DNA from: an uncultured Gammaproteobacteria bacterium
Lineage (GTDB): Bacteria; Patescibacteriota; Patescibacteriia; UBA11705; JABHMO01
Direction of reading: 5' to 3'
Assembly: GCA_964434235.1 (NCBI GenBank)
Contig: CAYSUN010000001.1
Location: 18,574 to 82,573, forward strand
Length of the DNA: 64,000 nt
In this document: positions 1 through 64,000 of the stretch, in pieces
Position numbering within the stretch: position 1 is the first letter of the stretch
How the letters are laid out: every line of letters starts with the position of its first letter
Position numbers and translations under genes: made by a program
The notes under the pieces: generated by a model
The model's database searches: none
What the model saw: the letters and a program-made list of their open reading frames with translations, nothing else
Told to the model about the DNA's origin: nothing

Positions 1-59
1 TTGTCGGGGAAATTGTTGGAGGGACTCAAACTTTAGCGAGTGGAACAGAACATAGTCAA

Positions 60-197
60 ATGAAAAAAATAATATTGATTGTGTTTTCGCTTTTACTTGT
101 AATTAATTTATTTTTTCTTGGGAAATATAAAACTCAATTATTGCAAAAATTTATAAAGAAAGTTCCTTGGTTCAAGGGTCGCCCAGCCCTTGAATAA
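60..197 (+). CDS. possible small hydrophobic peptide (45 aa, MKKIILIVFSLLLVINLFFLGKYK...)
   Basis: Short ATG..TAA ORF upstream of the VirB6-like gene with one predicted TM segment; read by eye, not in the ORF track (<60 aa); no recognisable SD. Confidence 0.15.
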   Translation: MKKIILIVFSLLLVINLFFLGKYKTQLLQKFIKKVPWFKGRPALE

Positions 198-288
198 TTA
201 AATTTGCGTTGTGTACAACTTTTTGATTTTAGCTTTGTTCCTAAACAAAAATTGTGTTATAATATAATCAAGATTTAATATTACTTGA

Positions 289-3200
289 ATGCTCAGTCAG
301 TTCAAGAAAATTTTTCATAGCCTTAGTGATAAACTGGGAAAGATATTCCGCTTTGTTAGGTTTTTGATTTGGCCAAAAAATAAGTGGGTCGGTAGGTTGA
401 TGCCTTTTGGTTTTGTGGCTGGTTTGCTTCCATTGACTGTTCATGCTGGTTTGTCTGAATTTCTTCTGTTCTTATTAAATTTCCTTTTATTTAAAATTGC
501 TCAATTGCTGGGTTGGATTGTTATGCAGATATTCGGAGTAGTTTTGATTGTTTCATCTTATAATAATTTTGTTACTCATCCAGCAGTTATCAAAGGTTGG
601 GTCTTGATGCGCGACATGTGTAATTTGTTTTTTGTGATGATTTTGCTTGTTATTGCTTTCATGGTTATTTTGCAAGTTAAAAAGTATGAGCCAACAAAAA
701 TGCTGTACCGAGTAGTGTTAGCTGCAATTTTGGTTAATTTTTCTAAATTGATTTGTGGTATAGTTATAGATTTTGCTCAGGTTGTAATGATGACTTTTGT
801 TAATGGATATGCAGCTTCAGCTGGTGGTAATTTAGTTAATGCTTTAAATTTGGATAGTTTATTATCGCTCAGTACTGATGAAAATATGGACACTGAAGCT
901 GCTTTCCAGATAACAGTAGCCATGATAGCAGCGATTGTTGTTTTAGTGGCGACTATTGTCGTTGTTTTCTTTATTTTAATTTTGTTAACACTTCGAATAA
1001 CTCAATTGTGGATATTAGTAGTTTTATCTCCATTTGCTTTTACTTTGGAAGCAGTACCAGTAGGGGGGTTTCAACAGCAAGCGTCCAAGTGGTTTACTCA
1101 ATTTGGTTGGACAGTAGCAGTTGGTCCGTTTATGGCTTTTTTCCTTTGGCTTAGTTTACTTGTTATGTCTGATCCTGGAGCAATAGTTGGAGACCTGAGT
1201 ACAGCTAGAAAAGTTCAATCAGTTAATAAGGCAAACTTTACTGATACGGGTGGCCATGCAACGGCCACAACAATGGAAGGTCTAACTCAAGCGGCTATTG
1301 GTTTGTCTATGCTTTTTGGTTCATTGATGATTGCTCAGGAAGCTGGAGGTATGATCGGTGATATGGCTTCAAAGGGTGTAGCTTCAACAAAATCAGCTAC
1401 AAAGTGGGCTGCTAATAAAATGACAGGTGGCGTGGCTGAAAAAGGTGGTGCAGCTGTCAAAGGTTATCAAGCAAAACGTAATGAGTTTAAACAATTAAAA
1501 TTGGCTAAATATGGACGAGCAGGAGAAAAAGTTATGGGTCTTCAGGCACAAGCGGGTAGAGTTCCTGGATTTCTTCTTAAAAATGTAGCGAGTGGTATTG
1601 GAGCAGTTGGAAAGGCAATTGATAAAAAGCGAGATGCAGCAAGAACTCCAGAAGAACGAGCAGAAAGAGCTAAAAAGAAAGAAGATAAGGCCAAGAATAA
1701 AAAAAAGAAAAGAGATAACCGAGCTAAACAGATAGACAAATATAAGAATAGCGCTTTCGGCAAAACCATGACAAAAAATTGGCAGAGTACAAATCCTATG
1801 GCTGAGATGTTTGCTAAACGAATTAAAACTGCACACCAAAATACAAAAAATGGTGAAGCAAAAGAATATTTGGCTGGTAAAACATTGGATGAACTAAAAG
1901 AAATTGCTAAAAATACCAGCATGCCTAGTACTATTAGAAATATGGGTGCCTTGGAACTTTCTAGAAAAGGTTATGAGGATGACGGTGATGATGTCGCACC
2001 AAACGAGAGAATGTCTGCTATAGAATATGCTAGAAATGCTCGTAATGATTTAGTTCGGTCTGGTGATAAGGAATCACTAAAAGCGTTTGATGATAATCTT
2101 GAAAAAGGACAGGCTAATATTTTATTCCATATCTCAACTGATGCTGAAAAGACTGCAATGGCTAAAAGGATGCAAAAAGGAGACTTGGAGATGAAAAGCC
2201 AGGGGCCAGAAGCTTTTGGAGATGTTGAGTTTATGGATTTTTATCGTAAAACGGTTGGAAACAAAAAATTTACTTCGACTATAAAAGATGCGTCTGGACG
2301 TGGTGAAGCTTATAGTGATGCAGTTAAAGGCTCCATGCCAAATATGGCTGAGCGTGTACATGTAGATTTAGCTGAACGTGGAAGTGCCGAAGGAATACAA
2401 AGAGAATTTGATTCACGCAAAGCCAAGTTGGATAAACAAATACAAGATGCGGAAATTTTAGGCAAGCCAGATGATGTCGCAAGATTGAAAACTGAAAAAA
2501 ATAAATTAGATCTCAATGGTGTTGGTGCGGAGATTAGAAAACAAATTGAAAAAGATCGAGATGGCTTTCAAAATACTCAAGCTTCAATTACTGGTAGTCT
2601 TGAGGATGCTTTTGGTGATAGAGATAATACAACTGGTAAATTAGATGGAAACATGTCATCTAAGGCGTTAGAAAAAATGGCAAAATATATAAAAAAGTCT
2701 GCAGGAAAAAATTTGGCTAATCTGGGTATTGATAAGTCAGCTGAGAAGGCAGAGAGCGAGGATCCAGATAGTGACAAGAAACCATCTACATCAACTATAG
2801 ATACTTTAGCGGATAACGTGAGCGAAAATCAATTAGTTCAAATGCTTAGGTCTGGTGAGGATGGAGCTGGTGACAAAGTTAATATTCTAGTAAGTAGAAT
2901 GTTGACTAGAGCAGACGATCCGGAAAATTCTAACTTAAAGGCGAGGTTGCAAACAATGTTACAGAAAAATAATGAGATAGTTGGTAGTTTAGATGATGAT
3001 GTCAGAAGGCGGGCGACGGAAAATTTCCCACCGGCCGAACCAAAGGCTGACAAAAAGGACGACAAAGATAATAAAGATCAACAAGGGCAACAAGCTTCAA
3101 GCGGGGACAATGCTCAATCTGGAAGTGGTCAAGATAAACCTCAATCTAAATCTAAACCTAAACCACAGGCTCAATCCCAGGCTGATAGCAGTAGTTATAC

Positions 3201-3438
3201 TTATAAAATTGGTGAGCCAGTTGAAATTAAGGGTGATGATGGCACAGTTCAGAAGTGTGAATATGCTGGGCAAGCAAACACGCAAGGTCATGTAAGAATT
3301 AAACAACAAAATGGCGATGTTATTGAAAGAAAATTAGACACTGTTTTGTTTACTAATAAAGTAATAGCTGAAAACATGAGAAAAGATCGAGATGCATTTA
3401 TGAAAAATAGATCTGGTGGTTATGATACTCAAGCATAA
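289..3438 (+). CDS. polytopic membrane protein, VirB6/TrbL (ConG/TcpH)-like type IV secretion component with a long charged C-terminal extension
   Basis: About 8 hydrophobic helices in the first ~330 aa, followed by a ~700-aa K/E/D/Q-rich hydrophilic tail with a small C-terminal beta domain. This architecture (N-terminal 7-8 TM plus a long C-terminal domain) is typical of Gram-positive VirB6 homologues. It sits in an operon with PrgI-like and VirB4 genes. Confidence 0.5.
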   Translation: MLSQFKKIFHSLSDKLGKIFRFVRFLIWPKNKWVGRLMPFGFVAGLLPLTVHAGLSEFLLFLLNFLLFKIAQLLGWIVMQIFGVVLIVSSYNNFVTHPAVIKGWVLMRDMCNLFFVMILLVIAFMVILQVKKYEPTKMLYRVVLAAILVNFSKLICGIVIDFAQVVMMTFVNGYAASAGGNLVNALNLDSLLSLSTDENMDTEAAFQITVAMIAAIVVLVATIVVVFFILILLTLRITQLWILVVLSPFAFTLEAVPVGGFQQQASKWFTQFGWTVAVGPFMAFFLWLSLLVMSDPGAIVGDLSTARKVQSVNKANFTDTGGHATATTMEGLTQAAIGLSMLFGSLMIAQEAGGMIGDMASKGVASTKSATKWAANKMTGGVAEKGGAAVKGYQAKRNEFKQLKLAKYGRAGEKVMGLQAQAGRVPGFLLKNVASGIGAVGKAIDKKRDAARTPEERAERAKKKEDKAKNKKKKRDNRAKQIDKYKNSAFGKTMTKNWQSTNPMAEMFAKRIKTAHQNTKNGEAKEYLAGKTLDELKEIAKNTSMPSTIRNMGALELSRKGYEDDGDDVAPNERMSAIEYARNARNDLVRSGDKESLKAFDDNLEKGQANILFHISTDAEKTAMAKRMQKGDLEMKSQGPEAFGDVEFMDFYRKTVGNKKFTSTIKDASGRGEAYSDAVKGSMPNMAERVHVDLAERGSAEGIQREFDSRKAKLDKQIQDAEILGKPDDVARLKTEKNKLDLNGVGAEIRKQIEKDRDGFQNTQASITGSLEDAFGDRDNTTGKLDGNMSSKALEKMAKYIKKSAGKNLANLGIDKSAEKAESEDPDSDKKPSTSTIDTLADNVSENQLVQMLRSGEDGAGDKVNILVSRMLTRADDPENSNLKARLQTMLQKNNEIVGSLDDDVRRRATENFPPAEPKADKKDDKDNKDQQGQQASSGDNAQSGSGQDKPQSKSKPKPQAQSQADSSSYTYKIGEPVEIKGDDGTVQKCEYAGQANTQGHVRIKQQNGDVIERKLDTVLFTNKVIAENMRKDRDAFMKNRSGGYDTQA

Positions 3439-3450
3439 TAATTTATTAAA

Positions 3451-5013
3451 ATGACTACAAATAAAAAAACAATTCCAGTACTAAAACAAATAGAACTACC
3501 AGAAAACGTAGCCAATGCTTTGTATAGCGAATTCGGTTATTCTTTAAATAATCAAATTAATAATGAACATGAATTAACTGTTATTCAAAGTTTTTCACTT
3601 GTGAAATTGCAAAATGATTTGTTTTTCAAAAAAGTTGAAGTGTCTGATATTGTACAAGAAATAATTGAGTGTTTGGGTATAAATAAAATCAAGGCAAAAA
3701 AAATTGCTTTAGATGTTTTGGGTAAAAAAATGTTATTACTTGATACTAAGTGGTTTGAGGGCGAAGTAAGTAAAAAAATAACCGAGCTTGGTGGAAATGT
3801 CAAAGATTATAAAGAAATCACTAATAAGTATATTGAAGAGGTTGTCCAAGAAACATTTTATCGTGAATTGTCAGAACAAAAAGAAAAACAAGCTGAAGAG
3901 GCGGAAAAATTAAGTCTTGTGGAAGAGATTGAAGCAGAGGCAGCGGTAGTTAAAGATCCTGAAGGAGAGAAAAAAGCAGCGATCGAAATATTTAGTAATA
4001 AGCTCAAAGATTTGTTGTATGTTAATGATTATGTGTTGAAAATTGAATTAAATATTAGATTGATTACGTTGCTTTTGCAAGAAATGGATGAAGGTGAATT
4101 AAAATCTTTTCATAGCAACTTGTTAAAAGCGATAAAAGAAAATCAAGAATTGATTACTGAACAAAAGATTAATTTAAAAGGCGAATTAGTCGAGCCAACT
4201 GTGGCTAATTGGGTCAAAAATTTTATTCGTGAAGTTGGTTTGGAGGGATCTCAAGTAAACTCATTGAAAAAAGCTAAATATTTAAGTAGCGCTGATAATA
4301 TTCAAGGTTTAAATGAAAACGAGAAAAGAGCAGTTGGTAATTTGTTTTTCCTTTATACTGCCCTAGAAACTTTTTACATTTTGGTGGAAAAATCTGGCAT
4401 TGATGATGTTCTGATACTGCAGTTAACTCCAGAAGAACAACAAGAGTTGAAGCAAGATGTGAAAAAAGCTGAAGAAGAAGATGACAAACAGTCAAAAACA
4501 AAATTAAATGAAGCTGGTGAATCAAAACCTGTGGATATTATGCAGTTGTATTTAGGTAGAGCTGAAGATAGAGAAAAAATCGACACAATTAAACAGCAAT
4601 TATCAATAGATACTCGTCGAGAATACGATAAAGTGGCTGATTACTTGAATGAAAATTTAAAGTCTAGATTTAAATTAAATATTATTGCGGCTATTGAGCT
4701 TTTGGCAGAAATTGGGTCGCTTGATGATTTACTTGCTCACGATGAAAGATATCAAGCGTATATGTACGGATTTTTTAAGCGTAATAATTTACAAGGTGAA
4801 GAAATCGAGTTCAAAAAAAATCCAGTGCAAGCTAAGTACGTTCAATATTTCTTAATGTTTGTATTTATGGAAAGACTTGGAATGAATAATGACAAAGCTG
4901 CTAGATTGGCTGCTAATGTTTCTCAAATATTTATGGCTCAAGGTGTTAGTCAATATGCTCAATTAGCGTACCTTGATTTGAATGATCATCAATTTAAATG
5001 GAGTGATTTATGA
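3451..5013 (+). CDS. hypothetical protein (acidic, coiled-coil-rich) of the T4SS-like operon
   Basis: 520-aa ORF 12 bp downstream of the VirB6-like gene; no motif recognised. Confidence 0.5.
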   Translation: MTTNKKTIPVLKQIELPENVANALYSEFGYSLNNQINNEHELTVIQSFSLVKLQNDLFFKKVEVSDIVQEIIECLGINKIKAKKIALDVLGKKMLLLDTKWFEGEVSKKITELGGNVKDYKEITNKYIEEVVQETFYRELSEQKEKQAEEAEKLSLVEEIEAEAAVVKDPEGEKKAAIEIFSNKLKDLLYVNDYVLKIELNIRLITLLLQEMDEGELKSFHSNLLKAIKENQELITEQKINLKGELVEPTVANWVKNFIREVGLEGSQVNSLKKAKYLSSADNIQGLNENEKRAVGNLFFLYTALETFYILVEKSGIDDVLILQLTPEEQQELKQDVKKAEEEDDKQSKTKLNEAGESKPVDIMQLYLGRAEDREKIDTIKQQLSIDTRREYDKVADYLNENLKSRFKLNIIAAIELLAEIGSLDDLLAHDERYQAYMYGFFKRNNLQGEEIEFKKNPVQAKYVQYFLMFVFMERLGMNNDKAARLAANVSQIFMAQGVSQYAQLAYLDLNDHQFKWSDL

Positions 5014-6230
5014 TATCTAATTTACAAGATGGCTATGTCTTGGTCAAAGATAAGGATGGAGAACTGAAATATTACAAAGAGGGAAAATTCTTCAGTATTG
5101 CAGAAATAGAAAAACAAAGACAAATAGCTTTACAAAAAAATACTAGTCCGAAAGAAAAAGTAGAACTTAAACCTGCTTATAGTTTTGATACTGTTAAACG
5201 TTCGGTTCAAGTTAAACAACCAGATCAAGTGAAGCAATCAGTTCAAGTTAGGCAACTGCCTGAAGATATAAGAAAAGAATTAAGAAAAATTGGTCCAGAA
5301 ATAGAAATCCCTAAATCGCACAAAAAACCTATTTTTCCGAGTAAATTGAAACCCTTGGATCTTGAACCAGAAGAGTTGAAACCGCACAGTGATTTTCATG
5401 AAAGAAGAAATCAAGATCAAGAATTGGTGCAAAAAAAAGTTGACGAAGTGATTGAAAGATTGAAAATTAAATTTAGTGATTCAAGTATAGAAAAAAGATT
5501 TAGAAATATTCTTCTAACTTATTTTCGTGGTATTCGTAAAGACAAAGAATTAGTCTATGTGCTTGGTTTGCCTAAAATAAGTGGTGGCATGGAATTGGAT
5601 GACACGAAGATTAAGATTATTTTGTCAGTTATTAACCAGCATGTGGAAGAATTAGAAAAAGATAGAAGACATTTGGCCAGTAAACCGTTGGCTGATGATA
5701 TTCAAGCGGTTGCTGATATGGAGCATAGATTGGCTCCACCACCACCAGCGATTATTCAAGATAATTCAAAGAATAATCAAGTGGAAAAAAATAGATTTCA
5801 GGCTAGGACTATGCCTAAGCCAGCTATTCAGCGTCCAACGCCAGTTAGTTTGAGTGCTAAAAGACCAGATAGACCGACAATTACAGATATAAAAAGAAGA
5901 CGTTTAATTGGGCCAGTCGAAGAACTTGAAATGATGAATATAGAAAATTTAAGAAGATTGGGAGAGAATGAACATGAAATTATGGAAGAAGTTTTGGAAA
6001 AAATTCAGATTTTAGCAGAGCAATCTTTATTAAAAAAGATTGAAGGTATTAATGCGTGGAAAAGTTCAGCTATCTATAAACTTTATTTGCAAATGACCTA
6101 TGAAGCTATTGTGAATAAGCGAAGTATTGCTGATATTATTGAACAACGGCAATTGAAAAATCAAGAAACTTTAACTTTAAGTGAATATGAAATGTTAGGA
6201 AATATAAATTCTAAATTGAATCTAGCCTAA
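5010..6230 (+). CDS. hypothetical protein with Pro-rich linker, T4SS-like operon
   Basis: ATGA start/stop overlap with the upstream gene (translational coupling); contains PPPPA and repeated VKQSVQV motifs. Confidence 0.5.
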   Translation: MISNLQDGYVLVKDKDGELKYYKEGKFFSIAEIEKQRQIALQKNTSPKEKVELKPAYSFDTVKRSVQVKQPDQVKQSVQVRQLPEDIRKELRKIGPEIEIPKSHKKPIFPSKLKPLDLEPEELKPHSDFHERRNQDQELVQKKVDEVIERLKIKFSDSSIEKRFRNILLTYFRGIRKDKELVYVLGLPKISGGMELDDTKIKIILSVINQHVEELEKDRRHLASKPLADDIQAVADMEHRLAPPPPAIIQDNSKNNQVEKNRFQARTMPKPAIQRPTPVSLSAKRPDRPTITDIKRRRLIGPVEELEMMNIENLRRLGENEHEIMEEVLEKIQILAEQSLLKKIEGINAWKSSAIYKLYLQMTYEAIVNKRSIADIIEQRQLKNQETLTLSEYEMLGNINSKLNLA

Positions 6231-6231
6231 T

Positions 6232-6690
6232 ATGCAACAATTTTTAGTCCCACAATTTATTGACGTTGAAGACAAAATCATCGGTCCTATTACCACAAGA
6301 CAGTTTGTGGAAGTTTTGGCGGGTGTTTTGTTTACTTTTATTTTTTATAAACTTTTAGCTTTTACATATTTTATTTTTGCAGCAATAATTATTTTGCCTT
6401 CAACTGGAATTATTGCTTTTGCAAAAGTTAGTGGACGGCCAATTCATTTTTTCTTGTTAAACTTTTTGCAAACTAGTAAAAGGCCAGCTCTTCGAGTTTG
6501 GAATCGGGCAGCCTATGTTAAGCAAGTTCAAGAAATAAAAAGTGAAATTAAGGAAAAGCCAAAGCCCCAGATTGTTAAAAATGTAATTTCCGGTTCAAGG
6601 TTAAGAGACGTTTCTTTGATTGTTAATACTGGTGGCGTTTATGAGTCGCATGAACCTGTTGTTGATGATAAATTAATGGCTAATAAATAA
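6232..6690 (+). CDS. PrgI/VirB3-like small membrane protein
   Basis: N-terminus FIDVEDKIIGPITTRQFVEVLAGVLF followed by two TM helices resembles the PrgI-family (Gram-positive VirB3) signature; immediately precedes the VirB4 genes, as PrgI precedes PrgJ. Confidence 0.5.
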   Translation: MQQFLVPQFIDVEDKIIGPITTRQFVEVLAGVLFTFIFYKLLAFTYFIFAAIIILPSTGIIAFAKVSGRPIHFFLLNFLQTSKRPALRVWNRAAYVKQVQEIKSEIKEKPKPQIVKNVISGSRLRDVSLIVNTGGVYESHEPVVDDKLMANK

Positions 6691-6724
6691 ATTTATATAA
6701 GTTAACATAAGATTATCAAGAAAT

Positions 6725-7393
6725 ATGGCTACAAAAAGCAGAATAACAACATCAACACAACTTTTTTTGGATATTGCAGAAATAAAAAATAATACTGTAA
6801 TAATGAAAGATGGAACACTTCGAGCAGTTTTAATGGTTTCAAGTGTCAATTTTGCCCTTAAATCTGAAGATGAGCAAGAAGCTTTGGTTTCTTCTTATGT
6901 AACCTTTTTGAATTATTTAGATTTCCCATTACAAATAGTAATTCAATCCAGGAAATTGGATATTGATAACTATTTAAAGAGAATAGAAGTTGCAGAAAAA
7001 GATTTAACTAATGAATTGCTTAAAAAACAAATAGTTGATTATAAAAATTATATTAATGAATTGGTTGAACTTGGTGATATTATGACTAAACATTTTTTTG
7101 TTGTTGTGCCGTACAGTGTTTTGGAAAGCAAGAAAAATGGATTTTTTGATAAAGTAGGTGCAGTTTTCACTCCGGCAAGAGTAATTCGTCTTAAAACTGA
7201 TAAATTTGAAAAATATTTACATGATTTAAATCAAAGAGTTGAGCATGTTTCTTCTAATATTACTTCACTTGGCATTACAGCAGTTCGATTGGATACCCAA
7301 AGTTTAATAGAGCTTTATTATAATGTTTATAATCCTGTTATGGCCAAGAGCCAAAAATTAGTAGATATTGATGAGCTAAGGGTAGAAAGATAA
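6725..7393 (+). CDS. VirB4/TraC-family N-terminal domain, encoded as a separate ORF
   Basis: FLDIAEIKNNTVIMKDGTLRAVLMVSSVNFALKSEDEQEALVSSYVTFLNYLDFPLQIVIQS matches the conserved N-terminal region of CagE/TrbE/VirB4-type ATPases; ends with TAATAA, 33 nt before the ATPase ORF. Confidence 0.5.
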   Translation: MATKSRITTSTQLFLDIAEIKNNTVIMKDGTLRAVLMVSSVNFALKSEDEQEALVSSYVTFLNYLDFPLQIVIQSRKLDIDNYLKRIEVAEKDLTNELLKKQIVDYKNYINELVELGDIMTKHFFVVVPYSVLESKKNGFFDKVGAVFTPARVIRLKTDKFEKYLHDLNQRVEHVSSNITSLGITAVRLDTQSLIELYYNVYNPVMAKSQKLVDIDELRVER

Positions 7394-7426
7394 TAATTTA
7401 TAATTTTAAATCTTGTATAATAAAAT

Positions 7427-9334
7427 ATGTTTAAACCCAATGATGTCAAGAAAAAACCAGTTTCTTCTGAGATACCAATTCCTAAATTAGAAATACTTAA
7501 CGAAACTGCTTCTATTAAAAATGAGGAAGTAAAAGCTTCAAAACAAAAAGAAGTTTTGGAACAAGAAAAAACGTATCGTAAGGGAATAACTTCGGTTTTG
7601 GATATAGTTGCTCCGGCTGCGTTTGAAGTAAATCCTGATCATGTTCGAATTGGCGGACTTTTTGCTAGAACTCTTTTTGTCATGACTTATCCAAGATATA
7701 TTAACGTTGGTTGGTTTTCTCCAGTTATAAACTATAACGCAACTTTGGATATTAGCATGTTTTTTTATCCAATTGAGGCTGGTGTAGTTTTGAAACAATT
7801 AAAAAATAAAGTTGGTATTTTAACAGCCCAGTTAACTTCAGATTCAGAAAAAGGAGCTCCTCGTGATCCACTTAGAGAAACAGCCCTTCAAGATATTGAG
7901 CAACTTCGAGATGATATTACTCAGGGTACTGAAAAGTTTTTTCAATATGCGTTATATGTAACTTTGTATGAAAAAACTATTAGTGAGTTGGATGTTTTAA
8001 CTGAAGACGTTGAAACTGTACTGGGAACAAGGTCAATAATTTCTAAACGGGTATTTTATCAAGCAGAGCAAGGCTTTAATTCAACAATTCCTATTTCTAA
8101 TGATGAATTAATGATAACTGCTAATCTTAATTCTTCCCCAATTGCTGCTTCATTCCCATTTATGTCCTCGGAGCTTACTTCTGATGATGGAGTTTTATTT
8201 GGTATTAATCGACATAATAACAGTTTAATTTTGTTCGATCGATTTTCTTTGCAAAATGCTAATGCCTGTGTGTTCGCTACTTCTGGAGCTGGTAAAAGTT
8301 ATACTATAAAACTGGAAATTTTGCGGAGTATGATGCTTGGAACAGATGTGATTATTATTGATCCAGAAAGAGAATATAAAAATTTGAATGACGCGGTTGG
8401 TGGAACTTATGTAAATATTTCCTTGAATTCTGATAGTAAAATTAATCCTTTTGATTTACCTCGAAAAATGGGTGATATGTCGGCGGCTGATGTTATCCGA
8501 AGTGCAGTCATTACTTTGAAAGGTTTAATGCGAATTATGCTTGGAAAAATGACTTTTCAAGAAGATTCTATTATGGATAGAGCTTTAATTGAAACTTATG
8601 CTAAAAAAGATATTACTGGTGAATCTGATCTAACCACAATCGAACCACCAATTATGCAGGATTTGTATGATGTTCTTGATGGAATGGATGGTGGAGCTGA
8701 TTTAGCTTTACGTTTGAAAAAATATACTTCGGGAACATTTTCTGGTTTATTTAATTCACCGACTAATGTAGACATGGCCAATCAATTAGTTTGTTTTAGT
8801 GTGCGTGACTTGGAAGATGAACTTCGACCAATGGCAATTTATAACATTGTTAATTATATTTGGAATGTAGTTCGATCGGAAGTAAAAAAGAGAATTTTGG
8901 TAATTGATGAAGCTTGGTGGTTATTGCAACATGAAGATTCAGCAAAATTTATTCACGCTTTAGTAAAAAGATGTCGTAAATATTATTTGGGAGTTACAAC
9001 TATTACACAGGATGTAAATGATTTTCTTTTGTCTCAATATGGTCAAGCGATTGTAACAAATTCAGCTTTGAAAATTTTGTTAAAACAAGCTCCTTCAGCT
9101 ATGGATTTGATTCAAAAAACTTTTCAATTAACTGAAGGTGAAAAATATTTACTTTTAGAATGTAATGTTGGTGAAGGAATTTTCTTTGCTGGTAGTCGTC
9201 ATGCTGCGATGAAAGTTGTGGCTTCTCCGCTTGAAGATAGAATGATTACAACTGATCCTCGACAGTTGTTAGCACAGGAAAAACAGAGAGAAGAAGAAGA
9301 GGCTAAGGAAGCTGAAAGAGAAAATACAGTTTGA
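7427..9334 (+). CDS. virB4: VirB4-like type IV secretion ATPase (central and C-terminal ATPase part)
   Basis: Walker A FATSGAGKSYT; Walker B ILVIDEAWWLL (the DEAW motif typical of VirB4/TraC); N-terminal region with the PRYINVGWFSPVIN..LDISMFFYPI motif seen in Gram-positive VirB4 (TcpF/PrgJ-like). Confidence 0.8.
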   Translation: MFKPNDVKKKPVSSEIPIPKLEILNETASIKNEEVKASKQKEVLEQEKTYRKGITSVLDIVAPAAFEVNPDHVRIGGLFARTLFVMTYPRYINVGWFSPVINYNATLDISMFFYPIEAGVVLKQLKNKVGILTAQLTSDSEKGAPRDPLRETALQDIEQLRDDITQGTEKFFQYALYVTLYEKTISELDVLTEDVETVLGTRSIISKRVFYQAEQGFNSTIPISNDELMITANLNSSPIAASFPFMSSELTSDDGVLFGINRHNNSLILFDRFSLQNANACVFATSGAGKSYTIKLEILRSMMLGTDVIIIDPEREYKNLNDAVGGTYVNISLNSDSKINPFDLPRKMGDMSAADVIRSAVITLKGLMRIMLGKMTFQEDSIMDRALIETYAKKDITGESDLTTIEPPIMQDLYDVLDGMDGGADLALRLKKYTSGTFSGLFNSPTNVDMANQLVCFSVRDLEDELRPMAIYNIVNYIWNVVRSEVKKRILVIDEAWWLLQHEDSAKFIHALVKRCRKYYLGVTTITQDVNDFLLSQYGQAIVTNSALKILLKQAPSAMDLIQKTFQLTEGEKYLLLECNVGEGIFFAGSRHAAMKVVASPLEDRMITTDPRQLLAQEKQREEEEAKEAERENTV

Positions 9335-9344
9335 AAACAAAAAA

Positions 9345-9982
9345 ACACTTAATCACTAAAACAAGAAATCAATAAAACATAAAAACAAGAAAACAAGGAA
9401 AAGAAAGATTCAAGTAACAAGCAAAACAGAACACGGAACACAAAACACGGAACATTAATCATAGAACATAGATCATAGAACAAACACTTAAGATGGTTTA
9501 GCACTGCCAACTCTTACCGCATCCCTTTAGGGTGCGTAGAACTTAAAACAAGGTTAAAAAGGCAGTAAAACCACTCCCTACCTGTCTATCGGTTTACATG
9601 CCGGAGGTATGCAGGCAGGCGTAATAAACACTTAAGCTGGTTTATTGCTTACTGTTTAACATTTAATGTTTAATATTTATTTACTTAATACTTAATCATA
9701 GAACATAGAATATAGATCATAGAGCATCAAATCAATAAATCATTTAAACACTTAATCACTAAAACAAGAAGTCAAGGAAAAGAAAGATCCAAGTAACAAG
9801 AAAAATTTAATACTTACTACCTGCCTGCCGGTTTACGTGCCGGAGGTGTGCAGGCAGGCTTAACACTTACTTTTTACTTTTAACTTTTAATTTTTAACTT
9901 TTTCAATTTACTGTTTATTTACTTAACACTTAATACTTAACACTTAACACTTACTTTTAACTTTTAACTTGTAACTTTTAAT
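9345..9982. repeat. tandem intergenic repeat block: two copies of a ~55-80 bp unit, each followed by a GC-rich hairpin, plus ACTTAA/CTTTTAA-type micro-repeats
   Basis: Unit ACACTTAATCACTAAAACAAGAA..GGAAAAGAAAGATYCAAGTAACAAG at 9345-9421 and 9748-9800; hairpin CCTGCCTGCCGGTTTACRTGCCGGAGGTRTGCAGGCAGG at ~9577-9619 and 9830-9858. Confidence 0.8.
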
Positions 9983-10561
9983 ATGGAACAAAGAAAAAAA
10001 ATTATATTAATCATTGTCGTTGGTGTTTTGATTATAGCGGGAATTATAACTTGGTTTGTAATTTCTGAAAAAAAAGCTAATTCAACATCAACGGAAACTG
10101 ATACTGTTGCTACTCTTTCGGGTAAACCAGTTGATGAAAAAAAAGCAATTGTGGCAGTAGCACCAACTCAAAAAGAAAAAGTGGAAGTTTCAGTTAAATC
10201 AGTTGTTACAACTTTTGTTGAGAGATTTGGAAGTTTTTCCAATCATGCTAATTTCTTTTCAGTCGAAGATATTGTACCAATGATGACAAGTTCTATGGCT
10301 AGTTGGGTACAAAATACTTATTTGCCAACATTAAGAAGAGAGTATGATCCACAAGGTTTTTATTATAGTGTACAAACAACTGCTCCTGTTGTGAGAATTT
10401 TGAAAGAAGAAGGTAATTATATGGAGATAATGGTAGAAACCCAAAGAGTTGAAGATAGAGAAGGACAAAAACAAAATTTTAATCAAGCTATTAAAATAGA
10501 TTTAGTTAAAAGTGGTGAGGAGTGGCTAGTTGATGGAGCATTTTGGCAAAAACAAGAATAA
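9983..10561 (+). CDS. hypothetical membrane-anchored protein
   Basis: N-terminal TM helix (ILIIVVGVLIIAGIITWFVI) followed by a soluble domain. Confidence 0.5.
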   Translation: MEQRKKIILIIVVGVLIIAGIITWFVISEKKANSTSTETDTVATLSGKPVDEKKAIVAVAPTQKEKVEVSVKSVVTTFVERFGSFSNHANFFSVEDIVPMMTSSMASWVQNTYLPTLRREYDPQGFYYSVQTTAPVVRILKEEGNYMEIMVETQRVEDREGQKQNFNQAIKIDLVKSGEEWLVDGAFWQKQE

Positions 10562-11258
10562 ACTAAAACGGCTATTCGAAAAAGTACTCAGTTATATTTT
10601 CCCAATTGAGTGTGTTAGCTGTCAAAAAGAGGGGGAGTATATTTGCTCCGCCTGTTTTGCTCAAATAAAACTGATTGAAAACTTTAGTTGTTTTATATGC
10701 AATCAAGGATCATTTGCCAAAGGTATTTGTCCCAAGTGTGAAGAAACCACTAGCATAGATCAAATAATTGTGGCTACAACTTATCAAGATAATATTGTTG
10801 GTAAGCTGGTTGAACAATTTAAGTACAATTATTTAGAAGATACCAAATATCTACTTAGTCGAGTCTTGATAAAACAAATTGAACAGAAAGAATTAACTAA
10901 TGTTTTGCGTAATAAAGTTTTAGTACCAGTGCCTTTGCACAAAAAAAGATTAGCGGAAAGAGGGTTTAATCAAGCGGAAGAATTAGCTAAATTATTAGCA
11001 GTTAAGTTTGATTCTCAGGTTAATACTACAATTGTGAGGAGAGTTGCTAACACAAAACAACAAGCAAAATTGAACAGAAAACAACGTTTGCAAAATCTTA
11101 TAAATGCTTTTAGAATAGATAGTGAAGGCAGTTGGCCTGAAGAAGTAATTCTCATAGACGATGTTTTAACTACGGGTACAACATTTACTGAGTTATGTAA
11201 ATGTCTTAAGAAAAATGGTGTTAAAAAAGTTGTTTGTATTGCTATTTGTCATGGATAA
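10530..11258 (+). CDS. comFC: ComF-family protein (phosphoribosyltransferase-type, ComFC-like)
   Basis: N-terminal Cys cluster (CVSCQKEGEYICSAC, CFICN, CPKCE) and C-terminal PRTase motif VILIDDVLTTGTT; true start may be an internal Met because the ORF overlaps the upstream gene. Confidence 0.7.
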   Translation: MMEHFGKNKNKLKRLFEKVLSYIFPIECVSCQKEGEYICSACFAQIKLIENFSCFICNQGSFAKGICPKCEETTSIDQIIVATTYQDNIVGKLVEQFKYNYLEDTKYLLSRVLIKQIEQKELTNVLRNKVLVPVPLHKKRLAERGFNQAEELAKLLAVKFDSQVNTTIVRRVANTKQQAKLNRKQRLQNLINAFRIDSEGSWPEEVILIDDVLTTGTTFTELCKCLKKNGVKKVVCIAICHG

Positions 11259-11262
11259 TAAT

Positions 11263-12372
11263 ATGGAAAAAAATCAAAAAAAAGTAAAAATTTTATTAAG
11301 CGGAGGAGGTACAATTGGTTCAGTCAGTCCGCTAATTGCTATAAAGCAAGAATTAGATAAACAGCAAATCCAAGCTGAGTATCTTTGGATTGGGACGGAA
11401 AACGGCATAGAAAAAGATATTGTTAGTAAACAGAATATTGAATTTAAATCTATAAATTCAGGTAAGTTAAGAAGATATTTCTCAGTTAAAAATTTTTTAG
11501 CACCGTGGCATACTTTTGTTGGTATTATCCAAGCTTTGAGAATTATAAATAAATTTAAACCAGATATAATTTTAACTGCTGGAAGTTTTGTTTGTGTGCC
11601 AGTGGCTATTGCTGGTTGGTTATCTAGAAAAATAGTTGTTGTTCATCAGCAAGATTTAAAAATAGGTTTGGCTAACAAATTGATGGTGCCTTTTGCTAAG
11701 CAAATAACTGTGACATTTGAAAAGTCAATTAAGGATTATAAAGCTAAGAAAGTAGTTTGGACTGGTAATCCTGTTCGGCAAGAACTTTTTTCTGGTGATA
11801 TTGAGCAGGGGCGTGCTATGTTCAATTTAGAAGCTGAATTACCAACATTATTAGTTATTGGTGGCAGCTTAGGTTCAGAAATAATAAATAAAACAGTTTT
11901 TTCTAGTGTGCCTGAACTAATTAAGACAATGCAAATCATTCATATTACAGGCAAAGGTCAAGTGATTGAATGGGTAGATAAAGAAAAATTTGGAACTAAT
12001 GTTACGAGATATCATTCTCAAGAATATCTTTATGATGAATTGGTTCATGCTTATGCAGTAGCTGATTTGGTTGTTTGTCGAGCGGGTATGTCTACGATGA
12101 CAGAGTTGTCAGCCTTGAACAAACCGATGGTTGTTATCCCGATTCCAGATAATCAACAAGAAGAAAATGCCCAATTTTTTGATAGTAAAAATGCAATCAT
12201 TTTGCTAGAACAAAAATCTTTAACTGAAGATCAGTTTATTACCATTGTGCAAGGTTTATTTAATAATCCAAATAGTTTAGCTCGATTGAAAAATAATTTA
12301 AAAAGTGTAATGTTGCCAGATGCCAATATTCGATATTCACAGCTGATTAAGGAATTGTTAAAAATAAATTAA
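11263..12372 (+). CDS. murG: MurG-like GT28 glycosyltransferase (UDP-GlcNAc:lipid I transferase)
   Basis: N-terminal KILLSGGGTIGSVSPLIAI (the GGGTGGH..P-type motif) and C-terminal GGSLGSEIIN; start placed at the ATG (MEKNQ) just after the comF stop, whereas the ORF track starts at 11215. Confidence 0.75.
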   Translation: MEKNQKKVKILLSGGGTIGSVSPLIAIKQELDKQQIQAEYLWIGTENGIEKDIVSKQNIEFKSINSGKLRRYFSVKNFLAPWHTFVGIIQALRIINKFKPDIILTAGSFVCVPVAIAGWLSRKIVVVHQQDLKIGLANKLMVPFAKQITVTFEKSIKDYKAKKVVWTGNPVRQELFSGDIEQGRAMFNLEAELPTLLVIGGSLGSEIINKTVFSSVPELIKTMQIIHITGKGQVIEWVDKEKFGTNVTRYHSQEYLYDELVHAYAVADLVVCRAGMSTMTELSALNKPMVVIPIPDNQQEENAQFFDSKNAIILLEQKSLTEDQFITIVQGLFNNPNSLARLKNNLKSVMLPDANIRYSQLIKELLKIN

Positions 12373-12382
12373 AATTATTAAT

Positions 12383-13015
12383 ATGAAAAATGATTTAGGT
12401 TTAGAATTGCGTGAGCAAGAAAAAATCATCAGAGTTGTAAATCATCACTTGATTGTGATTGTTCCACACGTTGTAATCTCTTTTTTAATATTAATTTTAA
12501 ATTTTTTCTTAATGTATTATTTGTTCATTCAGGGTTGGTGGGGTGCGGTTTTGTTTTTTGCTATAGTTTTGTCAGTTTTGTTTTACATGGTGAGGTTGGT
12601 TTTCTTGTATAAAAAAAATAAATTTGTTATTACCAATCAACGAATTATAGATTTTGAGCAGGTTGGTTTTTTTGAAAAATTTATTAATGAATTTACGTAT
12701 GCAAAAGTTGATAAAGCCTCAGCCGTTGTTAAAGGAATTGGTGGCGCTTTATTCAAATATGGTAATTTAAAATTAAATTTAATTGAAGACCTTGGTCCAT
12801 TTGAATTGTACAAAGTTCCAAGACCAATAGAATTACAAGAATTAATTAATAGTCAATTAGCCACTTCTGAAGAAAAGAAAGGAATTGAGCCTAGTGCTGA
12901 GCCTGTCAGTTTAGTTATGGCGGAAATAAACATGCTTGGTCGGTCAGAAAAAATTCAAATTTATAAAAAATTAAAAGCTGAATTATTAGCTGAAAAGCAA
13001 AAAAATGAATTTTAA
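12383..13015 (+). CDS. membrane protein with bacterial PH (YdbT-like, bPH_2) domain
   Basis: Two TM helices followed by ..FVITNQRIIDFEQVGFFEKF..YAKVDKAS..GNLKLNL.., typical of the bPH_2 family. Confidence 0.45.
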   Translation: MKNDLGLELREQEKIIRVVNHHLIVIVPHVVISFLILILNFFLMYYLFIQGWWGAVLFFAIVLSVLFYMVRLVFLYKKNKFVITNQRIIDFEQVGFFEKFINEFTYAKVDKASAVVKGIGGALFKYGNLKLNLIEDLGPFELYKVPRPIELQELINSQLATSEEKKGIEPSAEPVSLVMAEINMLGRSEKIQIYKKLKAELLAEKQKNEF

Positions 13016-13027
13016 CTTCGAAAATAA

Positions 13028-13459
13028 ATGTGCTATAATCATATGGTAGGAAAATCAAGGGAAAAAATAAAACATAGTCTTTTTTCTCGGTTTTTTGTGG
13101 TATTGGTAATTTTAGTGTCAATATTGTTAATTTTTGGTATTGCTCGGGAATATATGAGTAGAAATGAACTTGATAATGAAATTAACCAATTAGAAGATGA
13201 GTTACAAAGGTTAAAAGTACAAAAAAAAGATTTTTTAAGTTCAATAGAGTCATATGATAGCGATTTTTTTGTGGAGCAAGAAGCTAGGACAAAGTTCGAT
13301 ATGAAAAAACCTAATGAACAAGTAGTTATTATTCCGATCAGTGGTATTGTTAATAATCAAGATAATAATTCAGATGTTTTAGATAGTAATAAACAAATGG
13401 ACCAAAATCAATTAAATATTATGCAGTGGTGGCAATATTTCTTTGGTATAAAGTCTTAA
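13028..13459 (+). CDS. septum formation initiator FtsB/DivIC-like
   Basis: Single TM helix, coiled coil (NEINQLEDELQRLKVQKKDF) and the conserved ..VEQEARTKFDMKKPNEQVVII motif; start could be the ATG at 13043, just after a TGcTATAAT box. Confidence 0.6.
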   Translation: MCYNHMVGKSREKIKHSLFSRFFVVLVILVSILLIFGIAREYMSRNELDNEINQLEDELQRLKVQKKDFLSSIESYDSDFFVEQEARTKFDMKKPNEQVVIIPISGIVNNQDNNSDVLDSNKQMDQNQLNIMQWWQYFFGIKS

Positions 13460-13532
13460 TAAATCATATTTGGAATTAACTAATTTAAGTATTTTAATAA
13501 ATAGATTAGTTGATTACACTTAATTAATTTTT

Positions 13533-14549
13533 ATGGAAAGCACAGAGAAAAAAGGGAAAAAACTGGAGGGTCTTTTTCTTAAAATTAAAAAAAATATTAA
13601 AAAACCGAGTCGAATGGTAATCGCCATTATTGTTAGTAGTTTAGTTGTTGTTTTTTGTTTTTTGGGTATCGTTGGTTTAGGTGCATATCGATATGATTGG
13701 AATAATAAATTTGTAAAAACAATAACCAAAGCCTTACCTTTCCCAGCTGCGATTGTAGATGGCTCAGTTATAAAACTTTCTGATTGGAAATATGAGGTTG
13801 AAGGTGTGATGTTTTATTCTGAACAACGACTTGATGGTGTTGTCAAGGCTGATGTAGAAAAAGAAGTAATGGATAAGATGATAATGGAGAAAATTTTAGA
13901 AAAAATGGCGAAAGGTTATGGTGTAAAAGTTACAGACGAAGATATCGGTGAACAATTAGTGGTATTGGCAGAGCAAGTTGGTGGTATGGAAGAATTAGAA
14001 AATGTTGCTAAGGAATATTTTAATTGGGATCTTGAAACTTTTAAACAAAAAATTCTTCGACCTGAAACATTACGAATGAAATTAATTGAAAAAATATCAA
14101 CATCTGATAGAGCAAGAAAACAAGCTAAAGTTAAAGCAGACAAGGTATTAGCTGAAGTAAAAAGTGGCGATAAGGATTTTGCTGATTTAGCAGAAGAATA
14201 TAGCGATGATACAGGTTCAGCTGCAGTTGGTGGAGATCTAGGTTATTTTCCACGTGGTGTAATGGTTCAAGAGTTTGAGGATGTAGCTTTTTCTTTGGGC
14301 GTTGGCGATGTTAGTGATTTAGTTTTAACTGATTTCGGTTATCATATAATTAAGGTTAATGATCATATTTATCCAGAAGATGTCGTGGGAATTGACGATG
14401 GACAAACTGATGAAGACTTGGCTAATACAACTCAAGAAGAAGTTAGTGCTCAACATATTCTAATTTCAACCAAAGGTTATGATGATATACTTGCTGAGTT
14501 TGAAGAAAATGCTCGAGTTCATAAATTCGTAGCTTTGGATAGTGAATAA
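13533..14549 (+). CDS. PpiC-type peptidyl-prolyl isomerase (PrsA/SurA-like, membrane-anchored)
   Basis: Parvulin signature [43 protein letters not shown]; N-terminal TM anchor. Confidence 0.7.
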
Positions 14550-14570
14550 ACAATAAACATAGATGGACTT

Positions 14571-15278
14571 ATGGAGGACTTAAATCAACAACCTATTAAA
14601 GAAAATAATTCAATGAAATTTTTTTGGAAAATTGCATTGTCAGTTGCTATTACTATTATAGTAATTTCTTCTATTTTCTTTTATGTTTATCAAAAAACAA
14701 TCTCAGTGTCAGACCAATTAGCTTCTGATTTTAAGGAGCAGAATAACGTTCTTTTAGCTGAAAAAGATTCACTGTTGCAAAGTATTGCAACAAAAGAAAT
14801 GGAAACAAAAGAGATAAGTGAAAAATTGTCCGAAACTAGCCTAGCTGTTCATTTACCAATCAGATTTAAATACCCTGAATTATGGAGTCTAAGTTATTAT
14901 TACAATGTAACAGATGATGTTGTCAGTCCTTTTGAATTAGTTTTTAGTGATAGTAACGGAAGAGCTTATCTTAAGGTAGAATCACCGGTGCCATCTGTTG
15001 GCTTGGAACCATGGATTTTGACAGAGAAGGATGATTTGCCTGAGGGTGTTGATTATTATGAGTATGATGAAAATTTAAATATTGGTGAAATGGCTGGGGT
15101 GGAGAAAGATAGAGCCTTAATTTATCGGTATAAATACGCAGAAGATAGAACTTGTGTGCCAGCAAATGACGATGATAAGATAGGTTGGTTTTTTATGAGT
15201 TTTTCAACTTCCGCAGAAGATCCTGGTTTTTATATAAGTTTGTTTAATGAAATTGTTAAAAGTTGCCACGTCGAATAA
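14571..15278 (+). CDS. hypothetical membrane-anchored protein
   Basis: N-terminal TM (ALSVAITIIVISSIFFYVY), coiled-coil stretch, acidic C-terminus. Confidence 0.45.
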   Translation: MEDLNQQPIKENNSMKFFWKIALSVAITIIVISSIFFYVYQKTISVSDQLASDFKEQNNVLLAEKDSLLQSIATKEMETKEISEKLSETSLAVHLPIRFKYPELWSLSYYYNVTDDVVSPFELVFSDSNGRAYLKVESPVPSVGLEPWILTEKDDLPEGVDYYEYDENLNIGEMAGVEKDRALIYRYKYAEDRTCVPANDDDKIGWFFMSFSTSAEDPGFYISLFNEIVKSCHVE

Positions 15279-15281
15279 AGT

Positions 15282-16016
15282 ATGAAAAAATATTTTGCTT
15301 GCATTATCTTTAGCTTTTTAGTGTGTCTTAATGTTCAAGCTGAAACTTTTGTAACTGATATTTATGTTGATCAGCCAACTATTAGTAAAGGTTATACTGT
15401 CGTGAGTGAGGATGAAAATTTTCGTTTAGGAATTTATCCAGAAGTTTTAGCCAAAGAAACGAGAGTAGTAGTAAAACAATTTGACCAGAATGATTTTGTC
15501 TATCCTGAAAATTGGACTCCAATTAGTGATGTTTATGAATTTGATATTTTCAATAAACAAGCATTCCAAAACGAGAAACCTCTTATTATTAGAATTAAAA
15601 CACAAAAAGCATCAACTCATTTGAAGAAAATATTTTTCTGGAATGGTGTGATTGAACAATGGGTTGAATTGCCTTCGGAAACAGCTGACCTAGAAACAAT
15701 GAAATCAATTATTCATTTACCTTATGCGAAAATGGTTGTACTTGAAAATCAAGAAATATTAGGTATTGGTGATGCTAGCTGGTATGCTTATAAGGGTTGT
15801 ATGTGTGCGGCTTCACCTGATTATGCCAAAGGCACAAAGTTAAAAGTTAAAGATCTTGATACAAATAAGGAAATAGTTGTGACTGTAAATGATTACGGTC
15901 CAGACAGAAGTATTTTTCCAGAGCGAATTATTGATTTGGATAAAGTTGCATTTCAAGAATTAGGGAAATTAAGCTGTGGCGTCTTGAAAAATATATTAGT
16001 TACGGAAATAAAATAA
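15282..16016 (+). CDS. secreted RlpA-like double-psi beta-barrel (DPBB) protein
   Basis: Signal peptide; C-terminal DASWYAYKGCMCAASPDYAKGTKLKV..VTVNDYGPDRSIFPERIIDLDKVAFQELG matches the RlpA/DPBB_1 consensus (aSWYG..tAAh..lp.gt.v.VtN..nGk.v.VrvnDRGP...gRiiDLS.aAf..L). Confidence 0.65.
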   Translation: MKKYFACIIFSFLVCLNVQAETFVTDIYVDQPTISKGYTVVSEDENFRLGIYPEVLAKETRVVVKQFDQNDFVYPENWTPISDVYEFDIFNKQAFQNEKPLIIRIKTQKASTHLKKIFFWNGVIEQWVELPSETADLETMKSIIHLPYAKMVVLENQEILGIGDASWYAYKGCMCAASPDYAKGTKLKVKDLDTNKEIVVTVNDYGPDRSIFPERIIDLDKVAFQELGKLSCGVLKNILVTEIK

Positions 16017-16025
16017 AAATAAAAT

Positions 16026-16706
16026 ATGATAAGGTTTCGACAAGTTACAAAATTTTATGAGCCAGATACTTATGCGCTCAAAGGTGTTAATATCCACATA
16101 AAACAAGGAGAGTTTGTTTCGATTATTGGACAAAGTGGAAGTGGTAAAACAACTTTAGTGAAATTATTAACAGCTGAGGAAACTTTAACAGACGGTTCAC
16201 TTAATTTGAGTGGTTGGGATATTTCCAAAATTCATTATCGAGAGATCCCTTTACTTAGACGCCAAATAGGCGTGATTTTTCAGGATTATAAGTTGTTAGC
16301 TCAAAAAACTGTATACGAAAATATTGCGTTTGCTTTGGAGGCGTGTGGTGCTCCACATAAAAAAATAAAAGCAATTATTCCACAAATTTTAAGAGTTGTT
16401 AACCTTTCAAATAAAGCTGATCGTTATCCGAAGCAACTTTCAGGTGGAGAACAACAAAGAGTTGGGATTGCTCGATCTTTGATTCATAGACCAAAAATTT
16501 TGGTGGCGGATGAGCCAACAGGTAATTTGGATTTGACTAATACTCGGGAAATTGTTGATTTGCTAAAAAAGATTAACGAACTTGGCACAACTGTGATGTT
16601 AGTTACGCATGATCGTGATGTTGTAAATATGCTAAAAAAACGGGTGATTGTTTTGGATCGCGGGCAAGTAGTCAGTGATCAAAAGGTTGGTCGATATGTT
16701 ATGTAG
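16026..16706 (+). CDS. ftsE: cell-division ABC ATPase FtsE
   Basis: Walker A GQSGSGKTTL, ABC signature LSGGEQQRVGIARSL, Walker B ILVADEPTGNLD; followed directly by ftsX. Confidence 0.85.
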   Translation: MIRFRQVTKFYEPDTYALKGVNIHIKQGEFVSIIGQSGSGKTTLVKLLTAEETLTDGSLNLSGWDISKIHYREIPLLRRQIGVIFQDYKLLAQKTVYENIAFALEACGAPHKKIKAIIPQILRVVNLSNKADRYPKQLSGGEQQRVGIARSLIHRPKILVADEPTGNLDLTNTREIVDLLKKINELGTTVMLVTHDRDVVNMLKKRVIVLDRGQVVSDQKVGRYVM

Positions 16707-16712
16707 TTAATA

Positions 16713-17648
16713 ATGAAAATAAAAATAAAATATATGAATTATTCTTTTTTCCGAATAATAAAATTTGCAATTCAAGATTTCTATAGAAATTTTTGGTTAT
16801 CAATAGTAACTATTACAGTTCTAATTTTAGCTTTATTTTCAGTTAATATTTTAGTTTCCTTAAATGCTATTTCTGATAGTGTTATTAGTTCAGTCAAGGA
16901 CAAGGTTGATGTAAGTGTGTTTTTTCAGGCTGAAACGCCACAAGCTGTGATTGATAATTTTCAGCAAAAAATTGTGGCAATGGATGAAGTAGACAGTGTT
17001 TTGTTTATTGGTAAAAATGAAGCTTTGGATAGTTTTAAGGAAAAACATAGCGATGATCCAGCTTTGATGGAAGCGCTTAAGGAAGTCGAACAAAATCCTT
17101 TGTTAGATGCTTTAATTGTTAAGGCTACAGACACTGCTGGTTATAATAAAATATTATCAACTTTGAATTTACCAGAAAATCAAGAAGTCATTAAATATCA
17201 AAATTATACTGATCATGAAAAGATTATTAACCGAGTTTCTGTTTTGAGTGATAAAATTAGAAAATTCAGTCTTTCTTTGACAGTGATATTCTCAATTATT
17301 GCGATATTAATAGTTTTTAATGCAATTAGAGTCACAATCTATACTCATCGTGAAGAGATCGCAGTTATGCGCCTTGTGGGGGCTAGTAATTCATTTATTA
17401 GAGCGCCATTTTTGGTGGAAGGTATAATTTTTGCTCTTGTTTCTGTTTGTCTGGCTTCAATTGCTTTGTATGTTTGTTTTATTGCATTAACTCCATATTT
17501 AAGCGGTTTCCTTGAAACTTACAATTTTAGTTTAATTGGGTATTATCAAGCTAATTTTTGGCAAATTTTATTATCTCAGATTGGGGCAGTGATCCTTTTG
17601 AATATAGTAAGCGCGGGTGTGGCTATAGGTAAGCACCTTCGAGTTTAA
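16713..17648 (+). CDS. ftsX: cell-division permease-like protein FtsX
   Basis: TM1, large extracytoplasmic domain, three C-terminal TM helices; genomic context with ftsE. Confidence 0.8.
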   Translation: MKIKIKYMNYSFFRIIKFAIQDFYRNFWLSIVTITVLILALFSVNILVSLNAISDSVISSVKDKVDVSVFFQAETPQAVIDNFQQKIVAMDEVDSVLFIGKNEALDSFKEKHSDDPALMEALKEVEQNPLLDALIVKATDTAGYNKILSTLNLPENQEVIKYQNYTDHEKIINRVSVLSDKIRKFSLSLTVIFSIIAILIVFNAIRVTIYTHREEIAVMRLVGASNSFIRAPFLVEGIIFALVSVCLASIALYVCFIALTPYLSGFLETYNFSLIGYYQANFWQILLSQIGAVILLNIVSAGVAIGKHLRV

Positions 17649-17724
17649 GGGTTTACAATGTCCAAAAATCATGCTAAACTACTATTCGTAGTTAGCATTT
17701 TGTTATTTAGTCTATCGAAATAAG

Positions 17725-17813
17725 GAGAGGTGCCTGAGCGGTCGAAAGGGGCACCCTGCTAAGGTGTTAGATTCTAACGGGTCTCGAGGGTTCGAATCCC
17801 TCCCTCTCCGCCA
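17725..17813 (+). tRNA. tRNA-Ser (anticodon GCU), long variable arm, CCA encoded
   Basis: Cloverleaf read by eye: acceptor GGAGAGG/CCTCTCC, anticodon stem GCACC/GGTGT with loop CTGCTAA, long variable arm, T arm GGGTTCGAATCCC. Confidence 0.8.
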
Positions 17814-17903
17814 AAAATAGACATATAAACAAATAAGGGATGAGAAGCCTGCCCTGAGGTAGGAGCAAGCGACGAATCTCAGGGAATCCCTCCCTCTCCG
17901 CCA
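17814..17903 (+). repeat. short insert ending in a 20-nt direct copy of the tRNA-Ser(GCU) 3' end (GAATCCCTCCCTCTCCGCCA)
   Basis: Exact duplicate of tRNA positions ~17794-17813 at 17884-17903; att-site-like tRNA 3'-end duplication. Confidence 0.7.
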
Positions 17904-17996
17904 ATTTATTCGTTTTTTGGGCTTAAATATAGTGCAAAGGGCTAATCATAAAAATAGCGTAAATTACTTGTTGCAAATTAAAATCATAATAATTAT

Positions 17997-18086
17997 GGAG
18001 AGATGGCTGAGTGGTTGAAGGCGACGGTCTTGAAAACCGTTGAACCTGCAAGGGTTCCGTGGGTTCAAATCCCACTCTCTCCGCCA
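17997..18086 (+). tRNA. tRNA-Ser (anticodon UGA), long variable arm, CCA encoded
   Basis: Acceptor GGAGAGA/TCTCTCC, anticodon stem ACGGT/ACCGT with loop CTTGAAA, long variable arm, T arm GGGTTCAAATCCC. Confidence 0.8.
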
Positions 18087-18216
18087 AAGATTATCAATTC
18101 TTAATATCGGGATTTGAATGGGAAGGGGTAGGGAAACGGTAGTTTCCCGAGGAGGAAAGTTGGGAAACCTTGGGTTTCCCAAAGGAGCAAAGCGACGCTC
18201 AAGATCCCACTCTCAC
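18087..18216 (+). repeat. insert ending in a near-copy (19/20) of the tRNA-Ser(UGA) 3' end, with internal GGGAAAC/GTTTCCC hairpins
   Basis: ATCCCACTCTCACTCCGCC at ~18198-18216 versus tRNA ATCCCACTCTCTCCGCC; shares the motif GGAGCAA(A)GCGACG..TCARG with the first insert. Confidence 0.65.
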
Positions 18217-18242
18217 TCCGCCTAAAATAAACTTAATTTAAG

Positions 18243-18272
18243 CAGTTTCGCGTACGCGAAGCTGTTTTTTTT
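18243..18272 (+). terminator. rho-independent terminator
   Basis: Hairpin CAGTTTCGCGTACGCGAAGCTG followed by T8. Confidence 0.7.
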
Positions 18273-18295
18273 ATTGCTCTTTTTTGTGTAATTTT

Positions 18296-18328
18296 ATTTG
18301 CCTGATTTCGGAAAAATGAGTATAATTT
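18296..18328 (+). promoter_or_regulatory. promoter-like direct repeat DR1 (GGAAAAATGAGTATAATTTAGTTAGATTT)
   Basis: Contains a TATAAT box; 31/33 identical to the copy at 19903-19936. Confidence 0.5.
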
Positions 18329-18394
18329 AGTTAGATTTGGGTTCGGGTAGGAGGATTTTTGTAAAATTAATTTTTATTTTTTAATCCCAACAAT

Positions 18395-18823
18395 ATGATA
18401 GATCTTAAAAATGCTAATAAAAAACTTATTGATTTAATTTTTTTTGCCTTGGATAACGGAATCGATTCGGTTAAAACAGGTGACCTCTTAATACCATTTA
18501 TTGTTGCTGAAACAGATAGTAAAAAAACACTAAATAAGTTTGTACCAAAAGATTTTAGTAAAATGGAAGAATGTTTGCAAAAAGCTCAAGAATATATAAC
18601 CAAGCTTAATCCTTTACCAGATTTTATTGTGATTACGTTTGATGGGAAGGTAACAATTCAAGGCGAAAAAACAGAGGCGATAGTGGTCAAAGGATTTGAT
18701 AAAACACAAGATGAAGGGTTTGTATTTGCCCAGAGATATAAACCAAAAGCATTTTTAAAAAAGTTTTCTGTCATAGGTAATGCTGGTTACATGGGAAATG
18801 AATCAAACCCATTGAAAAAATAA
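18395..18823 (+). CDS. hypothetical protein
   Basis: 142-aa ORF inside the DR-flanked cassette; no motif recognised. Confidence 0.45.
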   Translation: MIDLKNANKKLIDLIFFALDNGIDSVKTGDLLIPFIVAETDSKKTLNKFVPKDFSKMEECLQKAQEYITKLNPLPDFIVITFDGKVTIQGEKTEAIVVKGFDKTQDEGFVFAQRYKPKAFLKKFSVIGNAGYMGNESNPLKK

Positions 18824-19073
18824 AAATTTACATCACTTGACACAGAATATGCGGTTCTGTTCGTCATCGTAACTTTTTTAACTATAATCATCTTTGGCAC
18901 TGGCAAGTCGCTTTATTCCAAATTATATCAGTGCCAAAGATCGCATATATACGAAAGTTGTGTGAAATAGCAAGAAATTCCTTACTTATTTTTTAGATTT
19001 TTTTTGGGAAATTTATTTTAGGTCAAACATGACTTGTGATAAAATATAATCATTATTATTAACTACTAAAATT

Positions 19074-19313
19074 ATGGAAAACCCGCAAATGGGCTCAACG
19101 CCCGAACAGCCAAAGAAAAAATGGAAAGTGCTAATCGAAATGGAAGGATATGGCAAAGATGGTGAAGAAATTACCGGCCCAGCTCTTTATGAAGAAGTAA
19201 TAGTTGAAGCAATGACTGCTGATGAGGCAGATGATGTTGTGACAAATATGGATTTTGGCAATCGTAGAGTAAGCTACGTAGAAGAACCGGAGGAAGTTAT
19301 AGAAGCTAAATAA
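19074..19313 (+). CDS. small acidic hypothetical protein
   Basis: 79-aa ORF preceded by a TATAAT-like box (tgataaaatataat). Confidence 0.4.
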   Translation: MENPQMGSTPEQPKKKWKVLIEMEGYGKDGEEITGPALYEEVIVEAMTADEADDVVTNMDFGNRRVSYVEEPEEVIEAK

Positions 19314-19342
19314 GTTGTATCATTCAAACAAAATTTATACTT

Positions 19343-19888
19343 ATGGAAGGTGAACAACATTTTTCCCCTAAAAAAAAGAAAAAGCCACTATTTTTGTATC
19401 ACGCATCGGCCAACAGGGAAATAGAAAATTTTGAACCTCGAGCAAAAAGTACACGTGACCCAGAAGAAGGTCCTGTTATTTTTGCCACCCCTGATTTTGC
19501 ACTTGCTACTACATTTTTAGTCAGCGAAGCAAATGATGAGTGGACTCAAATTGGAAAAATCAACAATACCCCTTACATGGTAATTATGGATAAAGAAAAA
19601 TTTTTGCTACATGATAAAGGTGGCTCAATTTATAAATTTTCGAATAATGGCTTTACTTCAGATCCAGACAAGGGTATGGGCGATGATGAATGGACCAGTA
19701 GAGATTCGGTTACTCCAATTGAAAAAACGGATGTTGAATCAGCTCTTGGGGCAATGATAGAAAATGGCGTACAAGTATTCTTCGTGGAGAAAGAAACATT
19801 CAGCAAGATTAAAGACTCCGCAGATAAGATCAGCATATTAAAAACACTTGAATCTGAAAATCAAAGACAAGGAAAAAATTTTGCGTGA
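19343..19888 (+). CDS. hypothetical protein
   Basis: 181-aa ORF; no motif recognised. Confidence 0.45.
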   Translation: MEGEQHFSPKKKKKPLFLYHASANREIENFEPRAKSTRDPEEGPVIFATPDFALATTFLVSEANDEWTQIGKINNTPYMVIMDKEKFLLHDKGGSIYKFSNNGFTSDPDKGMGDDEWTSRDSVTPIEKTDVESALGAMIENGVQVFFVEKETFSKIKDSADKISILKTLESENQRQGKNFA

Positions 19889-19902
19889 AATTGTAGTTTT
19901 GC

Positions 19903-19936
19903 TTTTTTCCTGTTTTGGGAAAAATAAGTATAATTT
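19903..19936 (+). promoter_or_regulatory. promoter-like direct repeat DR2 (GGGAAAAATAAGTATAATTTAGTTAGATTT)
   Basis: Second copy of the DR1 sequence, ~1.6 kb downstream. Confidence 0.5.
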
Positions 19937-20070
19937 AGTTAGATTTATATCACACAACACCGAGATAAGTAAAAGGGGATAGTTTAATATTTCTTGATCC
20001 ATAACTCCGTAAAAATGTTTATTTAATAAGGGGAAAAGAATATAATTAAATTAAAATAAATTATAACAAT

Positions 20071-20829
20071 ATGAAACATATTATAAGTTGGAAAGTGTTT
20101 TTTGTTTTATTAGGATTGGCAATGATCAGCATAATTTGCGTATTTCCATACATTCTCACTGTTCAGGGGGAATTATTAAATAAAATTGGCCAGCCGATTC
20201 AGGTTATATTCATCGCTCAATTTATTCAAAGCCTTATTCTTTTTTCTATTGTTATATTTTTTGGGCTTTTTTTTGCAAAAAAATTAAATTTTCAACTTCC
20301 ACTTATTGAAAAAATATTAGAAAAAAAAGATTATAAGTCAATATTAAAAAATATTCTAGGAAAATCAGTCCTCTCAGGAATTATCGTGGCCATTGCCATC
20401 TATGTATTAGATATTCTTTTTTCTATAAATGGTGCGATTATTACCACCCACGAAAACTATGCCCCAATATGGCAAAAATTGCTCGCAGCTGTTTACGGAG
20501 GGGTGGCTGAAGAAATTCTAATGAGATTATTTTTGATGCTGTTCTTTATTTGGATTAGTGTGAAATTATTTAGAAAAACAGAAACTTCGAAATTAGGAAT
20601 AATCATATCAATTTTTCTCTCGGCTATAATATTTGGTTTGGGACATTTGCCGATTACAGCTTCTGTAACCGCGATTACACCTATAGTTATAGGTCGAGCA
20701 ATTATTTTAAATGGAATCGGCGGAATTGTTTTTGGCTGGCTTTTTTGGAAAAAGGGTCTTGAATCAGCAATAATTGCTCATTTTACTGCGGATATTTTTT
20801 TATTAACCATTTTACCTTTGGTTTTTTAA
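20071..20829 (+). CDS. CPBP-family intramembrane metalloprotease (CAAX protease/Abi-like)
   Basis: Polytopic; motifs VAEEILMRLF (EExxxR), FGLGHLP (FxxxH) and IIAHFTADIF (HxxxD/N). Confidence 0.7.
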   Translation: MKHIISWKVFFVLLGLAMISIICVFPYILTVQGELLNKIGQPIQVIFIAQFIQSLILFSIVIFFGLFFAKKLNFQLPLIEKILEKKDYKSILKNILGKSVLSGIIVAIAIYVLDILFSINGAIITTHENYAPIWQKLLAAVYGGVAEEILMRLFLMLFFIWISVKLFRKTETSKLGIIISIFLSAIIFGLGHLPITASVTAITPIVIGRAIILNGIGGIVFGWLFWKKGLESAIIAHFTADIFLLTILPLVF

Positions 20830-21149
20830 AATATATTAAAAATATTAAACTTAATTAAATAATACAAATGCTACAATAGTAAAAGCCACAGATAGTCATA
20901 TAAACGTAAATGTATTCTTTAATTCTGGAGGTGGCTACATTTAGGAGGCAAAAGTTTAAGGCGAATGGAAGTATTATGATAATTATTTCGGTGGTGAATC
21001 AGTGGCTGGTAAACATGAGACTATTAAAAAAAATAAAAGTATGAGTTTTTCTGGACAAAAGCTATAAAAAGACCTATAATTATTATAATTATTGGGTATT
21101 TGACGCTTGAATCTTGGCACAACTTTAGTCAATAAATAAAAATAAAAAT

Positions 21150-21671
21150 ATGAAAAAGTTTTTAACAAAATTAGTTACACCGTTAATGCCTGAAGATATT
21201 GGTGAAATCCATATTAGTTGGGAGTTCCCAGAATTTGTCCAACAAGAAAGAAGTCGAGCTTGGTATGTGGTATTTTCCTTGTTACTCGCTTTGTTGATTT
21301 TGTATGCAGCTTTTACAGCGAATTTTTTGTTTGCCATAATTCTATTACTTGGTTCATTTGTAATTATTTTTCAATATTTTCAACAAGCTAGGAAATTGCC
21401 AATGGTTATTGGTCAAGACGGTATTATTATAGATACCCAGTTTATTCCATATAAGGCTTTGAAAAGTTTTTCCATTGTTTATGAACCGCCAGTTATTAAA
21501 CTTCTTTATTTAGATTTTAATAGTTCTGTACGAAAAAGTTTACCAGTTCCACTTGAAGATGTTAATCCAATCAAAGTCCGAGAAATTTTACTTAATTATA
21601 TTGAAGAAAACTTTGAAAGAAAAGAAGAGTCATTTGATGAAACATTTGAAAGAGTCTTGCGTTTAAGATAA
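21150..21671 (+). CDS. hypothetical membrane protein (2 TM)
   Basis: Two adjacent TM helices (WYVVFSLLLALLILYAAF, FLFAIILLLGSFVIIF) and a soluble C-terminal domain. Confidence 0.45.
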   Translation: MKKFLTKLVTPLMPEDIGEIHISWEFPEFVQQERSRAWYVVFSLLLALLILYAAFTANFLFAIILLLGSFVIIFQYFQQARKLPMVIGQDGIIIDTQFIPYKALKSFSIVYEPPVIKLLYLDFNSSVRKSLPVPLEDVNPIKVREILLNYIEENFERKEESFDETFERVLRLR

Positions 21672-21725
21672 ATATAATTTAAAGTAATTAAATTACAGTT
21701 ATCTGTTTTTTGTTTATATGATTTT

Positions 21726-21802
21726 GTCCTCATAGCTCAGTTGGATAGAGCGTCAGCTTGCGGAGCTGAAGGTCGGAGGTTCGAGTCTTCCTGGGGACAC
21801 CA
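21726..21802 (+). tRNA. tRNA-Arg (anticodon reads GCG), CCA encoded
   Basis: Strong similarity in arm structure to bacterial tRNA-Arg (TAGCTCAGTTGGATAGAGC D arm; GGTCGGAGGTTCGAGTCTTCC T arm); anticodon loop TTGCGGA. Confidence 0.7.
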
Positions 21803-21806
21803 TTTT

Positions 21807-21828
21807 AAGCTGATTTTCAGCTTTTTTT
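21807..21828 (+). terminator. rho-independent terminator after the tRNA
   Basis: Hairpin AAGCTGATTTTCAGCTT followed by T7. Confidence 0.6.
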
Positions 21829-21969
21829 GTATAAATTTTTGAGTTGACGATTTATAATAAATATGATAATTTTTTATTGGAATGTATATTAACAATTATA
21901 AAAGGATTAATGCAAACAAAGATAAATTAATAAGCCAACTTGCTAGCAATCACTTAAAAGGAGAATTGA

Positions 21970-22527
21970 ATGAAAGTTATTCAAAACAAAATCGAGGGTG
22001 TTTTTGAATTTATTGCGACTGATATTGAAGAAACTAAAGTTCTAAGAAAATTGATCAAAGCTTGTAAACCTGGAAATAAATTGAATTATGGTGGATATAT
22101 AGATAATCCGGATAATTCTAGGAGTTTGAATTTCCATTTTGGAGCGAAGAAAAAAATACAAAGAAAAAGAATTAGTGCTTATGCTACTTTGAAAATTATT
22201 GTGCCAGTGGGTGGAATACAGTTGAGTTTAGCTGGAAATGATAAGGAAGATTTAGATAATATTAGGACCTTGCGTGATATTTGTCGTTTGGGGTCAGATG
22301 AGGTCATTTTTCTTAGCGGAACTGAGATTGATGGTTTAGTATCTATCGTTATTGCACCTAGCAATTGTAAGGTTTGTGGAGCTAAAATTGCTGATCTTGT
22401 AAGTTCTGAATTTAATATTTGTGAAACGTGTGCTGGTAACTGTGAGCATGAGTATGAGGAAATATATGTTCGAGGTGTTGGTTTTCGTGATTTTTGTGGA
22501 TTGTGTGGACGAATGAAAGGAGCGTGA
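21970..22527 (+). CDS. Cys-rich hypothetical protein, tandem paralogue A (CxxC..CxxCxxxCxH..CxxC)
   Basis: About 50% identical to the following ORF over its whole length; C-terminal CKVCGAKI..CETCAGNCEHEY..FCGLCGRMKGA. Confidence 0.55.
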   Translation: MKVIQNKIEGVFEFIATDIEETKVLRKLIKACKPGNKLNYGGYIDNPDNSRSLNFHFGAKKKIQRKRISAYATLKIIVPVGGIQLSLAGNDKEDLDNIRTLRDICRLGSDEVIFLSGTEIDGLVSIVIAPSNCKVCGAKIADLVSSEFNICETCAGNCEHEYEEIYVRGVGFRDFCGLCGRMKGA

Positions 22528-22528
22528 T

Positions 22529-23152
22529 ATGAAAATTATTCATGATGAAAAAGAGGGTGTGTTTGTTTTTATTGCGAGAGACGTTGAGGAAACAGAAGTT
22601 TTGAGAAAGTTGATCAAGGCTTGTCAACGAGGAAATAAATTGGATTATGGTGGGCGAAAAACAAATCCGGATAATTCTATGAGTTTAGATTTTTATTTTG
22701 GAGCTAAGGAAAAAGAAGTAGTAAGAAGACTTAGTGAGTGTTGTATTATAATTGATACAGTGCATGTGGGTGGTATACATTTAAGGTTGAAAGGAATCGA
22801 AAATCAAGATCAGAATAATGTTAGAGCATTGCGTGATTCCTGCTATTTCGGATCAGGTGAATTAACTTTTCTTCGTGGGACAGAGATTGATGGTTCAAAA
22901 GCTATTATTGTTGTAGCAGGTTATTGTAAAGTTTGTGGAGGTAAAATTACGGATTCGGGTAGTTGTGAATATAGGGTTTGCAAAAAGTGTGCTGATAAAT
23001 GTAATCATCAATATGTTCATGGATATATTCATGGTGGAGAAATATCACTTGGTAGGGGGGTGTATTGTGAATTGTGTGGACGAGTGAAAGATAATGAAAA
23101 CGTTTTTCCGATTCTTAAACAGGGAGAATCTGGCATTGTGGAAATTTTGTAA
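22529..23152 (+). CDS. Cys-rich hypothetical protein, tandem paralogue B
   Basis: MKIIHDEKEGVFVFIARDVEETEVLRKLIKAC.. parallels paralogue A; CKVCGGKI..CKKCADKCNHQY..YCELCGRVKD. Confidence 0.55.
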   Translation: MKIIHDEKEGVFVFIARDVEETEVLRKLIKACQRGNKLDYGGRKTNPDNSMSLDFYFGAKEKEVVRRLSECCIIIDTVHVGGIHLRLKGIENQDQNNVRALRDSCYFGSGELTFLRGTEIDGSKAIIVVAGYCKVCGGKITDSGSCEYRVCKKCADKCNHQYVHGYIHGGEISLGRGVYCELCGRVKDNENVFPILKQGESGIVEIL

Positions 23153-23160
23153 ATTACATT

Positions 23161-23193
23161 ACGGAAGATTAAAATAATCTTCCGTTTTTTTTG
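23161..23193 (+). terminator. rho-independent terminator
   Basis: Hairpin ACGGAAGATTAAAATAATCTTCCGT followed by T8. Confidence 0.7.
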
Positions 23194-23244
23194 TTTAAAT
23201 AACATGCTAAAATATATAAAGAACAATATAACAATTGAAATATA

Positions 23245-25293
23245 ATGAATTTAGAGACCAAAATAAGCGAATTAACTAGAGTCGGCAAAACAACTGGCTC
23301 ACGATTAAAAAATCTCGGTTTGGAAACTGTGGAAGATTTGATTTTTTATTTTCCTTTTCGTTATGAGGATTACAGTATTATTAAATCAATCAACAGTTTA
23401 ATACCTGGTGAGCCGGTTACGGTTAAGGGTAAAATTCAACTAATTGCCAACCGGCGAAGTTGGCGCAAAAGAAAAATTATTACTGAGGCGTTAATTTCAG
23501 ATGAAACTGAAACAGTGAAAATTATTTGGTTTAATCAACCATTTTTAACAAAATCATTGAAAGTCGGAGATGAAGTTTTCATTTCAGGTAAATTAGACGA
23601 AGACCGATTGCAATTTGTTAGTCCAGATTATGAAAAAGTTCGAACAGAAAATATTCATACTGCTAGACTGGTGCCAGTTTATCATTTAACGCAAGGCGTA
23701 ACCCAAAAGCAACTTCGCTTTTTGCTTAGTCAATGTCGTTCAGTTATGCAAAGTTTGCCAGAATATGTGCCTCAAGATATTTTGCAAAAATATAAATTTT
23801 TAGATTTAAATTCAGCTTTGTCAAATATTCATTTCCCTGAAAACAAAAAAATTGCTGAGCAAGCTAAATTGCGTTTACAGTTTAATGAACTTTTTTTAAT
23901 TCAGTTGGCTATTCAAAAGGAAAAACAACTTTTGAAAGAAAGCAAAGCTTTGAAAATTAAATTTTTACAAAAACAAACTAAGGATTTTGTGGAATCTTTG
24001 CAATTTAAATTGACTGATGCGCAAAAAAAATGCTCTTGGGAAATTATTCAAGATTTAGAAAAAGATCGACCAATGAATCGTTTACTTGAAGGTGATGTTG
24101 GTTCTGGTAAAACAGTAGTTGTAACTCTTGGTATGTTGAACTGTATTTTGAACGGGTACAAAGTCGTATTGATGGCTCCGACAGAAATTTTAGCTGAGCA
24201 ACATTACCAGACTTTGCGCAAGTTTTTTGTTAAACAAAAATTTAATTGTGCATTATTTACAGGTAGCAAAAGAGAGATCAATGGGGAAAAAATTAGTAAG
24301 ATAAAAATTTTGGATATTTTAAAACAAGGTCAATTTGATCTTGTTATAGGCACTCAAGCTTTAATTCAGGCAGGCGTTGAAATAAAAGATTTAGGTTTGG
24401 TGGTGGTAGATGAACAGCATCGTTTTGGAGTGAGTCAAAGAAAGGCTTTGGTAAATAAGAGTCAAAAAAACGGCTATTTGCCTCATTTCCTTTCCATGAC
24501 AGCTACACCGATTCCTAGAACTTTAGTTTTAACTTTGTATGGTGATTTGGATTTGTCTATAATCAATCAAATGCCAGCGGGACGAAAACCAATTTCAACT
24601 AAAGTTGTTTATGAAGGCGACCGTCAAAAAGCGTATGACTTTATAGGCCAGGAAATTAGTCACGGTCGCCAAGTTTTTGTTATTTGTCCACTGATTGATC
24701 CTAGTGATAAGGCGGGAACTAAATCAGTTAAACAAGAATTTGAAAGATTAGATAAAGATATTTTTCCTGATTTGAAAATCGGACTAATGCATGGCAAATT
24801 AAAATCAATTGATAAACAGTTGATAATGCAAGAATTTGCTGAACATAAAATTGACATATTAGTTTCAACTTCAGTTATTGAAGTTGGTATTGATGTGCCC
24901 AATGCTTCCATTATGATGATTGAAGGTGCTGATCGATTTGGTTTGGCTCAATTGCATCAGTTTCGTGGACGGGTCGGACGAGGTGAACATCAATCTTATT
25001 GTTTTCTTTTTACTGATAATAATTCACCACTGACAAAAAAAAGATTAAAATATTTAGAACAGTGTAAAGATGGATTTAAACTAGCGGAAATGGATTTACA
25101 ACTTCGTGGACCTGGAGAAGTTTATGGCGTTCAACAATCAGGTTTGCCTGATTTAAGAATTGCCAGCTTAACAGATTTATCTTTAATTCAAAAAGCGCAA
25201 GAAGAAGCACGAATTTTATTACAAAATGGTAATTTAAGTCAAAATTTACAAGTCGTGGTTGATAAGCAAAAAATCAGTTTGCATTTTGAATAG
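23245..25293 (+). CDS. recG: ATP-dependent DNA helicase RecG
   Basis: Walker A GDVGSGKT, DEQH box (VVVDEQHRFGV), motif TATPIPRT, HQFRGRVGRG; RecG-type N-terminal wedge region; 682 aa. Confidence 0.85.
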   Translation: MNLETKISELTRVGKTTGSRLKNLGLETVEDLIFYFPFRYEDYSIIKSINSLIPGEPVTVKGKIQLIANRRSWRKRKIITEALISDETETVKIIWFNQPFLTKSLKVGDEVFISGKLDEDRLQFVSPDYEKVRTENIHTARLVPVYHLTQGVTQKQLRFLLSQCRSVMQSLPEYVPQDILQKYKFLDLNSALSNIHFPENKKIAEQAKLRLQFNELFLIQLAIQKEKQLLKESKALKIKFLQKQTKDFVESLQFKLTDAQKKCSWEIIQDLEKDRPMNRLLEGDVGSGKTVVVTLGMLNCILNGYKVVLMAPTEILAEQHYQTLRKFFVKQKFNCALFTGSKREINGEKISKIKILDILKQGQFDLVIGTQALIQAGVEIKDLGLVVVDEQHRFGVSQRKALVNKSQKNGYLPHFLSMTATPIPRTLVLTLYGDLDLSIINQMPAGRKPISTKVVYEGDRQKAYDFIGQEISHGRQVFVICPLIDPSDKAGTKSVKQEFERLDKDIFPDLKIGLMHGKLKSIDKQLIMQEFAEHKIDILVSTSVIEVGIDVPNASIMMIEGADRFGLAQLHQFRGRVGRGEHQSYCFLFTDNNSPLTKKRLKYLEQCKDGFKLAEMDLQLRGPGEVYGVQQSGLPDLRIASLTDLSLIQKAQEEARILLQNGNLSQNLQVVVDKQKISLHFE

Positions 25294-25384
25294 ATTAGTA
25301 GTTGATGTTGACAGTGAGCAGGCATTTTGCTAAAGTTTTTCTTGATTGTTTGATAGTAGTTTAATTGACTAGGAGGATCAATAA

Positions 25385-25765
25385 ATGGAAAGCGTAAGGG
25401 ATAAAAAATGCCCACACTGTGCTCGCTTGATCCAAATTGAACAAAATCAAACTAAATTTTTTCTTGATGAATTTTGGCATTCTGAATGTTTAATTCGCTA
25501 TGCACTAAGTCAGATTGCTCAGTCTTTTGGTCATAAAATTGAGATTATCGGTTTTCTTATGGGCATTAGAGGTAATTATACTAAGTTTGAAAGAGCTTTA
25601 TTGGTTATTTGGGTGAAAATTGCAAAGCAAGAAAATACTGATTTTGAAGTTCGAGAGTTAGTTCGAGATTTGTTAGTCCATTTATTCCAATACACGCCAG
25701 AAGAATTAACTAATACTTATTGGTCTGGTAGTGTTGTTTCAATTTACAAGGTAATGTCTGCTTAA
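25385..25765 (+). CDS. hypothetical protein (N-terminal CxxC)
   Basis: 126-aa ORF; no motif recognised beyond CPHC. Confidence 0.4.
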   Translation: MESVRDKKCPHCARLIQIEQNQTKFFLDEFWHSECLIRYALSQIAQSFGHKIEIIGFLMGIRGNYTKFERALLVIWVKIAKQENTDFEVRELVRDLLVHLFQYTPEELTNTYWSGSVVSIYKVMSA

Positions 25766-25773
25766 AAAATAAA

Positions 25774-25808
25774 ACTGATCGCAATCTGGCGGTCAGTCTT
25801 TTTTTTTG
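25774..25808. terminator. bidirectional rho-independent terminator between convergent genes
   Basis: Hairpin ACTGATCGCAATCTGGCGGTCAGT flanked by A-run and T-run. Confidence 0.65.
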
Positions 25809-25812
25809 TAAT

Positions 25813-26748
25813 TTATTCTTGTGTGATTTTTGCTAATTGATCAGGAAAGTTTTGATAAATTAAATTTATTGCTTTAATGGCTATTGTTCTTAGCGTTTTT
25901 CGGTCATTGTTTTTTTTGCAGTTCTCAAGTTGGCTATTAAATTCATCAACCAAAGCATCAATTTCTTTGACCATGTCTGGGTTACTCAATTGAATTATTT
26001 TTTCTGCAACTGATGATAAACCATTTCTAGCAAAATATTTTTGGTAATGGGGAATTGGACTTATTTTTTGAAATATATCATCAGCAACATCATCATCAGT
26101 TAAATGTAAACAACCCCAAGCATTAAAATAATCTGGATTAAGTGTGTAGTTTGCTCTTTCCATTTCTTCTTTTACTCGCAAACTATCACGTTTAAGTTTT
26201 TTTTGTATTAATTTCTGATCATCATTAGCAAAAGGAAAATCCTTTCTTTCAAAAGTTTCAGGATCAACATAGTTTGGCCCATATATAAGCAGTTTTGCTT
26301 GATTAGCAATATCAAGTAATGGTTGAATAATCTGTTTTTGTTGACAAATAGGTAGGAGTTCGTTGAATTTATCAGCTAAGCGGTCAAATTCTTTTATAGC
26401 GTCAGGATGGCTGAGAATTTTTAATGTATTAGCATAATCGTTATCTCTGTAAGCGTGCGGTCGGCGATAGCTTTCAATATAGTGAAAAACTGGTTTTACT
26501 TTGTTTAAATATTGCAAACCATCTTTTAGTAGACCTATATTTCCTGCCCAAACATTGAATGAATCACTTAATAAGCCGGTTTCTGAAGTTTTCATTCCTT
26601 CCACAAGTCTTAGTCTATATTCTCGACGTTCTTCAGCGTCAGATTTGAATTTAATCATTTCTCCAGAGTCTGGAGAAACAAGACCCTCCAAAGAAGAATC
26701 TTCTTTAGAGGTTTGGGGTTGATCTTTTTTCCTAAAAGGGTTGAACAT
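25813..26748 (-). CDS. hypothetical protein with internal duplication
   Basis: Two similar ~50-aa segments (LSHPDAIKEFDRLADKFNELLPICQQK.. / LSNPDMVKEIDALVDEFNSQLENCKKN..). Confidence 0.5.
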   Translation of the reverse strand: MFNPFRKKDQPQTSKEDSSLEGLVSPDSGEMIKFKSDAEERREYRLRLVEGMKTSETGLLSDSFNVWAGNIGLLKDGLQYLNKVKPVFHYIESYRRPHAYRDNDYANTLKILSHPDAIKEFDRLADKFNELLPICQQKQIIQPLLDIANQAKLLIYGPNYVDPETFERKDFPFANDDQKLIQKKLKRDSLRVKEEMERANYTLNPDYFNAWGCLHLTDDDVADDIFQKISPIPHYQKYFARNGLSSVAEKIIQLSNPDMVKEIDALVDEFNSQLENCKKNNDRKTLRTIAIKAINLIYQNFPDQLAKITQE

Positions 26749-26761
26749 ATTTATAGTAAAT

Positions 26762-27382
26762 TTATGAGTTGGCTGATTTATCTAATTTATGAATAATATC
26801 ATCAGCAATTTTTTGATCAATAGGCATGTTTAAGAGTTTTTTTAAATCTTTTTTAGGTACTAGGCTAACTGTCCAAACTTCTTCAACTTCGCCATCTTTT
26901 CTGTGAAAATCTGCTTGAGTTGGTGTTCCTCCAATTCTTTTGGCCAAATAATATCGTGTTAACGTTGTGGTTTTTGTATAGTCACCTAAATAACCGGTGA
27001 TTTCGGTAAGTAAACCAGTTTCTTCCAAAGCTTCCTTAACGGCCGTTTGCTGTAAGGTTAAAGTCGGTTCAATTCTGCCTTTGGGAAAGGTGTGTTCATA
27101 TCCGCCAAAATGATTACTTGGTTCATATATCCAAATTCTGCCATCTGGTTCCTCAATAATTACGCCAGTAGATTTTTTTAAATAACTGTTTGGAGGCAAT
27201 TTAAATTCCGGTTCTTGGTTTTTTAGATCAACATCTGGTATATTTGCGAACTCTGGAGCTTCTTTTATACTTTCAAATTTAACGTCGTTAATTTCTAATC
27301 CTTCGCAAAAAGTTGTTTTTGAAAAATTAACTATTTCATTCGGATCTTTTAGTGGATCTTGTTCTTGTTCAAATTTAAACAT
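26762..27382 (-). CDS. NUDIX-family hydrolase
   Basis: Nudix-box-like GGYEHTFPKGRIEPTLTLQQTAVKEALEETGL (REx2EE-type core KEALEETG). Confidence 0.5.
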   Translation of the reverse strand: MFKFEQEQDPLKDPNEIVNFSKTTFCEGLEINDVKFESIKEAPEFANIPDVDLKNQEPEFKLPPNSYLKKSTGVIIEEPDGRIWIYEPSNHFGGYEHTFPKGRIEPTLTLQQTAVKEALEETGLLTEITGYLGDYTKTTTLTRYYLAKRIGGTPTQADFHRKDGEVEEVWTVSLVPKKDLKKLLNMPIDQKIADDIIHKLDKSANS

Positions 27383-27488
27383 ATCTTTTGGTTTAATTGC
27401 AGTTATATTAATTTCAATAATTGATTAACTTCTGTAACTTGAATAGTGCCAATTATTTAGAGTGGATTGAAAAGTTTTAACAGAAGTA

Positions 27489-28655
27489 CTATTTCTTAAT
27501 TTTTTTTATAAAATAATAAAACGAACTTAAAATCGGAATATTTAGGGCAATTGTGAAAATTAATAATAGTAAGAGTATTATTAAGTCTGGGATGTTTTCG
27601 ACATTTAATTTAACCCATAGTGGTACAGTAATATTCGTTGCATAAAAAAGGTGAAGGTATGTTGGAATAAATATTACGGTAATAATAATTATTAAACTAT
27701 TTAGCTGACCTAAAAGTATTTTTGAAATATCTTTATCAACTATCGTTGATTTTAAATATTTTAGAAAATTGTTTTTATTTTTCTCAAACTTTTCCTCTAA
27801 TAAATTATAGGTTTTTTGCGAACTGTCAATTATAAAACCGATTGGTGCTAATGTTAATATAAGTAGAAAAATATTTTGTAATTTCAATTCTTGAATTAAA
27901 GAAAAATATAAACTGGTCGAGATATTGCTTATTACACCGAGTGGCTTATACAGTATTATTACAATAGAAAAAACAATGACTGAAAAGAAAATAGTTAAGA
28001 TATTACCAAGAAATGAAAATATTGATTTTTTGTTCAGCCCAAAATTTATGAAAGTATAAATACCAATAAAAATAATTGCACTGAACAAACTTAATAACAA
28101 AATATTTGAATTGTTAATTGCCATCGGTAGTGTATACGTGAAAAGTATTGTCAAAATAATGATACTACTAGCAAAAATTTTCCAACTTTTTTTATATAAC
28201 AAAACAAATAATAAAAATAATATTATTAAAATAGCTTTCAGAATAATGGGGGAGCGGTATTTACTAATTATTTGATAATTTTCAAATGAGTAATTATTTT
28301 TTGTTAAAATTAATTTGTCTCTAGTTTGAAATCGTTCAAAAACAGAATCAACTTGATTTTTATAATGGCTTACTCCAATGAGTTGATTTTTGTTTTCTCC
28401 AGATTTTATTTTGACTTCAAATTCTTGAAAAATAGCTAAGGGGTCTAAATATTCATCATATTCTTCAAAGTTTTCTGCGATAATTTCAGTTATTTCTCCA
28501 ATGAAATAAGTTTCTTTTAGTTGAGTATCATTAGCAATATTTTGCTCTTCAAGTATATTTTCAGAATCTACCGTTGTTTCTTGAGCTATGGCAACATGGC
28601 CAATAAAAAAGAATATTAACAAAATAATGATTATTTTTGAGTACTTACTTTTCAT
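27489..28655 (-). CDS. hypothetical polytopic membrane protein (signal peptide, extracytoplasmic domain, ~7 TM)
   Basis: Hydrophobicity pattern only. Confidence 0.45.
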   Translation of the reverse strand: MKSKYSKIIIILLIFFFIGHVAIAQETTVDSENILEEQNIANDTQLKETYFIGEITEIIAENFEEYDEYLDPLAIFQEFEVKIKSGENKNQLIGVSHYKNQVDSVFERFQTRDKLILTKNNYSFENYQIISKYRSPIILKAILIILFLLFVLLYKKSWKIFASSIIILTILFTYTLPMAINNSNILLLSLFSAIIFIGIYTFINFGLNKKSIFSFLGNILTIFFSVIVFSIVIILYKPLGVISNISTSLYFSLIQELKLQNIFLLILTLAPIGFIIDSSQKTYNLLEEKFEKNKNNFLKYLKSTIVDKDISKILLGQLNSLIIIITVIFIPTYLHLFYATNITVPLWVKLNVENIPDLIILLLLLIFTIALNIPILSSFYYFIKKIKK

Positions 28656-28657
28656 AA

Positions 28658-29989
28658 TTATAATAAATTTAATAATTGATTAACTTCTGTAACTTGAATA
28701 GAATTATTTTGTTTTTTAGGAATTATAATATTTTTAAATCCTAATTTTTTAGCTTCCTGAACTCTTTTTTCTAAATTGATAACCGACCGAACTTCACCAC
28801 CAAGTCCAATTTCACCTATGGCAATAGTATCTTTGCTAATGGGTTTATTTCTGAAAGCTGAAATAATAGCGAGAGCAACAGCTAGATCAATAGCTGGTTC
28901 AGTTACTTTTAATCCGCCGACAATATTTAAATGAATATCTTGATTGTTTAGATTGATATTCGCTCTTTTGAATAAAACGGCTGAAAGCATTTGCAATCTA
29001 TTTTGATCGTAGCCCGACGTTTTTCTTTGCGGATAACCAAAAATAGTTGGAGTGACCAGAGCTTGGACTTCAATCAGAAAAGCTCGAGTACCTTCCATAA
29101 AACAGGAAGTTACAGTTCCAGGTGTGATATTTGTTTCATTGGAAAGGAATGCTTTTGTTGGATCTTTTACTTCAGCTAAACCTTTGTCCGTCATTTCAAA
29201 AACCCCGATTTCATTAGTTGAGCCAAAACGATTTTTACTACTTCGAAGTAATCGGAAACCGTGTAATTTATCTCCTTCCAAGTATAAAACTGTGTCAACT
29301 AAATGTTCTAATGTTTTTGGGCCAGCCACCGAGCCATCTTTAGTAACGTGCCCAGTAATTAAAATTGGGATGTTGTTTTGTTTGGCTGTTTGCAAAAGTT
29401 TAACGGTGCAAGCTCGTATTTGGCTAACATTGCCTGATTCAGAATCAACATCTGATGAATAAACAGTTTGAATTGAGTCAATTATTGCGATGCTGGGGTT
29501 GATTGTTTTTATAGCCACGCAAACTTCTTCAATGTTTGTTTCACTTAAAAATTTTAAATTGATAGGTTTATAACCCAGTCGATCAATTCGAAGTTTTATT
29601 TGGCTGGCAGACTCTTCACCTGAAATATAAAGCAGGGGAGCGTTTTGATTTTCTAGACTTTGCAATATTTGTAGAACTAGAGTTGATTTTCCGATACCTG
29701 GTTCGCCACCGAGAAGAGTAATGCTTCCTTTGACAATTCCACCACCAAAGATTTGATCAATTTCTACTAAATTGGTTTTCATTCTTTCAAAGTGTTCAAG
29801 TTTAATGTCGTTAAAATCAGTTAATTTCCCAGAGTCAAATTGTAGTTCTTGTTTTTTTGATTTTTTGATTTTTTGATTTACTGACTCTTGAATTGTTCCC
29901 CAAGCACCACACTCAAGACAGCGTCCTGACCACTTAGGAAACTGTGCATCGCATTTTGAACAGGTGAAGATTGTTTTAATTTGAGCCAT
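28658..29989 (-). CDS. radA: DNA repair protein RadA/Sms
   Basis: N-terminal zinc finger CSKCDAQFPKWSGRCLECGAW, Walker A GGEPGIGKSTL, RadA signature KNRFG, Lon-protease-like C-terminal domain. Confidence 0.9.
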   Translation of the reverse strand: MAQIKTIFTCSKCDAQFPKWSGRCLECGAWGTIQESVNQKIKKSKKQELQFDSGKLTDFNDIKLEHFERMKTNLVEIDQIFGGGIVKGSITLLGGEPGIGKSTLVLQILQSLENQNAPLLYISGEESASQIKLRIDRLGYKPINLKFLSETNIEEVCVAIKTINPSIAIIDSIQTVYSSDVDSESGNVSQIRACTVKLLQTAKQNNIPILITGHVTKDGSVAGPKTLEHLVDTVLYLEGDKLHGFRLLRSSKNRFGSTNEIGVFEMTDKGLAEVKDPTKAFLSNETNITPGTVTSCFMEGTRAFLIEVQALVTPTIFGYPQRKTSGYDQNRLQMLSAVLFKRANINLNNQDIHLNIVGGLKVTEPAIDLAVALAIISAFRNKPISKDTIAIGEIGLGGEVRSVINLEKRVQEAKKLGFKNIIIPKKQNNSIQVTEVNQLLNLL

Positions 29990-30003
29990 TTTATTAAATA
30001 AAA

Positions 30004-31377
30004 TTATTTAATGGTAATTGGACAAGTCCCTGCACCAGGCACAGCTTGAAATAATTTCTCAGCATGGTATTTGTCAATTATTCTTTGTTTTCCAGCTTTT
30101 CGAACTGAAACAGCTTTACCAGCCCCAAACATTTCACCACCAATCGCAGCTTCTTCTAGATTTTTATAATTACCACCAGTCCATTTGCTATTTTGATAAC
30201 CGCCATCACCAGCAGTACATTCTGACTTACCTTTATCAAAAGCATTTTCTTTGCAACGTTTGACAATTAATTGTTTCCAAGATTCAGTTAGTCCTTTTTC
30301 AATATTTGTACCACCATTACAACCTCCAAGTTTAAGTGTGTTACCAAGACTGGCCGTTCCACTGTTGTGATAAAGATAAAGTAAAGTGGCAATATCAGAA
30401 TCACTTAATTTACTAAGATCGCCTTTACAAATAGTATTAATCTTTTTTATGGCGAGCATAGTCATGCCAGTTACACCCATTACCTGAACTTTATCTAAAA
30501 TAAGGCGTGAATCATTTTTTAGTATAGGACTAGTTGATACCCCGATTTGGTTTAAGTAATAGGCAGTATCTGCCCCGCCTGTCCAGCCTTTCATTGACGC
30601 TGTCCAAGTGTCATATTTGAATTGGTACAAACCTTTGAAACAAGCACAATTTACTAATCCAGGTCTAAAGCCAGATTCATGTTCACACATTCCCACTAGA
30701 ATATTATAATTGAAGTTACCGCAAGCAGCAAAGTCTTTCATGAGTTGAACTAGTGAGTTTTTGTCTGGATGAGGATCACTATTTGTTGGCACACCGCAGT
30801 ATTCAAGAACTGAGTTTTTAGGGGCAGGACATTTACCACCTGATCCACCACTTATCCAGCCTTCTCCATCTGCTTTTTCCGCATAAACTGGATCTATGTT
30901 AAAATCCAGTGGAATGTTTTCAATTAAAGTGGTTTTTAGATTGGTTAAATTTGGATTAATTGTGTTCAAAATAATGTTTGTAATTAATAAAATTACTAAA
31001 CCTAATAAAGCGCTGGTCATCATTGATTTTGATTTTTGTATACCTGCTGGATAAGCACCAGCTAAAACATAAAAAAGTCCACCAATCATAAAGACAAGAG
31101 TCGCCACAATAGAGCCCAAAATTATACCATAATTGTAAATACCAACTAGATATTCAACAATCCAAGGTGATGAAGAAAATTTTCCTCCTTCAACCATAAC
31201 TTTTGATAAAGATGGCATGTTGGGAATTGGAATGCTGATTTTAGGTTGAATGGCTTCTTTTGCTTTACTTTCTGATGTGGTTGTTGCGCTTTGTGCAGAA
31301 ACAGAAGGAACCAAACAAATGCTAACGAGAAGACAGGTTAGGCTAAATAAGAATAAAATTTTAGTTTTATTTCTCAT
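30004..31377 (-). CDS. secreted/membrane-anchored protein with lytic-transglycosylase (SLT)-like domain; N-terminal signal plus two-helix module shared with the next gene
   Basis: SLT-like motif GMCEHESGFRPGLVNCACFKGLYQFKYDTW (ES..GLMQ-type); N-terminus is signal peptide + WIVEYLVGIYNYGIILGSIVATLVFMIGGLFYVLAG + ..ALLGLVILLITNIILNTINPNL. Confidence 0.5.
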   Translation of the reverse strand: MRNKTKILFLFSLTCLLVSICLVPSVSAQSATTTSESKAKEAIQPKISIPIPNMPSLSKVMVEGGKFSSSPWIVEYLVGIYNYGIILGSIVATLVFMIGGLFYVLAGAYPAGIQKSKSMMTSALLGLVILLITNIILNTINPNLTNLKTTLIENIPLDFNIDPVYAEKADGEGWISGGSGGKCPAPKNSVLEYCGVPTNSDPHPDKNSLVQLMKDFAACGNFNYNILVGMCEHESGFRPGLVNCACFKGLYQFKYDTWTASMKGWTGGADTAYYLNQIGVSTSPILKNDSRLILDKVQVMGVTGMTMLAIKKINTICKGDLSKLSDSDIATLLYLYHNSGTASLGNTLKLGGCNGGTNIEKGLTESWKQLIVKRCKENAFDKGKSECTAGDGGYQNSKWTGGNYKNLEEAAIGGEMFGAGKAVSVRKAGKQRIIDKYHAEKLFQAVPGAGTCPITIK

Positions 31378-31418
31378 GTGTTCTGATAATAATAAAATTT
31401 ATAAACTTTGTTTTTGAA

Positions 31419-33770
31419 CTATTTTGCAATATAACCTTTGTTGGTTTTGTACCAGTTAGATGTTCCAGCTCCACACTGTTTTAAATCTACAACGCCAGTA
31501 ATTGCTTCAGATGGGGTAAGTGCTTTTTCACACGTTCCACCAGGTGTGAATGTTCCCTTCAGATTTACGCAGGTTTCAGGACTTGTTTTTATGCCGTTTT
31601 CGGGATTTGTCAATCCTAGGGAATAAGCAATTAAATCGCTTTTGCAACAACCAGATTCGCCTGCATCTAAATTATCTTCGGGGAAAAACACAATGTTTGC
31701 AACTGTTCCTGATCCTCCGCCATGGACACATTGATTTGTTGATCCTGCATTTGATGAAATTGGATTTAAGTTTTCGATGGTGCCATTTCCATTACTAACA
31801 CATTTACTCATTAAATCATTTTGCTTATATGTGTCTTTGTTGGCTTTAGGACAACCTGTTGCAGCACATTCTGATGACCAGCCTGTGTTTGATTCAACTA
31901 TTTTTCCTTCGCCTAGTGAAATAAATACATGTTGAAGTGTGCCACCGTTACATCGGAACATTGCTCCGGCCGGAAGTAGACTTGGATATTTTGATGCAGC
32001 CCCACCACCAACAATAAGAGCTTTCCATCTTAAGTCAGTTAGTTGAGGTCCTAAGGCTCCAATACAAGTAGCGCCTGGTAGTTTGCAACCAGAGTTTTTT
32101 AAAATTCTTGAAGATATTTTAGCACAACTATTTGGCGCTGTGAGGAAGTCTTTTGCATTAGCCCAAGCAGTACCAACATTTTTTATGTCAGTTGAAGTGC
32201 ATTTCAAAAGTGAATTGTAGCAACCTGTACCACTATTGAATTTAGAGTAATCTGGAAATTTGGATGCATCCGCTTCTGGACATTCCCCAGTTGAAGGATC
32301 AAAGTTGGGTGGGTTGTAAGCGCTATCATCTGCCGTTGTTAAATTAGCTGCTATTCCATATTCACCTGGTTTATAAAAATAGGTAGAATCTGCTATTCCG
32401 CAATCATCCCAGATGTCTTGAGCAGAGGCTGTTTTTAGACCTCGGTGAACTGGATCATTTATACCATATACTCCTCCAGAATAACTGGTTAAAACTATGT
32501 AATGACCATTTTTAGTGAATTTGCACTTTGGATGATCTCTTCCAATTGACCTAATTATAACTGGAATTCCTTTTGAAAGTAATTCAATAAGTTTTGGGTC
32601 ATCTTTTGGTCTGTTCCAAACAGATTCTGATTTTAGTCCGTTTGCAGTAGCCAATTCTGCCATCCCTTTGTCATCAAAACCACAACAAGTCTGAGCTTTG
32701 CTTCCAGAAACAGAGCCAGCTGGTGCGCGGATGCCATTTAGCTGTATCCATTTAGCAACGTCAGGTGGAGTAACACTAATTCCATAATAGTTCAAAACCA
32801 TTGCAGATGAAGTTAGTCCACAGCCAGAAGATTGAATCACGTTAGTGTTGGGAGTGCCACCAGTGCTATTTGTCATTTTTGAATTTTTACAAAATTCTAC
32901 AAAATTATTTGCGCCCCATGGGTTTTTACTACACCACGCTGAATCTTTGACATTTGGATTGTTACAAAGTTCAGAAACTTTGTAAGTCTTTTCTAGCCAT
33001 TCACAGTAATTTACATCAGTTTTAGGATATTTGTCATTTTTAAATTTACAAGAAAAAATACCAAATTGAGGTGGGTTAGAAATGCCTGGCATTTCCATTT
33101 TGTAACCCGCAGTACCACAGGCGACCGCATATTTACCTAGGCCAGGAACTTCAACCTTACCATTTTGATAACTGCAATTATTGCCAGTTAGAGGATAACA
33201 TGCCCATTGTATGTCAGTCTGAGCATAGTAAACAACTTTTCCTGTGCCAGTTGGGGTGTTTGTTACTGGAGTATTTGCAAATTCACTTTCATTGATTACT
33301 CCATCTGAGACAGATTCAATTAGCGTTGTTTTTAGATTTACTAGATTGGGGTTTATTGTATTCAAAATAATGTTTGTGCACATGAGAATAACCAGACCGA
33401 TTAAAGCACCAGATATCATTGATTTAGCTTTTTGTATTCCTGATGGATTTGCGCCTGCCAGAACATATAATAATCCACCAATCATCAAAATCAGTGTAGC
33501 CACGATTCCTCCAAAAATTATTCCATAGTTATAAATTGCAACTAAATAATCAACGATCCAATTGGTTACATATGTTTGACCAGGAGTGAATTTAATGCTA
33601 TCCCAGGCATCTAGACCAGGAATTTCTACACGAACTTTCGGAGCTGGTAGTTCAACTTCTTCCTGCACTTTTTGACTGTATGTGAGATGAAGAGGTATTA
33701 AAATGAAAACAAAAATAATAATTGTTGAAAGAATGATTTTTTTATAATATTTTTTTTTTGTTTTTGTCAT
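31419..33770 (-). CDS. large Cys-rich secreted protein with peptidase-C39-like (papain-fold) domain; shares N-terminal two-helix module with 30004-31377
   Basis: SSGCGLTSSAMVLNYYG resembles the C39/C39_2 catalytic-Cys motif; the N-terminal ~110 aa are paralogous to the downstream gene. Confidence 0.5.
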   Translation of the reverse strand: MTKTKKKYYKKIILSTIIIFVFILIPLHLTYSQKVQEEVELPAPKVRVEIPGLDAWDSIKFTPGQTYVTNWIVDYLVAIYNYGIIFGGIVATLILMIGGLLYVLAGANPSGIQKAKSMISGALIGLVILMCTNIILNTINPNLVNLKTTLIESVSDGVINESEFANTPVTNTPTGTGKVVYYAQTDIQWACYPLTGNNCSYQNGKVEVPGLGKYAVACGTAGYKMEMPGISNPPQFGIFSCKFKNDKYPKTDVNYCEWLEKTYKVSELCNNPNVKDSAWCSKNPWGANNFVEFCKNSKMTNSTGGTPNTNVIQSSGCGLTSSAMVLNYYGISVTPPDVAKWIQLNGIRAPAGSVSGSKAQTCCGFDDKGMAELATANGLKSESVWNRPKDDPKLIELLSKGIPVIIRSIGRDHPKCKFTKNGHYIVLTSYSGGVYGINDPVHRGLKTASAQDIWDDCGIADSTYFYKPGEYGIAANLTTADDSAYNPPNFDPSTGECPEADASKFPDYSKFNSGTGCYNSLLKCTSTDIKNVGTAWANAKDFLTAPNSCAKISSRILKNSGCKLPGATCIGALGPQLTDLRWKALIVGGGAASKYPSLLPAGAMFRCNGGTLQHVFISLGEGKIVESNTGWSSECAATGCPKANKDTYKQNDLMSKCVSNGNGTIENLNPISSNAGSTNQCVHGGGSGTVANIVFFPEDNLDAGESGCCKSDLIAYSLGLTNPENGIKTSPETCVNLKGTFTPGGTCEKALTPSEAITGVVDLKQCGAGTSNWYKTNKGYIAK

Positions 33771-33782
33771 TTTTGTTTTAAA

Positions 33783-35072
33783 TTATTTTAGGTTTATCAA
33801 ATGTAACCCTTGTGTTGTTTTGTCAGTGTAATACAATTTTGAACCATCTTTTGAAACTTGCATTTGTTCAATTGAATATCCAACCTCTGGTTCAGCAACA
33901 AAACTTTTAACACCTGTTTGTAAATTTATTTTGTATATATAATCAGGAATGTCATCAGCTAAAGCAGGAACTAACCCAGCGCCATAAGGTAGTTCTTTTG
34001 GTACTGCACAGTACATTTCAGTGTTTGAAGAAAAAGTACATTTGTCAGCCCAAGTGTTCAGTTTTAGACTGTAATTGTTTTGACCAATATTATTTCCTGA
34101 AGCATCCACTACATATAAAAGTGGCTTGTGATCAGAAAATTGATTTTGAACACTATAAACTAATTTGTTTCCATCTGGAGACCATTCTATTTGTGGGTCA
34201 TAACCATTAAGGTTTATTGATTTGAAATTTTCTTCATATTGACCCAAGAAAAATAGTTCACTTGTCGAAGCAGATTTGGCAGTTTTGTAACTAGCAATTA
34301 TTTTGTTATTTGGTGACCATTCAGTAATAAAATTATTTGCTTCATCACCCATGTATTCAATGTATTTTTGATTTGAACCATCAGCATTAGCCGTTCCTAA
34401 GAATTTATATTCTGGATTTGGGTTATCATCTTTAAAAACAATTTGACTGCCAGTATTATTAAAACCAAAGTCAGTCCAATCTTTTGGTAAACTTATTTGT
34501 TTGTCGTTTTCAAAGTTGTACAGAATATTTGAGCCATCGGGAAATTCCAAAATTGCTTTTTCTGAGTTTGGTGCCCATGTTATATTCTCAACATTTTTAT
34601 AAGTTCTATTTGAGTATAATTCATGATCTCCATAAAATGTTATTTTTTGAAAAAGTCCAGTGTTCTTATTGTAAACTATAGTGTCATTTCCATCAGGAGT
34701 TAATGCTAGACTATCAACAGTTTGAAGACTTAAATTTGTTATGGCAGTAATACCCCCTTTCGCATATGAGTCAGCAGTTGTTTCGTAATCAATTTCTGGA
34801 GTTATTTTAATAACAGCGTTAAAATCACTTTCCTCCGCGACTTCAGCTTGTGGAACTTCAGATTCTCCTGGAGTGAAAATTCCAGGTTGCTCACCTTGAT
34901 TAGCTCCTTCTAATTGTTTGATATCAATCTCTGTTTTTTCACCAACTTCTTCATCAATGACGATTGATTTGAAAAATAATTGGTAAATACCTAGTCCAAT
35001 TAAAATACACAAAAGAATAAACGCAAATATTAAAGCAATCTTTTTCCAGTCAAAGTTTTGTAAATTGAACAT
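33783..35072 (-). CDS. membrane-anchored beta-propeller protein (TolB/PD40-like repeats)
   Basis: N-terminal TM; repeated W/SP(D/N)G(N/S)K(I/L)(V/A)(Y/F) motifs (TPDGNDTIVYN, APNSEKAILEF, WSPNNKIIASY, WSPDGNKLVYS, SKDGSKLYYT). Confidence 0.55.
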   Translation of the reverse strand: MFNLQNFDWKKIALIFAFILLCILIGLGIYQLFFKSIVIDEEVGEKTEIDIKQLEGANQGEQPGIFTPGESEVPQAEVAEESDFNAVIKITPEIDYETTADSYAKGGITAITNLSLQTVDSLALTPDGNDTIVYNKNTGLFQKITFYGDHELYSNRTYKNVENITWAPNSEKAILEFPDGSNILYNFENDKQISLPKDWTDFGFNNTGSQIVFKDDNPNPEYKFLGTANADGSNQKYIEYMGDEANNFITEWSPNNKIIASYKTAKSASTSELFFLGQYEENFKSINLNGYDPQIEWSPDGNKLVYSVQNQFSDHKPLLYVVDASGNNIGQNNYSLKLNTWADKCTFSSNTEMYCAVPKELPYGAGLVPALADDIPDYIYKINLQTGVKSFVAEPEVGYSIEQMQVSKDGSKLYYTDKTTQGLHLINLK

Positions 35073-35096
35073 AATTTTATCTTTATTTTATGAATT

Positions 35097-36680
35097 TTAG
35101 AATAAACCTGAAATGTCGCCACTTAAAGCTTCTGCTAAAACTACTCCAGCTAAAACTGCAGCCACAATAATAATTATTACAGGTAGAATTGGACCGACAC
35201 AAAATGCACAAGTAGAGCAACACATTCGGCAACCTTTGATTATTTTTATAATAACTTTAAATACTTTTCCTATTTTGCCACCAAATTTAGTAAACCACTG
35301 GGCAATACTACAACTAAATTTAAATTGTTTAGTTGGTAAACAACTGTTGAATTTTTTCATTGGATTCATTCTATCTATACAATCAGTAGCGTTTTTTCTG
35401 GCCATTGCTTTCATTTTATTGGCTTTTTGATTTGCCATTTCTTTGGCTTTTTGTTTAACGAGGTCAGCATTTTCCTTCATTGATCTTTGTCTTATGGCGT
35501 TTAACTGTAGTTGCATCTGTTTTGCCTTTTGTTGCATGGCTTTGGCTTGGGCAATCGGGGATTGTCTTTGGTTTGACTCGTTTTTGTTTTCTGATCCGCT
35601 TGGTTTGTCTTCTGGGGAAGGTGGTTCATCTTGATTTTCGCTGTAGGGCGTAGTGCCCTCTTTTTCGGATTGTTTTTGTTTGCGAAAATCTTGTAAACTT
35701 TGATTTTGATCTTGTTGTCTTTTCTGATCAATGGCCCGTTGTCTATCAAGTTGTCTTTTTATAGATCTTTCATGATCAGCATCACCAGTTGTTCTACCGC
35801 CAAGTGGTTCAGCATACCTAGGTTTTGCTGGTGGAGTAGGTTGTTGTTGCTGTTGTTGTTCAGAAGCTCTTTGCTGATTTACCGGGGGTGCAGAAAGATC
35901 TGGGATGTTGCCGTCAGCCATTTGAGTGGCAGCTTGATTTTGTTTGTTTTTTTCTTGATCTGAAAATTCGCCTTCAGGATTTGTTGAGGTGGATTCTGGT
36001 TCTGTTGGGTTATTGGTTTCCTGTTTTTTTGCTTCTTCATCCCCATTCTTTCCATCTTCAGATTTTAAATTGTCAGATTCTGGGTTGTCATTTTTTGGTT
36101 CTTCTGTTTGATTGTTGTTGTCAGGTTTTCTATTGTCAACAAAAGCTGGACTTGGATTACTGGCGTCGTTGTTATTATTCTTGCTATCGTCGCCGTTACC
36201 TTCTTCATCTTCTTTACTGTCGTCGTCATCATTCTGATTTTTTGAAGTTTTTTTCTTGGCTTCGGCAAGCGCTTGGCCATCAGCTGTTTTTTTGCCTCCA
36301 GCGGTTGGCTTACCAGATTCTTGTCCTGGTATTTCGGGTTTCTTTTTTTTGGTTTTTTTCTTTTTCCTAGTATTTTCGTTACTGCTTGTAGTAGTTCGAT
36401 TGTCTTGGTTCATTAAACCATTTTCAGCAGGATCTTTAGTCTCAATTTTTTGCCTTGATGATTGGGTTTGTGGAGTTAGATTTATTTCGATCTCTTTTTC
36501 TTCAGGTTCAATTTTACTGGTTATTGAGATTTCTTCTTGTTCTTCAGTTGGCGGGTTAGATTGATTATTTGATTTATTCGGAGTAATTGTTTGATTATCT
36601 AAAACAATATTAGCATTACTCGGTAATGATTTTAGCTCTATACTTTCATTTTTATCCTTTGTTTTATTATCGTCTGCCAT
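35097..36680 (-). CDS. highly disordered, charged (K/E/D/N/Q/P-rich) protein with Cys-rich C-terminal tail anchor
   Basis: ~480 aa of low-complexity charged sequence (poly-Q, KKKKTKKKK, NNNN runs), then CRMCCSTCAFCVGPILPVIIIIVAAVLAGVVLAEAL at the C-terminus. Confidence 0.6.
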   Translation of the reverse strand: MADDNKTKDKNESIELKSLPSNANIVLDNQTITPNKSNNQSNPPTEEQEEISITSKIEPEEKEIEINLTPQTQSSRQKIETKDPAENGLMNQDNRTTTSSNENTRKKKKTKKKKPEIPGQESGKPTAGGKKTADGQALAEAKKKTSKNQNDDDDSKEDEEGNGDDSKNNNNDASNPSPAFVDNRKPDNNNQTEEPKNDNPESDNLKSEDGKNGDEEAKKQETNNPTEPESTSTNPEGEFSDQEKNKQNQAATQMADGNIPDLSAPPVNQQRASEQQQQQQPTPPAKPRYAEPLGGRTTGDADHERSIKRQLDRQRAIDQKRQQDQNQSLQDFRKQKQSEKEGTTPYSENQDEPPSPEDKPSGSENKNESNQRQSPIAQAKAMQQKAKQMQLQLNAIRQRSMKENADLVKQKAKEMANQKANKMKAMARKNATDCIDRMNPMKKFNSCLPTKQFKFSCSIAQWFTKFGGKIGKVFKVIIKIIKGCRMCCSTCAFCVGPILPVIIIIVAAVLAGVVLAEALSGDISGLF

Positions 36681-36699
36681 TTGAGAAATTTTGATAGAT

Positions 36700-37012
36700 T
36701 AGATCGAAATTACATGAAAAATATTAATATCTAAAATTAACAGATATTATTTTGAAATACGGTCTTTGTTTTTGTATTTTCTGTTAATATTGTATAATAA
36801 TTATACTTTAGCGTCAAAAGCAAAAGTGGGTAAATACACAAGAAATCAAAAAACCAAGAAAACAAGAAAGCAAGAAAGTATGAAAGCAAATACTTAGCCT
36901 TTGTAAAGTATCTTAAGCTACCCTTTGTTTCTTAGTTTCTTATTTCTTTATTTCTTTATTTCTTTTTAACTCACTATTCATTACTTATTTACTTAACACT
37001 TAACTTAACTCT
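36700..37012. repeat. divergent promoter region rich in CAAGAAA/TTTCTTG and TACTTAACACTTAAC word repeats
   Basis: Same repeat vocabulary as the 9.3-10.0 kb block. Confidence 0.6.
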
Positions 37013-38125
37013 ATGAAAAAATTTATTTTGGTTTTGATTTTATGTTTGTTGGCTATTCCAGCTGTTACTTTAGCGGGTGGATCTTCAGATGAAAATGTTT
37101 TTATTCCAAAAGAACAAGTAATTTCTGATAATTATTTTGTTATTGGTAATACAGTTGATATTTCAGGTACATTAGAAAAAGATGCTTACATTATCGGACA
37201 AAATGTCGTAATTAGTGGAACTATTAAAGGTGATTTGATTGGCGTTGCTAACAGTTTAAGAATTGACGGAGTAGTTGAGGGTAATGTTCGATTTTTAGCT
37301 TCTGAAATGGATATCAAGGGTGAAGTTTATAAAAATATTACAGTTGCTTCTGGTAATTTAGTTGTTTTAGGCAAATTAAATCAAGATTTAATTGGAGCAG
37401 TTGGTTCTGCTGATTTACAAGGCGAAATGTTGGGGAATGTAAATCTTGTGGCTAGCAAAGTAAATGTGGATAAAAATATTGCTGGTAATTTATCATTACG
37501 TTTAGATGAAAATGGGACAATGTCTTTTGCTGAAGAAGTGGAAATTGGAGGAAATTTAGCTTATTCTCCAATTAAAAAGGAAGTTGAGGGTTTATCTGGA
37601 GTAACGGTTGTAGGAGAAACGAAGTTATTGAAAATAAATAAAAGTCTTAATATTAACAAAGCGTATAATTATATTTATTTATATAGTCGAATTGCTTATT
37701 TTTTATCTTTGTTGATGATAGTTTTAGTAATGTTAAGTTTCATGAAAAAATTTACTGTTCAGTTATCTTCACTTTTAGCCAAAGAACCACTTAGATGTTT
37801 TAATAAAGGTTTTTGGTTTGTAATTTTAGTTCCGCTTGTTTGTTTGCTCTTGTTGTTCACTTTGGTTGGTTTGCCATTGGCCGGGATACTTATGGCTTTG
37901 TATATTATAGTTTTTTATATTAGTAAAATTTTTGTTGGGTTAGCAGTTGGTATGGTTGTCTTGAAACAAGATTTTACAAAAGCAAAGTTAATTTGGCCAG
38001 CAGTGTTAGGTGTATTTTTAGTTGTAATTGGAGTTTCAATACCATTTATTGGTTTTCTGGTTAACTTATTGCTAACTTCCGCTGGGTTTGGAGCGCTTTA
38101 TATAATTTTGAAAAGGGAAAAGTAA
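37013..38125 (+). CDS. membrane protein with N-terminal signal, bactofilin-like beta-helical repeat region, and C-terminal multi-TM domain
   Basis: Repetitive G-x-hydrophobic pattern (GNTVDISGTLEKDAYIIGQNVVISGTIKGDLIGVANSLRIDGVVEGNV..) typical of DUF583/bactofilin-type beta-helix; ~5 TM helices in the C-terminal 150 aa. Confidence 0.4.
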   Translation: MKKFILVLILCLLAIPAVTLAGGSSDENVFIPKEQVISDNYFVIGNTVDISGTLEKDAYIIGQNVVISGTIKGDLIGVANSLRIDGVVEGNVRFLASEMDIKGEVYKNITVASGNLVVLGKLNQDLIGAVGSADLQGEMLGNVNLVASKVNVDKNIAGNLSLRLDENGTMSFAEEVEIGGNLAYSPIKKEVEGLSGVTVVGETKLLKINKSLNINKAYNYIYLYSRIAYFLSLLMIVLVMLSFMKKFTVQLSSLLAKEPLRCFNKGFWFVILVPLVCLLLLFTLVGLPLAGILMALYIIVFYISKIFVGLAVGMVVLKQDFTKAKLIWPAVLGVFLVVIGVSIPFIGFLVNLLLTSAGFGALYIILKREK

Positions 38126-38228
38126 AAAGTAAAGAAACAAACAGTGTTAAGTATTAAGTGTTAAGTATTAAGTATTAAGTAAATTTGTAATATTCGTAGA
38201 TTCGTAGCTAATTCGTAATTTGTAAACT

Positions 38229-39596
38229 ATGAACATAGATAAATCAATTTTCAAAGCTTATGACATTCGCGGAGTTTATCCTTCGCAAGTTAATAAGGAA
38301 ATGGCTTATAAATTAGGCCAATCTTTTGCTGAATTTATGAAAGTAGAGCTTCAAAAAGATAATTTGAAATTAGTTGTTGGGCAAGACATGAGATTGTCGT
38401 CTTCAGAATTATTTGAAGCTTTAACTGCTGGAATAACTGATCAAGGTGTTGATGTTGTCGATATTGGTTTAGTTTCAACTCCAACCTTTTATTTCGCAGT
38501 AGCTAAATTTGGTTATGATGGTGGAATTCAAGTTTCAGCTTCGCATAATCCTTCAGAATATAATGGATTTAAAATGGTTAGAGGCGGGGCAGTGCCGATT
38601 AGTGGAGATACTGGAATTTTGGAATTAGCCGTGTTGATGGCTGAGCAAGAGTTTGTGCCAACGGAAAATAAAGGCGTGATTGAAAAGCATGAAAATATTC
38701 TTGATGAGCATTTAGCTTATGCTTTGACTTGGGCTGATTTGTCAAAAATTAAACCACTGAAAATTGTAATTGATTCAGCTAATGCGATGGGCGGACCATT
38801 GTTTGAAAAACTTTTTGAAAAATTGCCTTGCGAAATTATAAAATTAAATTTTGATTTAGATGGAACTTTCCCAGCTCATGAAGCAGATCCACTAAAAGAT
38901 GAAAATAACAAACAATTACAAGACAAAGTTTTGGAAACCAAAGCTGATCTTGGAATTGCACTTGATGGTGATGGGGATAGAATATTTTTTATTGATAATA
39001 CAGGCAAAACGATTGAGCCAGCAATTATTAGGGGAATACTGTCACAAATATTTCTGGCCGATAACCCTGGAGCTACTATTTGCTATGATATACGGCCAGG
39101 CAAAATTACCATTGATATGATCGAAGAAGCTGGAGGTGTGCCAGTTGTCACAAGAGTTGGACATTCTTTGATAAAAGAAAAAGCTCGAGAAGTTGGAGCA
39201 GTTTTTGCCGGTGAATCAAGTGGACATTTTTTTGTAAAAATGCCTTTTGGTATTTTTGAAATGCCAATGATTGTAACTTTAAAATTGTTAGAAAAATTTT
39301 CTCAGTCAAATAAAACAGTGGCTGAGCAAGTCGCGCCACTGTATAAATATGCTCATTCAGGTGAAATAAATTTTTCTGTTGAAGACAAAGCAGAAGTATT
39401 TAATCTTTTGGAAGAAAGATATGGAGCTAATCTGATTTATGATTTTGATGGTTTAAGTTTTGAGTGGTCTGATTGGTGGTTTAATGTTCGACCATCAAAT
39501 ACAGAAAATAAAGTTCGCTTGAACTTGGAAGCAATATCAGAAGATATAATGAAAGAAAAGCGTGATGAGGTCTCGGACTTTATAAAATCAGCTTAA
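38229..39596 (+). CDS. phosphomannomutase/phosphoglucomutase
   Basis: Active-site loop SASHNPSEYNGFK, metal-binding ALDGDGDRIFF, sugar-binding GESSGH. Confidence 0.85.
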   Translation: MNIDKSIFKAYDIRGVYPSQVNKEMAYKLGQSFAEFMKVELQKDNLKLVVGQDMRLSSSELFEALTAGITDQGVDVVDIGLVSTPTFYFAVAKFGYDGGIQVSASHNPSEYNGFKMVRGGAVPISGDTGILELAVLMAEQEFVPTENKGVIEKHENILDEHLAYALTWADLSKIKPLKIVIDSANAMGGPLFEKLFEKLPCEIIKLNFDLDGTFPAHEADPLKDENNKQLQDKVLETKADLGIALDGDGDRIFFIDNTGKTIEPAIIRGILSQIFLADNPGATICYDIRPGKITIDMIEEAGGVPVVTRVGHSLIKEKAREVGAVFAGESSGHFFVKMPFGIFEMPMIVTLKLLEKFSQSNKTVAEQVAPLYKYAHSGEINFSVEDKAEVFNLLEERYGANLIYDFDGLSFEWSDWWFNVRPSNTENKVRLNLEAISEDIMKEKRDEVSDFIKSA

Positions 39597-39661
39597 GATA
39601 TTTTTAAACGTGAAAAGAGGCATCCTAGTGGGGATGCCTCTTGCTGTTGAAGGGGGAAAAC

Positions 39662-40447
39662 CTAGCGCTTTGCCGTTTTCTTTGATTCATAGGAAAGCCT
39701 TGAACTGAGCTTTCCCCTTGTTGCCATGGGAACAATTGCCAGAATCTTTTCCAACCGCGGATCCTCAATCGAGAAAATGTGCATTTCCTGATAAAGTGTT
39801 TCGGCGGCCGTGTCGATTCGATTGTTTTGAATCATGGCAAAAACCAATTCGTACATCCATGGGTCAGTGGAAGGGTTCCACTGTTCCAGGTCAAACAGCT
39901 CTCGCAGGTTGGAATATTCACCCTTTACGTCGAGGAGTTTTATTCCCCTCATCGCCTTGATTTGTTCGATTCTTTTCTTGGCATACCGCATTTCCATATT
40001 CAGGGGAATCCAGCCTTGTCCAATGTAGTCAGAAATGGTCCAGAGTTGTTCTTTCTTCATCGCGTAATCGTAGAATTCCATGATGAGCTGTTGCTTCTCT
40101 TTCTTTTCAGAACTTGAAAATCCAAAGCTCAAAAACGTATGAGCCTTGGTTGGTTGACCTTCCGCCAAAAAGTTTCTGAACGTCTGCATCTTAACATTTG
40201 AAAGTAAACTGAACTTCTCATTTCTGAAGTACGTACGCAGAGTTGCGGCATGCTCAAGAATGTAGTCATTCAATTCGAAGAATGCGTCCTTCGTTCTTTC
40301 TCCTTCAATTCCGTTAATTTTCAAAGTTGCGTATTCCAATGCAAGTTCACTGCATTCTTCAAAAACTTCTTCTTGCGTTTTGAAGCAACCGGAAAAGGTT
40401 GAAATCGACACTATCGCTACAATTACCAGAACCAATGCGTTCTTCAT
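39662..40447 (-). CDS. putative lipoprotein (GC-rich foreign island)
   Basis: Signal peptide with lipobox ISTFSGC; markedly higher GC than the flanking genes. Confidence 0.5.
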   Translation of the reverse strand: MKNALVLVIVAIVSISTFSGCFKTQEEVFEECSELALEYATLKINGIEGERTKDAFFELNDYILEHAATLRTYFRNEKFSLLSNVKMQTFRNFLAEGQPTKAHTFLSFGFSSSEKKEKQQLIMEFYDYAMKKEQLWTISDYIGQGWIPLNMEMRYAKKRIEQIKAMRGIKLLDVKGEYSNLRELFDLEQWNPSTDPWMYELVFAMIQNNRIDTAAETLYQEMHIFSIEDPRLEKILAIVPMATRGKLSSRLSYESKKTAKR

Positions 40448-40642
40448 GTGGGATCTCCTGTGAAAGGTTGAAAAATTATAAAATGAACTTCAAACTAATA
40501 GCAGTATAGCACATATTTATATTTTTGTCAACAGTAGCTTGTTTTGATTATGATTGGTCTTATATAAGTAAATAAAGATAGTTGTTTATTTTATGATTAT
40601 TTATGTGTAATTTTAGATTAATTTTTTGTTTATCTTATCGAT

Positions 40643-40671
40643 ATTGACATAATATAAAATATATGCTATAA
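40643..40671 (+). promoter_or_regulatory. sigma70-type promoter TTGACA-17bp-TATAAT
   Basis: cgatattgacataatataaaatatatgctataattacaag; a second TTGACA at ~40689 and the SD AGGAGA precede the ATG at 40720. Confidence 0.6.
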
Positions 40672-40719
40672 TTACAAGAATCTGTTTATTGACAATCTAC
40701 TAAAAAAAAGGAGAAAATC

Positions 40720-41133
40720 ATGAAAATGCGTATTGAGGATGCAATTGTAGCATTTGTTGAGGCAGTTCTGCCTCGTAGTAGCGTGGGGAAGGTTCTGCAT
40801 GTTTGTCTGAACTTGACCTACGAGCATGTGCTCGGGGAAGAGTACACTGTGAAGCAACTTGTTCCTGATGAAGGTTCGGAGTGGGACGTTGAGGAAAGGT
40901 ATTCTGATGAGTTGAGGTCTAGGACAATTGGTGATAAACAAGAGTGGTTAGTTGATATGCCAGTCAGTGCGGGTTTCGGGTTGGCTGGTTCTGGCATCAA
41001 GGTTTTGGATGGAAATATTCCGTACCTTGATCGTCATGATGAGATGGCTTGGCAGTACGAACTTCAGTTCGTGCCCTTGTCAGTTACAGCACAATTTCGA
41101 CAGCTCAAGCGGTCGAAGATCAAGTCAGCCTAG
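40720..41133 (+). CDS. hypothetical protein (GC-rich island)
   Basis: 137-aa ORF with strong SD (AAAAAGGAGAAAATCATG); ends ..KSA followed by a palindrome. Confidence 0.5.
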   Translation: MKMRIEDAIVAFVEAVLPRSSVGKVLHVCLNLTYEHVLGEEYTVKQLVPDEGSEWDVEERYSDELRSRTIGDKQEWLVDMPVSAGFGLAGSGIKVLDGNIPYLDRHDEMAWQYELQFVPLSVTAQFRQLKRSKIKSA

Positions 41134-41147
41134 GCTGACGAAGGAGG
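41124..41147 (+). promoter_or_regulatory. intercistronic palindrome + SD (GTCAGCCTAGGCTGAC GAAGGAGG), copy 1
   Basis: Perfect 16-bp palindrome immediately followed by a consensus SD; repeated at 41565-41587. Confidence 0.6.
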
Positions 41148-41151
41148 CAAG

Positions 41152-41574
41152 ATGTTTGCTTTTTTGACGTTCCTCATTACATTGGTTCTGCACCATTTCG
41201 TTATAAGGTATTGGGGTTGGGCAGAGATGGGGGATGTCTGGGTGTATGTGGCTTCTCTCGTTTCCTTCTTGGCCATGGTTGGACTGGCTATTGGGGTTGA
41301 GCTGATGAAGAGGGATTTAGCTGTGGTCGGAGCCTTTGGTAAGAAGATCCTTTCCGGATTCTTTGAGCTTGTCACAGCTGGAGTATTTCTCGCAATTCTG
41401 TTTGTACCCTTTTCCGTATGTCTTTTCCTGGCTGTAAAAGAAACAGGAACTATGACGGTCGGGATGTTTCTACTGGACTATTTGGGGTCAGGAGTTGTCT
41501 TCGTTGGTTCTGTTTTTGCAGGGAGGTTTTTTAGAGCCTTTTTCAAGAAGTTATACAACAGCAAGTCAGCCTAG
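41152..41574 (+). CDS. hypothetical 4-TM membrane protein (GC-rich island)
   Basis: Four hydrophobic helices; ends ..SKSA then the second palindrome+SD copy. Confidence 0.5.
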   Translation: MFAFLTFLITLVLHHFVIRYWGWAEMGDVWVYVASLVSFLAMVGLAIGVELMKRDLAVVGAFGKKILSGFFELVTAGVFLAILFVPFSVCLFLAVKETGTMTVGMFLLDYLGSGVVFVGSVFAGRFFRAFFKKLYNSKSA

Positions 41575-41587
41575 CTGACGAAGGAGG
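41565..41587 (+). promoter_or_regulatory. intercistronic palindrome + SD, copy 2, followed by a 4-codon remnant ORF (ATGATGAAGATTTAA)
   Basis: GTCAGCCTAGCTGAC GAAGGAGG; the downstream cistron appears truncated. Confidence 0.55.
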
Positions 41588-41623
41588 ACGGATGATGAAG
41601 ATTTAAGCTTACATGAAAAATCA

Positions 41624-41661
41624 CCCCGTCACCACCATGTGGTCGACGGGGTTTTGTTTTT
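41624..41661 (+). terminator. rho-independent terminator
   Basis: Hairpin CCCCGTCACCACCATGTGGTCGACGGGG followed by TTTTGTTTTT. Confidence 0.7.
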
Positions 41662-41744
41662 AAATAAAAGAAGATGAATCCTAGACCAGAAATTCAAAAG
41701 ATTATCAGCGAAGTTCAAGCAAATCATACTTAGTGAACATAAAG

Positions 41745-41777
41745 TCCACCACTGCCAAGTAGTTGGTGGATTTTTTT
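41745..41777 (+). terminator. rho-independent terminator
   Basis: Hairpin TCCACCACTGCCAAGTAGTTGGTGGA followed by T7. Confidence 0.65.
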
Positions 41778-41833
41778 GTGTATTTTGAGTATAATATTGA
41801 AGAATTATATGTTTTGTAAATTAATATTTTATT

Positions 41834-42715
41834 ATGATTGGTATTTTTGACAGTGGGCTTGGCGGTCTGACAGTTCTAAAAGAAATTCGAAAGGTTTTGC
41901 CTGCGTATGATTACATGTATCTTGGTGATACTTTACATTTACCTTATGGCAATAGAAGTGATGAGGCTATTTTTGAATTAAGTCGCCGAGCTTGTGATTA
42001 TTTGTTTTCGCAAGGTTGTAAATTAATTATAATTGCTTGTAATACTGCCAGTGCCAAGGCTTTACGAAAACTTCAGCAAGAGTATTTGCCGGCCGTTAAT
42101 TTGCAGATTTCTCCACTACTCCTTCGACAAGCTCAGGATTCGGTCGAAATGACAAATAAGAATATACTTGGTGTAGTACGGCCAGTGGCGGAAAAAATTG
42201 CGAAACTCGGATATGAAAAAATCGGTATGATTGGAACAAAGGGAACTGTTAATTCAAATATTTATGTGCTAGAATTAAAAGAGCAAATGATTAAAGAACA
42301 AAGGAGTAGCGAGGCTGAATTTAAGATTAGTGTAGAACAACAAGCCACTCCACTTTTGGTACCATTGATTGAAGAGGGTTGGCTTAATGAACCAGAAACA
42401 GAATCTATTTTATCAAAATATTTAAAACCCTTGCAGGAAAAAGGTGTGCAATGTTTAATTTTGGGTTGTACACATTATCCACTTTTAATTAAAAAAATAA
42501 AAAAAATTCTTGGGCCGAGTTGTTATGTACCCAATCCAAGTGAAATAGTAGCGGAATCTTTGAAAGATTATTTGATTAAACATTCTGAACTTGAAAAAAA
42601 ATTACCAAAAAATGGGCGTGTTAGTTATTTTGTAACTGATTTGAATGATAATTTTCGTCAAGTGGCTGAGGCTTTATTCGGTGAGAAAATTAAGATAACC
42701 AAAGTAAAATATTAA
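41834..42715 (+). CDS. murI: glutamate racemase
   Basis: IGIFDSGLGGLTVL, IIACNTAS and LGCTHYPLL motifs (both catalytic Cys contexts present). Confidence 0.85.
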   Translation: MIGIFDSGLGGLTVLKEIRKVLPAYDYMYLGDTLHLPYGNRSDEAIFELSRRACDYLFSQGCKLIIIACNTASAKALRKLQQEYLPAVNLQISPLLLRQAQDSVEMTNKNILGVVRPVAEKIAKLGYEKIGMIGTKGTVNSNIYVLELKEQMIKEQRSSEAEFKISVEQQATPLLVPLIEEGWLNEPETESILSKYLKPLQEKGVQCLILGCTHYPLLIKKIKKILGPSCYVPNPSEIVAESLKDYLIKHSELEKKLPKNGRVSYFVTDLNDNFRQVAEALFGEKIKITKVKY

Positions 42716-42847
42716 GAATAATTTTGCTTTAAACTTTTATATAATTAAAATTCTAAACATTTAAATAAAAATCATAAAAATAAAACTATAAAACTTCCAG
42801 CACTTTATAATTTGAATCGATAAAATGTCGGAATAAAAATTAGATCT

Positions 42848-44011
42848 ATGCTTACATTAATTATTTTTTTAGCGATTTTAGGTGTAATGGTATTTTTTCA
42901 TGAACTTGGTCATTTTTGGGTTGCCCGAAAATTTGGTGTAAAAACTGATGAGTTTGGTTTTGGTTTTCCACCAAGAATTTGTGGTTGGAGAAAAATTAAA
43001 GGTAAAAGAAAGTTTTTTTGGGGGAATGAAGATGCTGAAAAAATAGAATCAGAAGACACAATATATTCTTTGAATTGGATTCCAATAGGCGGATTTGTAA
43101 AAATAAAAGGTGAAGATGGTGAAGCTAAAAAAGAGCCTGATAGTTTTGGTAGTAAAAAAGTTTGGCAAAGAATCGCAATTTTGAGTGCTGGAGTTACTAT
43201 GAATCTTCTTTTGGCTTTAGTTTGTTTGATTATTGCTTTTATGATTGGCGCACCTCAGGTTGTTGATCAAGATTTAGCTTCTGCTAAAGTTGAGAATCCT
43301 AAAATTCAAATAATGAGTGTTTTGCAAGGTTCACCTGCGGAAAATGTGGGAATTCAAATGGGTGATGTTGTTTTATCTATTAATGATCAAACTTTTACAG
43401 AAGTTGTGCCTTTGCAAAATTTTATTAATGAAAATGAAGAGCAGGAACTGTTTTTTAAAGTTCAAAGACTTGATGAAGAAAAAGAGTTTACAGTTCAAGC
43501 TGAAATGCTTGCACAAATGCAGGAAGTGGGCGTGGGCATTGGTTTAGCGAAAACTGGGATAGTTTCTTATCCTTGGTATAAATCAATTTGGCTTGGTTTC
43601 ATGGCAACTGTATCTATGTTTGTGCAAATAATAGTTGCTTTTTATACTTTGATAAAAAATTCAATTATTGGACAACCTTTGGGAGTTGATTTGGCTGGAC
43701 CGATTGGCATTGCTGTTATGACTGGCCAAGTGGCGCGTATGGGGTTTGTTTATATTTTACAGTTTGCAGCTTTGTTATCATTGAATTTAGCTATAATTAA
43801 CTTTTTACCGTTCCCAGCCCTTGATGGCGGACGAGTATTATTTTTAATCATTGAGAAAATTAGAGGCAAGGCAGTTAATCAGAAAGTTGAACAAATAGTT
43901 CACGCTTCAGGCTTTGCTTTGTTAATGTTTTTAGTGATAATAGTAACGGGTAAAGATTTATTTAGATTTAAGGATTTCTTCATTAATTTATGGCAGACCA
44001 TATTTTCATAA
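42848..44011 (+). CDS. rseP: RIP metalloprotease RseP (site-2 protease, M50 family)
   Basis: HELGHFW zinc motif in TM1, PDZ domain, LNLAIINFLPFPALDGG motif. Confidence 0.85.
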   Translation: MLTLIIFLAILGVMVFFHELGHFWVARKFGVKTDEFGFGFPPRICGWRKIKGKRKFFWGNEDAEKIESEDTIYSLNWIPIGGFVKIKGEDGEAKKEPDSFGSKKVWQRIAILSAGVTMNLLLALVCLIIAFMIGAPQVVDQDLASAKVENPKIQIMSVLQGSPAENVGIQMGDVVLSINDQTFTEVVPLQNFINENEEQELFFKVQRLDEEKEFTVQAEMLAQMQEVGVGIGLAKTGIVSYPWYKSIWLGFMATVSMFVQIIVAFYTLIKNSIIGQPLGVDLAGPIGIAVMTGQVARMGFVYILQFAALLSLNLAIINFLPFPALDGGRVLFLIIEKIRGKAVNQKVEQIVHASGFALLMFLVIIVTGKDLFRFKDFFINLWQTIFS

Positions 44012-45048
44012 ATCAAGCAGAGATAATGCCAACGAATAGAGATTCTTCGCTAGACGACGAGAACTCTAGATTTATCGAATCTGAAAATTTAGAGCAAATT
44101 GCTAGTCTTGCTTTAGAAAAAAGGATTAAGTTAGATAATTTTTTTGATTTATCAAAATATCCAATTATTGAGAACGATTTTTTGCACAAGAAAAAAGATT
44201 TATATCAAATTGAGGATACTGATATTGTTATTCAAAGAGCTGAATTGAAAGCTCAGTTAGTCGAGATAAAAAGACGCTTACTTGAAGATTCAGATTTGAA
44301 CTTGTCTGAAAAACAAAAATTAGAAGCAGAAAAAGAAAGCTTTCAAAAAAAAGTTTCTAATTTACAAGTTCAATCGACTGGTACAATGCAAGGTTATGCA
44401 GAATTAGCCACAAGAAAAAAAAATCGATTAAGAACGAATTGGGTTAATTATGTGTTGGGAGAGGTTCAGATTATTGCAGATATTTTCTCTAAAGAAAACA
44501 TAGCTGGACAATATCACTTTGAGGATTTGCAGGCTGTTGTTTTAGCTTTTAAAGCTAAGATGGATGAATATTTAGTTCGTGAAGCCCAACTTAAAAGCGC
44601 TTTGACTGGTTTGCAAGAAATCGACCAAACAAAAGCAAAACAAGACTTGGCTTTGTTGGAATCCGAACTTAAAAATGTTTATTCAGCTAAAAAAGATTTT
44701 ATTTTGCAGGGTATGAATTCTTTGCATTTTGTAGCTACTCAAATGTTGGAAGTTTTGCGAAATGATATCGAGCAAGGTGAAATAAGAAGAAAGTTTACTT
44801 CAGGAAATCTTAATTTAGATAGTGTGTTTGACATTATAAATAATCATGAACCGCAAGCAATTATCGAACAAGTAAGGGCCATGCTTTTAGCAGATTATGA
44901 TAATGCGAATTGGCGGAAATTTATAAATATATATTTAAATAGCTTAGATTTAAGTGATTCTACGGCTGTACAAAAAAAAATAAATTCTTTATTAAACATT
45001 TTAACTGTGGTAACTTATGCCGATGAAAAAAAACAAAAAGCGAATTAA
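43990..45048 (+). CDS. hypothetical coiled-coil protein
   Basis: 352-aa ORF overlapping the rseP 3' end by 22 nt; no motif recognised. Confidence 0.45.
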   Translation: MADHIFINQAEIMPTNRDSSLDDENSRFIESENLEQIASLALEKRIKLDNFFDLSKYPIIENDFLHKKKDLYQIEDTDIVIQRAELKAQLVEIKRRLLEDSDLNLSEKQKLEAEKESFQKKVSNLQVQSTGTMQGYAELATRKKNRLRTNWVNYVLGEVQIIADIFSKENIAGQYHFEDLQAVVLAFKAKMDEYLVREAQLKSALTGLQEIDQTKAKQDLALLESELKNVYSAKKDFILQGMNSLHFVATQMLEVLRNDIEQGEIRRKFTSGNLNLDSVFDIINNHEPQAIIEQVRAMLLADYDNANWRKFINIYLNSLDLSDSTAVQKKINSLLNILTVVTYADEKKQKAN

Positions 45049-45769
45049 GTTTAATCTAATTGGAATAATTTTAGTGTTCCTTTTAGCAGTTTTTGTTTTT
45101 GTTTTGCTTTTTGTTAGTTACATGTATCAAGATTTAAAAAGTGTTCAGCAAGGAGTTTTTAATTTAACGGAGGAAGTTAAAATTACCAATGACAAAATTG
45201 ATCAATTTTCAATTACAGATGAACAAACAGCTCAAAAATCATTAAAGTTTACTGAAGCAACTAAAAAGTGGGATATTTATCAAAATAGTGAATACAAATT
45301 CCAATTTAAAAATCCGTTACCTTGGGGTAGCTTTAGCTTGTTAGCTAGTTATAATGAAGGAGATCATGAACCGTCTTCAGTCCAAGGTTTATTTGCTGGT
45401 GCTAGTAAATCTGAAGCCTTGAGCTTAGTTTTGATTGATTATGATAAGTTTCAAGGTGTTAATTATGCAAGTCATGAAGTAGAGCAATATTTAGTACAAA
45501 GCAGTTTAGGTGAATGTAATATAGAAATTTTTGCCGCTTTAAAAAAATTGAATTTAGGCGAAATTCGTAATTGTTTTGTGCGAGAAAATATTTTAAATCA
45601 AAAATACCTTGTATATCGTTATTACAAAGATTACGATGTGTTTGGCGCAGCTAAAAATAATTTGGTTATGGTTTATCCTCGTGAAAATTTTTATGTTTAT
45701 AGTTTCTTGAAAGATGATGTTTCAGCTGAAGTGGATTATTTTATCCAGAGTTTAGTTTTCATGCATTAA
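45017..45769 (+). CDS. hypothetical membrane-anchored protein
   Basis: N-terminal TM (LIGIILVFLLAVFVFVLLFVSYMY), then a soluble domain. Confidence 0.45.
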   Translation: MPMKKNKKRIKFNLIGIILVFLLAVFVFVLLFVSYMYQDLKSVQQGVFNLTEEVKITNDKIDQFSITDEQTAQKSLKFTEATKKWDIYQNSEYKFQFKNPLPWGSFSLLASYNEGDHEPSSVQGLFAGASKSEALSLVLIDYDKFQGVNYASHEVEQYLVQSSLGECNIEIFAALKKLNLGEIRNCFVRENILNQKYLVYRYYKDYDVFGAAKNNLVMVYPRENFYVYSFLKDDVSAEVDYFIQSLVFMH

Positions 45770-45779
45770 AAAAAATGGT

Positions 45780-45925
45780 ACAATGATTTTGCATAAAAAC
45801 TAATTACGAATCAGCTACTAATCTACAAATTACAAATTACGAATCAGCTACTAATCTACAAATTTACGGATTGAAAATTTAAAATAAAAAATACAAATTT
45901 AAAATAAAAAATAAAAATTGCAAAT
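45780..45925. repeat. tandem ~30-bp repeat TTACGAATCAGCTACTAATCTACAAATTACAAA (x2) plus AAATTTAAAATAAAAAATA (x2)
   Basis: Exact tandem duplication; related copies at 38190-38228 and 56993-57110. Confidence 0.75.
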
Positions 45926-46672
45926 ATGCCAGTAAAAAAGAGGGGAAGTTCTTTGTCTGAAAAAAAAGACAAACCAAAAACAAAAAAAGAATCAGTTTTA
46001 ACTAGTGATCAGATTCGGATAAGACTATTAAAAACTGAAGTTCATTATTCCAAAGGTTTAGCCATTAGTATCACAGTTTTAATTTTCTGTGTGTTTATTG
46101 CTTTTGGGGTTTTATTTAGTGCTATGTATTTGGAAACGAGAGCATCTCGAGTAATGTTCCAAGAAGCTCTAAAAGATGTTTTACCTGCAGGGTTTAACAT
46201 TGATTCTGAATATAATGTAACGGCAGATAATGTTGATGAAGAAGTTTACGATGAAGATATTGTTTATGATGATGTTGAAGAAAATTTAACTTTGTCTGGG
46301 GTAAATATGGACTTTGAAACTTGGCTAAGTTTTTCTAAATATGGAGTTCTAGTGTATTTTCCAAACTCTTGGACTTATTTTGATCGACCATTTGAAAAAC
46401 AAATACATTTTTTTGCTGATGGTTTAGTCCGGGCTGATAATTCAACTGAAATTGGTGATTTAGTTGTTTCTTTTGCTGATGAAAATAACTATAAAGAGTT
46501 AACGGCTAAATTAGTTTCTGTGGCTGGTAAAATTGGTTTTCGTTATGATCTTGGAGATAGTCAAGAAATCATCATTGCTAATAACGATAAATACATTGAA
46601 ATTTCTTATACCAATGAGTTAGAACAAGAAGTAGTTGAACAAATATTAGAAAATTTTCAAATTATTGAATAA
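45926..46672 (+). CDS. hypothetical membrane-anchored protein
   Basis: Basic N-terminus then TM (LAISITVLIFCVFIAFGVLFSAMYL). Confidence 0.45.
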   Translation: MPVKKRGSSLSEKKDKPKTKKESVLTSDQIRIRLLKTEVHYSKGLAISITVLIFCVFIAFGVLFSAMYLETRASRVMFQEALKDVLPAGFNIDSEYNVTADNVDEEVYDEDIVYDDVEENLTLSGVNMDFETWLSFSKYGVLVYFPNSWTYFDRPFEKQIHFFADGLVRADNSTEIGDLVVSFADENNYKELTAKLVSVAGKIGFRYDLGDSQEIIIANNDKYIEISYTNELEQEVVEQILENFQIIE

Positions 46673-46692
46673 TAAATAAAATTATCCACTAA

Positions 46693-46718
46693 AGGGGCTG
46701 TAAAAGCCTCTTTTTTAT
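46693..46718 (+). terminator. rho-independent terminator
   Basis: Hairpin AGGGGCTGTAAAAGCCTCT followed by T6. Confidence 0.6.
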
Positions 46719-46826
46719 TAGTTGAAAATGATTAAATTTGCTATAATATTAATGATAAATATAATGTTATAAAGTGAACAAAGATAACGCTCAAAGTTTT
46801 TTTGTTTTACTAATTTAAAAAAAATT

Positions 46827-47819
46827 ATGATTAAAATTGCAATCAATGGCTTTGGCCGAGTTGGTCGAGCAGCTTTTAAAATCGCTTTAACAAAAAAGAA
46901 TCTTCAGGTTGTGGCCATTAATGATCTTGGTGAAATAAATAATTTAGCTTATCTTTTGCAATATGATTCTGCTCATGGTCAATTTGATAAAAAGGTTTCT
47001 GTAAAAGGAAATGATTTAGTGGTAAACGGGAAAAAATATCCAGTTTCTGCAATTGCTGAACCAAACAAATTACCATGGAAAAAATATAAAGTTGATGTGG
47101 CTTTGGAATGTACTGGCGTTTTTAAACAAAAGAGTGATATTGCCAAGCATCTAAAAGCTGGTGCGAAAAATGTTATTCTCTCAGCTCCAGCCAAGGATGA
47201 TGCAGTTAAAACTGTTGTCAGAAGTATTAATGATCATGATGTGAAAAAAGAAAATATTGTGGCTAATGCATCATGTACAACAAACTGTGTGTCGCCAGTT
47301 ATGGCTGTTTTGGAATCTGCTTTTGGCGTAGAAAAAGCTTTGTTAACAACTGTCCACGCAGTAACTTCAAGTCAAAGAACAGTTGATCTTGCTGATAAAG
47401 GTGATTGGCGTCGTGGTCGTTCAATTTTAGGTAATGTTATACCCACAACAACAGGAGCAGCTATTGCTACGGGCAAAGTTTTGCCAAGTTTAGTTGGTAA
47501 ATTTGATGGTATGTCAATTCGAGTTCCAGTTATTACTGGCTCGTTGATTGATGTTGTGGCTTTGCTAAAAAAAGATGTTACAGAAGAACAAGTAAATAAA
47601 GCTTTTATTAAATATTCGAAAATGCCACAATATAAAGGAATTTTAGAAATTGCTTCCAGTGAATTAGTTTCTTCTGATATTATCGGCAATCCAGCAAGTG
47701 CAATTGTTGATTTGAAATTTACCAAGGTTGTGGCTGGTAATTTGGTTAAAGTTTTGGCTTGGTATGATAATGAGTGGGGATATGCTAATCGTTTAGTTGA
47801 AATGGCAACTAAGGTGTAA
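46827..47819 (+). CDS. gap: glyceraldehyde-3-phosphate dehydrogenase
   Basis: NAD-binding INGFGRVGR; catalytic ASCTTNC. Confidence 0.9.
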   Translation: MIKIAINGFGRVGRAAFKIALTKKNLQVVAINDLGEINNLAYLLQYDSAHGQFDKKVSVKGNDLVVNGKKYPVSAIAEPNKLPWKKYKVDVALECTGVFKQKSDIAKHLKAGAKNVILSAPAKDDAVKTVVRSINDHDVKKENIVANASCTTNCVSPVMAVLESAFGVEKALLTTVHAVTSSQRTVDLADKGDWRRGRSILGNVIPTTTGAAIATGKVLPSLVGKFDGMSIRVPVITGSLIDVVALLKKDVTEEQVNKAFIKYSKMPQYKGILEIASSELVSSDIIGNPASAIVDLKFTKVVAGNLVKVLAWYDNEWGYANRLVEMATKV

Positions 47820-47918
47820 GTGGAAAATAAGGAAAAACAAGTAACAAGGGGAAACAAGAAGCAAGGGAAAAAAAGGAACAGGAAAACAAAGAACAAGAAA
47901 AAATAAATAACAAGGAAT

Positions 47919-48269
47919 ATGCAGACATATGATTTAACTGAAAGAATGTTTAGGTTTGCCAGAGATATTCGTTGTTTAGTAAATTCCTTACCAAAAAAGA
48001 CCACAAATTTTGAAGATGGACGTCAAGTTGTTCGATCTTCTGGCTCTGTTGGCGCGAATTATATAGAAGCGTCAGAACCATTGGGATTCAAAGATGAATT
48101 GCACAAGCTGAAAATTTCAAGGAAAGAAGTTAAAGAGACGATTTATTGGTTGAAGTTGATTATGTCTCAAAATAATATTGAATTACTGACGGATATTTCT
48201 AAGCTAATTGATGAAGCAACGCAAATATTAAAAATTTTATCAACTATTATTAAAAAGTTACAAGACTAA
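47919..48269 (+). CDS. four-helix-bundle protein (23S rRNA intervening-sequence protein family)
   Basis: FRFARDIRCLVNSLPKK...VRSSGSVGANYIEA...EVKETIYWLKL is characteristic of the TIGR02436-type family. Confidence 0.65.
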   Translation: MQTYDLTERMFRFARDIRCLVNSLPKKTTNFEDGRQVVRSSGSVGANYIEASEPLGFKDELHKLKISRKEVKETIYWLKLIMSQNNIELLTDISKLIDEATQILKILSTIIKKLQD

Positions 48270-48311
48270 TTTTTTTGAATCTTGGTACTTAATTATTGTT
48301 GCTTATAGATT

Positions 48312-49100
48312 ATGTTTTTCTATTTATTACTATTTATTATTGGAGCTTGTGTGGGAAGTTTTTTGAATGTTGTTATTCTTCGCTTGCCACAAAAAAAGTC
48401 AATTGTTAAAGAAAGTTCGCACTGCCCAAATTGCCAAAAGAAATTGAAAGCTTATGATTTGATTCCAGTTATTAGTTTTTTTCTTTTGGGAGCAAAGTGC
48501 CGGAATTGTCAAAAGAAAATTTCTTGGCAATATCCAATTGTTGAATTAGTTTGTGCTGGTTTATTTATTTTTTTGGGCTATCATTATCAAATTTTGACTA
48601 ATTTTGCTAATCCAATTTTTTATCGGGATTTAGTTTTTGTTTCTACTTTGTTAATAATATTTGTGACTGATTTAAAATATTATTTGATTTTTGATGCGGT
48701 GACAGTTCCTCTTATGATTTTTGCTTTTTTGATTAATTTTTTCATACTAAGTAATTCAAATAACTATTGGTCAGTTTTTATAAATTTAATTGTGTCGGCT
48801 GTTATTGGCGGTGGTTTCTTTTTACTTCAATACATTGTGTCCAAAGGTAAATGGATTGGTGGTGGAGATATCCGTTTGGGTTTTTTAATGGGATTTATGC
48901 TCGGCTGGCCAATGATTTTAGTTGCTTTAGTTATCGCCTATTTAGTAGGAGCAATTATCAGTATATTTTTAGTAATTGGTAAAAAGAAAAAAATGAAAAG
49001 TGAAGTTCCTTTTGGTGTGTTTCTCAGTTTCGCTACATTTGTAGTTTTGATTTGGGGTAACCAGATTTTGAATTGGTATTTAACGCAATTGGGGATTTAA
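48312..49100 (+). CDS. pilD: prepilin peptidase (A24 family, PilD-like)
   Basis: N-terminal tetra-Cys CPNC..CRNC zinc motif, catalytic Asp contexts (FVTDLKYYLIFD; GGGDIRLGF), 6-8 TM. Confidence 0.85.
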   Translation: MFFYLLLFIIGACVGSFLNVVILRLPQKKSIVKESSHCPNCQKKLKAYDLIPVISFFLLGAKCRNCQKKISWQYPIVELVCAGLFIFLGYHYQILTNFANPIFYRDLVFVSTLLIIFVTDLKYYLIFDAVTVPLMIFAFLINFFILSNSNNYWSVFINLIVSAVIGGGFFLLQYIVSKGKWIGGGDIRLGFLMGFMLGWPMILVALVIAYLVGAIISIFLVIGKKKKMKSEVPFGVFLSFATFVVLIWGNQILNWYLTQLGI

Positions 49101-49365
49101 AGTGTTGAGTGAAAAAAAGTTAAAAGGCTTGCCCTGAACTTAACGTCTTATAGCGTTATAGTTCGGGGTAAAAGTTAAAAGTAAGTGTTAAGCCTGCCTG
49201 CCGGCAGGCAGGTATTAAGTAATAAATTTTTCTTGTTACTCGTTACTTGAATCCTTCTTTTCCTTGTTTTCTTGTTTTTATGTTTTATTGATTTCTTGTT
49301 TTAGTGGTTAAGTGTTAAAATGATTTCTTGATTTGTTGTTTTCTTGTTTTCTTGATTAAAAATGT
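49101..49365. repeat. inverted copy of the 9.3-10.0 kb repeat unit plus the collapsed palindrome CCTGCCTGCCGGCAGGCAGG
   Basis: 49232-49315 is nearly exactly the reverse complement of 9345-9421; palindrome at 49193-49212. Confidence 0.8.
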
Positions 49366-49884
49366 ATGCGCGGATTTAGTTTAATTGAACTTATGATTTC
49401 TATAGCCATTGTTGGGTTAATAACTTCAATGGGAGTTTTAAGTTTTTCTGGACATAACGACAGAAAGAATTTTGACAATAGTATTAAGCTTTTAGAACAA
49501 AAAATTATTGAAACAAAAATATCTGCTTTAGCTGGGCAATTAGATAATAATGAATCAACTCCGATGTATGGGCTTCAGCTCGGTCAGAATAAAAAAGAAT
49601 ATTTTACATATTTTGATATAAATGGCAATTGCCAATTTGATAATGGTGAAACTATCAAAGAAACAGTAACTTTGCCAGATCAAGTTGAATTTATTTCTTC
49701 TTCGGTAAATGGTTTTTGTTTTCAGAGAGATTCAAGTGTGGACCATGTTTGTGCTTTTGGTGGTAATTGTAGTTTTGTTGGAAATTATACCTTATATTTA
49801 CAAGCACTTAAAATAAAAAAAGGCGCCAGTCTTAGCCTTAATAGTGAATCTGGTAATGTTAGTCTTGAACAGTTTGATTTATGA
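49366..49884 (+). CDS. type IV pilin-like protein (prepilin N-terminal cleavage/methylation motif)
   Basis: MRG|FSLIELMISIAIVGLITSM: Gly, conserved Glu at position +5, hydrophobic helix. Confidence 0.7.
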   Translation: MRGFSLIELMISIAIVGLITSMGVLSFSGHNDRKNFDNSIKLLEQKIIETKISALAGQLDNNESTPMYGLQLGQNKKEYFTYFDINGNCQFDNGETIKETVTLPDQVEFISSSVNGFCFQRDSSVDHVCAFGGNCSFVGNYTLYLQALKIKKGASLSLNSESGNVSLEQFDL

Positions 49885-50513
49885 TAAAAATTAAAACTAA
49901 TAATCAAGGACAAACTTTGATTGAAGCAGTCGTGGCTGTAGCTATCATTGGTATAGCTATGGTTGGTTTTTTGTCTAGATCAACTCAAAATTATTTAGCA
50001 ATTAGTGAAACTTTGGAACGAAATCAAGCTTTGAATTTGGCTAGAGAATCAATTGAAATAGTCCGTAATATGAGAGATAGTAATTGGCTGAAGGGTTGTT
50101 TTGATCCTGCTGACTCAGATAATTGTAAATACTGGAATTCTGGTTTGCATGTGGGCAATGAATATCGAGCTGTAATTGTTTTTGATGAGGACACCACTCA
50201 TTGGGTATTAGATTTTATTAATAATGATTTTGATAGTTGTATAGAAAATGAACAGTGTCGTTTGTATCAAAGGGAGTATGGTTTAATTGATGGCAATAGT
50301 TCAAATGCTGAGCCATTAGATTTTTATCGACAGGTTGAAATGCGACCAATTTGTGAAAGCCAAACAGCTTGTGGTGGTGATGGAATCTGTATGTCTGGTG
50401 AAGCTTGTCCTGATAAACAAATTGGTATTGAAGTTATTTCTCGTGTTCGCTGGCATCGGACAAATGGTTGGCGTAATGTGATATTAACTGATTATTTATA
50501 TAATTGGCGATAA
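49881..50513 (+). CDS. pilin-like protein, Cys-rich (minor pilin candidate)
   Basis: NNQG|QTLIEAVVAVAIIGIAMVGF prepilin-like N-terminus; ATGA overlap with the upstream pilin. Confidence 0.55.
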   Translation: MIKIKTNNQGQTLIEAVVAVAIIGIAMVGFLSRSTQNYLAISETLERNQALNLARESIEIVRNMRDSNWLKGCFDPADSDNCKYWNSGLHVGNEYRAVIVFDEDTTHWVLDFINNDFDSCIENEQCRLYQREYGLIDGNSSNAEPLDFYRQVEMRPICESQTACGGDGICMSGEACPDKQIGIEVISRVRWHRTNGWRNVILTDYLYNWR

Positions 50514-50517
50514 TAGT

Positions 50518-53500
50518 ATGCGTAAAAAAAATCAATCAGCTGAAAAAATTGAAGATTCTACCATTGTTGAAGAACCTCAATTTTCCATGGAACAAATAGC
50601 TGAGCAAAGCAAAGAAAAAATTATTGAGATCAGCCAAAGGAAGGCAGAAAAAATACAAAAGCAAGATGAATTGTTAGATCGAATAATTGATATTAACCAG
50701 CAATCATTGACTGAAAATGTTCCAGAGCAAGAACTGCAATTTTCTGATGTGAAAAATAAAATTGATGAGTTAACAGATCAAATTTTTGATGTAGAAACTA
50801 TGCTCAAGCGATTCAAGGATGGTTTTGATTACGCTCAGCTAAGTTTAGTCTTAGAACGCATTCAGCAAGTTTTCAATGATTTAGAAACAGTTATTTCGCA
50901 AGCTAATAATGAGGTAATTAAAACGGAAGCTCGAATTAAGTTATTGATTAGTTCCAAAGAAAAATTAATTGCCAAACAGCAAAAGTTAAAAGGTTTTTGG
51001 CAAAATTTATTTAAATCCAAAGAACAAGATAAGACTGCTCAGTCAATATTAAAAGCTGAAGAAGATTTACTTCAGTCTCGAAACAATCTTTATCTAGATA
51101 AAGAATCTTTAGCCACAATTCAACGTGAAAAAGAACGTCTTGGTGCTAAACAAGAAAAGCTCTTGATTGCGGCCCAGATTAGGAACTTTGATTCAACTGT
51201 TGTTTCTAAATTAAGTTTAATAGATGAATTGCTGGATGATGATTTGGTAATGGCCTATGAATGGGAGTCTATGCAAATTGTAGTGCCAACAAAAATAGAA
51301 AATTTGTCTAGTAAACTTGAAACTCCTTTAACTGAAGAAGAAAAAACTAAACTTTATAATTTGCTTGAGCGGAGATTTAGAATCAGCAAAGACGAGAAGC
51401 CTGTAGATAAAGAGAGCAAGTTGAAAGAACTTGATGCAGAAATCGAAGCTATGCGAGGGAGGAAAGAAGCTGATTTTCATTTTGGTTTTGATTCAGAAAG
51501 AGAAGAAATGAAAAGTTTCTTGCGAGAGATGACTGAACAATACGGTGCGGTTGTTGGGTCAGACCATAAGCGAGTTTGTAAAAATTGGTTGAACTTATTT
51601 ATTCGTCACAATATAAAGCCAGAGTTAGATGCTCTAACCCAAGAGATTATTGATAAACAGCCAACAGAAGAAGTCCAAGCAGAAGTAGCTAAAAATATTA
51701 AGGCATATATAGATAGTACTTATCACACATCAGTAAATTTGAAACATTGGGAAGATTTAGCCATAAAATGTGAGCCAGAGGCTTGGCTTGGTATGAGAAA
51801 AGTTTTGTTGGCTTCAGGAGAGTATTCAGCTGAAAGTATTAAAGATTTTGAAGATTGGTATGCTGATATTTTAATAGAAAAGAATTTGTTTAGCGGAGGT
51901 TCAGAATCTTTTGCCGGTTCAACGGCCGTCAGTAATATAGCAAAAATTGAACATTTTCAGTCATTGCCAAGAATGTACGAATTTTGCGTGAGCCATGATC
52001 CTAGCCATACAACCACAGCTACAATTCGTGCCATGAAAAATTTATTGGTCAAAAGTGATCAAACGGAATTGGCAGAGTTTTTACAAAATCTACCACAGCA
52101 AACCAGAAATATGTTTGAAGTATTAATCGACCCAAATTCAGCTTTAAATTTTTATGGTGAAAGTGAAGGACTTCGTTTTGAAGACTTTGCTTTGGTTGAG
52201 CCTGAATTAACTTTAATGAAAGAAAAACTGGTAAAAGATTTAAGGAAAAAAAATTGGAGCGATCAGGCAATTCGCGAAGCCTATAATCTAACTGGTAATA
52301 AATTTGAGGTTCTTGAAAATTTGAAAAAATTAGTATTAGGTTTGGGATTAAATTTTTCTGAGTTTGCTCAAGCCTATTTTCGTCAATTGTTTCGAGATTT
52401 TGACCCGAAAAACGCAGATGATCTAAAATTTTTGGATTTATATTGCAAGGAAACGGGTCTTGAAAAAGAGAGAATTTGTTTGGATCTCGGTTCTGTTATT
52501 ATTGAATCGCCAACCAATAAATTAATCGCTTCTTTAGCGTCGCCTGAACACGGTGACAACGTGCATTTTTGTGAGTTAATATTAACGGAAGAAGCTAAAT
52601 TCCCTGAAGAGGTAATAGCCAAGTTAAGAAAAATTTATTTAAAAGATGAAGTAAAAAAGCAAGCTAAATTAAGGCAAGATTTAGTGGTTCTCAGTGTGAT
52701 GATTTCTGCAAATGAGAAATCTGGGATTCTGAAAAATATTATAGAAGTATATGATTTTGATAATCCATTAGAAGTTTCTAATCTAGAAAAAGTTGTGGCT
52801 TATTATTTATACTTGCAGAGATTTATAGAATATAAGGAACTTTATGTTGATAAAGATTCACCAAACTTACGGTCAATAATAGACGAAAAGATAATGAGTT
52901 TAATGAGCTTGAAAGAAGTTGAAGAATATTTAAGCGAGATTATAAAATCTTTAGCTAGAAGTTCTCAAATTTCTTTTATTCAAAATGCTGATAAAACAAT
53001 TTGGAAATTAGTTTACGGAGAAGAGGCAGTAGAGAAATTTTTAGATGTTTTGCCAACTGACTCACAAGAAAAAAGAAATGCTTTTACACATAATGATTAT
53101 GATCGCACAACTGAATTTTTTAAATTTATGTGTGTTGGCAATGATAAGACAACTTTAAATCAAGAAAACCTAAATATTTTTACTCAGTACGTTCAGCGAT
53201 TTGGTCTTTCGAAAACTCGGCTTTTGTTTGACTATGCTCGAAATATAATTTTGTTCAAGGAACAAGGAATTGATCTGCCCTACCATCAAGAGCAAGACGG
53301 AATAGATTCATTTGATAAGCTGGAAGAAAAATTTAAAAAAATAAAAGAAATTTTGTTTGGGGAAGAAGAAGTTTCTGATATGGCTAATTTATCTAACTTG
53401 GAAGTTGAATTTCTCAATGTTATGACTGGTAAAAGTACTCATCGTTTTGATAGAGGTCGGCCAGATATGCAAAGGATTATTAACGATTGGAATAATGATA

Positions 53501-54702
53501 GTAAGTCTGAAGAAATAGTTCCAAAACCAGAAGAATATCAATCGTTCTCGTTGGAAGTTCAACGAGCAAACGTTACGGTCGATGTAGACGTTATTCGTAA
53601 TGAGTATGAAGAGTTAAAAATGAATATTTTAGAGGCTTGCAAAGATCCAGAAGATGTCCAAGGATTAAAAGCTAGAGCCTTGTCGATTATTAAGCAAAAA
53701 ATATTAGAGATTGAGCAAATGGTTGATGCTAATCCAGAAAATTCTTTTATCCAAAAACAATTAGTCAATTATCAAACTATCCACCAGAATTTGGGACAGG
53801 TCAATGATTTGGATCAGTTGTTAATTGCGTTACTGTCAGTAGAAAAAGGTTTTGCTCTTAAAAATAATATTGATTCGATAGTTCGAGAAATTTTAATAAA
53901 AAAAGTTTTTCGAATGAATTTTTCCGAAGATACTTTAGCTCAGTATATTGGCGTTTTAGAAAAACCAATTTCAGTAAAAGGAGTTTTGGGAATGGTTAAT
54001 ATAGTTAATAATTTTATTAAGGATCATGTTATAAATTTAAGCCGAAATAATCAAGAGGGCTATTGGAGTGAAGAGGCTTGGCAGAAAATATTAGCGACTA
54101 AAAAGAATTCTAAGTTAATTGATGTTACTAAAGTTTTTAAAACACAAATTGATGCCCTAACCAAAGAAATTAAAAGTGCCAAAGTCGAAGACGTGTTGGA
54201 GCCTTCGCTGGCAGTTCAGTTTATTCCTGATCGTGGTTTTGTAGGCGAAATGTCAGGATATTTAGCTGATGTTTGTTACACAGCTGAGTATCCATTGTTA
54301 AAAAAATGGCCGAATGTTGTTCCGTTTAAGTTAGTTTATACGGCTGATGATGGATCAAAAGAGTTCCTCGGTTCAGTCTTGGTTTTTGAAGTAACACAAA
54401 AAAATGGGGAAAAGGCATTGCTTGTTAGAGCTTTTGATGTACCGCAAGAAGAAGATTTTAATATAAGTAAATGTATTGAGAGCTTTTTAGATGCCATGCA
54501 AGATTTGGGTAAAAAGCGTGGAGCTACAAAAGTGCTGGTGCCTGGAGTTAATGGCGCAATCTCCAATTATTTAATGACAGTTGCACACATAAAACAATAC
54601 GTAACTGATAAAACCGCTGTGTCTTTAGCTGAAGAGTTTAAATTTAATGGGGAAAGTTATAATTTAACAGATAATTGTTTTGTGGCTAGAGAGATAAAAT
54701 AA
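50518..54702 (+). CDS. giant hypothetical protein (1394 aa) without signal peptide or TM, coiled-coil N-terminus, embedded in the pilin operon
   Basis: Continuous ORF; 5 nt after the upstream pilin-like gene and 2 nt before the next pseudopilin gene. Confidence 0.6.
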   Translation: MRKKNQSAEKIEDSTIVEEPQFSMEQIAEQSKEKIIEISQRKAEKIQKQDELLDRIIDINQQSLTENVPEQELQFSDVKNKIDELTDQIFDVETMLKRFKDGFDYAQLSLVLERIQQVFNDLETVISQANNEVIKTEARIKLLISSKEKLIAKQQKLKGFWQNLFKSKEQDKTAQSILKAEEDLLQSRNNLYLDKESLATIQREKERLGAKQEKLLIAAQIRNFDSTVVSKLSLIDELLDDDLVMAYEWESMQIVVPTKIENLSSKLETPLTEEEKTKLYNLLERRFRISKDEKPVDKESKLKELDAEIEAMRGRKEADFHFGFDSEREEMKSFLREMTEQYGAVVGSDHKRVCKNWLNLFIRHNIKPELDALTQEIIDKQPTEEVQAEVAKNIKAYIDSTYHTSVNLKHWEDLAIKCEPEAWLGMRKVLLASGEYSAESIKDFEDWYADILIEKNLFSGGSESFAGSTAVSNIAKIEHFQSLPRMYEFCVSHDPSHTTTATIRAMKNLLVKSDQTELAEFLQNLPQQTRNMFEVLIDPNSALNFYGESEGLRFEDFALVEPELTLMKEKLVKDLRKKNWSDQAIREAYNLTGNKFEVLENLKKLVLGLGLNFSEFAQAYFRQLFRDFDPKNADDLKFLDLYCKETGLEKERICLDLGSVIIESPTNKLIASLASPEHGDNVHFCELILTEEAKFPEEVIAKLRKIYLKDEVKKQAKLRQDLVVLSVMISANEKSGILKNIIEVYDFDNPLEVSNLEKVVAYYLYLQRFIEYKELYVDKDSPNLRSIIDEKIMSLMSLKEVEEYLSEIIKSLARSSQISFIQNADKTIWKLVYGEEAVEKFLDVLPTDSQEKRNAFTHNDYDRTTEFFKFMCVGNDKTTLNQENLNIFTQYVQRFGLSKTRLLFDYARNIILFKEQGIDLPYHQEQDGIDSFDKLEEKFKKIKEILFGEEEVSDMANLSNLEVEFLNVMTGKSTHRFDRGRPDMQRIINDWNNDSKSEEIVPKPEEYQSFSLEVQRANVTVDVDVIRNEYEELKMNILEACKDPEDVQGLKARALSIIKQKILEIEQMVDANPENSFIQKQLVNYQTIHQNLGQVNDLDQLLIALLSVEKGFALKNNIDSIVREILIKKVFRMNFSEDTLAQYIGVLEKPISVKGVLGMVNIVNNFIKDHVINLSRNNQEGYWSEEAWQKILATKKNSKLIDVTKVFKTQIDALTKEIKSAKVEDVLEPSLAVQFIPDRGFVGEMSGYLADVCYTAEYPLLKKWPNVVPFKLVYTADDGSKEFLGSVLVFEVTQKNGEKALLVRAFDVPQEEDFNISKCIESFLDAMQDLGKKRGATKVLVPGVNGAISNYLMTVAHIKQYVTDKTAVSLAEEFKFNGESYNLTDNCFVAREIK

Positions 54703-54704
54703 TT

Positions 54705-55277
54705 ATGAAAAAAGGTTTTTCTTTAATTGAAATGTTGGTAGTTATGGCAGTTTTTATGACCATTATGCTGGTGGTTAGTGATATTTTTTTATCAGTTTCT
54801 AGTTCACAAAAAAGTAGTTTAATAAAACAAAGAGTAATGGTAGATATGCAGTATACTTTGGAACAAGTCGCGCAAATGATTAGATTAGGGCAACTTGATT
54901 ATCGCTCTGGCTCTAGTTCTAGCCCTAACCTTAATCAGTATGAACATTTAAAATTAATAAGTAGTACAGGCGAAAAAATGATGATTGGTATGGATGATAG
55001 CAATTGTGATAGTCCTGCGGAAACTTGTTTAGTGTTAATTAAAAATGAGGTTGTAACTGTTCTGTCTCCTCCAAGCTTTAATGTCACAAGATTTGATTTT
55101 ATCAGAACTCCTAGTGAAAGTCCGTACCAATTTAATCAATTTACTCAAAAATACAAGAGCGATGCTCAACCTCAAGTGACAGTTTTGCTTGAAGGTGTGT
55201 CAACTATTGAAACAGAAAAATCAATTAAGCCAATACTTTTACAAACGACAATCAGTTCTCGATATTATGAAAGATAA
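54705..55277 (+). CDS. pseudopilin / minor pilin (prepilin-type N-terminal methylation domain)
   Basis: MKKG|FSLIEMLVVMAVFMTIML. Confidence 0.7.
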   Translation: MKKGFSLIEMLVVMAVFMTIMLVVSDIFLSVSSSQKSSLIKQRVMVDMQYTLEQVAQMIRLGQLDYRSGSSSSPNLNQYEHLKLISSTGEKMMIGMDDSNCDSPAETCLVLIKNEVVTVLSPPSFNVTRFDFIRTPSESPYQFNQFTQKYKSDAQPQVTVLLEGVSTIETEKSIKPILLQTTISSRYYER

Positions 55278-56067
55278 ATTATTACAATCAGAGCAAGGAA
55301 ATGTTTTGGTTTATGCGCTTTTAACGATTGCCGCGATTTTAAGTTCCTCGATAGTAATTTCTAATATTATTAATGGTTCAATCGGGCACAGTGGCTTGAT
55401 TGCCAGTTCTGAAGAAGCTTTTTACAGCGCTGAAAGTGGATTGGAAAAAACTTTGTATACAATTCGAAAAGAAGACAATTTACCTCAGAGTGGCTCTTGT
55501 GACATAGATAATATCGATTGTGAAGTTGAAGTGAGTAATGATAAAGTTAATTATTTAATGTTGGATTTAGAAAGAAATCAATCAGTTCAAATTGATCTTT
55601 TTGATCCAGAGAATAATTTGCATTCTAGTGGTGTTGATTCATTTGCGATGGAATGGGCAAATTCTCAAACTTGGCTGGAAGTTAGTATTGTGGAGTGGCC
55701 AAATGATTATGTTTTTAGTTGGCCTAATTTATTAGGTCAAGTTAACGTAGATGATTTACCGACTCAAAAATTTTTATATAGTGGTGGACAAGATTTTAAT
55801 TTAGCTATAAATAACTATTTTGTAAAAACAAAAAATTATAGAGTTCGAATTAAAGCTTTGTATGGAAATGCTGATGATTTAATAATTAAACTTTATGGGA
55901 CGGATAATGGTGGTGTGCCAATTGCTTTTCCTAATTATTTAACAATTGATGCTGTTGGTAAATATCGTGATTCAAGTCAGCGACTGTCTGTAGAAATGCC
56001 AAGATATTCTTCTTTACTTGGCTTGTTTGATTATGTGCTATTTAGTGAAAGTGTTATAACAAAATAA
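55267..56067 (+). CDS. PilX-like pilus assembly / minor pilin protein
   Basis: N-terminal QGNVLVYALLTIAAILSSSIVISNII hydrophobic segment as in PilX-type proteins; start chosen at the internal ATG (MKDKLL) overlapping the upstream stop by 11 nt, whereas the ORF track starts at 55189. Confidence 0.45.
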   Translation: MKDKLLQSEQGNVLVYALLTIAAILSSSIVISNIINGSIGHSGLIASSEEAFYSAESGLEKTLYTIRKEDNLPQSGSCDIDNIDCEVEVSNDKVNYLMLDLERNQSVQIDLFDPENNLHSSGVDSFAMEWANSQTWLEVSIVEWPNDYVFSWPNLLGQVNVDDLPTQKFLYSGGQDFNLAINNYFVKTKNYRVRIKALYGNADDLIIKLYGTDNGGVPIAFPNYLTIDAVGKYRDSSQRLSVEMPRYSSLLGLFDYVLFSESVITK

Positions 56068-56110
56068 AATTTAATATTAAAAACAAAAATTTAAGGAGTG
56101 AACAAATATT

Positions 56111-56992
56111 ATGCTTTGGATAGTTTTTACATTAGTGGCCATGCTTTTGTGGTCAGCAGTAAATATTTTAGATAAATATATAATTGGGCATGAGCTTCGC
56201 GATCCAATTTTAGTTACTACGATTTTTGGTTTTTCTATTAGTTTACTTTTTATATTTTTAGGACTTTTTACTGGAGCTATTATTATTCCAGTTAAATACA
56301 TGTTACTTTCTATGCTTGGCGGTTTGGTTTATGCGACGGCCATTATTTTTTATTATTCTGCTATGAAAAAGATAGAAGTCTCACGCATAGTGCCGATTAT
56401 TGCAACGGAACCTTTAATTATTGCGATTGTGGCTTTCTTCTTATTTGGTGAAAGCTTAAAATTAATTCAATATATTGGGATCGGATTAATCGTATTTGGA
56501 GCAATTCTGATTACTCATAAAAAATATGGTGATAAGGTAAATATGCATAAGTTTTATGCTATGGCTTTCCTTTGTACTTTGCTTTTTGGATTGAGAAATA
56601 TTTTAATAAAATATGTAACAATTGGAGTAGACTTTTGGCCGATGTTATTTTGGCTTGGCGTAGGAATGTTTATTGCCCCTTTGATTTTGCTTTTCTTTCA
56701 TCATCCACATATTAGAGAACAGGCCAAGAAAGGTGTTTTGCATTTGTGTTTAACTGCTCTTTTGTCTGGTTTAGCTTTAATTTTCTTCACCAAGGCAATT
56801 TCGATTGGTTCTGTGTCTTTGGCTTCTGCTTTGTTGGCGACAAAACCAATGTTAGTTTTTTTTATCGCTACTTTTTTAAGCTTTTTTCACCCTGATATTA
56901 TAGTTGAAAAACATACGAAAAAAGTTTTACTGAAAAAAATGACCGCTGTGGCTTTGATTGTGGCTGGTGGGATCTTTGTACTCATTCAGTGA
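56111..56992 (+). CDS. EamA/DMT-family transporter
   Basis: 10 TM helices in a two-fold-repeat arrangement. Confidence 0.6.
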   Translation: MLWIVFTLVAMLLWSAVNILDKYIIGHELRDPILVTTIFGFSISLLFIFLGLFTGAIIIPVKYMLLSMLGGLVYATAIIFYYSAMKKIEVSRIVPIIATEPLIIAIVAFFLFGESLKLIQYIGIGLIVFGAILITHKKYGDKVNMHKFYAMAFLCTLLFGLRNILIKYVTIGVDFWPMLFWLGVGMFIAPLILLFFHHPHIREQAKKGVLHLCLTALLSGLALIFFTKAISIGSVSLASALLATKPMLVFFIATFLSFFHPDIIVEKHTKKVLLKKMTAVALIVAGGIFVLIQ

Positions 56993-57110
56993 TTACAAAT
57001 TACGAATTGGCTACGAATCTACGTATTACGAATAGGAAAAACAAATTTACAAATATTACGAATTACACTTTACTAATTACCAATTACTCTTTACTAAATA
57101 TTCGCCTGTG
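56993..57110. repeat. TTACGAAT-type word repeats (TTACAAATTACGAATTGGCTACGAATCTACGTATTACGAATAGG..)
   Basis: Related to 45800-45870 and 38190-38228. Confidence 0.6.
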
Positions 57111-57126
57111 TTAATTTACTTATAAT

Positions 57127-59145
57127 ATGAATATAACTGAATCGAAAAATCGTTTGGAGAAATTAAAAGATCAGCTTCGAGAGACTGATCACGCTTATTA
57201 TACTTTGGATAAGCCGATTATGTCTGATTCAGCAAGAGATAGTTTGAAAGATGAAATTGAAAAAATCGAGAAACAGTTTCCAAATTTAATTACTTCAGAT
57301 TCACCAACTCAGAGAATCGGTGGTCGAGCTTTGGGTCGATTCAAAAAAGTTAAACATGAAATTCCTAAATATTCTTTAGATGATGTTTTTAGTTATGAAG
57401 AAGTTCGCGAATTTGATGAACGAGTAAAAAGATTTTTGAAAATTCCGATTAACTCAGACCTAGAATATACTTGCGAATTGAAAATTGATGGTTTGAATAT
57501 GTCTTTTCATTATAAAGATGGTTTATTTGAACGAGCAGTTACTCGAGGTGATGGTGTGCTTGGCGAGGACGTTTCTCATACTGTTAAGACGATTAAAAGT
57601 TTACCTTTGAAATTAAATAAAAATGTTGATATTGAACTTGGTGGTGAAGTTTATATGCCAACCAAAAGTTTTGAAAAGTTAAACAAAAAAGGCCCAATTC
57701 AATTTGCTAATCCGAGAAATGCGGCCGCTGGTACGGTGCGCCAATTAGATCCAATGGTGGCTGCTTCTCGAGATTTAGATATTTTTTGTTGGGCTATCTA
57801 TAAGTTAAAAGTTAAAAGTGAAAAGTTAAAAGTAAATACTCAGGTTGAAATGCTTGAAAAAATGAAAGAGCTTGGATTTAAAGTTAATCCAGAATACAAA
57901 AAAGTAAATAATATTGAAGAAGCAATTAAATTCTGTGAAAGTTGGCAAGACAAAAGAGCTAAACTTCCTTATGAAATTGATGGAATTGCGATCAAGGTAA
58001 ATCGAATTGATTGGCAAGAACGATTAGGCCGAGCATCAAAATATGTTCGCTGGGCTACAGCTTATAAATTTCCAGCCGAAGAAGCGACTTCTGTAATTGA
58101 AAATATTGTTTGGCAAGTTGGTCGAACTGGCGCCTTGACTCCAGTTGCTCATTTAACGCCAGTTAGTTTAGCTGGGTCGATTGTCAGTCGGGCAACTTTG
58201 CATAATATTGATGAATTAAGAGAAAAAGATATTAGAATAGGCGACACAGTAATTTTGCATAAAGCTGGAGATATTATTCCAGAAATTATTAAACCATTAC
58301 TCAAATTAAGAACTGGAAAACAAAAAAAAGTGGAAGCACCAAAAAATTGTCCGATTTGTCAGGCGAAAGTTGAAAGGATGGATGGTGAGTCAGCAATTCG
58401 TTGTACAAATAAAAATTGTTTTGCTCAAGATCAAGAAAGATTAATTCATTTTGTTTCGCGTAAAGGTTTTGATATTGATGGTTTTGGAGAAAAAATTGTT
58501 GAACAATTAATGCTGGAAAAGTTGGTTACAAATTTTTGTGATATTTTCGAACTTAAAAAAGGTGACTTGCAAGTGCTAGATCGTTTTGCGGAAAAATCAG
58601 CTGAAAATTTAGTTCAAGCTATTGAAAAAAGCAAATCTGTTTTGTTAAGTAAATTAATTTTTGCTTTAGGCATTCGTTATGTAGGCGAAGAAAATGCTAG
58701 CTTACTAGCCAAACAATATTCCGATCGAACAATTTCTATGTTTTTAAAAAACATTAAGCAAGCAAAAGTTACTGATTTGGAAGAAATTGAAGGTGTTGGT
58801 AAAATTGTTGCTCAAGCAGTTTTTGATTATTTTCACAATGAAGATAATTTACAAAAACTATTAAAACTTGAAGAACTTGGTGTTGTTTTGAAAAGAGTAG
58901 AAGTTTCACAAGTAAAATCCTCAGTCTTTGGAAAAACTTTTGTTTTAACTGGTAGTTTAGTCAGTTTATCCAGAGATGAAGCCAAGGCTTTGATTAAATT
59001 AGCTGGAGGTAAAGTTAGCTCGACTGTGAGTGCTAAAACTGATTACCTTGTTGTTGGTGATGAACCGGGTTCTAAATACAAAAAAGCAGTAGAATTAAAA
59101 GTGAAAATACTTGAAGAAAAAGAATTCATGAGTTTGATTAAATAA
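57127..59145 (+). CDS. ligA: NAD-dependent DNA ligase LigA
   Basis: Adenylation motif CELKIDGL, OB fold, Zn finger CPICQAKVERMDGESAIRCTNKNC, HhH, C-terminal BRCT (GKTFVLTGSL..); contains an in-frame repeat-derived insert at ~57795-57840. Confidence 0.9.
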   Translation: MNITESKNRLEKLKDQLRETDHAYYTLDKPIMSDSARDSLKDEIEKIEKQFPNLITSDSPTQRIGGRALGRFKKVKHEIPKYSLDDVFSYEEVREFDERVKRFLKIPINSDLEYTCELKIDGLNMSFHYKDGLFERAVTRGDGVLGEDVSHTVKTIKSLPLKLNKNVDIELGGEVYMPTKSFEKLNKKGPIQFANPRNAAAGTVRQLDPMVAASRDLDIFCWAIYKLKVKSEKLKVNTQVEMLEKMKELGFKVNPEYKKVNNIEEAIKFCESWQDKRAKLPYEIDGIAIKVNRIDWQERLGRASKYVRWATAYKFPAEEATSVIENIVWQVGRTGALTPVAHLTPVSLAGSIVSRATLHNIDELREKDIRIGDTVILHKAGDIIPEIIKPLLKLRTGKQKKVEAPKNCPICQAKVERMDGESAIRCTNKNCFAQDQERLIHFVSRKGFDIDGFGEKIVEQLMLEKLVTNFCDIFELKKGDLQVLDRFAEKSAENLVQAIEKSKSVLLSKLIFALGIRYVGEENASLLAKQYSDRTISMFLKNIKQAKVTDLEEIEGVGKIVAQAVFDYFHNEDNLQKLLKLEELGVVLKRVEVSQVKSSVFGKTFVLTGSLVSLSRDEAKALIKLAGGKVSSTVSAKTDYLVVGDEPGSKYKKAVELKVKILEEKEFMSLIK

Positions 59146-59259
59146 TTATAGTGTTAATTGATAGAATGTGATTTAAAATAATGGTACGAAGTTAATATGT
59201 AGATCTTTTAATGTCCCTCTTACTAATAGTTGGATTTCAAAAACGCAAAGGGGAACGCT

Positions 59260-59397
59260 ATGACGAAACTACTTTTTCCTGCGAAGTTTTTTGGTGAGAA
59301 GGTATTGGCTGTAGGTTTAGCTGGAATTCTTGCTGTTGCATTTGTTGTTGTTTACTGTGGGGTTGCTGTTAATGCTGGGGTTGATAAGTATTTGTAA
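59260..59397 (+). CDS. possible small hydrophobic peptide (45 aa, MTKLLFPAKFFGEKVLAVGLAGILAVAFVVVYCGVAVNAGVDKYL)
   Basis: SD-like AAAGGGGAACGCT upstream of the ATG; single TM; followed by a hairpin + T-rich stretch at ~59406-59435; below the ORF-track size cutoff. Confidence 0.3.
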   Translation: MTKLLFPAKFFGEKVLAVGLAGILAVAFVVVYCGVAVNAGVDKYL

Positions 59398-59473
59398 ATT
59401 AACTATCCTCGTTTCTTAAACGGGGATTTTTATTGCCTTTTAAGTAGAATTTTGTTATAATTTCTGTGAATTT

Positions 59474-59764
59474 ATGAATATAAACAAAGAACATATTGAG
59501 CATTTAGCCAATTTGGCTAGATTGGGTATAACGGAAGAAGAAAAAGAGAAATACGCTGAGCAGATTTCTTCTGTTTTAGATTATTTTACTGAATTGAATG
59601 AATTAAACACTGACAACGTTGAACCTTTAACGCATGTTTTTGAATTGGAAAATGTTGTCCGTCCAGACAAAGAAGTTCGCACCGTAGAAGCGGATAAAGT
59701 TTTGGCCGAAGCACCAGAATTAGAAAAAAAACAAGTTAAAGTTAAGGCTGTTTTTGATAAGTAA
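59474..59764 (+). CDS. gatC: Asp/Glu-tRNA amidotransferase subunit C
   Basis: N-terminus IEHLANLARLGITEEEKEKYAEQISSVLDYF typical of GatC; directly upstream of gatA. Confidence 0.8.
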   Translation: MNINKEHIEHLANLARLGITEEEKEKYAEQISSVLDYFTELNELNTDNVEPLTHVFELENVVRPDKEVRTVEADKVLAEAPELEKKQVKVKAVFDK

Positions 59765-59921
59765 TGTAATTTCACAGTTTATTGTTTATTGCTTATTTAT
59801 TTTTTACTCACGACCCGCCTACCGGCCGGCTCACAACTTAATTCTTACCTACTTAACACTTAATACTTAATACTTATTTACTCACCATTAACACGTTAAA
59901 TATGGACGCAGGTATGTTATT

Positions 59922-61340
59922 ATGAAATTAAATACTCTTACAATAAAAGAAGCTCATGCTGGTTTGAGCCAAAAACAATTTTCTTCGTCAGAATTGACTA
60001 AGTCTTGTTTTGATGCAATTAGAGAAAATGATGATAGTTTGAATGCTTTTATTACAATTACAGAAGATCTTGCGTGTATTCAAGCAGAAAAAGTTGATAA
60101 GAAAATTAAAAAAGGTGAAAAGATTAGTGTCCTAGAAGGTATTCCTACTGCTATTAAAGATAATATTTTAGTTGAAGGTATCAAGGCAACTGGTGGTTCA
60201 AAAATTTTGTCTAATTATATTGCTACTTATGATGCTACAGTTATTAAAAAACTTAAAAAACAAAATTCTGTAATATTGGGAAAAACTAACTTAGATGAAT
60301 TTGCCATGGGCGGTTCAGGTGAAACGTCAAATTTTGGTTCGACCAAAAATCCAATTGATAAAACTCGGGTGCCAGGAGGATCATCTAGTGGTAGCACTGT
60401 AGCTGTAGCTTCCAACGAAGCGATATACGCCTTGGGTTCAGATACTGGCGGTTCAGTTCGCCAACCAGCTGCACTTTGTGGTGTGGTTGGTTTTAAGCCG
60501 ACTTATGGTCGCGTTTCTCGTTTTGGATTGATGGCTATGGCTTCAAGTTTTGATCAAATAGGAACTTTAACAAAAACAGTAGAGGATGCTTCATTTGTAT
60601 ATGAACAAATTGTCGGTTTAGATAAATTGGATGCAACAACGGTAAACAAACCTGTAACTTTAGATTTGAATGGTAATCTAAAAAATTTTAAAATTGGTGT
60701 ACCTCAGGAATATTTTATTAAAGGTATGGATGAAGGAGTAGAAAAAGTTGTCAGAAAAGCAATAACTAAATTAGAAAAAGCTGGCGCACAAATAATTCCA
60801 ATCAGTTTACCAATGACTAAATACGCCTTGGCTACATATTATATTTTAATGCCAGCGGAAGTTTCTTCAAATTTAGCTCGTTACGATGGTGTTCGTTATG
60901 GATATCGAGCGGAAGCTGGCAATTTATTAGAAATGTATTTAGAATCAAGAGCCAAAGGTTTTGGTGATGAGGTGCGTCGAAGAATTATGCTTGGAACTTA
61001 TGTTTTATCTTCTGGGTACTATGATGCTTATTATAAAAAAGCTCAAAAAGTCCGTCGTTTGATTAAACAAGATTTTGATAAAGTTTTTGAAACTGTAGAT
61101 TGTCTCGTTACACCAACTTCCCCAACTACAGCGTTTAAACTTGGTGAAAAATTTAATGATCCATTAACAATGTATTTGGCTGATATTTTTACAGTTTCAG
61201 TTAACGTGGCTGGTTTACCAGCAATTTCAATTCCTTGCGGTTTAAGCAATAAATTACCAGTCGGTCTTCAGTTTATTGGTAAACCATTTGATGAAAAAAC
61301 TCTTCTTCGTTTAGCTCATAATGCAGAGCAAATATTGTAA
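59922..61340 (+). CDS. gatA: Asp/Glu-tRNA amidotransferase subunit A (amidase)
   Basis: Amidase signature GGSSSGSTVAVAS; catalytic Lys context AIKDNI; Ser-cis-Ser-Lys family. Confidence 0.9.
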   Translation: MKLNTLTIKEAHAGLSQKQFSSSELTKSCFDAIRENDDSLNAFITITEDLACIQAEKVDKKIKKGEKISVLEGIPTAIKDNILVEGIKATGGSKILSNYIATYDATVIKKLKKQNSVILGKTNLDEFAMGGSGETSNFGSTKNPIDKTRVPGGSSSGSTVAVASNEAIYALGSDTGGSVRQPAALCGVVGFKPTYGRVSRFGLMAMASSFDQIGTLTKTVEDASFVYEQIVGLDKLDATTVNKPVTLDLNGNLKNFKIGVPQEYFIKGMDEGVEKVVRKAITKLEKAGAQIIPISLPMTKYALATYYILMPAEVSSNLARYDGVRYGYRAEAGNLLEMYLESRAKGFGDEVRRRIMLGTYVLSSGYYDAYYKKAQKVRRLIKQDFDKVFETVDCLVTPTSPTTAFKLGEKFNDPLTMYLADIFTVSVNVAGLPAISIPCGLSNKLPVGLQFIGKPFDEKTLLRLAHNAEQIL

Positions 61341-61366
61341 ATGATTTAATAATAAGTTTCACCAAT

Positions 61367-61813
61367 ATGGTGGATGTTACTTGGAATTTTAATGTAATAG
61401 ATTATGCTGTTTTAATCGGTATAGTTGCTATTTTGTTAGTTGCTGGAGTTGCTAAATATTTTTCTATAAAAAATGAATCACTTGATGGTATTGATCGTAA
61501 ATTTTACAAAGAAAGATGGAAAAGTATACAGGATTTGATGTCTTATGGAAAAGAAATGAATTATAAATTAGCAGTAATTGAGGCTGATAAACTTTTGGAT
61601 CAAGCTTTGAAAGATTTACATTTTTCAGGTGAGACAATGGCCGAAAGATTAAAATTAGCTTCTTATAAATTTCCGAATCTTAAAAAAGTTTGGTGGGCAC
61701 ATAAGGTTCGTAATCTTATTGTTCATGATGTGCGTTATCAATTAAAATTTAATGAAGCGAAAAAGGTTGTTTCTTTATTCCACAATTCTTTAACTCTTCT
61801 TAAAATAATATAA
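61367..61813 (+). CDS. hypothetical membrane-anchored protein
   Basis: N-terminal TM (AVLIGIVAILLVAGVA). Confidence 0.45.
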   Translation: MVDVTWNFNVIDYAVLIGIVAILLVAGVAKYFSIKNESLDGIDRKFYKERWKSIQDLMSYGKEMNYKLAVIEADKLLDQALKDLHFSGETMAERLKLASYKFPNLKKVWWAHKVRNLIVHDVRYQLKFNEAKKVVSLFHNSLTLLKII

Positions 61814-61814
61814 T

Positions 61815-63020
61815 ATGAAAAAAATTTTAATTATTATTTTCGCAATGTTATTATTGATGCCAAGTTTAAGTCCTGCTTTGGCTAGTACGTCCGATTTATC
61901 GATTGATGTGGGCAATGTTCGTTTTTCAAAAAATACAAATAATTTATTAGTGGGTGATACTGTGCGGGTTTATGCTGCTGTAGCCAATAATGGAGATACT
62001 GACGCGCTTGGCTATATTGCTTTTTATATTAATAATGAAACAACAATGATCGGTAGTGCTGAAGTTTCAGTTTTAGCGGGTGGCTATTATGACGAAGTTT
62101 ATGTTGATTTTACTGTGCCTGATGATGATTTCCGTTTGTTGGTTAGTCTTTTATCTGTTGTGCCAACTGATTCAAATTTGAATAATAATAATATTCTTAC
62201 TCAAAAGTTTAATGTTCAGGGAGATAATGATGGTGACGGAATTGGTGATGATACTGACGCTGATGATGATAATGATTCTTTAACGGATGCTCAAGAAATT
62301 CAAATGGGAACAGATCCATTGCTGAGGGACACAGATGGCGATGGTGTTTTGGATGCGGATGATTTATATCCTTTAGACCCCAATAAATACAAAGATGAAC
62401 CAATTGTAATCTCGCCCGAACCAGAGCCAGAAATAAATCCAGAACCAGTCCCTCAACCTAAACCAGTACAAAAAGCTTACATTCAACCAGTTGTAAAAGT
62501 AGTGGAAAATAGCAATAAAGAACCTGAAAGTACAGAACCAATTTTGGTGGAAGATTTTTATAATTCACCGGCCGTTGAACTTTTGCAAGAAGTGAAAATT
62601 AATGTTAATCAGATAAACTGGAATACTTATAGTTTTAATTTTGATACAAATATAATGGATTTAAATATTGATAGTTTAGAGTATCAATGGATTTTTGGCG
62701 ATGGCACGGATAGTCCTAAAAACACTGAGCATCGCTTTCGTGGGACTGGGCAATATTTTGTAACGTTAAAAGTTAAAGGTCCATTTAATAATTTTATATA
62801 TGACAATGTAACGATTGATGTTGAGTTTTGGTCAGTTTATAATTATTGGTTGTGGATTATTTTATTGGTGTTTATAACTATTGGTTTTTTGTACACTTAT
62901 GAATTTAAACACACAAGTGGTAAACTAAATTCTAAAAATGAACCAAGAAAAGTTGTAGGTAATGATGAATTGAGAAAGCCTAAAAAAAGAAAAATAGAAG
63001 AAGATAAATCAGAAAATTAA
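61815..63020 (+). CDS. surface protein with TSP3-like Ca-binding Asp repeats and PKD-like domain, C-terminal TM anchor
   Basis: Signal peptide; DGDGIGDDTDADDDNDSLTD..DTDGDGVLDADD; PKD-like WIFGDGTDSPKNTEHRFRGTGQYFVTLKV; C-terminal TM YWLWIILLVFITIGFLY + KK-rich tail. Confidence 0.6.
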   Translation: MKKILIIIFAMLLLMPSLSPALASTSDLSIDVGNVRFSKNTNNLLVGDTVRVYAAVANNGDTDALGYIAFYINNETTMIGSAEVSVLAGGYYDEVYVDFTVPDDDFRLLVSLLSVVPTDSNLNNNNILTQKFNVQGDNDGDGIGDDTDADDDNDSLTDAQEIQMGTDPLLRDTDGDGVLDADDLYPLDPNKYKDEPIVISPEPEPEINPEPVPQPKPVQKAYIQPVVKVVENSNKEPESTEPILVEDFYNSPAVELLQEVKINVNQINWNTYSFNFDTNIMDLNIDSLEYQWIFGDGTDSPKNTEHRFRGTGQYFVTLKVKGPFNNFIYDNVTIDVEFWSVYNYWLWIILLVFITIGFLYTYEFKHTSGKLNSKNEPRKVVGNDELRKPKKRKIEEDKSEN

Positions 63021-63034
63021 AATTAAAAATAAAA

Positions 63035-63553
63035 ATGAAAAAGTATTTTGTAGTTTTTACCTGTTTATTTGTTTTGTTACTTAGCCCAGCTTTGGCTAAG
63101 CAAAGTTATAATTTAACTTTGGGTGAGGCTTATATTAAATATAATCAAATCGGTTGGCAGAATTATGAATTTTATGTAATTACTGATTTGGAAAATAAAG
63201 ATGGCTTAACTTATGAATGGACGTTTGATAATAAATCCTCGTTTTCATCAGAAAAAGTAAGGTATTTTTTTGCCAAAGGCGAACATACTATAAAATTAAA
63301 AGTTGAAGATAACTATGGTAATGTTCGTTACGATACAGTTCGTTTGAATATTCAGTTTTGGTCGTTGAAAAATAATTGGTTTTGGTGGGTGGCGTATTTA
63401 ATAGTTGTGATGTTAATTATCTATTATTGGGCGGCCAAAATAATGTATTTACTTAATCGACCGAAAATAAGTAAAGAAGCAAGATACTTTTTGGACTTAC
63501 TGGATGAACATGGCTGGATTGATGAAATTATAAAACATCACGCAAAAAAATAA
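63035..63553 (+). CDS. small PKD-like domain surface protein, paralogue of the C-terminal part of the upstream gene
   Basis: Signal peptide; YEWTFDNKSSF..HTIKLKVEDNYGN; C-terminal TM WFWWVAYLIVVMLIIYYW. Confidence 0.55.
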   Translation: MKKYFVVFTCLFVLLLSPALAKQSYNLTLGEAYIKYNQIGWQNYEFYVITDLENKDGLTYEWTFDNKSSFSSEKVRYFFAKGEHTIKLKVEDNYGNVRYDTVRLNIQFWSLKNNWFWWVAYLIVVMLIIYYWAAKIMYLLNRPKISKEARYFLDLLDEHGWIDEIIKHHAKK

Positions 63554-63554
63554 A

Positions 63555-63670
63555 TAAGTTGAAAGTAAAAAGTTAAAGGTTTATATAGAGAAAAATTATG
63601 TAAAAGTTAAATAGTTCAGATTGTCTTGGTAGTTTAACTTTATAAACTTGTAACTTGTAACTTTTCCCAA
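63555..63670. repeat. AAAGTTAAA / AACTTGTAACTT word-repeat region
   Basis: Shares AACTTGTAACTTTT with 9960-9980 and AAAGTTAAAAG with the ligA insert. Confidence 0.55.
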
Positions 63671-63674
63671 CATT

Positions 63675-64000
63675 ATGTACATGATTTTACGTTGGTTGAT
63701 AAACGCTATTGGTTTATTGGCCATTGGTTATTTTATACCGGGGATTGAAGTGGCCAGCCTTTATTACGCCATGATTTTGGTCGTAGTTATCGGCTTGGTT
63801 AATTTTGTTCCAGGAATGATTCTAAAAATTATAACTTTCCCAATCAATATTATTACTTTGGGAATTTCCAATTTGATAATAAATGCTTTTATCTTTTGGT
63901 TTGTGGCCAGTTTTATTCAGGGTTTTGATATTACTGTTTGGTGGGCTGGTTTTCTTGGCGCTGTAATTTATACAATGATAACAACTTTTAGTGGTTGGCT
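63675..64000 (+). CDS. phage-holin-4-like / DUF360-family small membrane protein (3' end truncated by window)
   Basis: MYMILRWLINAIGLLAIGYFIPGIEVASLYYAMILVVVIGLVNFVPGMILKIITFPINIITLGISNLIINAFIFW.. matches the 4-TM Phage_holin_4_2-type pattern. Confidence 0.5.
   Translation, partial: MYMILRWLINAIGLLAIGYFIPGIEVASLYYAMILVVVIGLVNFVPGMILKIITFPINIITLGISNLIINAFIFWFVASFIQGFDITVWWAGFLGAVIYTMITTFSGW

Follow-up and report, generated by a model that had tools for sequence, protein, structure and literature searches.

We identify the operon at the start of the analysed stretch of DNA (the 64-kb window) as, very probably, a chromosomal type IV secretion system (T4SS) of the Patescibacteria (CPR), likely serving contact-dependent transfer of macromolecules with a host cell. 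The genome that carries the window belongs to the ABY1 group of the Patescibacteria and is Falkowbacteria-like. The gene arrangement is typical of that group (Falkowbacteria, Kuenenbacteria and relatives), and the clade is related to the MPF_FATA machines of monoderms. VirB4 has its 80 best genomic relatives (67-82% identity) in metagenome-assembled genomes, all of them Patescibacteria where the record is informative. Gene order from the first to the seventh gene (o1 to o7) is kept around VirB4 in up to 80 Patescibacteria species. The synteny comparison proposed by the initial annotation of this DNA recovered this order in a further 80 species-level genomes, so the pattern of open reading frames (ORFs) is not due to chance. 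Neither outcome that the initial annotation had set against its own reading came about: VirB4 and PrgI gave the HMM matches it asked for, and the ATPase did not prove to be an FtsK/HerA-type enzyme lacking T4SS neighbours; such neighbours are kept in 80 related genomes.

The cluster as such is already known, being carried by most ultra-small Patescibacteria and described in 2023-2025. VirB4 occurs in 2417 of 3035 Patescibacteria genomes, with TrsD as its most abundant partner (PMC12102498, Quinonero-Coronel et al. 2025). The locus had been taken for the minimal core of MPF-FA machines. A VirB6/PrgI/VirB4 core is indeed present, but the published phylogeny places the clade in MPF_FATA, not MPF_FA: Patescibacteria VirB4 proteins are monophyletic and nested in MPF_FATA (PMC12102498). 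The best curated family of the window's VirB4 is the MPF_FATA prototype CD1110/CTn2 (NCBIfam).

Features of the T4SS locus and its neighbourhood in the 64-kb window
Feature	Position	Strand	Basis
3' end of upstream gene, not part of the T4SS	3..197	+	alignment to a relative's protein
Terminator-like hairpin closing the upstream gene	170..195	+	hairpin scan
Extended VirB6-like polytopic membrane protein, 1049 aa	289..3438	+	topology; matches of relatives
Conserved orphan, 520 aa	3451..5013	+	synteny
Conserved orphan, 406 aa	5010..6230	+	synteny
PrgI/VirB3-like small membrane protein, 152 aa	6232..6690	+	PF12666
TrsD-like protein, VirB4 N-terminal region, 222 aa	6725..7393	+	NCBIfam
VirB4 ATPase, 635 aa	7427..9334	+	NCBIfam, Pfam, PDB
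Long repeat spacer	9335..9982	.	repeat and hairpin analysis
VirB8-like bitopic NTF2-fold protein	9983..10561	+	synteny, AF2, Foldseek
comF, ComFC-like phosphoribosyltransferase with double zinc ribbon	10530..11258	+	Pfam Pribosyltran, DZR_2
recG	23245..25293		ORF scan
radA	28658..29989	-	ORF scan
Candidate distal T4SS accessory: two-TM VirB2/T4SS-pilin-like module and C-terminal domain of no known family	30004..31377	-	PF18895, 16.6 bits
Candidate distal T4SS accessory: pilin-like module and C39-like cysteine peptidase domain	31419..33770	-	PF18895, 25.9 bits

All six + strand ORFs that had been joined in a tight operon were recovered at the same coordinates, spaced by 12, -4, 1, 34 and 33 nt; the negative distance is an ATGA in which the start of the 406-aa gene overlaps the stop codon of the 520-aa gene. 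These distances bear out the tight operon. The further claim that the operon begins at the window edge is refuted. The frame of bases 3-197 is open from the window start and codes a C-terminal transmembrane (TM) tail, which aligns to the C-terminus of the upstream protein in a relative's locus (L001, E 1e-6). It is closed by a hairpin with a 10-pair stem and T-rich tail, followed by a 90-nt AT-rich spacer. Since the upstream gene ends at this hairpin, the start of the T4SS operon lies inside the window. The upstream gene of relatives encodes a surface protein of ~745 aa with two LTD domains (PF00932, E 4.5e-35) and an OB/DUF5689 region; 12 close relatives have it 5' of their VirB6-like gene.

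For VirB4, both the identity and the Walker motifs hold as first described. The protein reaches 358 bits with NCBIfam conju_CD1110 (cut-off 325), covering positions 175-729 of the 752 in that model; it also matches Pfam P-loop_TraG at 103 bits (E 1.5e-29) and AAA_10 at 43.9 bits, and Firmicute VirB4 in the PDB (4AG5, E 3.9e-49). All 80 orthologues keep Walker A (ATSGAGKS, aa 284-291), and at least 74 of the 80 keep Walker B (ILVIDEAW, aa 490-497). This ORF covers the P-loop C-domain and only the remainder of the N-domain. The preceding fifth gene, unnamed in the initial annotation, matches NCBIfam VirB4_plasma at positions 101-281 (E 5.6e-11) and TrsD/TraD NF041427 (E 1.9e-5); judged by these profiles it is a TrsD-like VirB4 N-terminal region, predicted to be made as a separate polypeptide.

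The TAA TAA that ends the TrsD-like ORF could be read as a nonsense mutation in a once full-length virB4, leaving a decayed, non-functional cluster, and in the window the two ORFs do lie in the same frame only 33 nt apart. Comparative data across 80 species refute this, and its probability is close to nil. The TrsD-like piece is a separate ORF in all 80 loci and its frame differs from that of virB4 in 52; both pieces are well conserved (51-76% identity for the TrsD-like piece, 67-82% for VirB4), each has its own ATG, and the Walker motifs are intact. TrsD-type split partners have, moreover, already been described as a component of such systems (PMC12102498).

The PrgI/VirB3-like assignment was tested by HMM and passes, with PF12666 at 29.5 bits against a gathering score of 27; the protein has a hydrophobic hairpin at ~aa 25-66, and its gene is syntenic in 78 of 80 loci. 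The VirB6-like protein was originally credited with ~8 TM helices and a ~700-aa charged tail. Its polytopic architecture stands: six strong hydrophobic segments lie between residues 70 and 349, with weaker ones besides, from which about 6-8 TM helices are predicted. The N-terminal membrane domain of ~350 aa is followed by a K/A/D/G/E-rich hydrophilic tail, which measures 629 residues and is poorly conserved in length and sequence among relatives. No direct Pfam (E<=1) or NCBIfam match was obtained for the window protein, TrbL (PF04610) and TrbL_3 (PF19590) included. Among its homologues, 3 of 13 (31-44% identity) match TrbL-type Pfam models (best E 1.6e-6), and PF04610 or PF19590 is precomputed on homologues P0003, P0008 and P0009. 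Foldseek gave E-values of only 0.04-0.09 for a model of mean pLDDT 66.6. The analysis nevertheless supports a polytopic membrane domain of five or more TM helices with the VirB6 fold.

A seventh conserved gene, missed by the initial annotation, belongs to the cluster and directly follows virB4 in 73 of 80 loci. In the AF2 model of its product (pLDDT ~95 over residues 61-190), a TM helix spans residues 2-32 and residues 33-60 form a disordered linker; beyond it come three helices and four antiparallel strands. The top Foldseek match is the PrgL VirB8 domain (7aed, E 2e-5), then CagV (TMt 0.74); further matches are IcmL-like, DotI, a Rickettsia VirB8-like protein, R388 (8rtd_Y) and pIP501 TraH. 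The NTF2 fold is common, and unrelated NTF2-fold proteins are interleaved among the VirB8 homologues in this list. Pfam and PDB gave no match at the sequence level. The modelled bitopic architecture, one TM helix and an NTF2-like domain encoded within a T4SS locus, is that of a VirB8-like protein. Only about 50 VirB8 homologues emerged from the published HMM survey, and VirB8-like proteins are reported mainly from ABY1 (PMC12102498).

Between virB4 and this gene lies a spacer of 648 nt, where relatives have a gap of -4 to 260 nt (median ~30). It is made up of two repeats of ~239 nt, which share ~80% identity in their matching segments and each have a GC-rich hairpin (repeat families D3-D6, spaced 223-239 nt). 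The hairpin motif occurs twice, against 0 occurrences expected by chance, and the spacer has no Rfam match. It appears to be a lineage-specific insertion.

The two genes between VirB6 and PrgI had been put forward as lineage-specific components, and they are indeed conserved, soluble orphans particular to this lineage. The 520-aa protein is acidic, has no TM segment and is presumably cytoplasmic. Its gene is syntenic in 41 of 80 loci (22-44% identity); no Pfam, NCBIfam or PDB sequence match was found, and its database homologues are all hypothetical proteins. In the 406-aa protein, also without a TM segment, a Pro-rich linker connects two conserved regions (~aa 135-260 and 270-404). Its gene is kept in synteny at 73 of 80 loci. 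At E<=1e-3 the family comprises 2133 representatives of 50%-identity clusters, and the protein has no Pfam or PDB sequence match. Comparison of the two rejected the possibility that the 406-aa gene is a paralogue of the 520-aa gene.

No relaxase or VirD4 (T4CP) family was matched in the ~59 ORFs scanned across the window, and no integrase or transposase family among the window ORFs scanned. The neighbours are the housekeeping genes murG, divIC, ftsEX, recG and radA, and GC content is uniform, with nothing anomalous. The lack of relaxase and VirD4, noted at the outset with a caveat on the window edge, holds for these ORFs, but the edge does not explain it; it is the known hallmark of this non-conjugative chromosomal system. 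Of 3035 Patescibacteria genomes only 103 have relaxases, which seldom lie close to virB4, and in many Patescibacteria VirD4 homologues lie far from virB4 (PMC12102498).

These observations bear on whether the locus is the mating-pair-formation module of a Firmicute-type plasmid or ICE, with relaxase and coupling protein just outside the window. The best VirB4 family (CD1110, the C. difficile CTn2 type) would fit such an element, as would the order PrgI, TrsD, VirB4, reportedly that of pIP501 and pGO1-type operons (in part PMC12102498). We consider this origin very improbable. A terminator closes the upstream gene, which in relatives encodes a surface protein, not VirD4 or a relaxase; core genes surround the locus, with their order kept across 80 species; and the relaxase, oriT, VirD4/TcpA and mobile context of a conjugative MPF_FATA element were not found within the window. 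Since no relaxase or VirD4 family occurs in the ORFs scanned and the neighbours are housekeeping genes, the locus is not the conjugation module of a mobile element.

The operon itself contains no pilin or cell-wall hydrolase. Candidates lie 20-24 kb away, where two proteins carry pilin-like N-terminal modules that are 58% identical to each other; both score below the PF18895 gathering score of 26.6. The second of them also matches Peptidase_C39_2 (E 1.5e-16). Six of 80 loci have related pilin modules at a distance of 1.5-8.5 kb from virB4, and VirB2-like pilin genes are near virB4 in many but not all Patescibacteria genomes (PMC12102498).

We propose that the products form a non-conjugative machine. 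By analogy with VirB-type systems, VirB6 and VirB8 would provide a channel in the cytoplasmic membrane and the ring on its outer face, a VirB4 hexamer would be docked to that channel by VirB3 and the TrsD piece, and ATP hydrolysis by VirB4 would drive assembly and substrate passage. The T4SS cluster of Southlakia epibionticum (SEML1_0006-0019) is essential for epibiotic growth by Tn-seq (PMC10633639, Wang et al. 2023). Because that cluster is homologous, contact-dependent macromolecule transfer between epibiont and host cell is the likely role here. Nucleic acid is a reasonable candidate cargo, given the operon-level link to comF and radA. The two ORFs at the 3' end of the operon overlap, comF starting before the VirB8-like gene ends, and are therefore probably co-transcribed.

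The same link could point to a DNA-uptake or exchange machine like H. pylori ComB or archaeal Ced, with ssDNA passed to ComFC, RadA and RecG. This alternative is a proposal about function alone and does not conflict with identifying the locus as a Patescibacteria T4SS. Evidence in its favour can be summarised as (i) the comF overlap and, in 53 of 68 loci, comF (40 loci) or radA (13 loci) as the first same-strand gene to follow the VirB8-like gene; (ii) recG and radA each within 10 kb in 34 of 73 loci; (iii) the surface-anchored upstream protein of relatives, whose two LTD domains and OB-like region could bind nucleic acid; (iv) weak NCBIfam matches of VirB4 to the Ced ATPases CedB and CedD; and (v) the published suggestion that the genes act in a coordinated way (PMC12102498). 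ComF, RadA and RecG are, however, widespread housekeeping-type proteins whose linkage is not function, and ComEC was not seen in the window. In S. epibionticum, competence needs type IV pili and ComEC, and deletion of comEC leaves viability unaffected, in contrast to the essential T4SS (PMC12857230); what makes the T4SS essential in that species is thus not ComEC-dependent transformation. On balance we regard a DNA-uptake or exchange function as unlikely. Somewhat more doubtful still is a lineage-specific cytoplasmic module for substrate recruitment, composed of both orphans and the detached TrsD piece, that would stand in for VirD4 and relaxase; the T4SS would then work together with co-transcribed ComFC or RadA to move nucleic acid, either DNA or host RNA. 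Were this so, ABY1 would possess a means of transformation or feeding separate from that of type IV pili and ComEC.

The R388 Trw and Agrobacterium VirB machines (MPF_T) recognisably share the folds of VirB6 (TrwI) and VirB8 (TrwG) as well as the P-loop domain of VirB4 (TrwK); identity is 8-15%, and their outer-membrane core of VirB7, VirB9 and VirB10, their VirB5, VirB11 and pilus operon are absent from the window. The order VirB3-like, TrsD-like, VirB4 matches that of the Gram-positive conjugative T4SSs, both pIP501/pGO1-type systems (TraC-TraD-TraE; TrsC-TrsD-TrsE) and pCF10-type systems (PrgH, PrgI, PrgJ, PrgL), which likewise have polytopic VirB6-like and NTF2-fold VirB8-like proteins; PrgL is the best structural match, at 19-21% identity. 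These systems are plasmid- or ICE-borne, in operons with relaxase, oriT, VirD4-type coupling protein, VirB1-type hydrolase and surface adhesins, none of which is in the window operon.

S. epibionticum has a similar order: a VirB6-like protein (~1090 aa), an NTF2-like protein, a large hypothetical protein, PrgI, a ~290-aa hypothetical protein in the TrsD position and a ~610-aa VirB4 (PMC10633639). As in the window, its cluster has no relaxase or coupling protein and comFC is nearby (PMC10633639). Its NTF2-like gene, which has a TAT signal and is non-essential, lies between VirB6 and PrgI, whereas that of the window follows VirB4. Six VirB2-like pilins and two cell-wall hydrolases directly follow its virB4; the window has no such array, only the two pilin-module fusions 20 kb off. 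S. epibionticum belongs to the Saccharimonadia, a class distantly related to the window's host, and essentiality is shown only there.

The closest counterpart is the ABY1-type locus of Patescibacteria (PMC12102498), from which the window's operon shows no real difference in kind. Common to both are an MPF_FATA-related VirB4 with adjacent TrsD-like and PrgI/VirB3-like proteins, a VirB6 homologue nearby, a VirB8-like protein, and a chromosomal setting with comF, recG and radA close by and no relaxase. To that description our analysis adds the position of the VirB8-like gene after virB4, two constant orphan genes and, in this genome, the 648-nt repeat insertion.

The six plus-strand open reading frames that the initial annotation had read as a Gram-positive-type type IV secretion system (T4SS) operon are all present and are separated by 12, -4, 1, 34 and 33 nt. 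The first encodes a VirB6-like protein with six strong hydrophobic segments in residues 70-349, plus weaker ones, followed C-terminally by a 629-residue tail rich in K/A/D/G/E. The assignment of the last as VirB4 holds: it scores 358 bits against NCBIfam conju_CD1110 (cut-off 325), also passes Pfam P-loop_TraG, matches the Thermoanaerobacter VirB4 structure 4AG5 (E 3.9e-49) and contains the Walker A motif ATSGAGKS and the Walker B motif ILVIDEAW. The PrgI-like protein likewise reaches the Pfam PrgI family (29.5 bits, gathering score 27).

Features of the T4SS region and its surroundings in the window. The fourth column gives the number of loci with a tblastn match among 80 related virB4 neighbourhoods; L001 and L004 are two such loci.
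Feature	Coordinates	Strand	Loci of 80	Remarks
Upstream gene	3-197			~745-aa protein; window starts in its last 64 codons; L001:436-2682, L004:143-2377
Terminator-like hairpin	170-195			closes upstream gene; then 90-nt AT-rich spacer
VirB6-like gene	289-3438	+	43 (many contigs stop short of its position)	1049 aa
Orphan 1	3451-5013	+	41
Orphan 2	5010-6230	+	73
PrgI-like gene	6232-6690	+	78
TrsD-like gene	6725-7393	+	80	222 aa
virB4	7427-9334	+
Repeat spacer	9335-9982			648 nt; two ~239-nt repeats, ~80% identical in matching segments
VirB8-like gene	9983-10561		73	seventh gene
comF overlap with VirB8-like gene	10530-10561			32 nt; comF start TTG at 10530
Paralogues beside tRNA gene	21970-23152			185 and 207 aa
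Tandem paralogues	30004-33770	-		457 and 783 aa; N-terminal modules 58% identical; PF18895-like, just below threshold
Low-complexity protein	35097-36680	-		527 aa
Type IV pilus cluster	48312-55277
ORF within pilus cluster	50518-54702			1394 aa

Relatives were collected by a VirB4 scan with one genome per species. This gave more than 500 matches, of which the best 80 (67-82% identical in VirB4) were taken, and every window protein was compared with these loci by tblastn. Those with informative titles are all Patescibacteria metagenome-assembled genomes (Falkowbacteria, Kuenenbacteria, Buchananbacteria, Magasanikbacteria, Parcubacteria), which we take to be the ABY1 group of GTDB. Gene order around VirB4 is common to the window and the 80 loci. 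An exact-match lookup of VirB4 gave no entry, and proteins identical to the VirB8-like protein and to orphan 1 came only from contigs of 1-2.5 kb. In a word-index search limited to 8000 candidates the VirB6-like protein and orphan 1 had few homologues among the matches listed.

The TrsD-like protein, left unnamed by the initial annotation, matches the TrsD/TraD family and also aligns to a full-length VirB4 model over positions 101-281; VirB4 itself occupies 263-893 of that model. The two proteins cover successive parts of one model and VirB4 is therefore split. In the window both pieces lie in the same frame, with TAA TAA plus 27 nt between them, an arrangement that a nonsense mutation in a decaying gene could produce. 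This cause is rejected, as the pieces are separate ORFs in 80/80 loci and their frames differ in 52. Judged by this sequence comparison, the split is universal among the 80 related loci, and it is ancestral and maintained, not a pseudogene. A UGA=Gly code, as in Gracilibacteria/SR1, is also ruled out; orphan 1 and virB4 both end in TGA, and thus the standard bacterial code applies. The length of VirB4 (635 aa, the orthologue median) also counts against recoding.

The operon does not begin at the window edge, as had been supposed; another gene ends upstream of it, and GC content is even throughout the region. In 12 close relatives the upstream protein has a signal sequence, two lamin-tail (LTD) domains, an OB/DUF5689-like region and a C-terminal transmembrane anchor, and it is possibly a surface nucleic-acid binder.

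Downstream, the seventh gene encodes an N-terminal transmembrane helix joined by a variable linker to a conserved domain of ~125 aa. Pfam and PDB profile searches with this domain were empty, the latter giving low-complexity or transmembrane noise only. Structure models were built from 10 sequences for this protein and 13 for VirB6. The AF2 model of the seventh protein has a pLDDT of about 95 across residues 61-190, and its closest PDB folds are the VirB8 domain of pCF10 PrgL (E 2e-5, 19-21% identity) and CagV (TMt 0.74). Other matches include IcmL-like, DotI, Rickettsia VirB8-like, R388 (chain 8rtd_Y) and pIP501 TraH structures, together with unrelated NTF2-fold proteins. Since NTF2-fold matches are unspecific, the VirB8-like label rests jointly on fold, bitopic topology and constant position after virB4.

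The gap between virB4 and the VirB8-like gene measures -4 to 260 nt (median about 30) in 73 related loci; in the window it is a repeat spacer with no ORF and no Rfam match. Each repeat holds a GC-rich hairpin (GCCGGAGGTRTGCAGGCAGG), unusual for a 33% GC genome, with unexceptional folding energies (z-scores -1.3 and -2.0). Three independent metagenome contigs with an identical VirB8-like gene all end 156-635 nt upstream of that gene, suggesting that the repeat disrupts assembly.

comF begins before the VirB8-like gene has ended, and separate gene calls on other contigs place the overlap at 29 nt. The overlap implies that comF is probably co-transcribed with the T4SS operon. On the same strand, the VirB8-like gene is followed first by comF in 40/68 loci and by radA in 13/68. 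The window also carries recG and radA, and comF, recG and radA are reported close to the T4SS in ABY1 loci (PMC12102498). Further neighbours are murG, divIC, a PpiC-type chaperone, ftsEX, tRNAs and similar genes. Among ~59 window ORFs scanned, none matched relaxase, VirD4/TcpA, integrase or transposase families. The initial annotation hinted that relaxase and VirD4 lie beyond the window edge; their absence is instead a property of the described system, in which relaxases are almost absent (PMC12102498).

The tandem paralogues share an N-terminal module resembling a T4SS/VirB2 pilin and differ in their C-terminal domains, the larger having a C39-like cysteine peptidase domain. In six related loci, similar modules are located at 1.5-8.5 kb from virB4. 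The pair may provide the operon with the pilin and cell-wall-hydrolase activities that it lacks. The low-complexity protein (N/Q/E/K/D/S-rich over nearly all its length, one hydrophobic segment at the extreme C-terminus, no Pfam match) adjoins these paralogues and a PD40/beta-propeller-like membrane protein. Directly 3' of a tRNA gene are two adjoining paralogous ORFs that closely resemble each other in their N-terminal halves and are Cys-rich (CxxC) in their C-terminal halves; neither has a Pfam match. The type IV pilus cluster encodes a PilD-like prepilin peptidase and three proteins that bear N-terminal methylation motifs; among them lies a long ORF without a Pfam match.

The two orphan proteins lack transmembrane segments and Pfam or NCBIfam matches, and profile searches of PDB sequences returned low-complexity or transmembrane noise and no relative. 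A Pfam scan of 40 orphan 2 homologues gave no consistent family, and the two are not paralogues (hhalign probability 0.4%). Across the 80 loci they diverge faster than core genes (22-49% identity). Both are positionally kept, and orphan 2 starts on an ATGA overlap with the end of orphan 1. The orphan 2 family has 2133 representatives of 50%-identity clusters (E<=1e-3). Their proposed role as lineage-specific T4SS components has the support of synteny and of no other line. Constant inside the operon, both families are obvious targets for the study of substrate selection without VirD4.

The present data establish the parts list and the conservation of the parts. By analogy with VirB-type systems, VirB6 and VirB8 would form a membrane channel and outer-face ring, a VirB4 hexamer would be anchored by VirB3 and the TrsD piece, and ATP hydrolysis would power assembly and transfer. 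Nucleic acid is a candidate cargo because of the operon-level tie to comF and radA and the LTD/OB protein encoded upstream; against this, transformation in Southlakia epibionticum, which uses ComEC together with type IV pili, is dispensable, whereas the T4SS is essential (PMC12857230). By analogy with Saccharimonadia, the role of the machine would be host-dependent growth, not conjugation.

A survey of Patescibacteria found VirB4 in 2417/3035 genomes, as a clade nested in the MPF_FATA class, with TrsD as its most frequent partner beside PrgI/VirB3 and VirB6 (Quinonero-Coronel et al. 2025, PMC12102498). The label MPF_FA should thus read MPF_FATA-related. The same survey found few VirB8 homologues, mostly in ABY1; our refinement is that ABY1-type loci nearly always have a VirB8-like gene after virB4. 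A homologous cluster in S. epibionticum is essential for epibiotic growth by Tn-seq (Wang et al. 2023, PMC10633639), and its order resembles the window: VirB6-like, NTF2-like, large hypothetical, PrgI, ~290-aa hypothetical, VirB4 (tables, PMC10633639). Parts, order and context match the described system, and the initial interpretation therefore holds in substance. The operon belongs to an already known, well-described system, to which the analysis contributes minor refinements but no novel type of biology. It is one further instance of the Patescibacteria T4SS, termed unique within monoderm T4SSs (2025 review) and the only T4SS with demonstrated essentiality for the growth of its owner.

Follow-up and report, generated by a model that had tools for sequence, protein, structure and literature searches.

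The locus described here raises the question of whether a VirB4 ATPase encoded by two consecutive genes is a genuine two-chain protein, a single gene broken by a recent nonsense or frameshift mutation, or an artifact of sequencing. These three readings were put forward in a preliminary description of the window (the whole stretch of 64,000 nucleotides that was analysed), which reported two open reading frames, ORF1 and ORF2, with characteristic peptide motifs and a combined length of 857 aa. The frames, their positions (on the plus strand) and the motifs were all confirmed, and the features of the region are as follows:

ORF1: 6725..7393, plus strand; 222 aa, free-standing TrsD-like module with homology to the N-terminal domain of VirB4 (first half)
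Intergenic spacer: 7394..7426, plus strand; 33 nt, AT-rich, with 3 further in-frame TAA codons
ORF2: 7427..9334, plus strand; 635 aa, VirB4 chain without the first ~130-170 residues of single-chain VirB4
Walker A (GAGKS): 8285..8299, plus strand; ORF2 residues 287-291
Walker B region (ILVIDEAW): 8894..8917, plus strand; ORF2 residues 490-497

ORF2 matches the NCBIfam NF045971 CD1110 VirB4-like model with 358 bits (E 1e-106), above the cut-off of 325; the TIGR00929, TraC and VirB4_plasma models also match but stay under their own cut-offs, and Pfam matches are to P-loop_TraG (E 1.5e-29), AAA_10 and DUF87. Residues 250-608 match the VirB4 C-terminal domain of PDB 4AG5 (E 3.9e-49), and residues 279-575 align to TrwK 446-735. 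An FtsK/HerA-type P-loop ATPase domain with both Walker motifs, as expected of VirB4, is present. The preliminary label of "ATPase" fits residues ~250-608 but leaves out that residues ~57-250 make up the N-terminal domain of VirB4 in its second half, preceded by a K/E-rich, poorly conserved tail (residues 1-56). A complete N-terminal domain is not found on this one polypeptide: the CD1110 alignment pairs ORF2 44-590 with profile positions 175-729 of 752, and so begins at position 175. Its best 120 homologues are of similar size, 577-692 aa.

By sequence comparison, the segment absent from ORF2 is encoded separately, in ORF1. That ORF1 resembles the VirB4 N-terminus had been proposed from its letters alone, and the proposal is borne out by profile, BLASTP and hhalign matches. 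ORF1 aligns with positions 101-281 of 894 in NCBIfam VirB4_plasma (E 5.6e-11), with CD1110 profile positions 20-94, and by hhalign with a fused DPANN protein at a probability of 99%. Sequence and profile searches of the PDB returned no VirB4 match for ORF1, and only fold comparison gave one, of moderate quality (TMq ~0.5) and from a model that is partly of low confidence. In a local Pfam hmmscan the sole match was PF11130 TraC_F_IV (15.6 bits, cut-off 28.1); PF26593, "TraC-like", is pre-annotated in databases on ORF1 and on all of its best 120 homologues, but our own hmmscan did not return it. Against the TrsD/TraD family model NF041427 the score was 24.6 bits (E 1.9e-5), below the cut-off of 200, and an ORF1 profile aligned with TrsD of Staphylococcus plasmid pGO1 at an hhalign probability of 79% (E 1.6e-5). 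These scores identify ORF1 as a remote TrsD/TraD homologue that does not reach the curated threshold for membership. Its layout is nevertheless that of a TrsD-type gene, encoding a soluble protein of ~200-230 aa, with no transmembrane segment detected; a VirB3-like gene lies on one side and, on the other, the gene of a VirB4-like ATPase (~620-670 aa) that is short at its N-terminus. Homologues of ORF1 number 7256, plus 2360 cluster representatives; stand-alone forms of ~225 aa occur in the thousands, and lengths range from 132 to 478 aa among the best matches listed.

When aligned to single-chain relatives, ORF1 and ORF2 cover successive parts of them. On the 754-aa protein of Carboxydocella pCCELLA01, ORF1 covers residues 1-~165 (BLASTP E 6e-14) and ORF2 37-614 covers residues 165-747 (E 5e-77). 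On 976-aa PrgI-VirB4 fusions of DPANN archaea, ORF1 4-129 falls on 78-200 and ORF2 52-631 on 229-810, and the NCBIfam profile coordinates of the two ORFs are likewise complementary. In the fused proteins only a few residues join the two parts, and the stop, spacer and new start of the window stand where single-chain proteins have a short loop. As to the preliminary question of whether the junction maps to a natural interdomain linker, the break coincides with this loop and lies within the N-terminal domain, not between that domain and the ATPase. The break is bordered by an ~18-aa C-terminal tail on ORF1 and the ~56-aa N-terminal tail on ORF2.

Whether relatives are fused or split was asked of 45 patescibacterial loci, whose ORF1 homologues are 37-71% identical to ORF1, and all 45 are split, the ATPase gene coming after a stop codon in each. 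Gaps have a median of 5 nt (range -35 to +192 nt), with 35 of the 45 at 12 nt or less and 7 pairs overlapping; relative frames 0, 1 and 2 are found in 14, 11 and 20 loci, and TAA, TAG and TGA all serve as stops. Beyond this group, the break is at the same position in TrsD/TrsE of pGO1 and in gene pairs of C. perfringens, Miltoncostaea and Halobellus. A break position common to pGO1 and to other monoderm and haloarchaeal plasmid systems points to an old, selectively maintained gene architecture.

The genes on either side of the pair are conserved in synteny with it, and some of them resemble T4SS components:

orfA: 289-3438, plus strand; 1049 aa, polytopic N-terminus, candidate VirB6-like protein (synteny, hydrophobicity)
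orfB: 3451-5013, plus strand; 520 aa (synteny)
orfC: 5010-6230, plus strand; 406 aa (synteny)
PrgI-family gene: 6232..6690, plus strand; 152 aa, VirB3-like small membrane protein, directly 5' of ORF1
orfD: 9983..10561, plus strand; 192 aa, bitopic VirB8-like protein (fold and synteny)

The PrgI-family protein scores 29.5 bits against Pfam PrgI (E 1.1e-6, cut-off 27), has a single strong hydrophobic segment at residues 37-55 and keeps its syntenic position in 46 of the 50 related loci. No Pfam match was found for orfD, but its AF2 model (pLDDT 83) shows a transmembrane helix at the N-terminus, followed by a disordered linker and an NTF2-like domain, and its top Foldseek matches are the PrgL VirB8 domain (7aed, E 2.1e-5), CagV, IcmL-like proteins, DotI, chain 8rtd_Y of the R388 stalk-arches-IMC structure and pIP501 TraH. 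It is thus VirB8-like in its predicted fold, and it is syntenic in 26 related loci. Neither Pfam nor NCBIfam matches were obtained for orfA, orfB or orfC, which tblastn placed in 23, 18 and 38 of the 50 loci, respectively; among the three, hydrophobic segments are confined to orfA residues 45-293, and it is this hydrophobicity that makes orfA a candidate VirB6-like protein. A VirB3-like protein (by Pfam) and a VirB8-like protein (by fold) are accordingly encoded alongside ORF2, as for other VirB4 family members. The cluster is bordered by ComF-like and MurG genes, with RecG, RadA-like, LigA and GatA-like genes farther off, and no T4CP or relaxase domain was detected among the 19 larger ORFs of the window that were scanned. 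A virB4 gene with TrsD and PrgI neighbours in such a housekeeping chromosomal context, with neither relaxase nor T4CP in those 19 ORFs, is what characterizes the chromosomal T4SS of Patescibacteria (MPF-FATA-related clade). The spacing, together with the lack of a terminator-like site between ORF1 and ORF2, suggests that the cluster is probably co-transcribed, and in most relatives the ORF1/ORF2 pair is probably coupled in translation.

Closely comparable systems are already known. Quinonero-Coronel et al. (2025) described TrsD as remotely homologous to the N-terminal portion of VirB4 and as usually adjoining virB4 across Patescibacteria; their HMM search of Patescibacteria found TrsD homologues more often than any other T4SS component, with 1664 of 2272 associated with virB4 (PMC12102498). 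From these pairs the window locus differs in no substantive way and is one more instance: it falls in the same phylum-level clade, is chromosomal, has the order PrgI - TrsD-like - VirB4, and encodes proteins 50-88% identical to many listed homologues. The pGO1 subclass of MPF-FATA has the same order, with VirB3-like TrsC of 135 aa, TrsD of 227 aa and TrsE (DUF87) of 672 aa, compared with 152, 222 and 635 aa in the window. TrsE matches ORF2 at E 5e-49 with colinear N-termini and the junction at the same alignment position, whereas TrsD and ORF1 are related only remotely in sequence (the 24.6 bits given above). As a conjugative plasmid, pGO1 also encodes a relaxase, a T4CP and further functions for conjugation, whereas the window cluster is chromosomal and neither a relaxase nor a T4CP was found in the scanned ORFs. 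Single-chain VirB4 proteins (R388 TrwK, the CD1110 family and the pCCELLA01 protein) share domain content and order, ATPase motifs, and VirB3-like and VirB8-like partners with the window pair, but are one polypeptide rather than two. The DPANN VirB3-VirB4 fusions (loci L048 and L050) also carry an ORF1-like followed by an ORF2-like segment, but show the opposite trend, with PrgI, N-module and ATPase all fused and an extra C-terminal domain of ~165 aa; no PrgI-VirB4 fusion of this kind occurs in the window.

The explanation that best accounts for these observations, and that we consider likely when taken as a whole, is that the window, from a Falkowbacteria-like patescibacterium, carries a conserved chromosomal T4SS locus in which two genes encode a real and functional VirB4 motor. 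The operon-like run proceeds from the VirB3-like PrgI gene through ORF1 and ORF2 to the VirB8-like gene. ORF1, which is TrsD-like and matches the N-terminal domain of VirB4 in its first half, and ORF2, which contains the second half and the FtsK/HerA-type P-loop ATPase, would associate non-covalently and so rebuild a VirB4-like protomer. In the R388 structure it is through their N-terminal domains that VirB4 subunits contact each other as dimers and attach to VirB3 and VirB8 (PMC12857230); ORF1 may offer the surface for N-terminal-domain dimerisation and for membrane docking to VirB3 and VirB8, as in single-chain VirB4, while ATP hydrolysis by ORF2 would power assembly or transport.

An alternative that we regard as unlikely, although it fares best among the competitors, holds that ORF1 is an independent TrsD-family accessory protein (an adaptor, regulator or chaperone-like factor) that has both ancestry and fold in common with the VirB4 N-terminus without rebuilding a protomer, and that ORF2 is a naturally N-terminally shortened VirB4. 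Consistent with this, no TrsD/TraD protein has an experimentally assigned function, and TrsD homologues of Gracilibacteria do not adjoin virB4 (PMC12102498); ORF1 homologues, moreover, bear variable P/Q-rich extensions at the N- or C-terminus, and some are 280-478 aa long. Against this reading, the two ORFs together cover fused relatives with neither overlap nor gap, ORF2 lacking exactly the segment that ORF1 contains; the genes are in tight, often overlapping adjacency in all 45 loci; and the two parts are linked by only a few residues in the fused proteins. The N-terminal extensions of the longer homologues were also considered as possible VirB3 fusions; they are of P/Q-rich low complexity, with neither a transmembrane segment nor a PrgI match, and this candidate was rejected.

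A more far-reaching proposal, which we hold to be rather improbable, is that the two-gene form constitutes an ancient class of VirB4 with a function of its own, forming a single deep clade or even preserving the ancestral state before fusion, in which the free N-module would be a docking adaptor, exchangeable or under regulation, that links VirB3/VirB8 to the ATPase ring. This proposal is built on the identical break position across systems of Patescibacteria, Bacillota, Actinomycetota and haloarchaea. If true, it would allow control of assembly, or stoichiometries, that are impossible for single-chain VirB4.

A functional two-gene motor is also the reading that the junction itself favors. The two ORFs share one reading frame, and the junction sequence is TAA TAA TTT ATA ATT TTA AAT CTT GTA TAA TAA AAT ATG, with four in-frame stops. 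Three further assemblies, made from ENA and JGI samples, contain the exact ORF1 protein, and in the two of these metagenome assemblies that reach past the junction the DNA there is identical. Of the three readings offered at the outset, the genuine two-chain VirB4 is the one supported, by the split in all 45 relatives and by this identity between independent assemblies. The other two are refuted and are given almost no weight. Recent pseudogenisation, by a nonsense mutation or small indel in a single-chain virB4, is suggested by the common frame and the distance of only 33 nt, but it does not accord with four stops, with a universal split in which gaps, frames and stop codons differ, with 31 invariant columns across an alignment of 75 ORF1 homologues, with the thousands of stand-alone homologues, or with the listing of the Southlakia homologue as essential (PMC12102498). 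A sequencing or assembly error that interrupted an intact ORF with a spurious stop has the same-frame arrangement and nothing more in its favor, against both the independent assemblies and the universal split. Hardly more credible is programmed read-through, frameshifting or bypassing that would yield a single 860-aa chain: the common frame in this genome would permit it, but read-through would be needed at four stops, no structured element was detected at the junction, where Rfam likewise placed no RNA element within or nearby, and the ATPase gene lies in +1 or +2 in 31 of the 45 loci; with frames and gaps so varied, no common recoding signal is possible.

Other details of the spacer given in the preliminary description stand in part. 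The "TAATAA plus 33 nt" is correct as to both the TAATAA and the 33-nt spacer, but counts slightly double, the second TAA being already inside the spacer. The reported TATAAT-like box is indeed present, as two TATAAT hexamers, but is unremarkable, the hexamer having a frequency of about one per kb on each strand of the window, whose GC content is ~32%. Promoter-like sites between 6100 and 10100 number 13, compared with 17.2 +/- 3.9 in shuffled sequences, and with TATAAT this common and such sites unenriched nothing can be concluded about an internal promoter. A Shine-Dalgarno sequence is not evident in the spacer.

The two-gene VirB4 is no new kind of system. It is conserved as the norm in Patescibacteria, and also in some plasmids of Gram-positive bacteria and archaea, and has already been published as TrsD plus VirB4 (PMC12102498); on an explicit "split VirB4" or on TrsD function, our literature search turned up no more than the remark that the homology is remote, and no assigned function. 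What the alignments add here is the exact tiling of fused relatives, the placement of the break inside the N-terminal domain, and the identity of its position with that in plasmid systems. The importance is mainly for annotation: for the 222-aa gene the labels "hypothetical", virB4 fragment and pseudogene should all be avoided, and it would be wrong to regard the 635-aa gene as a truncated VirB4. For epibiotic growth the patescibacterial T4SS has been reported to be essential, and in Southlakia epibionticum the essentiality of homologous genes, the TrsD homologue among them, has been reported (PMC12102498). A two-chain motor broken in the middle of its N-terminal domain offers a handle for structural and genetic work on docking of the ATPase to VirB3 and VirB8, and the same-position break in pGO1-type TrsD/TrsE hints at the function of the TrsD/TraD family, including, by family name, TraD of pIP501. 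At the level of gene arrangement, a plasmid of B. thuringiensis Bt407 likewise has the order PrgI - small protein - DUF87 ATPase.

ORF1 and ORF2 between them contain a whole VirB4 in the right order. Both ORFs, with the peptide motifs quoted for them in the preliminary description, are present on the + strand and share one reading frame:

6725-7393, + strand: ORF1, gene of a 222-aa TrsD-like protein
7427-9334, + strand: ORF2, gene of a 635-aa predicted VirB4-type ATPase
ORF2 residues 287-291: Walker A motif, GAGKS
ORF2 residues 490-497: Walker B motif, ILVIDEAW

Judged by its sequence, ORF2 is unambiguously a VirB4-type ATPase. It matches P-loop_TraG (1.5e-29), AAA_10 and DUF87 of Pfam and, in NCBIfam, the CD1110 family of VirB4-like conjugal transfer ATPases (E 1e-106; 358 bits against a curated cut-off of 325), and its residues 250-608 match the VirB4 C-terminal domain of PDB 4AG5 (E 3.9e-49). 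The start of a normal VirB4 is missing from it, as the match coordinates show: its residue 44 aligns with position 175 of 752 in the NCBIfam CD1110 profile, its residue 83 with position 245 of TIGR00929, and its residue 279 with residue 446 of TrwK.

The missing segment is supplied by ORF1. Its matches to NCBIfam VirB4_plasma (positions 101-281 of 894, E 5.6e-11) and to the CD1110 profile (positions 20-94) bear out its earlier description as a homologue of the VirB4 N-terminus. Plain sequence and profile searches of ORF1 against the PDB gave no matches. Foldseek comparison of an AlphaFold2 model (alignment of 75 homologues; pLDDT 75) with the PDB returned R388 TrwK/VirB4 chains as all of the top 14 matches (probability ~1.0, TMq 0.35-0.51, ~170-240 aligned columns), the next matches having probability < 0.35.

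Single-chain relatives of two kinds show how the parts fit together. Residues 1-~165 of a 754-aa protein encoded on the Carboxydocella thermautotrophica plasmid pCCELLA01 align to ORF1 (E 6e-14), and its residues 165-747 align to ORF2 37-614 (E 5e-77). A 976-aa DPANN archaeal protein, found on two contigs of MAGs labelled Woesearchaeota and Nanoarchaeota (loci L048, 5770-8697, and L050, 5659-8586), comprises a PrgI/VirB3-like segment (Pfam PrgI 4-84), an ORF1-like part (78-200), an ORF2-like part (229-810) and an extra C-terminal domain of ~165 aa. The joint is short in both kinds; a few residues lie between the ORF1 helix "...LIELYYNVYNP" and the counterpart of ORF2 "VLDIVAPAAFE...". An alignment to full-length homologues had been proposed as a check on whether the junction is a natural interdomain linker. 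The break lies instead inside the VirB4 N-terminal domain, not at the linker to the ATPase, since the ATPase domain starts only at about ORF2 residue 250. Flanking the break are a C-terminal tail of ~18 residues in ORF1 and an N-terminal tail of ~56 residues in ORF2, the latter K/E-rich and poorly conserved in relatives. ORF1 also matches the stand-alone TrsD/TraD family of NCBIfam (E 1.9e-5). The main rival explanation, that ORF1 encodes an independent TrsD-type accessory factor, is improbable.

Both genes are strongly conserved and almost always tightly juxtaposed. Three further assemblies, from two ENA samples and one JGI sample, encode an identical ORF1 protein, and the 131 nt of junction DNA are identical to the window in the two whose contigs reach far enough. 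A scan with one genome per species gave 50 related loci, 47 of them running past ORF1; in 45 of 45 loci of patescibacterial type the genes are split, the ORF1 stop being followed directly by the ATPase gene. With each start set heuristically at the open frame's first ATG, the gaps range from -35 to +192 nt (median 5 nt; <=12 nt in 35/45 loci; seven overlapping pairs). The ATPase gene stands in relative frame 0 in 14 loci, frame 1 in 11 and frame 2 in 20, and all three stop codons (TAA, TAG, TGA) occur at the end of ORF1. A word-indexed search found 7256 ORF1 homologues, the best 120 all of 220-264 aa, and an exhaustive search through 1.84 billion cluster representatives gave 2360 hits (991 at E <= 1e-10), the best 150 all of 132-478 aa; the best 120 ORF2 homologues have 577-692 aa. 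Over 75 homologues, 31 columns of ORF1 are invariant.

From this pattern it follows that error, recent nonsense mutation and common recoding are excluded. A common read-through or frameshift mechanism is ruled out by the varying gaps and frames. Of the three readings first offered, recent pseudogenisation is refuted by the split in 45/45 loci, the stand-alone homologues and the invariant columns; sequencing error fails on the identical junction DNA of independent assemblies and the same 45 loci; and a genuine two-chain VirB4 is supported.

Some stand-alone ORF1 homologues bear P/Q-rich, low-complexity N-terminal extensions of 60-220 aa that lack a transmembrane segment, and others (280-440 aa) bear C-terminal extensions; P0122, P0137, P0196, P0246, P0259 and P0270 are homologues with one or the other.

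The DNA between the ORFs reads TAA TAA TTT ATA ATT TTA AAT CTT GTA TAA TAA AAT ATG, with four in-frame stops within 36 nt, and no terminator-like hairpin was found between them. The "TATAAT-like box" pointed out in this spacer carries no weight, because TATAAT occurs ~1 per kb per strand in the window (GC ~32%, GC skew steadily positive) and promoter-like sites from 6100 to 10100 are not enriched (13, versus 17.2 +/- 3.9 in shuffled sequence).

The same architecture is found outside Patescibacteria. A tblastn search of plasmids with ORF1 matched 401 records, mostly Bacillus. In C. perfringens pJFP838A and in Miltoncostaea, Halobellus and B. thuringiensis Bt407 plasmids the match is a separate gene of 312-549 aa, with a PrgI-family gene on one side (3/4) and a 623-661-aa DUF87 ATPase gene on the other. 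Staphylococcus pGO1 has trsC (135 aa), trsD (227 aa) and trsE (672 aa); the alignment of ORF2 with TrsE starts at ORF2 35 / TrsE 6 (E 5e-49), and the ORF1 profile is colinear with TrsD (hhalign probability 79%, E 1.6e-5). A joint alignment of five split pairs (window, pGO1, C. perfringens, Miltoncostaea, Halobellus) and the fused DPANN protein puts the break of every pair at one common position, near DPANN residue 235 and just upstream of a conserved "VAPxxFE...G...YPxxVxxGW" block.

In the secretion machine of R388, the two VirB4 protomers of a dimer are held together by their N-terminal domains, and these domains also make contact with VirB3 and VirB8 (PMC12857230). For the two-chain VirB4, ORF1 and ORF2 would be co-transcribed and often translationally coupled, and their products may reassemble non-covalently into a VirB4-like protomer. 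By analogy with R388, ORF1 would provide part of the docking/dimerisation surface, beside PrgI and the VirB8-like proteins of adjoining genes, and ORF2 would provide ATP hydrolysis.

The two-gene arrangement is already known, given a published survey, existing family models and separate NCBI genes. Quinonero-Coronel et al. (2025) searched 3,035 patescibacterial genomes and reported 2,272 TrsD homologues, 1,664 of them virB4-associated; elsewhere TrsD was confined to the pGO1 subclass of MPF-FATA, and the homologue of Southlakia epibionticum is listed as essential (PMC12102498). NCBIfam has a TrsD/TraD model, ORF1 homologues are tagged Pfam PF26593 "TraC-like" in public databases, and the ORF1 and ORF2 proteins are already in NCBI as separate genes. 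The additions made here are modest: the precise tiling of the two genes on fused relatives, the finding that the break falls inside the N-terminal domain and at an identical position across phyla, and a VirB8-like neighbour identified by fold.

Related loci share the syntenic run orfA - orfB - orfC - PrgI - ORF1 - ORF2 - orfD - comF, and among the 50 loci PrgI is a neighbour in 46, orfC in 38, and orfD and comF in 26 each. Features of the window discussed below are:

289-3438, + strand: orfA, 1049 aa, ~6-8 hydrophobic segments within the first 300 residues, the large remainder hydrophilic
about 9578-9621 and 9818-9860: two copies of the hairpin CCTGCCTGCCGGTTTACGTGCCGGAGGTGTGCAGGCAGG
9983-10561, + strand: orfD, 192 aa, "hypothetical", VirB8-like bitopic by fold
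10530-11258, + strand: ComF-like gene, double zinc ribbon and PRTase, 3' of the T4SS cluster
31419-33770, - strand: gene of a 782-aa protein, amid unassigned minus-strand genes ~22 kb from the virB4 cluster

Pfam and NCBIfam searches gave no family for orfD, which has just 10 detectable sequence homologues yet is syntenic in 26 related loci. Its model (pLDDT 83) has a transmembrane helix and an NTF2-like domain, with VirB8-like best PDB matches (PrgL, CagV, IcmL-like, DotI, 8rtd_Y of the R388 stalk-arches-IMC structure, and pIP501 TraH), and the predicted fold identifies it as a VirB8-like bitopic protein. For orfA, syntenic in 23 related loci, the same two databases gave no match; its N-terminus is polytopic, and it is a candidate for an "extended VirB6-like" protein. 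A scan of 19 window ORFs found neither T4CP nor relaxase domains. Flanking housekeeping genes are ComF-like, MurG, RecG, RadA-like, LigA and GatA-like; the adjacency of the competence gene comF to the T4SS is conserved in the window and in 26 of the related loci (among L001-L046).

Downstream of the ATPase gene lies an ORF-free gap of 650 nt (9335-9982), with a composite repeat whose two copies, ~240 nt apart, include the GC-rich hairpin. These are its only copies in the window, none being expected by chance, and an Rfam search of the region gave no match. Many related MAG records that bear the title "uncultured Gammaproteobacteria bacterium" or "Deinococcaceae bacterium" (L008, L010, L012, L013, L015, L047 and others) carry the patescibacterial-type syntenic cluster, and their taxonomic labels are probably placeholders or the result of mis-binning. 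The 782-aa protein has a T4SS_pilin (VirB2-like) match at 81-138 (E 1.1e-5; 25.9 bits, just below the 26.6 cut-off) and a Peptidase_C39-like domain at 312-439.

Follow-up and report, generated by a model that had tools for sequence, protein, structure and literature searches.

What fills the 648 nt of non-coding DNA (positions 9335–9982) between a gene for a VirB4/TraC-like ATPase (7427–9334; Pfam P-loop_TraG/AAA_10) and the next gene, a 192-aa ORF (9983–10561)? In the window, by which we mean the whole stretch of 64,000 nucleotides analyzed here, the median spacer measures 33.5 nt, and this spacer ranks second in length overall and first among the spacers that contain no RNA gene. The initial annotation, which put the interval at about 650 bp and called it non-coding and unusually long, was correct on these points. 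We find that the block (9335–9982, no strand assigned) is a recent pile-up, in this lineage only, of GC-hairpin repeat modules. The explanation that we favor, and that we consider probable, is that it forms a lineage-specific nest of non-coding selfish repeat modules with a REP-like hairpin core, moved in trans.

All parts of the block are described on the + strand. It opens with a full-length A-rich arm, the A-unit (9344–9421), built of AAAACAAG-like 8-nt words (TRF period 8/24). Heptamer arrays of ACGGAAC and then CATAGAA/CATAGAT follow (9426–9482; TRF periods 7 and 14; repeated at 9692–9727), and after these comes a unique 90-nt segment (9483–9572) with a predicted three-way fold that includes the hairpin CGCATCCC-TTTA-GGGTGCG. 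This segment takes the position that the A-unit has in the second module. Beyond hairpin copy 1 (9581–9619), the T-rich arm of module 1 (9621–9696) is made of GTTTAAT/TACTTAA heptamers. The second CATAGAA array (9692–9727; repeat family D4, 89%) leads into the second A-rich arm (9728–9811), which in the A-unit alignment has lost 24 nt (three words), and hairpin copy 2 (9820–9858) is followed by the T-rich arm of module 2 (9859–9982), a run of ACTTTTA/ACTTAAC heptamers that reaches the next start codon (TRF period 7, 16 copies). Words of the latter arm also occur at 38143–38184, 57802–57836, and 59850–59876. Each hairpin has A-rich DNA upstream and T-rich DNA downstream. The two A-rich unit copies reported earlier are present (9344–9421 and 9746–9805, the second with its 24-nt internal deletion), and TRF bears out the CATAGAA and ACTTTTA/ACTTAAC heptamer arrays as genuine. 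Inside the block, however, the distance between repeats is 237–239 nt for three segments and about 379–403 nt for the A-unit; given these unequal offsets and the unique 90-nt segment, the block is better described as a modular mosaic than as a simple tandem array, and the "tandem repeat block" first described is a loose term.

With 56% and 69% GC against 33% for the window, the two hairpins are as GC-rich in their AT-rich background as had been claimed. Both belong to what we call the long form. Copy 1 (CCTGTCTATCGG...CAGGCAGG; match of covariance model R1 at 9578–9622, 55.9 bits, E = 1.3e-12) has the outer stem CCTGTCTA/CAGGCAGG, the 5' bulge TCGGTTTA, the inner stem CATGCC/GGTATG, and the loop GGA. 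Copy 2 (CCTGCCTGCCGG...CAGGCAGG; R1 match 9817–9861, 56.5 bits, E = 9.5e-13) has the outer stem CCTGCCTG/CAGGCAGG, the bulge CCGGTTTA, the inner stem CGTGCC/GGTGTG with three G.T pairs, and again the loop GGA, with a predicted energy of −22 kcal/mol. The paired stem-loops of the initial annotation are therefore both there, but the start of 9830 assigned to the second was 10 nt too late, and the left arm of copy 1 departs from the consensus proposed for the pair. A search with the 30-nt hairpin core matched both sites in the block and gave no match in 100 shuffled sequences. The tetranucleotide CTAC precedes copies 1 and 2, and is not general in the family. Folded as RNA, the whole block gives z = −1.4. 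The second module does not form one long hairpin (9728–9982, z = +0.3), and its arms of opposite composition do not pair.

The same modules recur elsewhere in the genome. A third module, consisting of A-unit, hairpin, and T-arm, lies on the minus strand at 49169–49335, between the genes for a prepilin peptidase and a pilin-like protein, and is inverted relative to both. Its A-unit (49316–49242, minus strand) is 97% identical to that at 9344–9421 over 75 nt, and its hairpin (49193–49212, no strand assigned; R1 28.5 bits) is a short form, the perfect 20-nt palindrome CCTGCCTGCCGGCAGGCAGG, which equals the long form minus the 19-nt inner part. A possible decayed copy at 59816–59876 (+ strand), where the half-site CCCGCCTACCGG is followed by a TACTTAACACTTAATACTTAA array, is suggested by sequence resemblance; R1 gives no match there. 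A fourth module, with A-arm, hairpin, and T-arm 83% identical over 213 nt, lies beside unrelated genes at positions 1591–1796 of contig L214, which comes from the same metagenome as a contig of the window's species (L301). The count is thus three modules in the 64-kb window plus that on L214. Repeat units elsewhere, which the initial annotation had made a point to be checked, are therefore found at a distance of 40 kb, on the other strand, and on L214.

Comparison with relatives identifies the block as an insertion. In three syntenic relatives (L001, L004, and L005), whose VirB4 proteins are 82–88% identical to that of the window, the site after VirB4 holds just 22–27 nt in place of 648 nt, and the spacer that holds the third module, 265 nt here, is 1 nt long in another three (L302–L304). 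An R1 search of about 110 kb of syntenic relatives (six loci) found no hairpin. The third-module spacer is identical in three assemblies, namely that of the window and two further ones. Three independent ENA assemblies (L305–L307) reproduce 9348–11024, 9648–10884, and 9827–12192 at 99.7–99.96% identity; all five strain differences fall in module arms, with none in the hairpins and none in 1042 nt of coding sequence. Judged from these sequences, the module arms appear to be neutral, since the strain differences are confined to them.

The hairpin itself belongs to a family that extends far beyond this lineage. Its core is the 20-nt palindrome CCTGCCTRCCGGCAGGCAGG, to which the long form (~40 nt; 39–44 nt) adds an inner stem with a G-N-A loop at its tip. 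Exact-pattern scans found the short form at no fewer than 120 loci in genomes and the long form at no fewer than 120 loci (at least 125 matches) in metagenomes, copy numbers and distribution from both scans being lower bounds and taxonomic labels being MAG titles. Among the short-form matches listed, 86 of 123 have zero gap, against a calculated expectation of about 0.14–0.35, and in IMG/VR the short form occurs in 47 stretches compared with 0 and 3 for two controls of the same composition. Going by titles, hosts of identical 20–23-mers include Patescibacteria, Bacteroidota (isolates among them), Omnitrophota, Planctomycetota, and others; viral contigs with an identical 20–23-mer range from 33% to 70% GC and include high-GC phage contigs. 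The long form has no match in PLSDB plasmids or INPHARED phages, and the A-unit and long-form patterns each have none in IMG/VR. A spread across domains was considered and dropped: the genes on the contigs titled as Nitrosopumilus (L034) and Nanoarchaeia (L083) look bacterial (MraY signature, PG_binding_1, DUF6090), and these contigs are therefore probably mis-binned. At the gathering score, Rfam finds three tRNAs and nothing else in the whole window. At E up to 10 in a scan of 9250–10050 it has no match inside the block, where ARAGORN likewise detects no tRNA-like gene; a CRISPR-DR34 match (E = 0.4) lies outside it at 10031–10050. The hairpins of 17 further loci also have no Rfam match, and a literature search found no description of the element, which appears to be undescribed so far.

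Family members are dispersed small DNA elements, nearly all intergenic and in either orientation. Among the long-form matches listed, 115 of 119 are intergenic, and their contexts are co-directional (23), anti-directional (27), convergent (16), or divergent (10). The flanks are variable, both for 58 distinct long-form copies and for viral short-form copies. At least one copy was pasted precisely without duplicating its target: within one genome, a filled and an empty site (L085 and L024) differ by an insertion of exactly 20 nt with no target duplication, the only clean pair of this kind for the bare 20-mer. Some copies are nested in other copies (L054 and L078), host inverted repeats of at least 7 bp flank 5.3% of copies as against 0.7% of controls, and members are found in tRNA D loops, in tRNA variable loops, and in 23S rRNA, with a putative in-frame insertion into a protein gene at a single locus (L123). 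Copies recur where an extra hairpin is harmless: in AT-rich spacers, copy centers, hairpin tips, the D and variable loops of tRNAs, and expansion sites of rRNA. That copies always sit at hairpin tips does not hold generally, since the enrichment there, although genuine, affects about 5–14% of copies. A preference for TA targets was also set aside: in the unbiased flanks from the metagenomes TA shows an enrichment of only about twofold, and the genome scan cannot judge the matter because TA was built into its pattern.

The initial annotation had named conservation of hairpin pairing as a test beforehand, and pairing is indeed kept across the family, with some compensatory changes. In the family alignment 86.5% of cells are paired; pair 21–34 occurs as A-U, G-C, and G.U, and pair 23–32 as G-C and G.U, with A-U in L224. 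Covariation is modest against a shuffle control. Most positions were fixed by the search patterns, and for this reason the constancy of the bulge CCGGTTTA and of the loop G and A does not count as independent. The G.U pairs were considered as evidence for a strand-specific RNA and judged weak, because one arm was fixed by the search patterns.

Which enzyme might move such an element? None of the 20 window ORFs scanned with Pfam encodes a transposase or RAYT, and within 3 kb of about 290 copies among the matches listed there is no recurrent RAYT or HUH-like family. When 2440 ORFs near copies were clustered, they yielded GIY-YIG, housekeeping, and phage structural genes only, and within 3 kb no family besides GIY-YIG recurs (13 loci among the matches listed). 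At six loci, with seven copies in total (L038, L084 twice, L106, L125, L168, and L242), the GIY-YIG start codon lies 18–63 nt downstream of the hairpin, and the hairpin is contained in a pseudo 5' part of the tRNA gene located behind the GIY-YIG cassette.

Each module joins an array of A-rich words to an array of T-rich words through a GC-rich hairpin element, and in the model that we propose the hairpin is its active core. Mobility would be conferred in trans by an enzyme encoded elsewhere that recognizes the single-stranded DNA hairpin, as in REP/RAYT or IS200/IS605 systems, and the only candidate seen is the small GIY-YIG nuclease beside a subset of copies. Of at least four modules in the genome, two may have landed, or been duplicated, between the VirB4-like gene and its neighbor and would then have diverged through slippage of the word arrays and indels. 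Any effect on the host, for example through a stable RNA hairpin within the operon transcript, would be secondary. A bolder version, which we put forward tentatively and hold to be rather less likely than its opposite, is that the family constitutes a so far unrecognized class of ultra-small mobile DNA (a 20-nt palindrome and a ~40-nt long form), preserved almost letter for letter across phyla and phages and pasted without target duplication into spacers and hairpin tips (tRNA D and variable loops, rRNA). A widespread small nuclease acting in trans would drive its movement, the lead candidate being GIY-YIG cassettes that carry the hairpin at their 5' end; the species-specific 7–8-nt arrays would perhaps be by-products of its activity. 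The near-identity across phyla, unlike known REP families, could instead reflect a function conserved in the hosts or a binding protein that they share.

Other explanations assign the hairpins a local role. They could act in cis on RNA, as terminators, attenuators, or 3'-end protectors between the T4SS-like operon and the downstream cell-envelope genes, and E. coli REP hairpins do stabilize upstream mRNA. Such a role would agree with the sense orientation of both long-form hairpins relative to the flanking genes, with differences between copies 1 and 2 that remain paired, as G.U, on the + strand only, with the A-rich DNA 5' and T-rich DNA 3' of each hairpin, and with the slight excess of convergent over divergent contexts (16 versus 10 among the matches listed). 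We nevertheless consider it unlikely: no U-tract follows the stems, 9200–10100 contains no terminator-like site, copy 3 is inverted relative to both neighbors, relatives do with their 22–27-nt spacer and no hairpin, and sense copies are not preferred over antisense ones (23 versus 27 among the matches listed). The terminator or attenuator suggested initially is not supported, given the absence of a U-tract or terminator-like site and of any orientation preference in the 119 family members listed. A small structured RNA encoded by the block, likewise among the initial suggestions, for example at 9483–9622, where the predicted three-way fold adjoins hairpin 1, seems more doubtful still. The + strand fold of 9483–9625 exceeds every one of 200 shuffles in stability (z = −2.87), but the + strand has no promoter consensus, Rfam is silent inside the block, the segment is missing from relatives, and it has no homolog among 299 loci, an exact 19-mer recurring in three viral contigs with different flanks. 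As for an oriT or other DNA site of the adjacent T4SS, the sole points in its favor are inverted repeats and the position beside VirB4/PrgI-like genes; the three relatives keep the T4SS gene order without the region, the flanking ORFs contain no relaxase domain, the same module sits beside pilus genes and beside an unrelated ORF elsewhere, and copies of the hairpin are known from hundreds of settings that have nothing in common with this one. We regard this reading as highly improbable, and the oriT-like or regulatory region proposed at first is abandoned.

The remaining alternatives concern origin. The hairpin might be a recognition or cleavage site of the GIY-YIG nuclease, or a repair footprint, with solo hairpins as relics of the homing of GIY-YIG cassettes. 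GIY-YIG genes are the only recurrent neighbor family, six loci have the hairpin just upstream of the start codon, and relatives L001 and L005 possess such genes. These genes in L001 and L005, however, have no hairpin nearby, about 95% of the hairpin loci listed have no GIY-YIG ORF within 3 kb, and tblastn with two GIY-YIG proteins found no match in the 64-kb window. We know of no biochemical link between the hairpin and a GIY-YIG nuclease, and rate this origin as improbable as action in cis. That the block is an assembly artifact of low-complexity reads deserves hardly any credence: contigs of other assemblies do break inside it, but three independent assemblies agree, gap-free and at 99.7% identity or more, over 9348–9982 and beyond, and the spacer of the third module is the same in three assemblies.

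These findings have several consequences. They remove a tempting but wrong annotation as an oriT or T4SS regulator, and they indicate that bursts of selfish DNA are tolerated even in the streamlined genome of one of the Patescibacteria, whose median spacer measures about 34 nt; the repeats also break short-read assemblies at their sites. For a hairpin of 20–44 nt that is almost unchanged across distant bacterial phyla and phages, insertion into tRNA and rRNA, a place at the head of GIY-YIG cassettes, and absence from Rfam and the searchable literature are a notable combination. If mobile, the element would rank among the smallest mobile elements known, would mark DNA exchange between phyla, and would help to find out what the very common small GIY-YIG proteins do; if it is immobile, some function that hosts or phages share is needed to explain its conservation.

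Among known systems, Rho-independent terminators share with the block a stable GC-rich stem-loop in a spacer 3' of an operon, but differ in the U-tract, the orientation bias, and the retention of the hairpin at orthologous sites, all of which are lacking here. MITEs such as the Correia elements of Neisseria are likewise non-autonomous, intergenic, and polymorphic between relatives, and can alter the expression of neighboring genes. The original label "MITE-like" holds insofar as the modules are dispersed and absent from the relatives' sites; it does not hold as regards structure, in that there are no IS-derived terminal inverted repeats, no target duplication in the L085/L024 pair, a core far below MITE size, and, in the ~200-nt module, arms that do not pair. 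Rickettsia palindromic elements (RPEs) are 100–150 nt long and restricted to Rickettsia, whereas the core here measures 20–44 nt and crosses phyla. RPEs too are palindromic repeats found within RNA genes, where the extra hairpin is tolerated, and in-frame in protein genes, where the extra peptide is (PMC3733652).

The resemblance to REP/REPIN-RAYT systems extends to several features. REP families are mostly species- or genus-specific, whereas the hairpin here is near-identical across phyla. Like REPs, it is a GC-rich imperfect palindrome of 20–40 nt, multicopy, nearly always intergenic, and in either orientation (PMC3733652); the copies are also often clustered or nested, occasionally lie in genes, cause no target duplication, and presumably act as single-stranded DNA hairpins. 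One end of REP palindromes bears a conserved tetranucleotide, GTAG or CGTC (PMC3733652), in contrast to the family here, which has no such tag and variable flanks, no RAYT gene near about 290 copies among the matches listed, and, in its long form, a large, apparently conserved 5' bulge and a G-N-A-capped inner stem. A further parallel is found in the mobile GC clusters of yeast and fungal mitochondrial DNA, short GC-rich palindromes in very AT-rich spacers that coexist with genes for GIY-YIG and LAGLIDADG homing endonucleases. These clusters are organellar and lineage-specific, some classes have short target duplications, and they share no sequence similarity with the hairpin described here, whose hosts are free-living or episymbiotic bacteria and phages; both, however, are polymorphic between close relatives, sometimes tandem or nested, set in AT-rich spacers, and found in the company of GIY-YIG genes.

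The window is a chromosome segment with a GC content of 33%; the nearest homologs of its proteins bear the name Candidatus Falkowbacteria, and its host is by sequence likewise Candidatus Falkowbacteria-like, within the Patescibacteria. The block fills the spacer at 9335–9982, between the gene for a VirB4/TraC-like ATPase (7427–9334), preceded by PrgI-like and TraC-like genes, and an uncharacterized 192-aa ORF, which is followed by genes for a ComF-like phosphoribosyltransferase, MurG, and DivIC. The spacer, at 648 nt, exceeds all others in the window that lack an RNA gene (median spacer 33.5 nt), and the initial annotation was right to call the gap after virB4 unusually long. The repeats it described are likewise present: an A-rich unit (A-unit) at 9344–9421 and again, with a 24-nt deletion, at 9746–9805; a GC-rich stem-loop at 9581–9619 (copy 1) and 9820–9858 (copy 2), whose 30-nt core matches exactly these two window sites and none in 100 shuffles; and CATAGAA arrays together with long ACTTTTA/ACTTAAC heptamer arrays. 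The label "tandem repeat block" is loose, as the layout is not cleanly tandem but a mosaic in which three segments repeat at an offset of 237–239 nt and the A-unit at about 379–403 nt, while one 90-nt segment (9483–9572) occurs once. A small hairpin in this unique segment, CGCATCCCTTTAGGGTGCG (9518–9536), is found exactly in three viral contigs (L297 4769–4787, L298 2352–2370, and L299 346–364; L numbers denote fetched database loci), where the next few bases are also alike (GTAGTTGAAGG); these matches may reflect chance or another recurrent mini-hairpin.

The block is real, not a product of assembly, and recent. Three independent ENA assemblies match 9348–11024, 9648–10884, and 9827–12192 without gaps at an identity of at least 99.7%, and their contigs begin within the block repeats, a pattern that short reads from repeated DNA would produce. 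Together, these assemblies (L305–L307), from the same population, differ from the window at five single bases (9647, 9782, 9797, 9806, and 9890), all in the A/T-rich arms, with no differences in the hairpins or in the adjoining 1042 nt of coding sequence. In three relatives with the same gene order and VirB4 identities of 88%, 84%, and 82%, the site holds AT-rich spacers of 27, 22, and 23 nt, and a search of their loci with R1, a covariance model of the hairpin, returned no hairpins. The block thus arose by insertion or expansion within this lineage, and its absence from syntenic relatives rules out a conserved T4SS regulatory site or oriT, a possibility that the initial annotation had raised from its position.

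A third module lies at 49169–49335 on the minus strand, between the genes for a prepilin peptidase and a pilin-like protein, with a full A-unit (97% identical over 75 nt) and the same junctions and T-rich arm as in the block. Its spacer measures 265 nt in the window versus 1 nt in three relatives (L302–L304), and is identical in two additional same-species assemblies. The hairpin here is a bare, perfect 20-nt palindrome, CCTGCCTGCCGGCAGGCAGG (the short form); those of the block are this palindrome with 19 extra nt at its center (the long form). A fourth module, on contig Ga0265594_1016970 (L214), is 83% identical over 213 nt to 9738–9939 and has unrelated genes as neighbors; its source metagenome also yielded a same-species contig. 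Judging from these copies, the block unit is a dispersed module. Arrays of 7–8-nt A-rich or T-rich words also occur at 36840–37010, 38140–38225, 57800–57836, and 59780–59905, in spacers and at one intra-ORF site, and include ATTCGTA, the complement of the TACGAAT found beside the palindrome in other phyla; a half-site, CCCGCCTACCGG (59816–59827), may be a decayed hairpin. At 47919–48269, a gene for a 116-aa "23S rRNA-intervening sequence protein" (PF05635) separates the GAPDH and prepilin peptidase genes, which lie 13–50 nt apart in L302–L304, so that it represents another lineage-specific insertion.

The hairpin family is very large. An exact pattern fitted to all three window copies detected the short form at no fewer than 120 loci in 596 Gb of GTDB species-representative genomes, one per species. 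Among the 123 matches listed, 86 have no gap (TACCTGCCTRCCGGCAGGCAGGC) and 23 a one-base gap; by our calculation, chance would yield 0.14–0.35 zero-gap matches in 596 Gb. By record title, the hosts among these matches include many Patescibacteria classes, Bacteroidota, Omnitrophota, Planctomycetota, WOR-3, Bdellovibrionales, Desulfobacterota-type MAGs, and Gammaproteobacteria MAGs, the Bacteroidota including cultured isolates (Olivibacter, Algoriphagus, Mesonia, Aestuariivivens, and Marinoscillum). Two archaeal-titled MAGs carry bacterial-type genes on their contigs (an MraY signature and PG_binding_1 in the Nanoarchaeia MAG, L083; DUF6090 in the Nitrosopumilus MAG, L034) and are probably mis-binned; we therefore make no archaeal claim, and taxonomic labels in the scan call for caution. 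In IMG/VR, the 20-mer occurs in 47 stretches of viral contigs with GC contents of 33%–70%, against none for a non-palindrome of the same composition and three for another palindrome. The long form, CCTGCCTG-CCGGTTTA-C[C/A/G]TGCC-GNA-GGCAT(G)G-CAGGCAGG, gave at least 125 matches at 120 or more loci in a metagenome scan. The element belongs to no Rfam family, has no match in Rfam 15, PLSDB, or INPHARED, and was not found described in literature searches by its sequences and related terms.

The long form was modeled as two helices, an outer stem of 8 bp and an inner one of 6 bp, with a 5′ bulge of 8 nt and a loop of 3 nt, and 86.5% of the model cells are paired across 58 distinct copies. The middle base of the loop is free (A 35, T 31, G 13, and C 10 among the listed matches of the commonest form). 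Pair 21–34 is A-U in 15 copies, G-C in two, and G·U in two, and copies with C at position 21 have an additional G and a bulged-out U; pair 23–32 is G-C in 42, G·U in 13, and A-U in one further copy (L224), detected by R1 only. Two transitions separate copy 2 from copy 1, each turning a Watson-Crick pair into G·T on the plus strand. This pairing pattern supports a hairpin formed by one strand, be it RNA or single-stranded DNA. Covariation is only modest against a shuffle control, and conservation of the bulge and of the loop G and A is not independent evidence, because the search patterns fixed many columns.

Intergenic positions account for 115 of 119 non-redundant long-form copies, and the copies show no preferred orientation toward the neighboring ORFs (same sense in 23, antisense in 27, convergent in 16, and divergent in 10), which argues for dispersed DNA and against a gene-linked cis-RNA. 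One Moraniibacteriota MAG holds a local repeat in two states, with the 20-mer (L085, ...cccccgttcG[20-mer]TAgtggggg...) and without it (L024, ...cccccgttcGTAgtggggg...), revealing a precise insertion, without target duplication, into the loop of a host hairpin. Copies also nest in the center of other copies (L054 and L078), L271 has a tandem duplication of the inner 15-mer, and perfect host inverted repeats of at least 7 bp flank 5.3% of short-form copies versus 0.7% of control positions. The flanks are usually genome-specific arrays of 7–8-nt words (ACTTAAC, CATAGAA, and AACAAGAA in the window genome; TACGAAT, TAACCTC, and ATACCTC elsewhere). In high-GC viral contigs (L128/L166, L130, L136, L149, and L156), a local 7–14-nt word is directly repeated on both sides of the palindrome, for example, tctcgtctctcgct in L136; it either lands in such arrays or helps create them through its activity. 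Flavobacteriaceae, including isolates (L031, L056, L061, L070, and L075), share a context across genera, ...ttccaacttggtgtg[HP]ttgcaaa..ttaac..cgcaact..catagcc..., which has no Rfam match; as the L070 contig measures 817 nt, this context probably represents either an unannotated RNA or one end of a larger repeat element. A second cross-phyla word set, GAGATTGCTTCG... and ...CTCGCAATGAC, flanks some copies (L007, L117, L123, L197, and L215), and a methyltransferase-like ORF in L123 (Falkowbacteria) appears to contain an in-frame palindrome array.

When 2440 ORFs within 3 kb of ~290 copies were clustered, a small GIY-YIG protein (~80–100 aa) emerged as the only recurrent non-housekeeping neighbor family (13 loci, median distance 170 nt), and no HUH- or RAYT-like neighbors were seen. 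Seven copies at six loci precede the GIY-YIG start codon by 18–63 nt on the same strand, each lying within a pseudo 5′ portion of the tRNA gene found after the cassette; our rough estimate of the chance expectation is ~0.03. These cassettes (L084 700–1400, L038 ~900–1210, L106 ~640–960, L125 6760–7180, L168 ~490–820, and L242 3100–3530) run from the pseudo 5′ tRNA part, with the palindrome inserted mostly directly after the GGTA of the D-loop, through a 79–117-aa GIY-YIG ORF to an intact tRNA gene, and that of L084 is tandemly duplicated. The arrangement looks like a free-standing homing cassette targeting tRNA genes. The element occupies the D-loop in class II tRNA 5′ halves (L038, L044, L084, and L106) and, as two tandem 20-mers, in a tRNA-Phe-like 5′ half (L125 6768–6850). 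On two viral contigs (L157 2239–2330 and L129 ~8570–8660), the 20-mer occupies the variable-arm position of a tRNA-Met still called by ARAGORN and Rfam; tRNAs seem to tolerate an added hairpin at positions open to extra arms. In L124, a 23S rRNA gene (Rfam LSU match 4929–6474, minus strand) contains the palindrome and an ACGAATT word array (6230–6340), a few hundred bases from a group I intron (6612–7033).

On balance, we favor reading the block as a nest of selfish, non-autonomous repeat modules with a REP-like hairpin core. The data show that the modules are dispersed and differ in presence between relatives, that the family is large and lies between genes in either orientation, and that one copy was inserted precisely; the elements would be mobilized in trans, via a single-stranded hairpin, by a putative enzyme. 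A cis-acting RNA hairpin that terminates or stabilizes transcripts is unlikely, given the random orientation of the 119 long-form copies. That GIY-YIG homing recognizes the hairpin, or left it as a footprint, would fit the recurrent neighbor and the close upstream spacing of the hairpin in six loci, but the gene is missing near most copies and from the window, leaving this a doubtful account. We give little credence to the block being an sRNA, and next to none to an oriT, which relatives with the same gene order lack, or to an assembly artefact, against which the agreement of three assemblies speaks.

Among known kinds, the element is not a MITE proper, because terminal inverted repeats and target duplication are absent, although "MITE-like" was among the options of the initial annotation that found support; nor is it an intrinsic terminator, as had also been offered there. 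It resembles the mobile GC clusters of AT-rich fungal mitochondrial DNA and the Rickettsia palindromic elements. In how it works, it is most like REP/REPIN sequences, whose defining features include a GTAG/CGTC tag and species restriction (PMC3733652); in contrast, the element has no conserved tag of this kind and is not restricted to a species. Two features could set it apart from known kinds, the near-identity of its sequence in different phyla and its GIY-YIG/tRNA cassettes.
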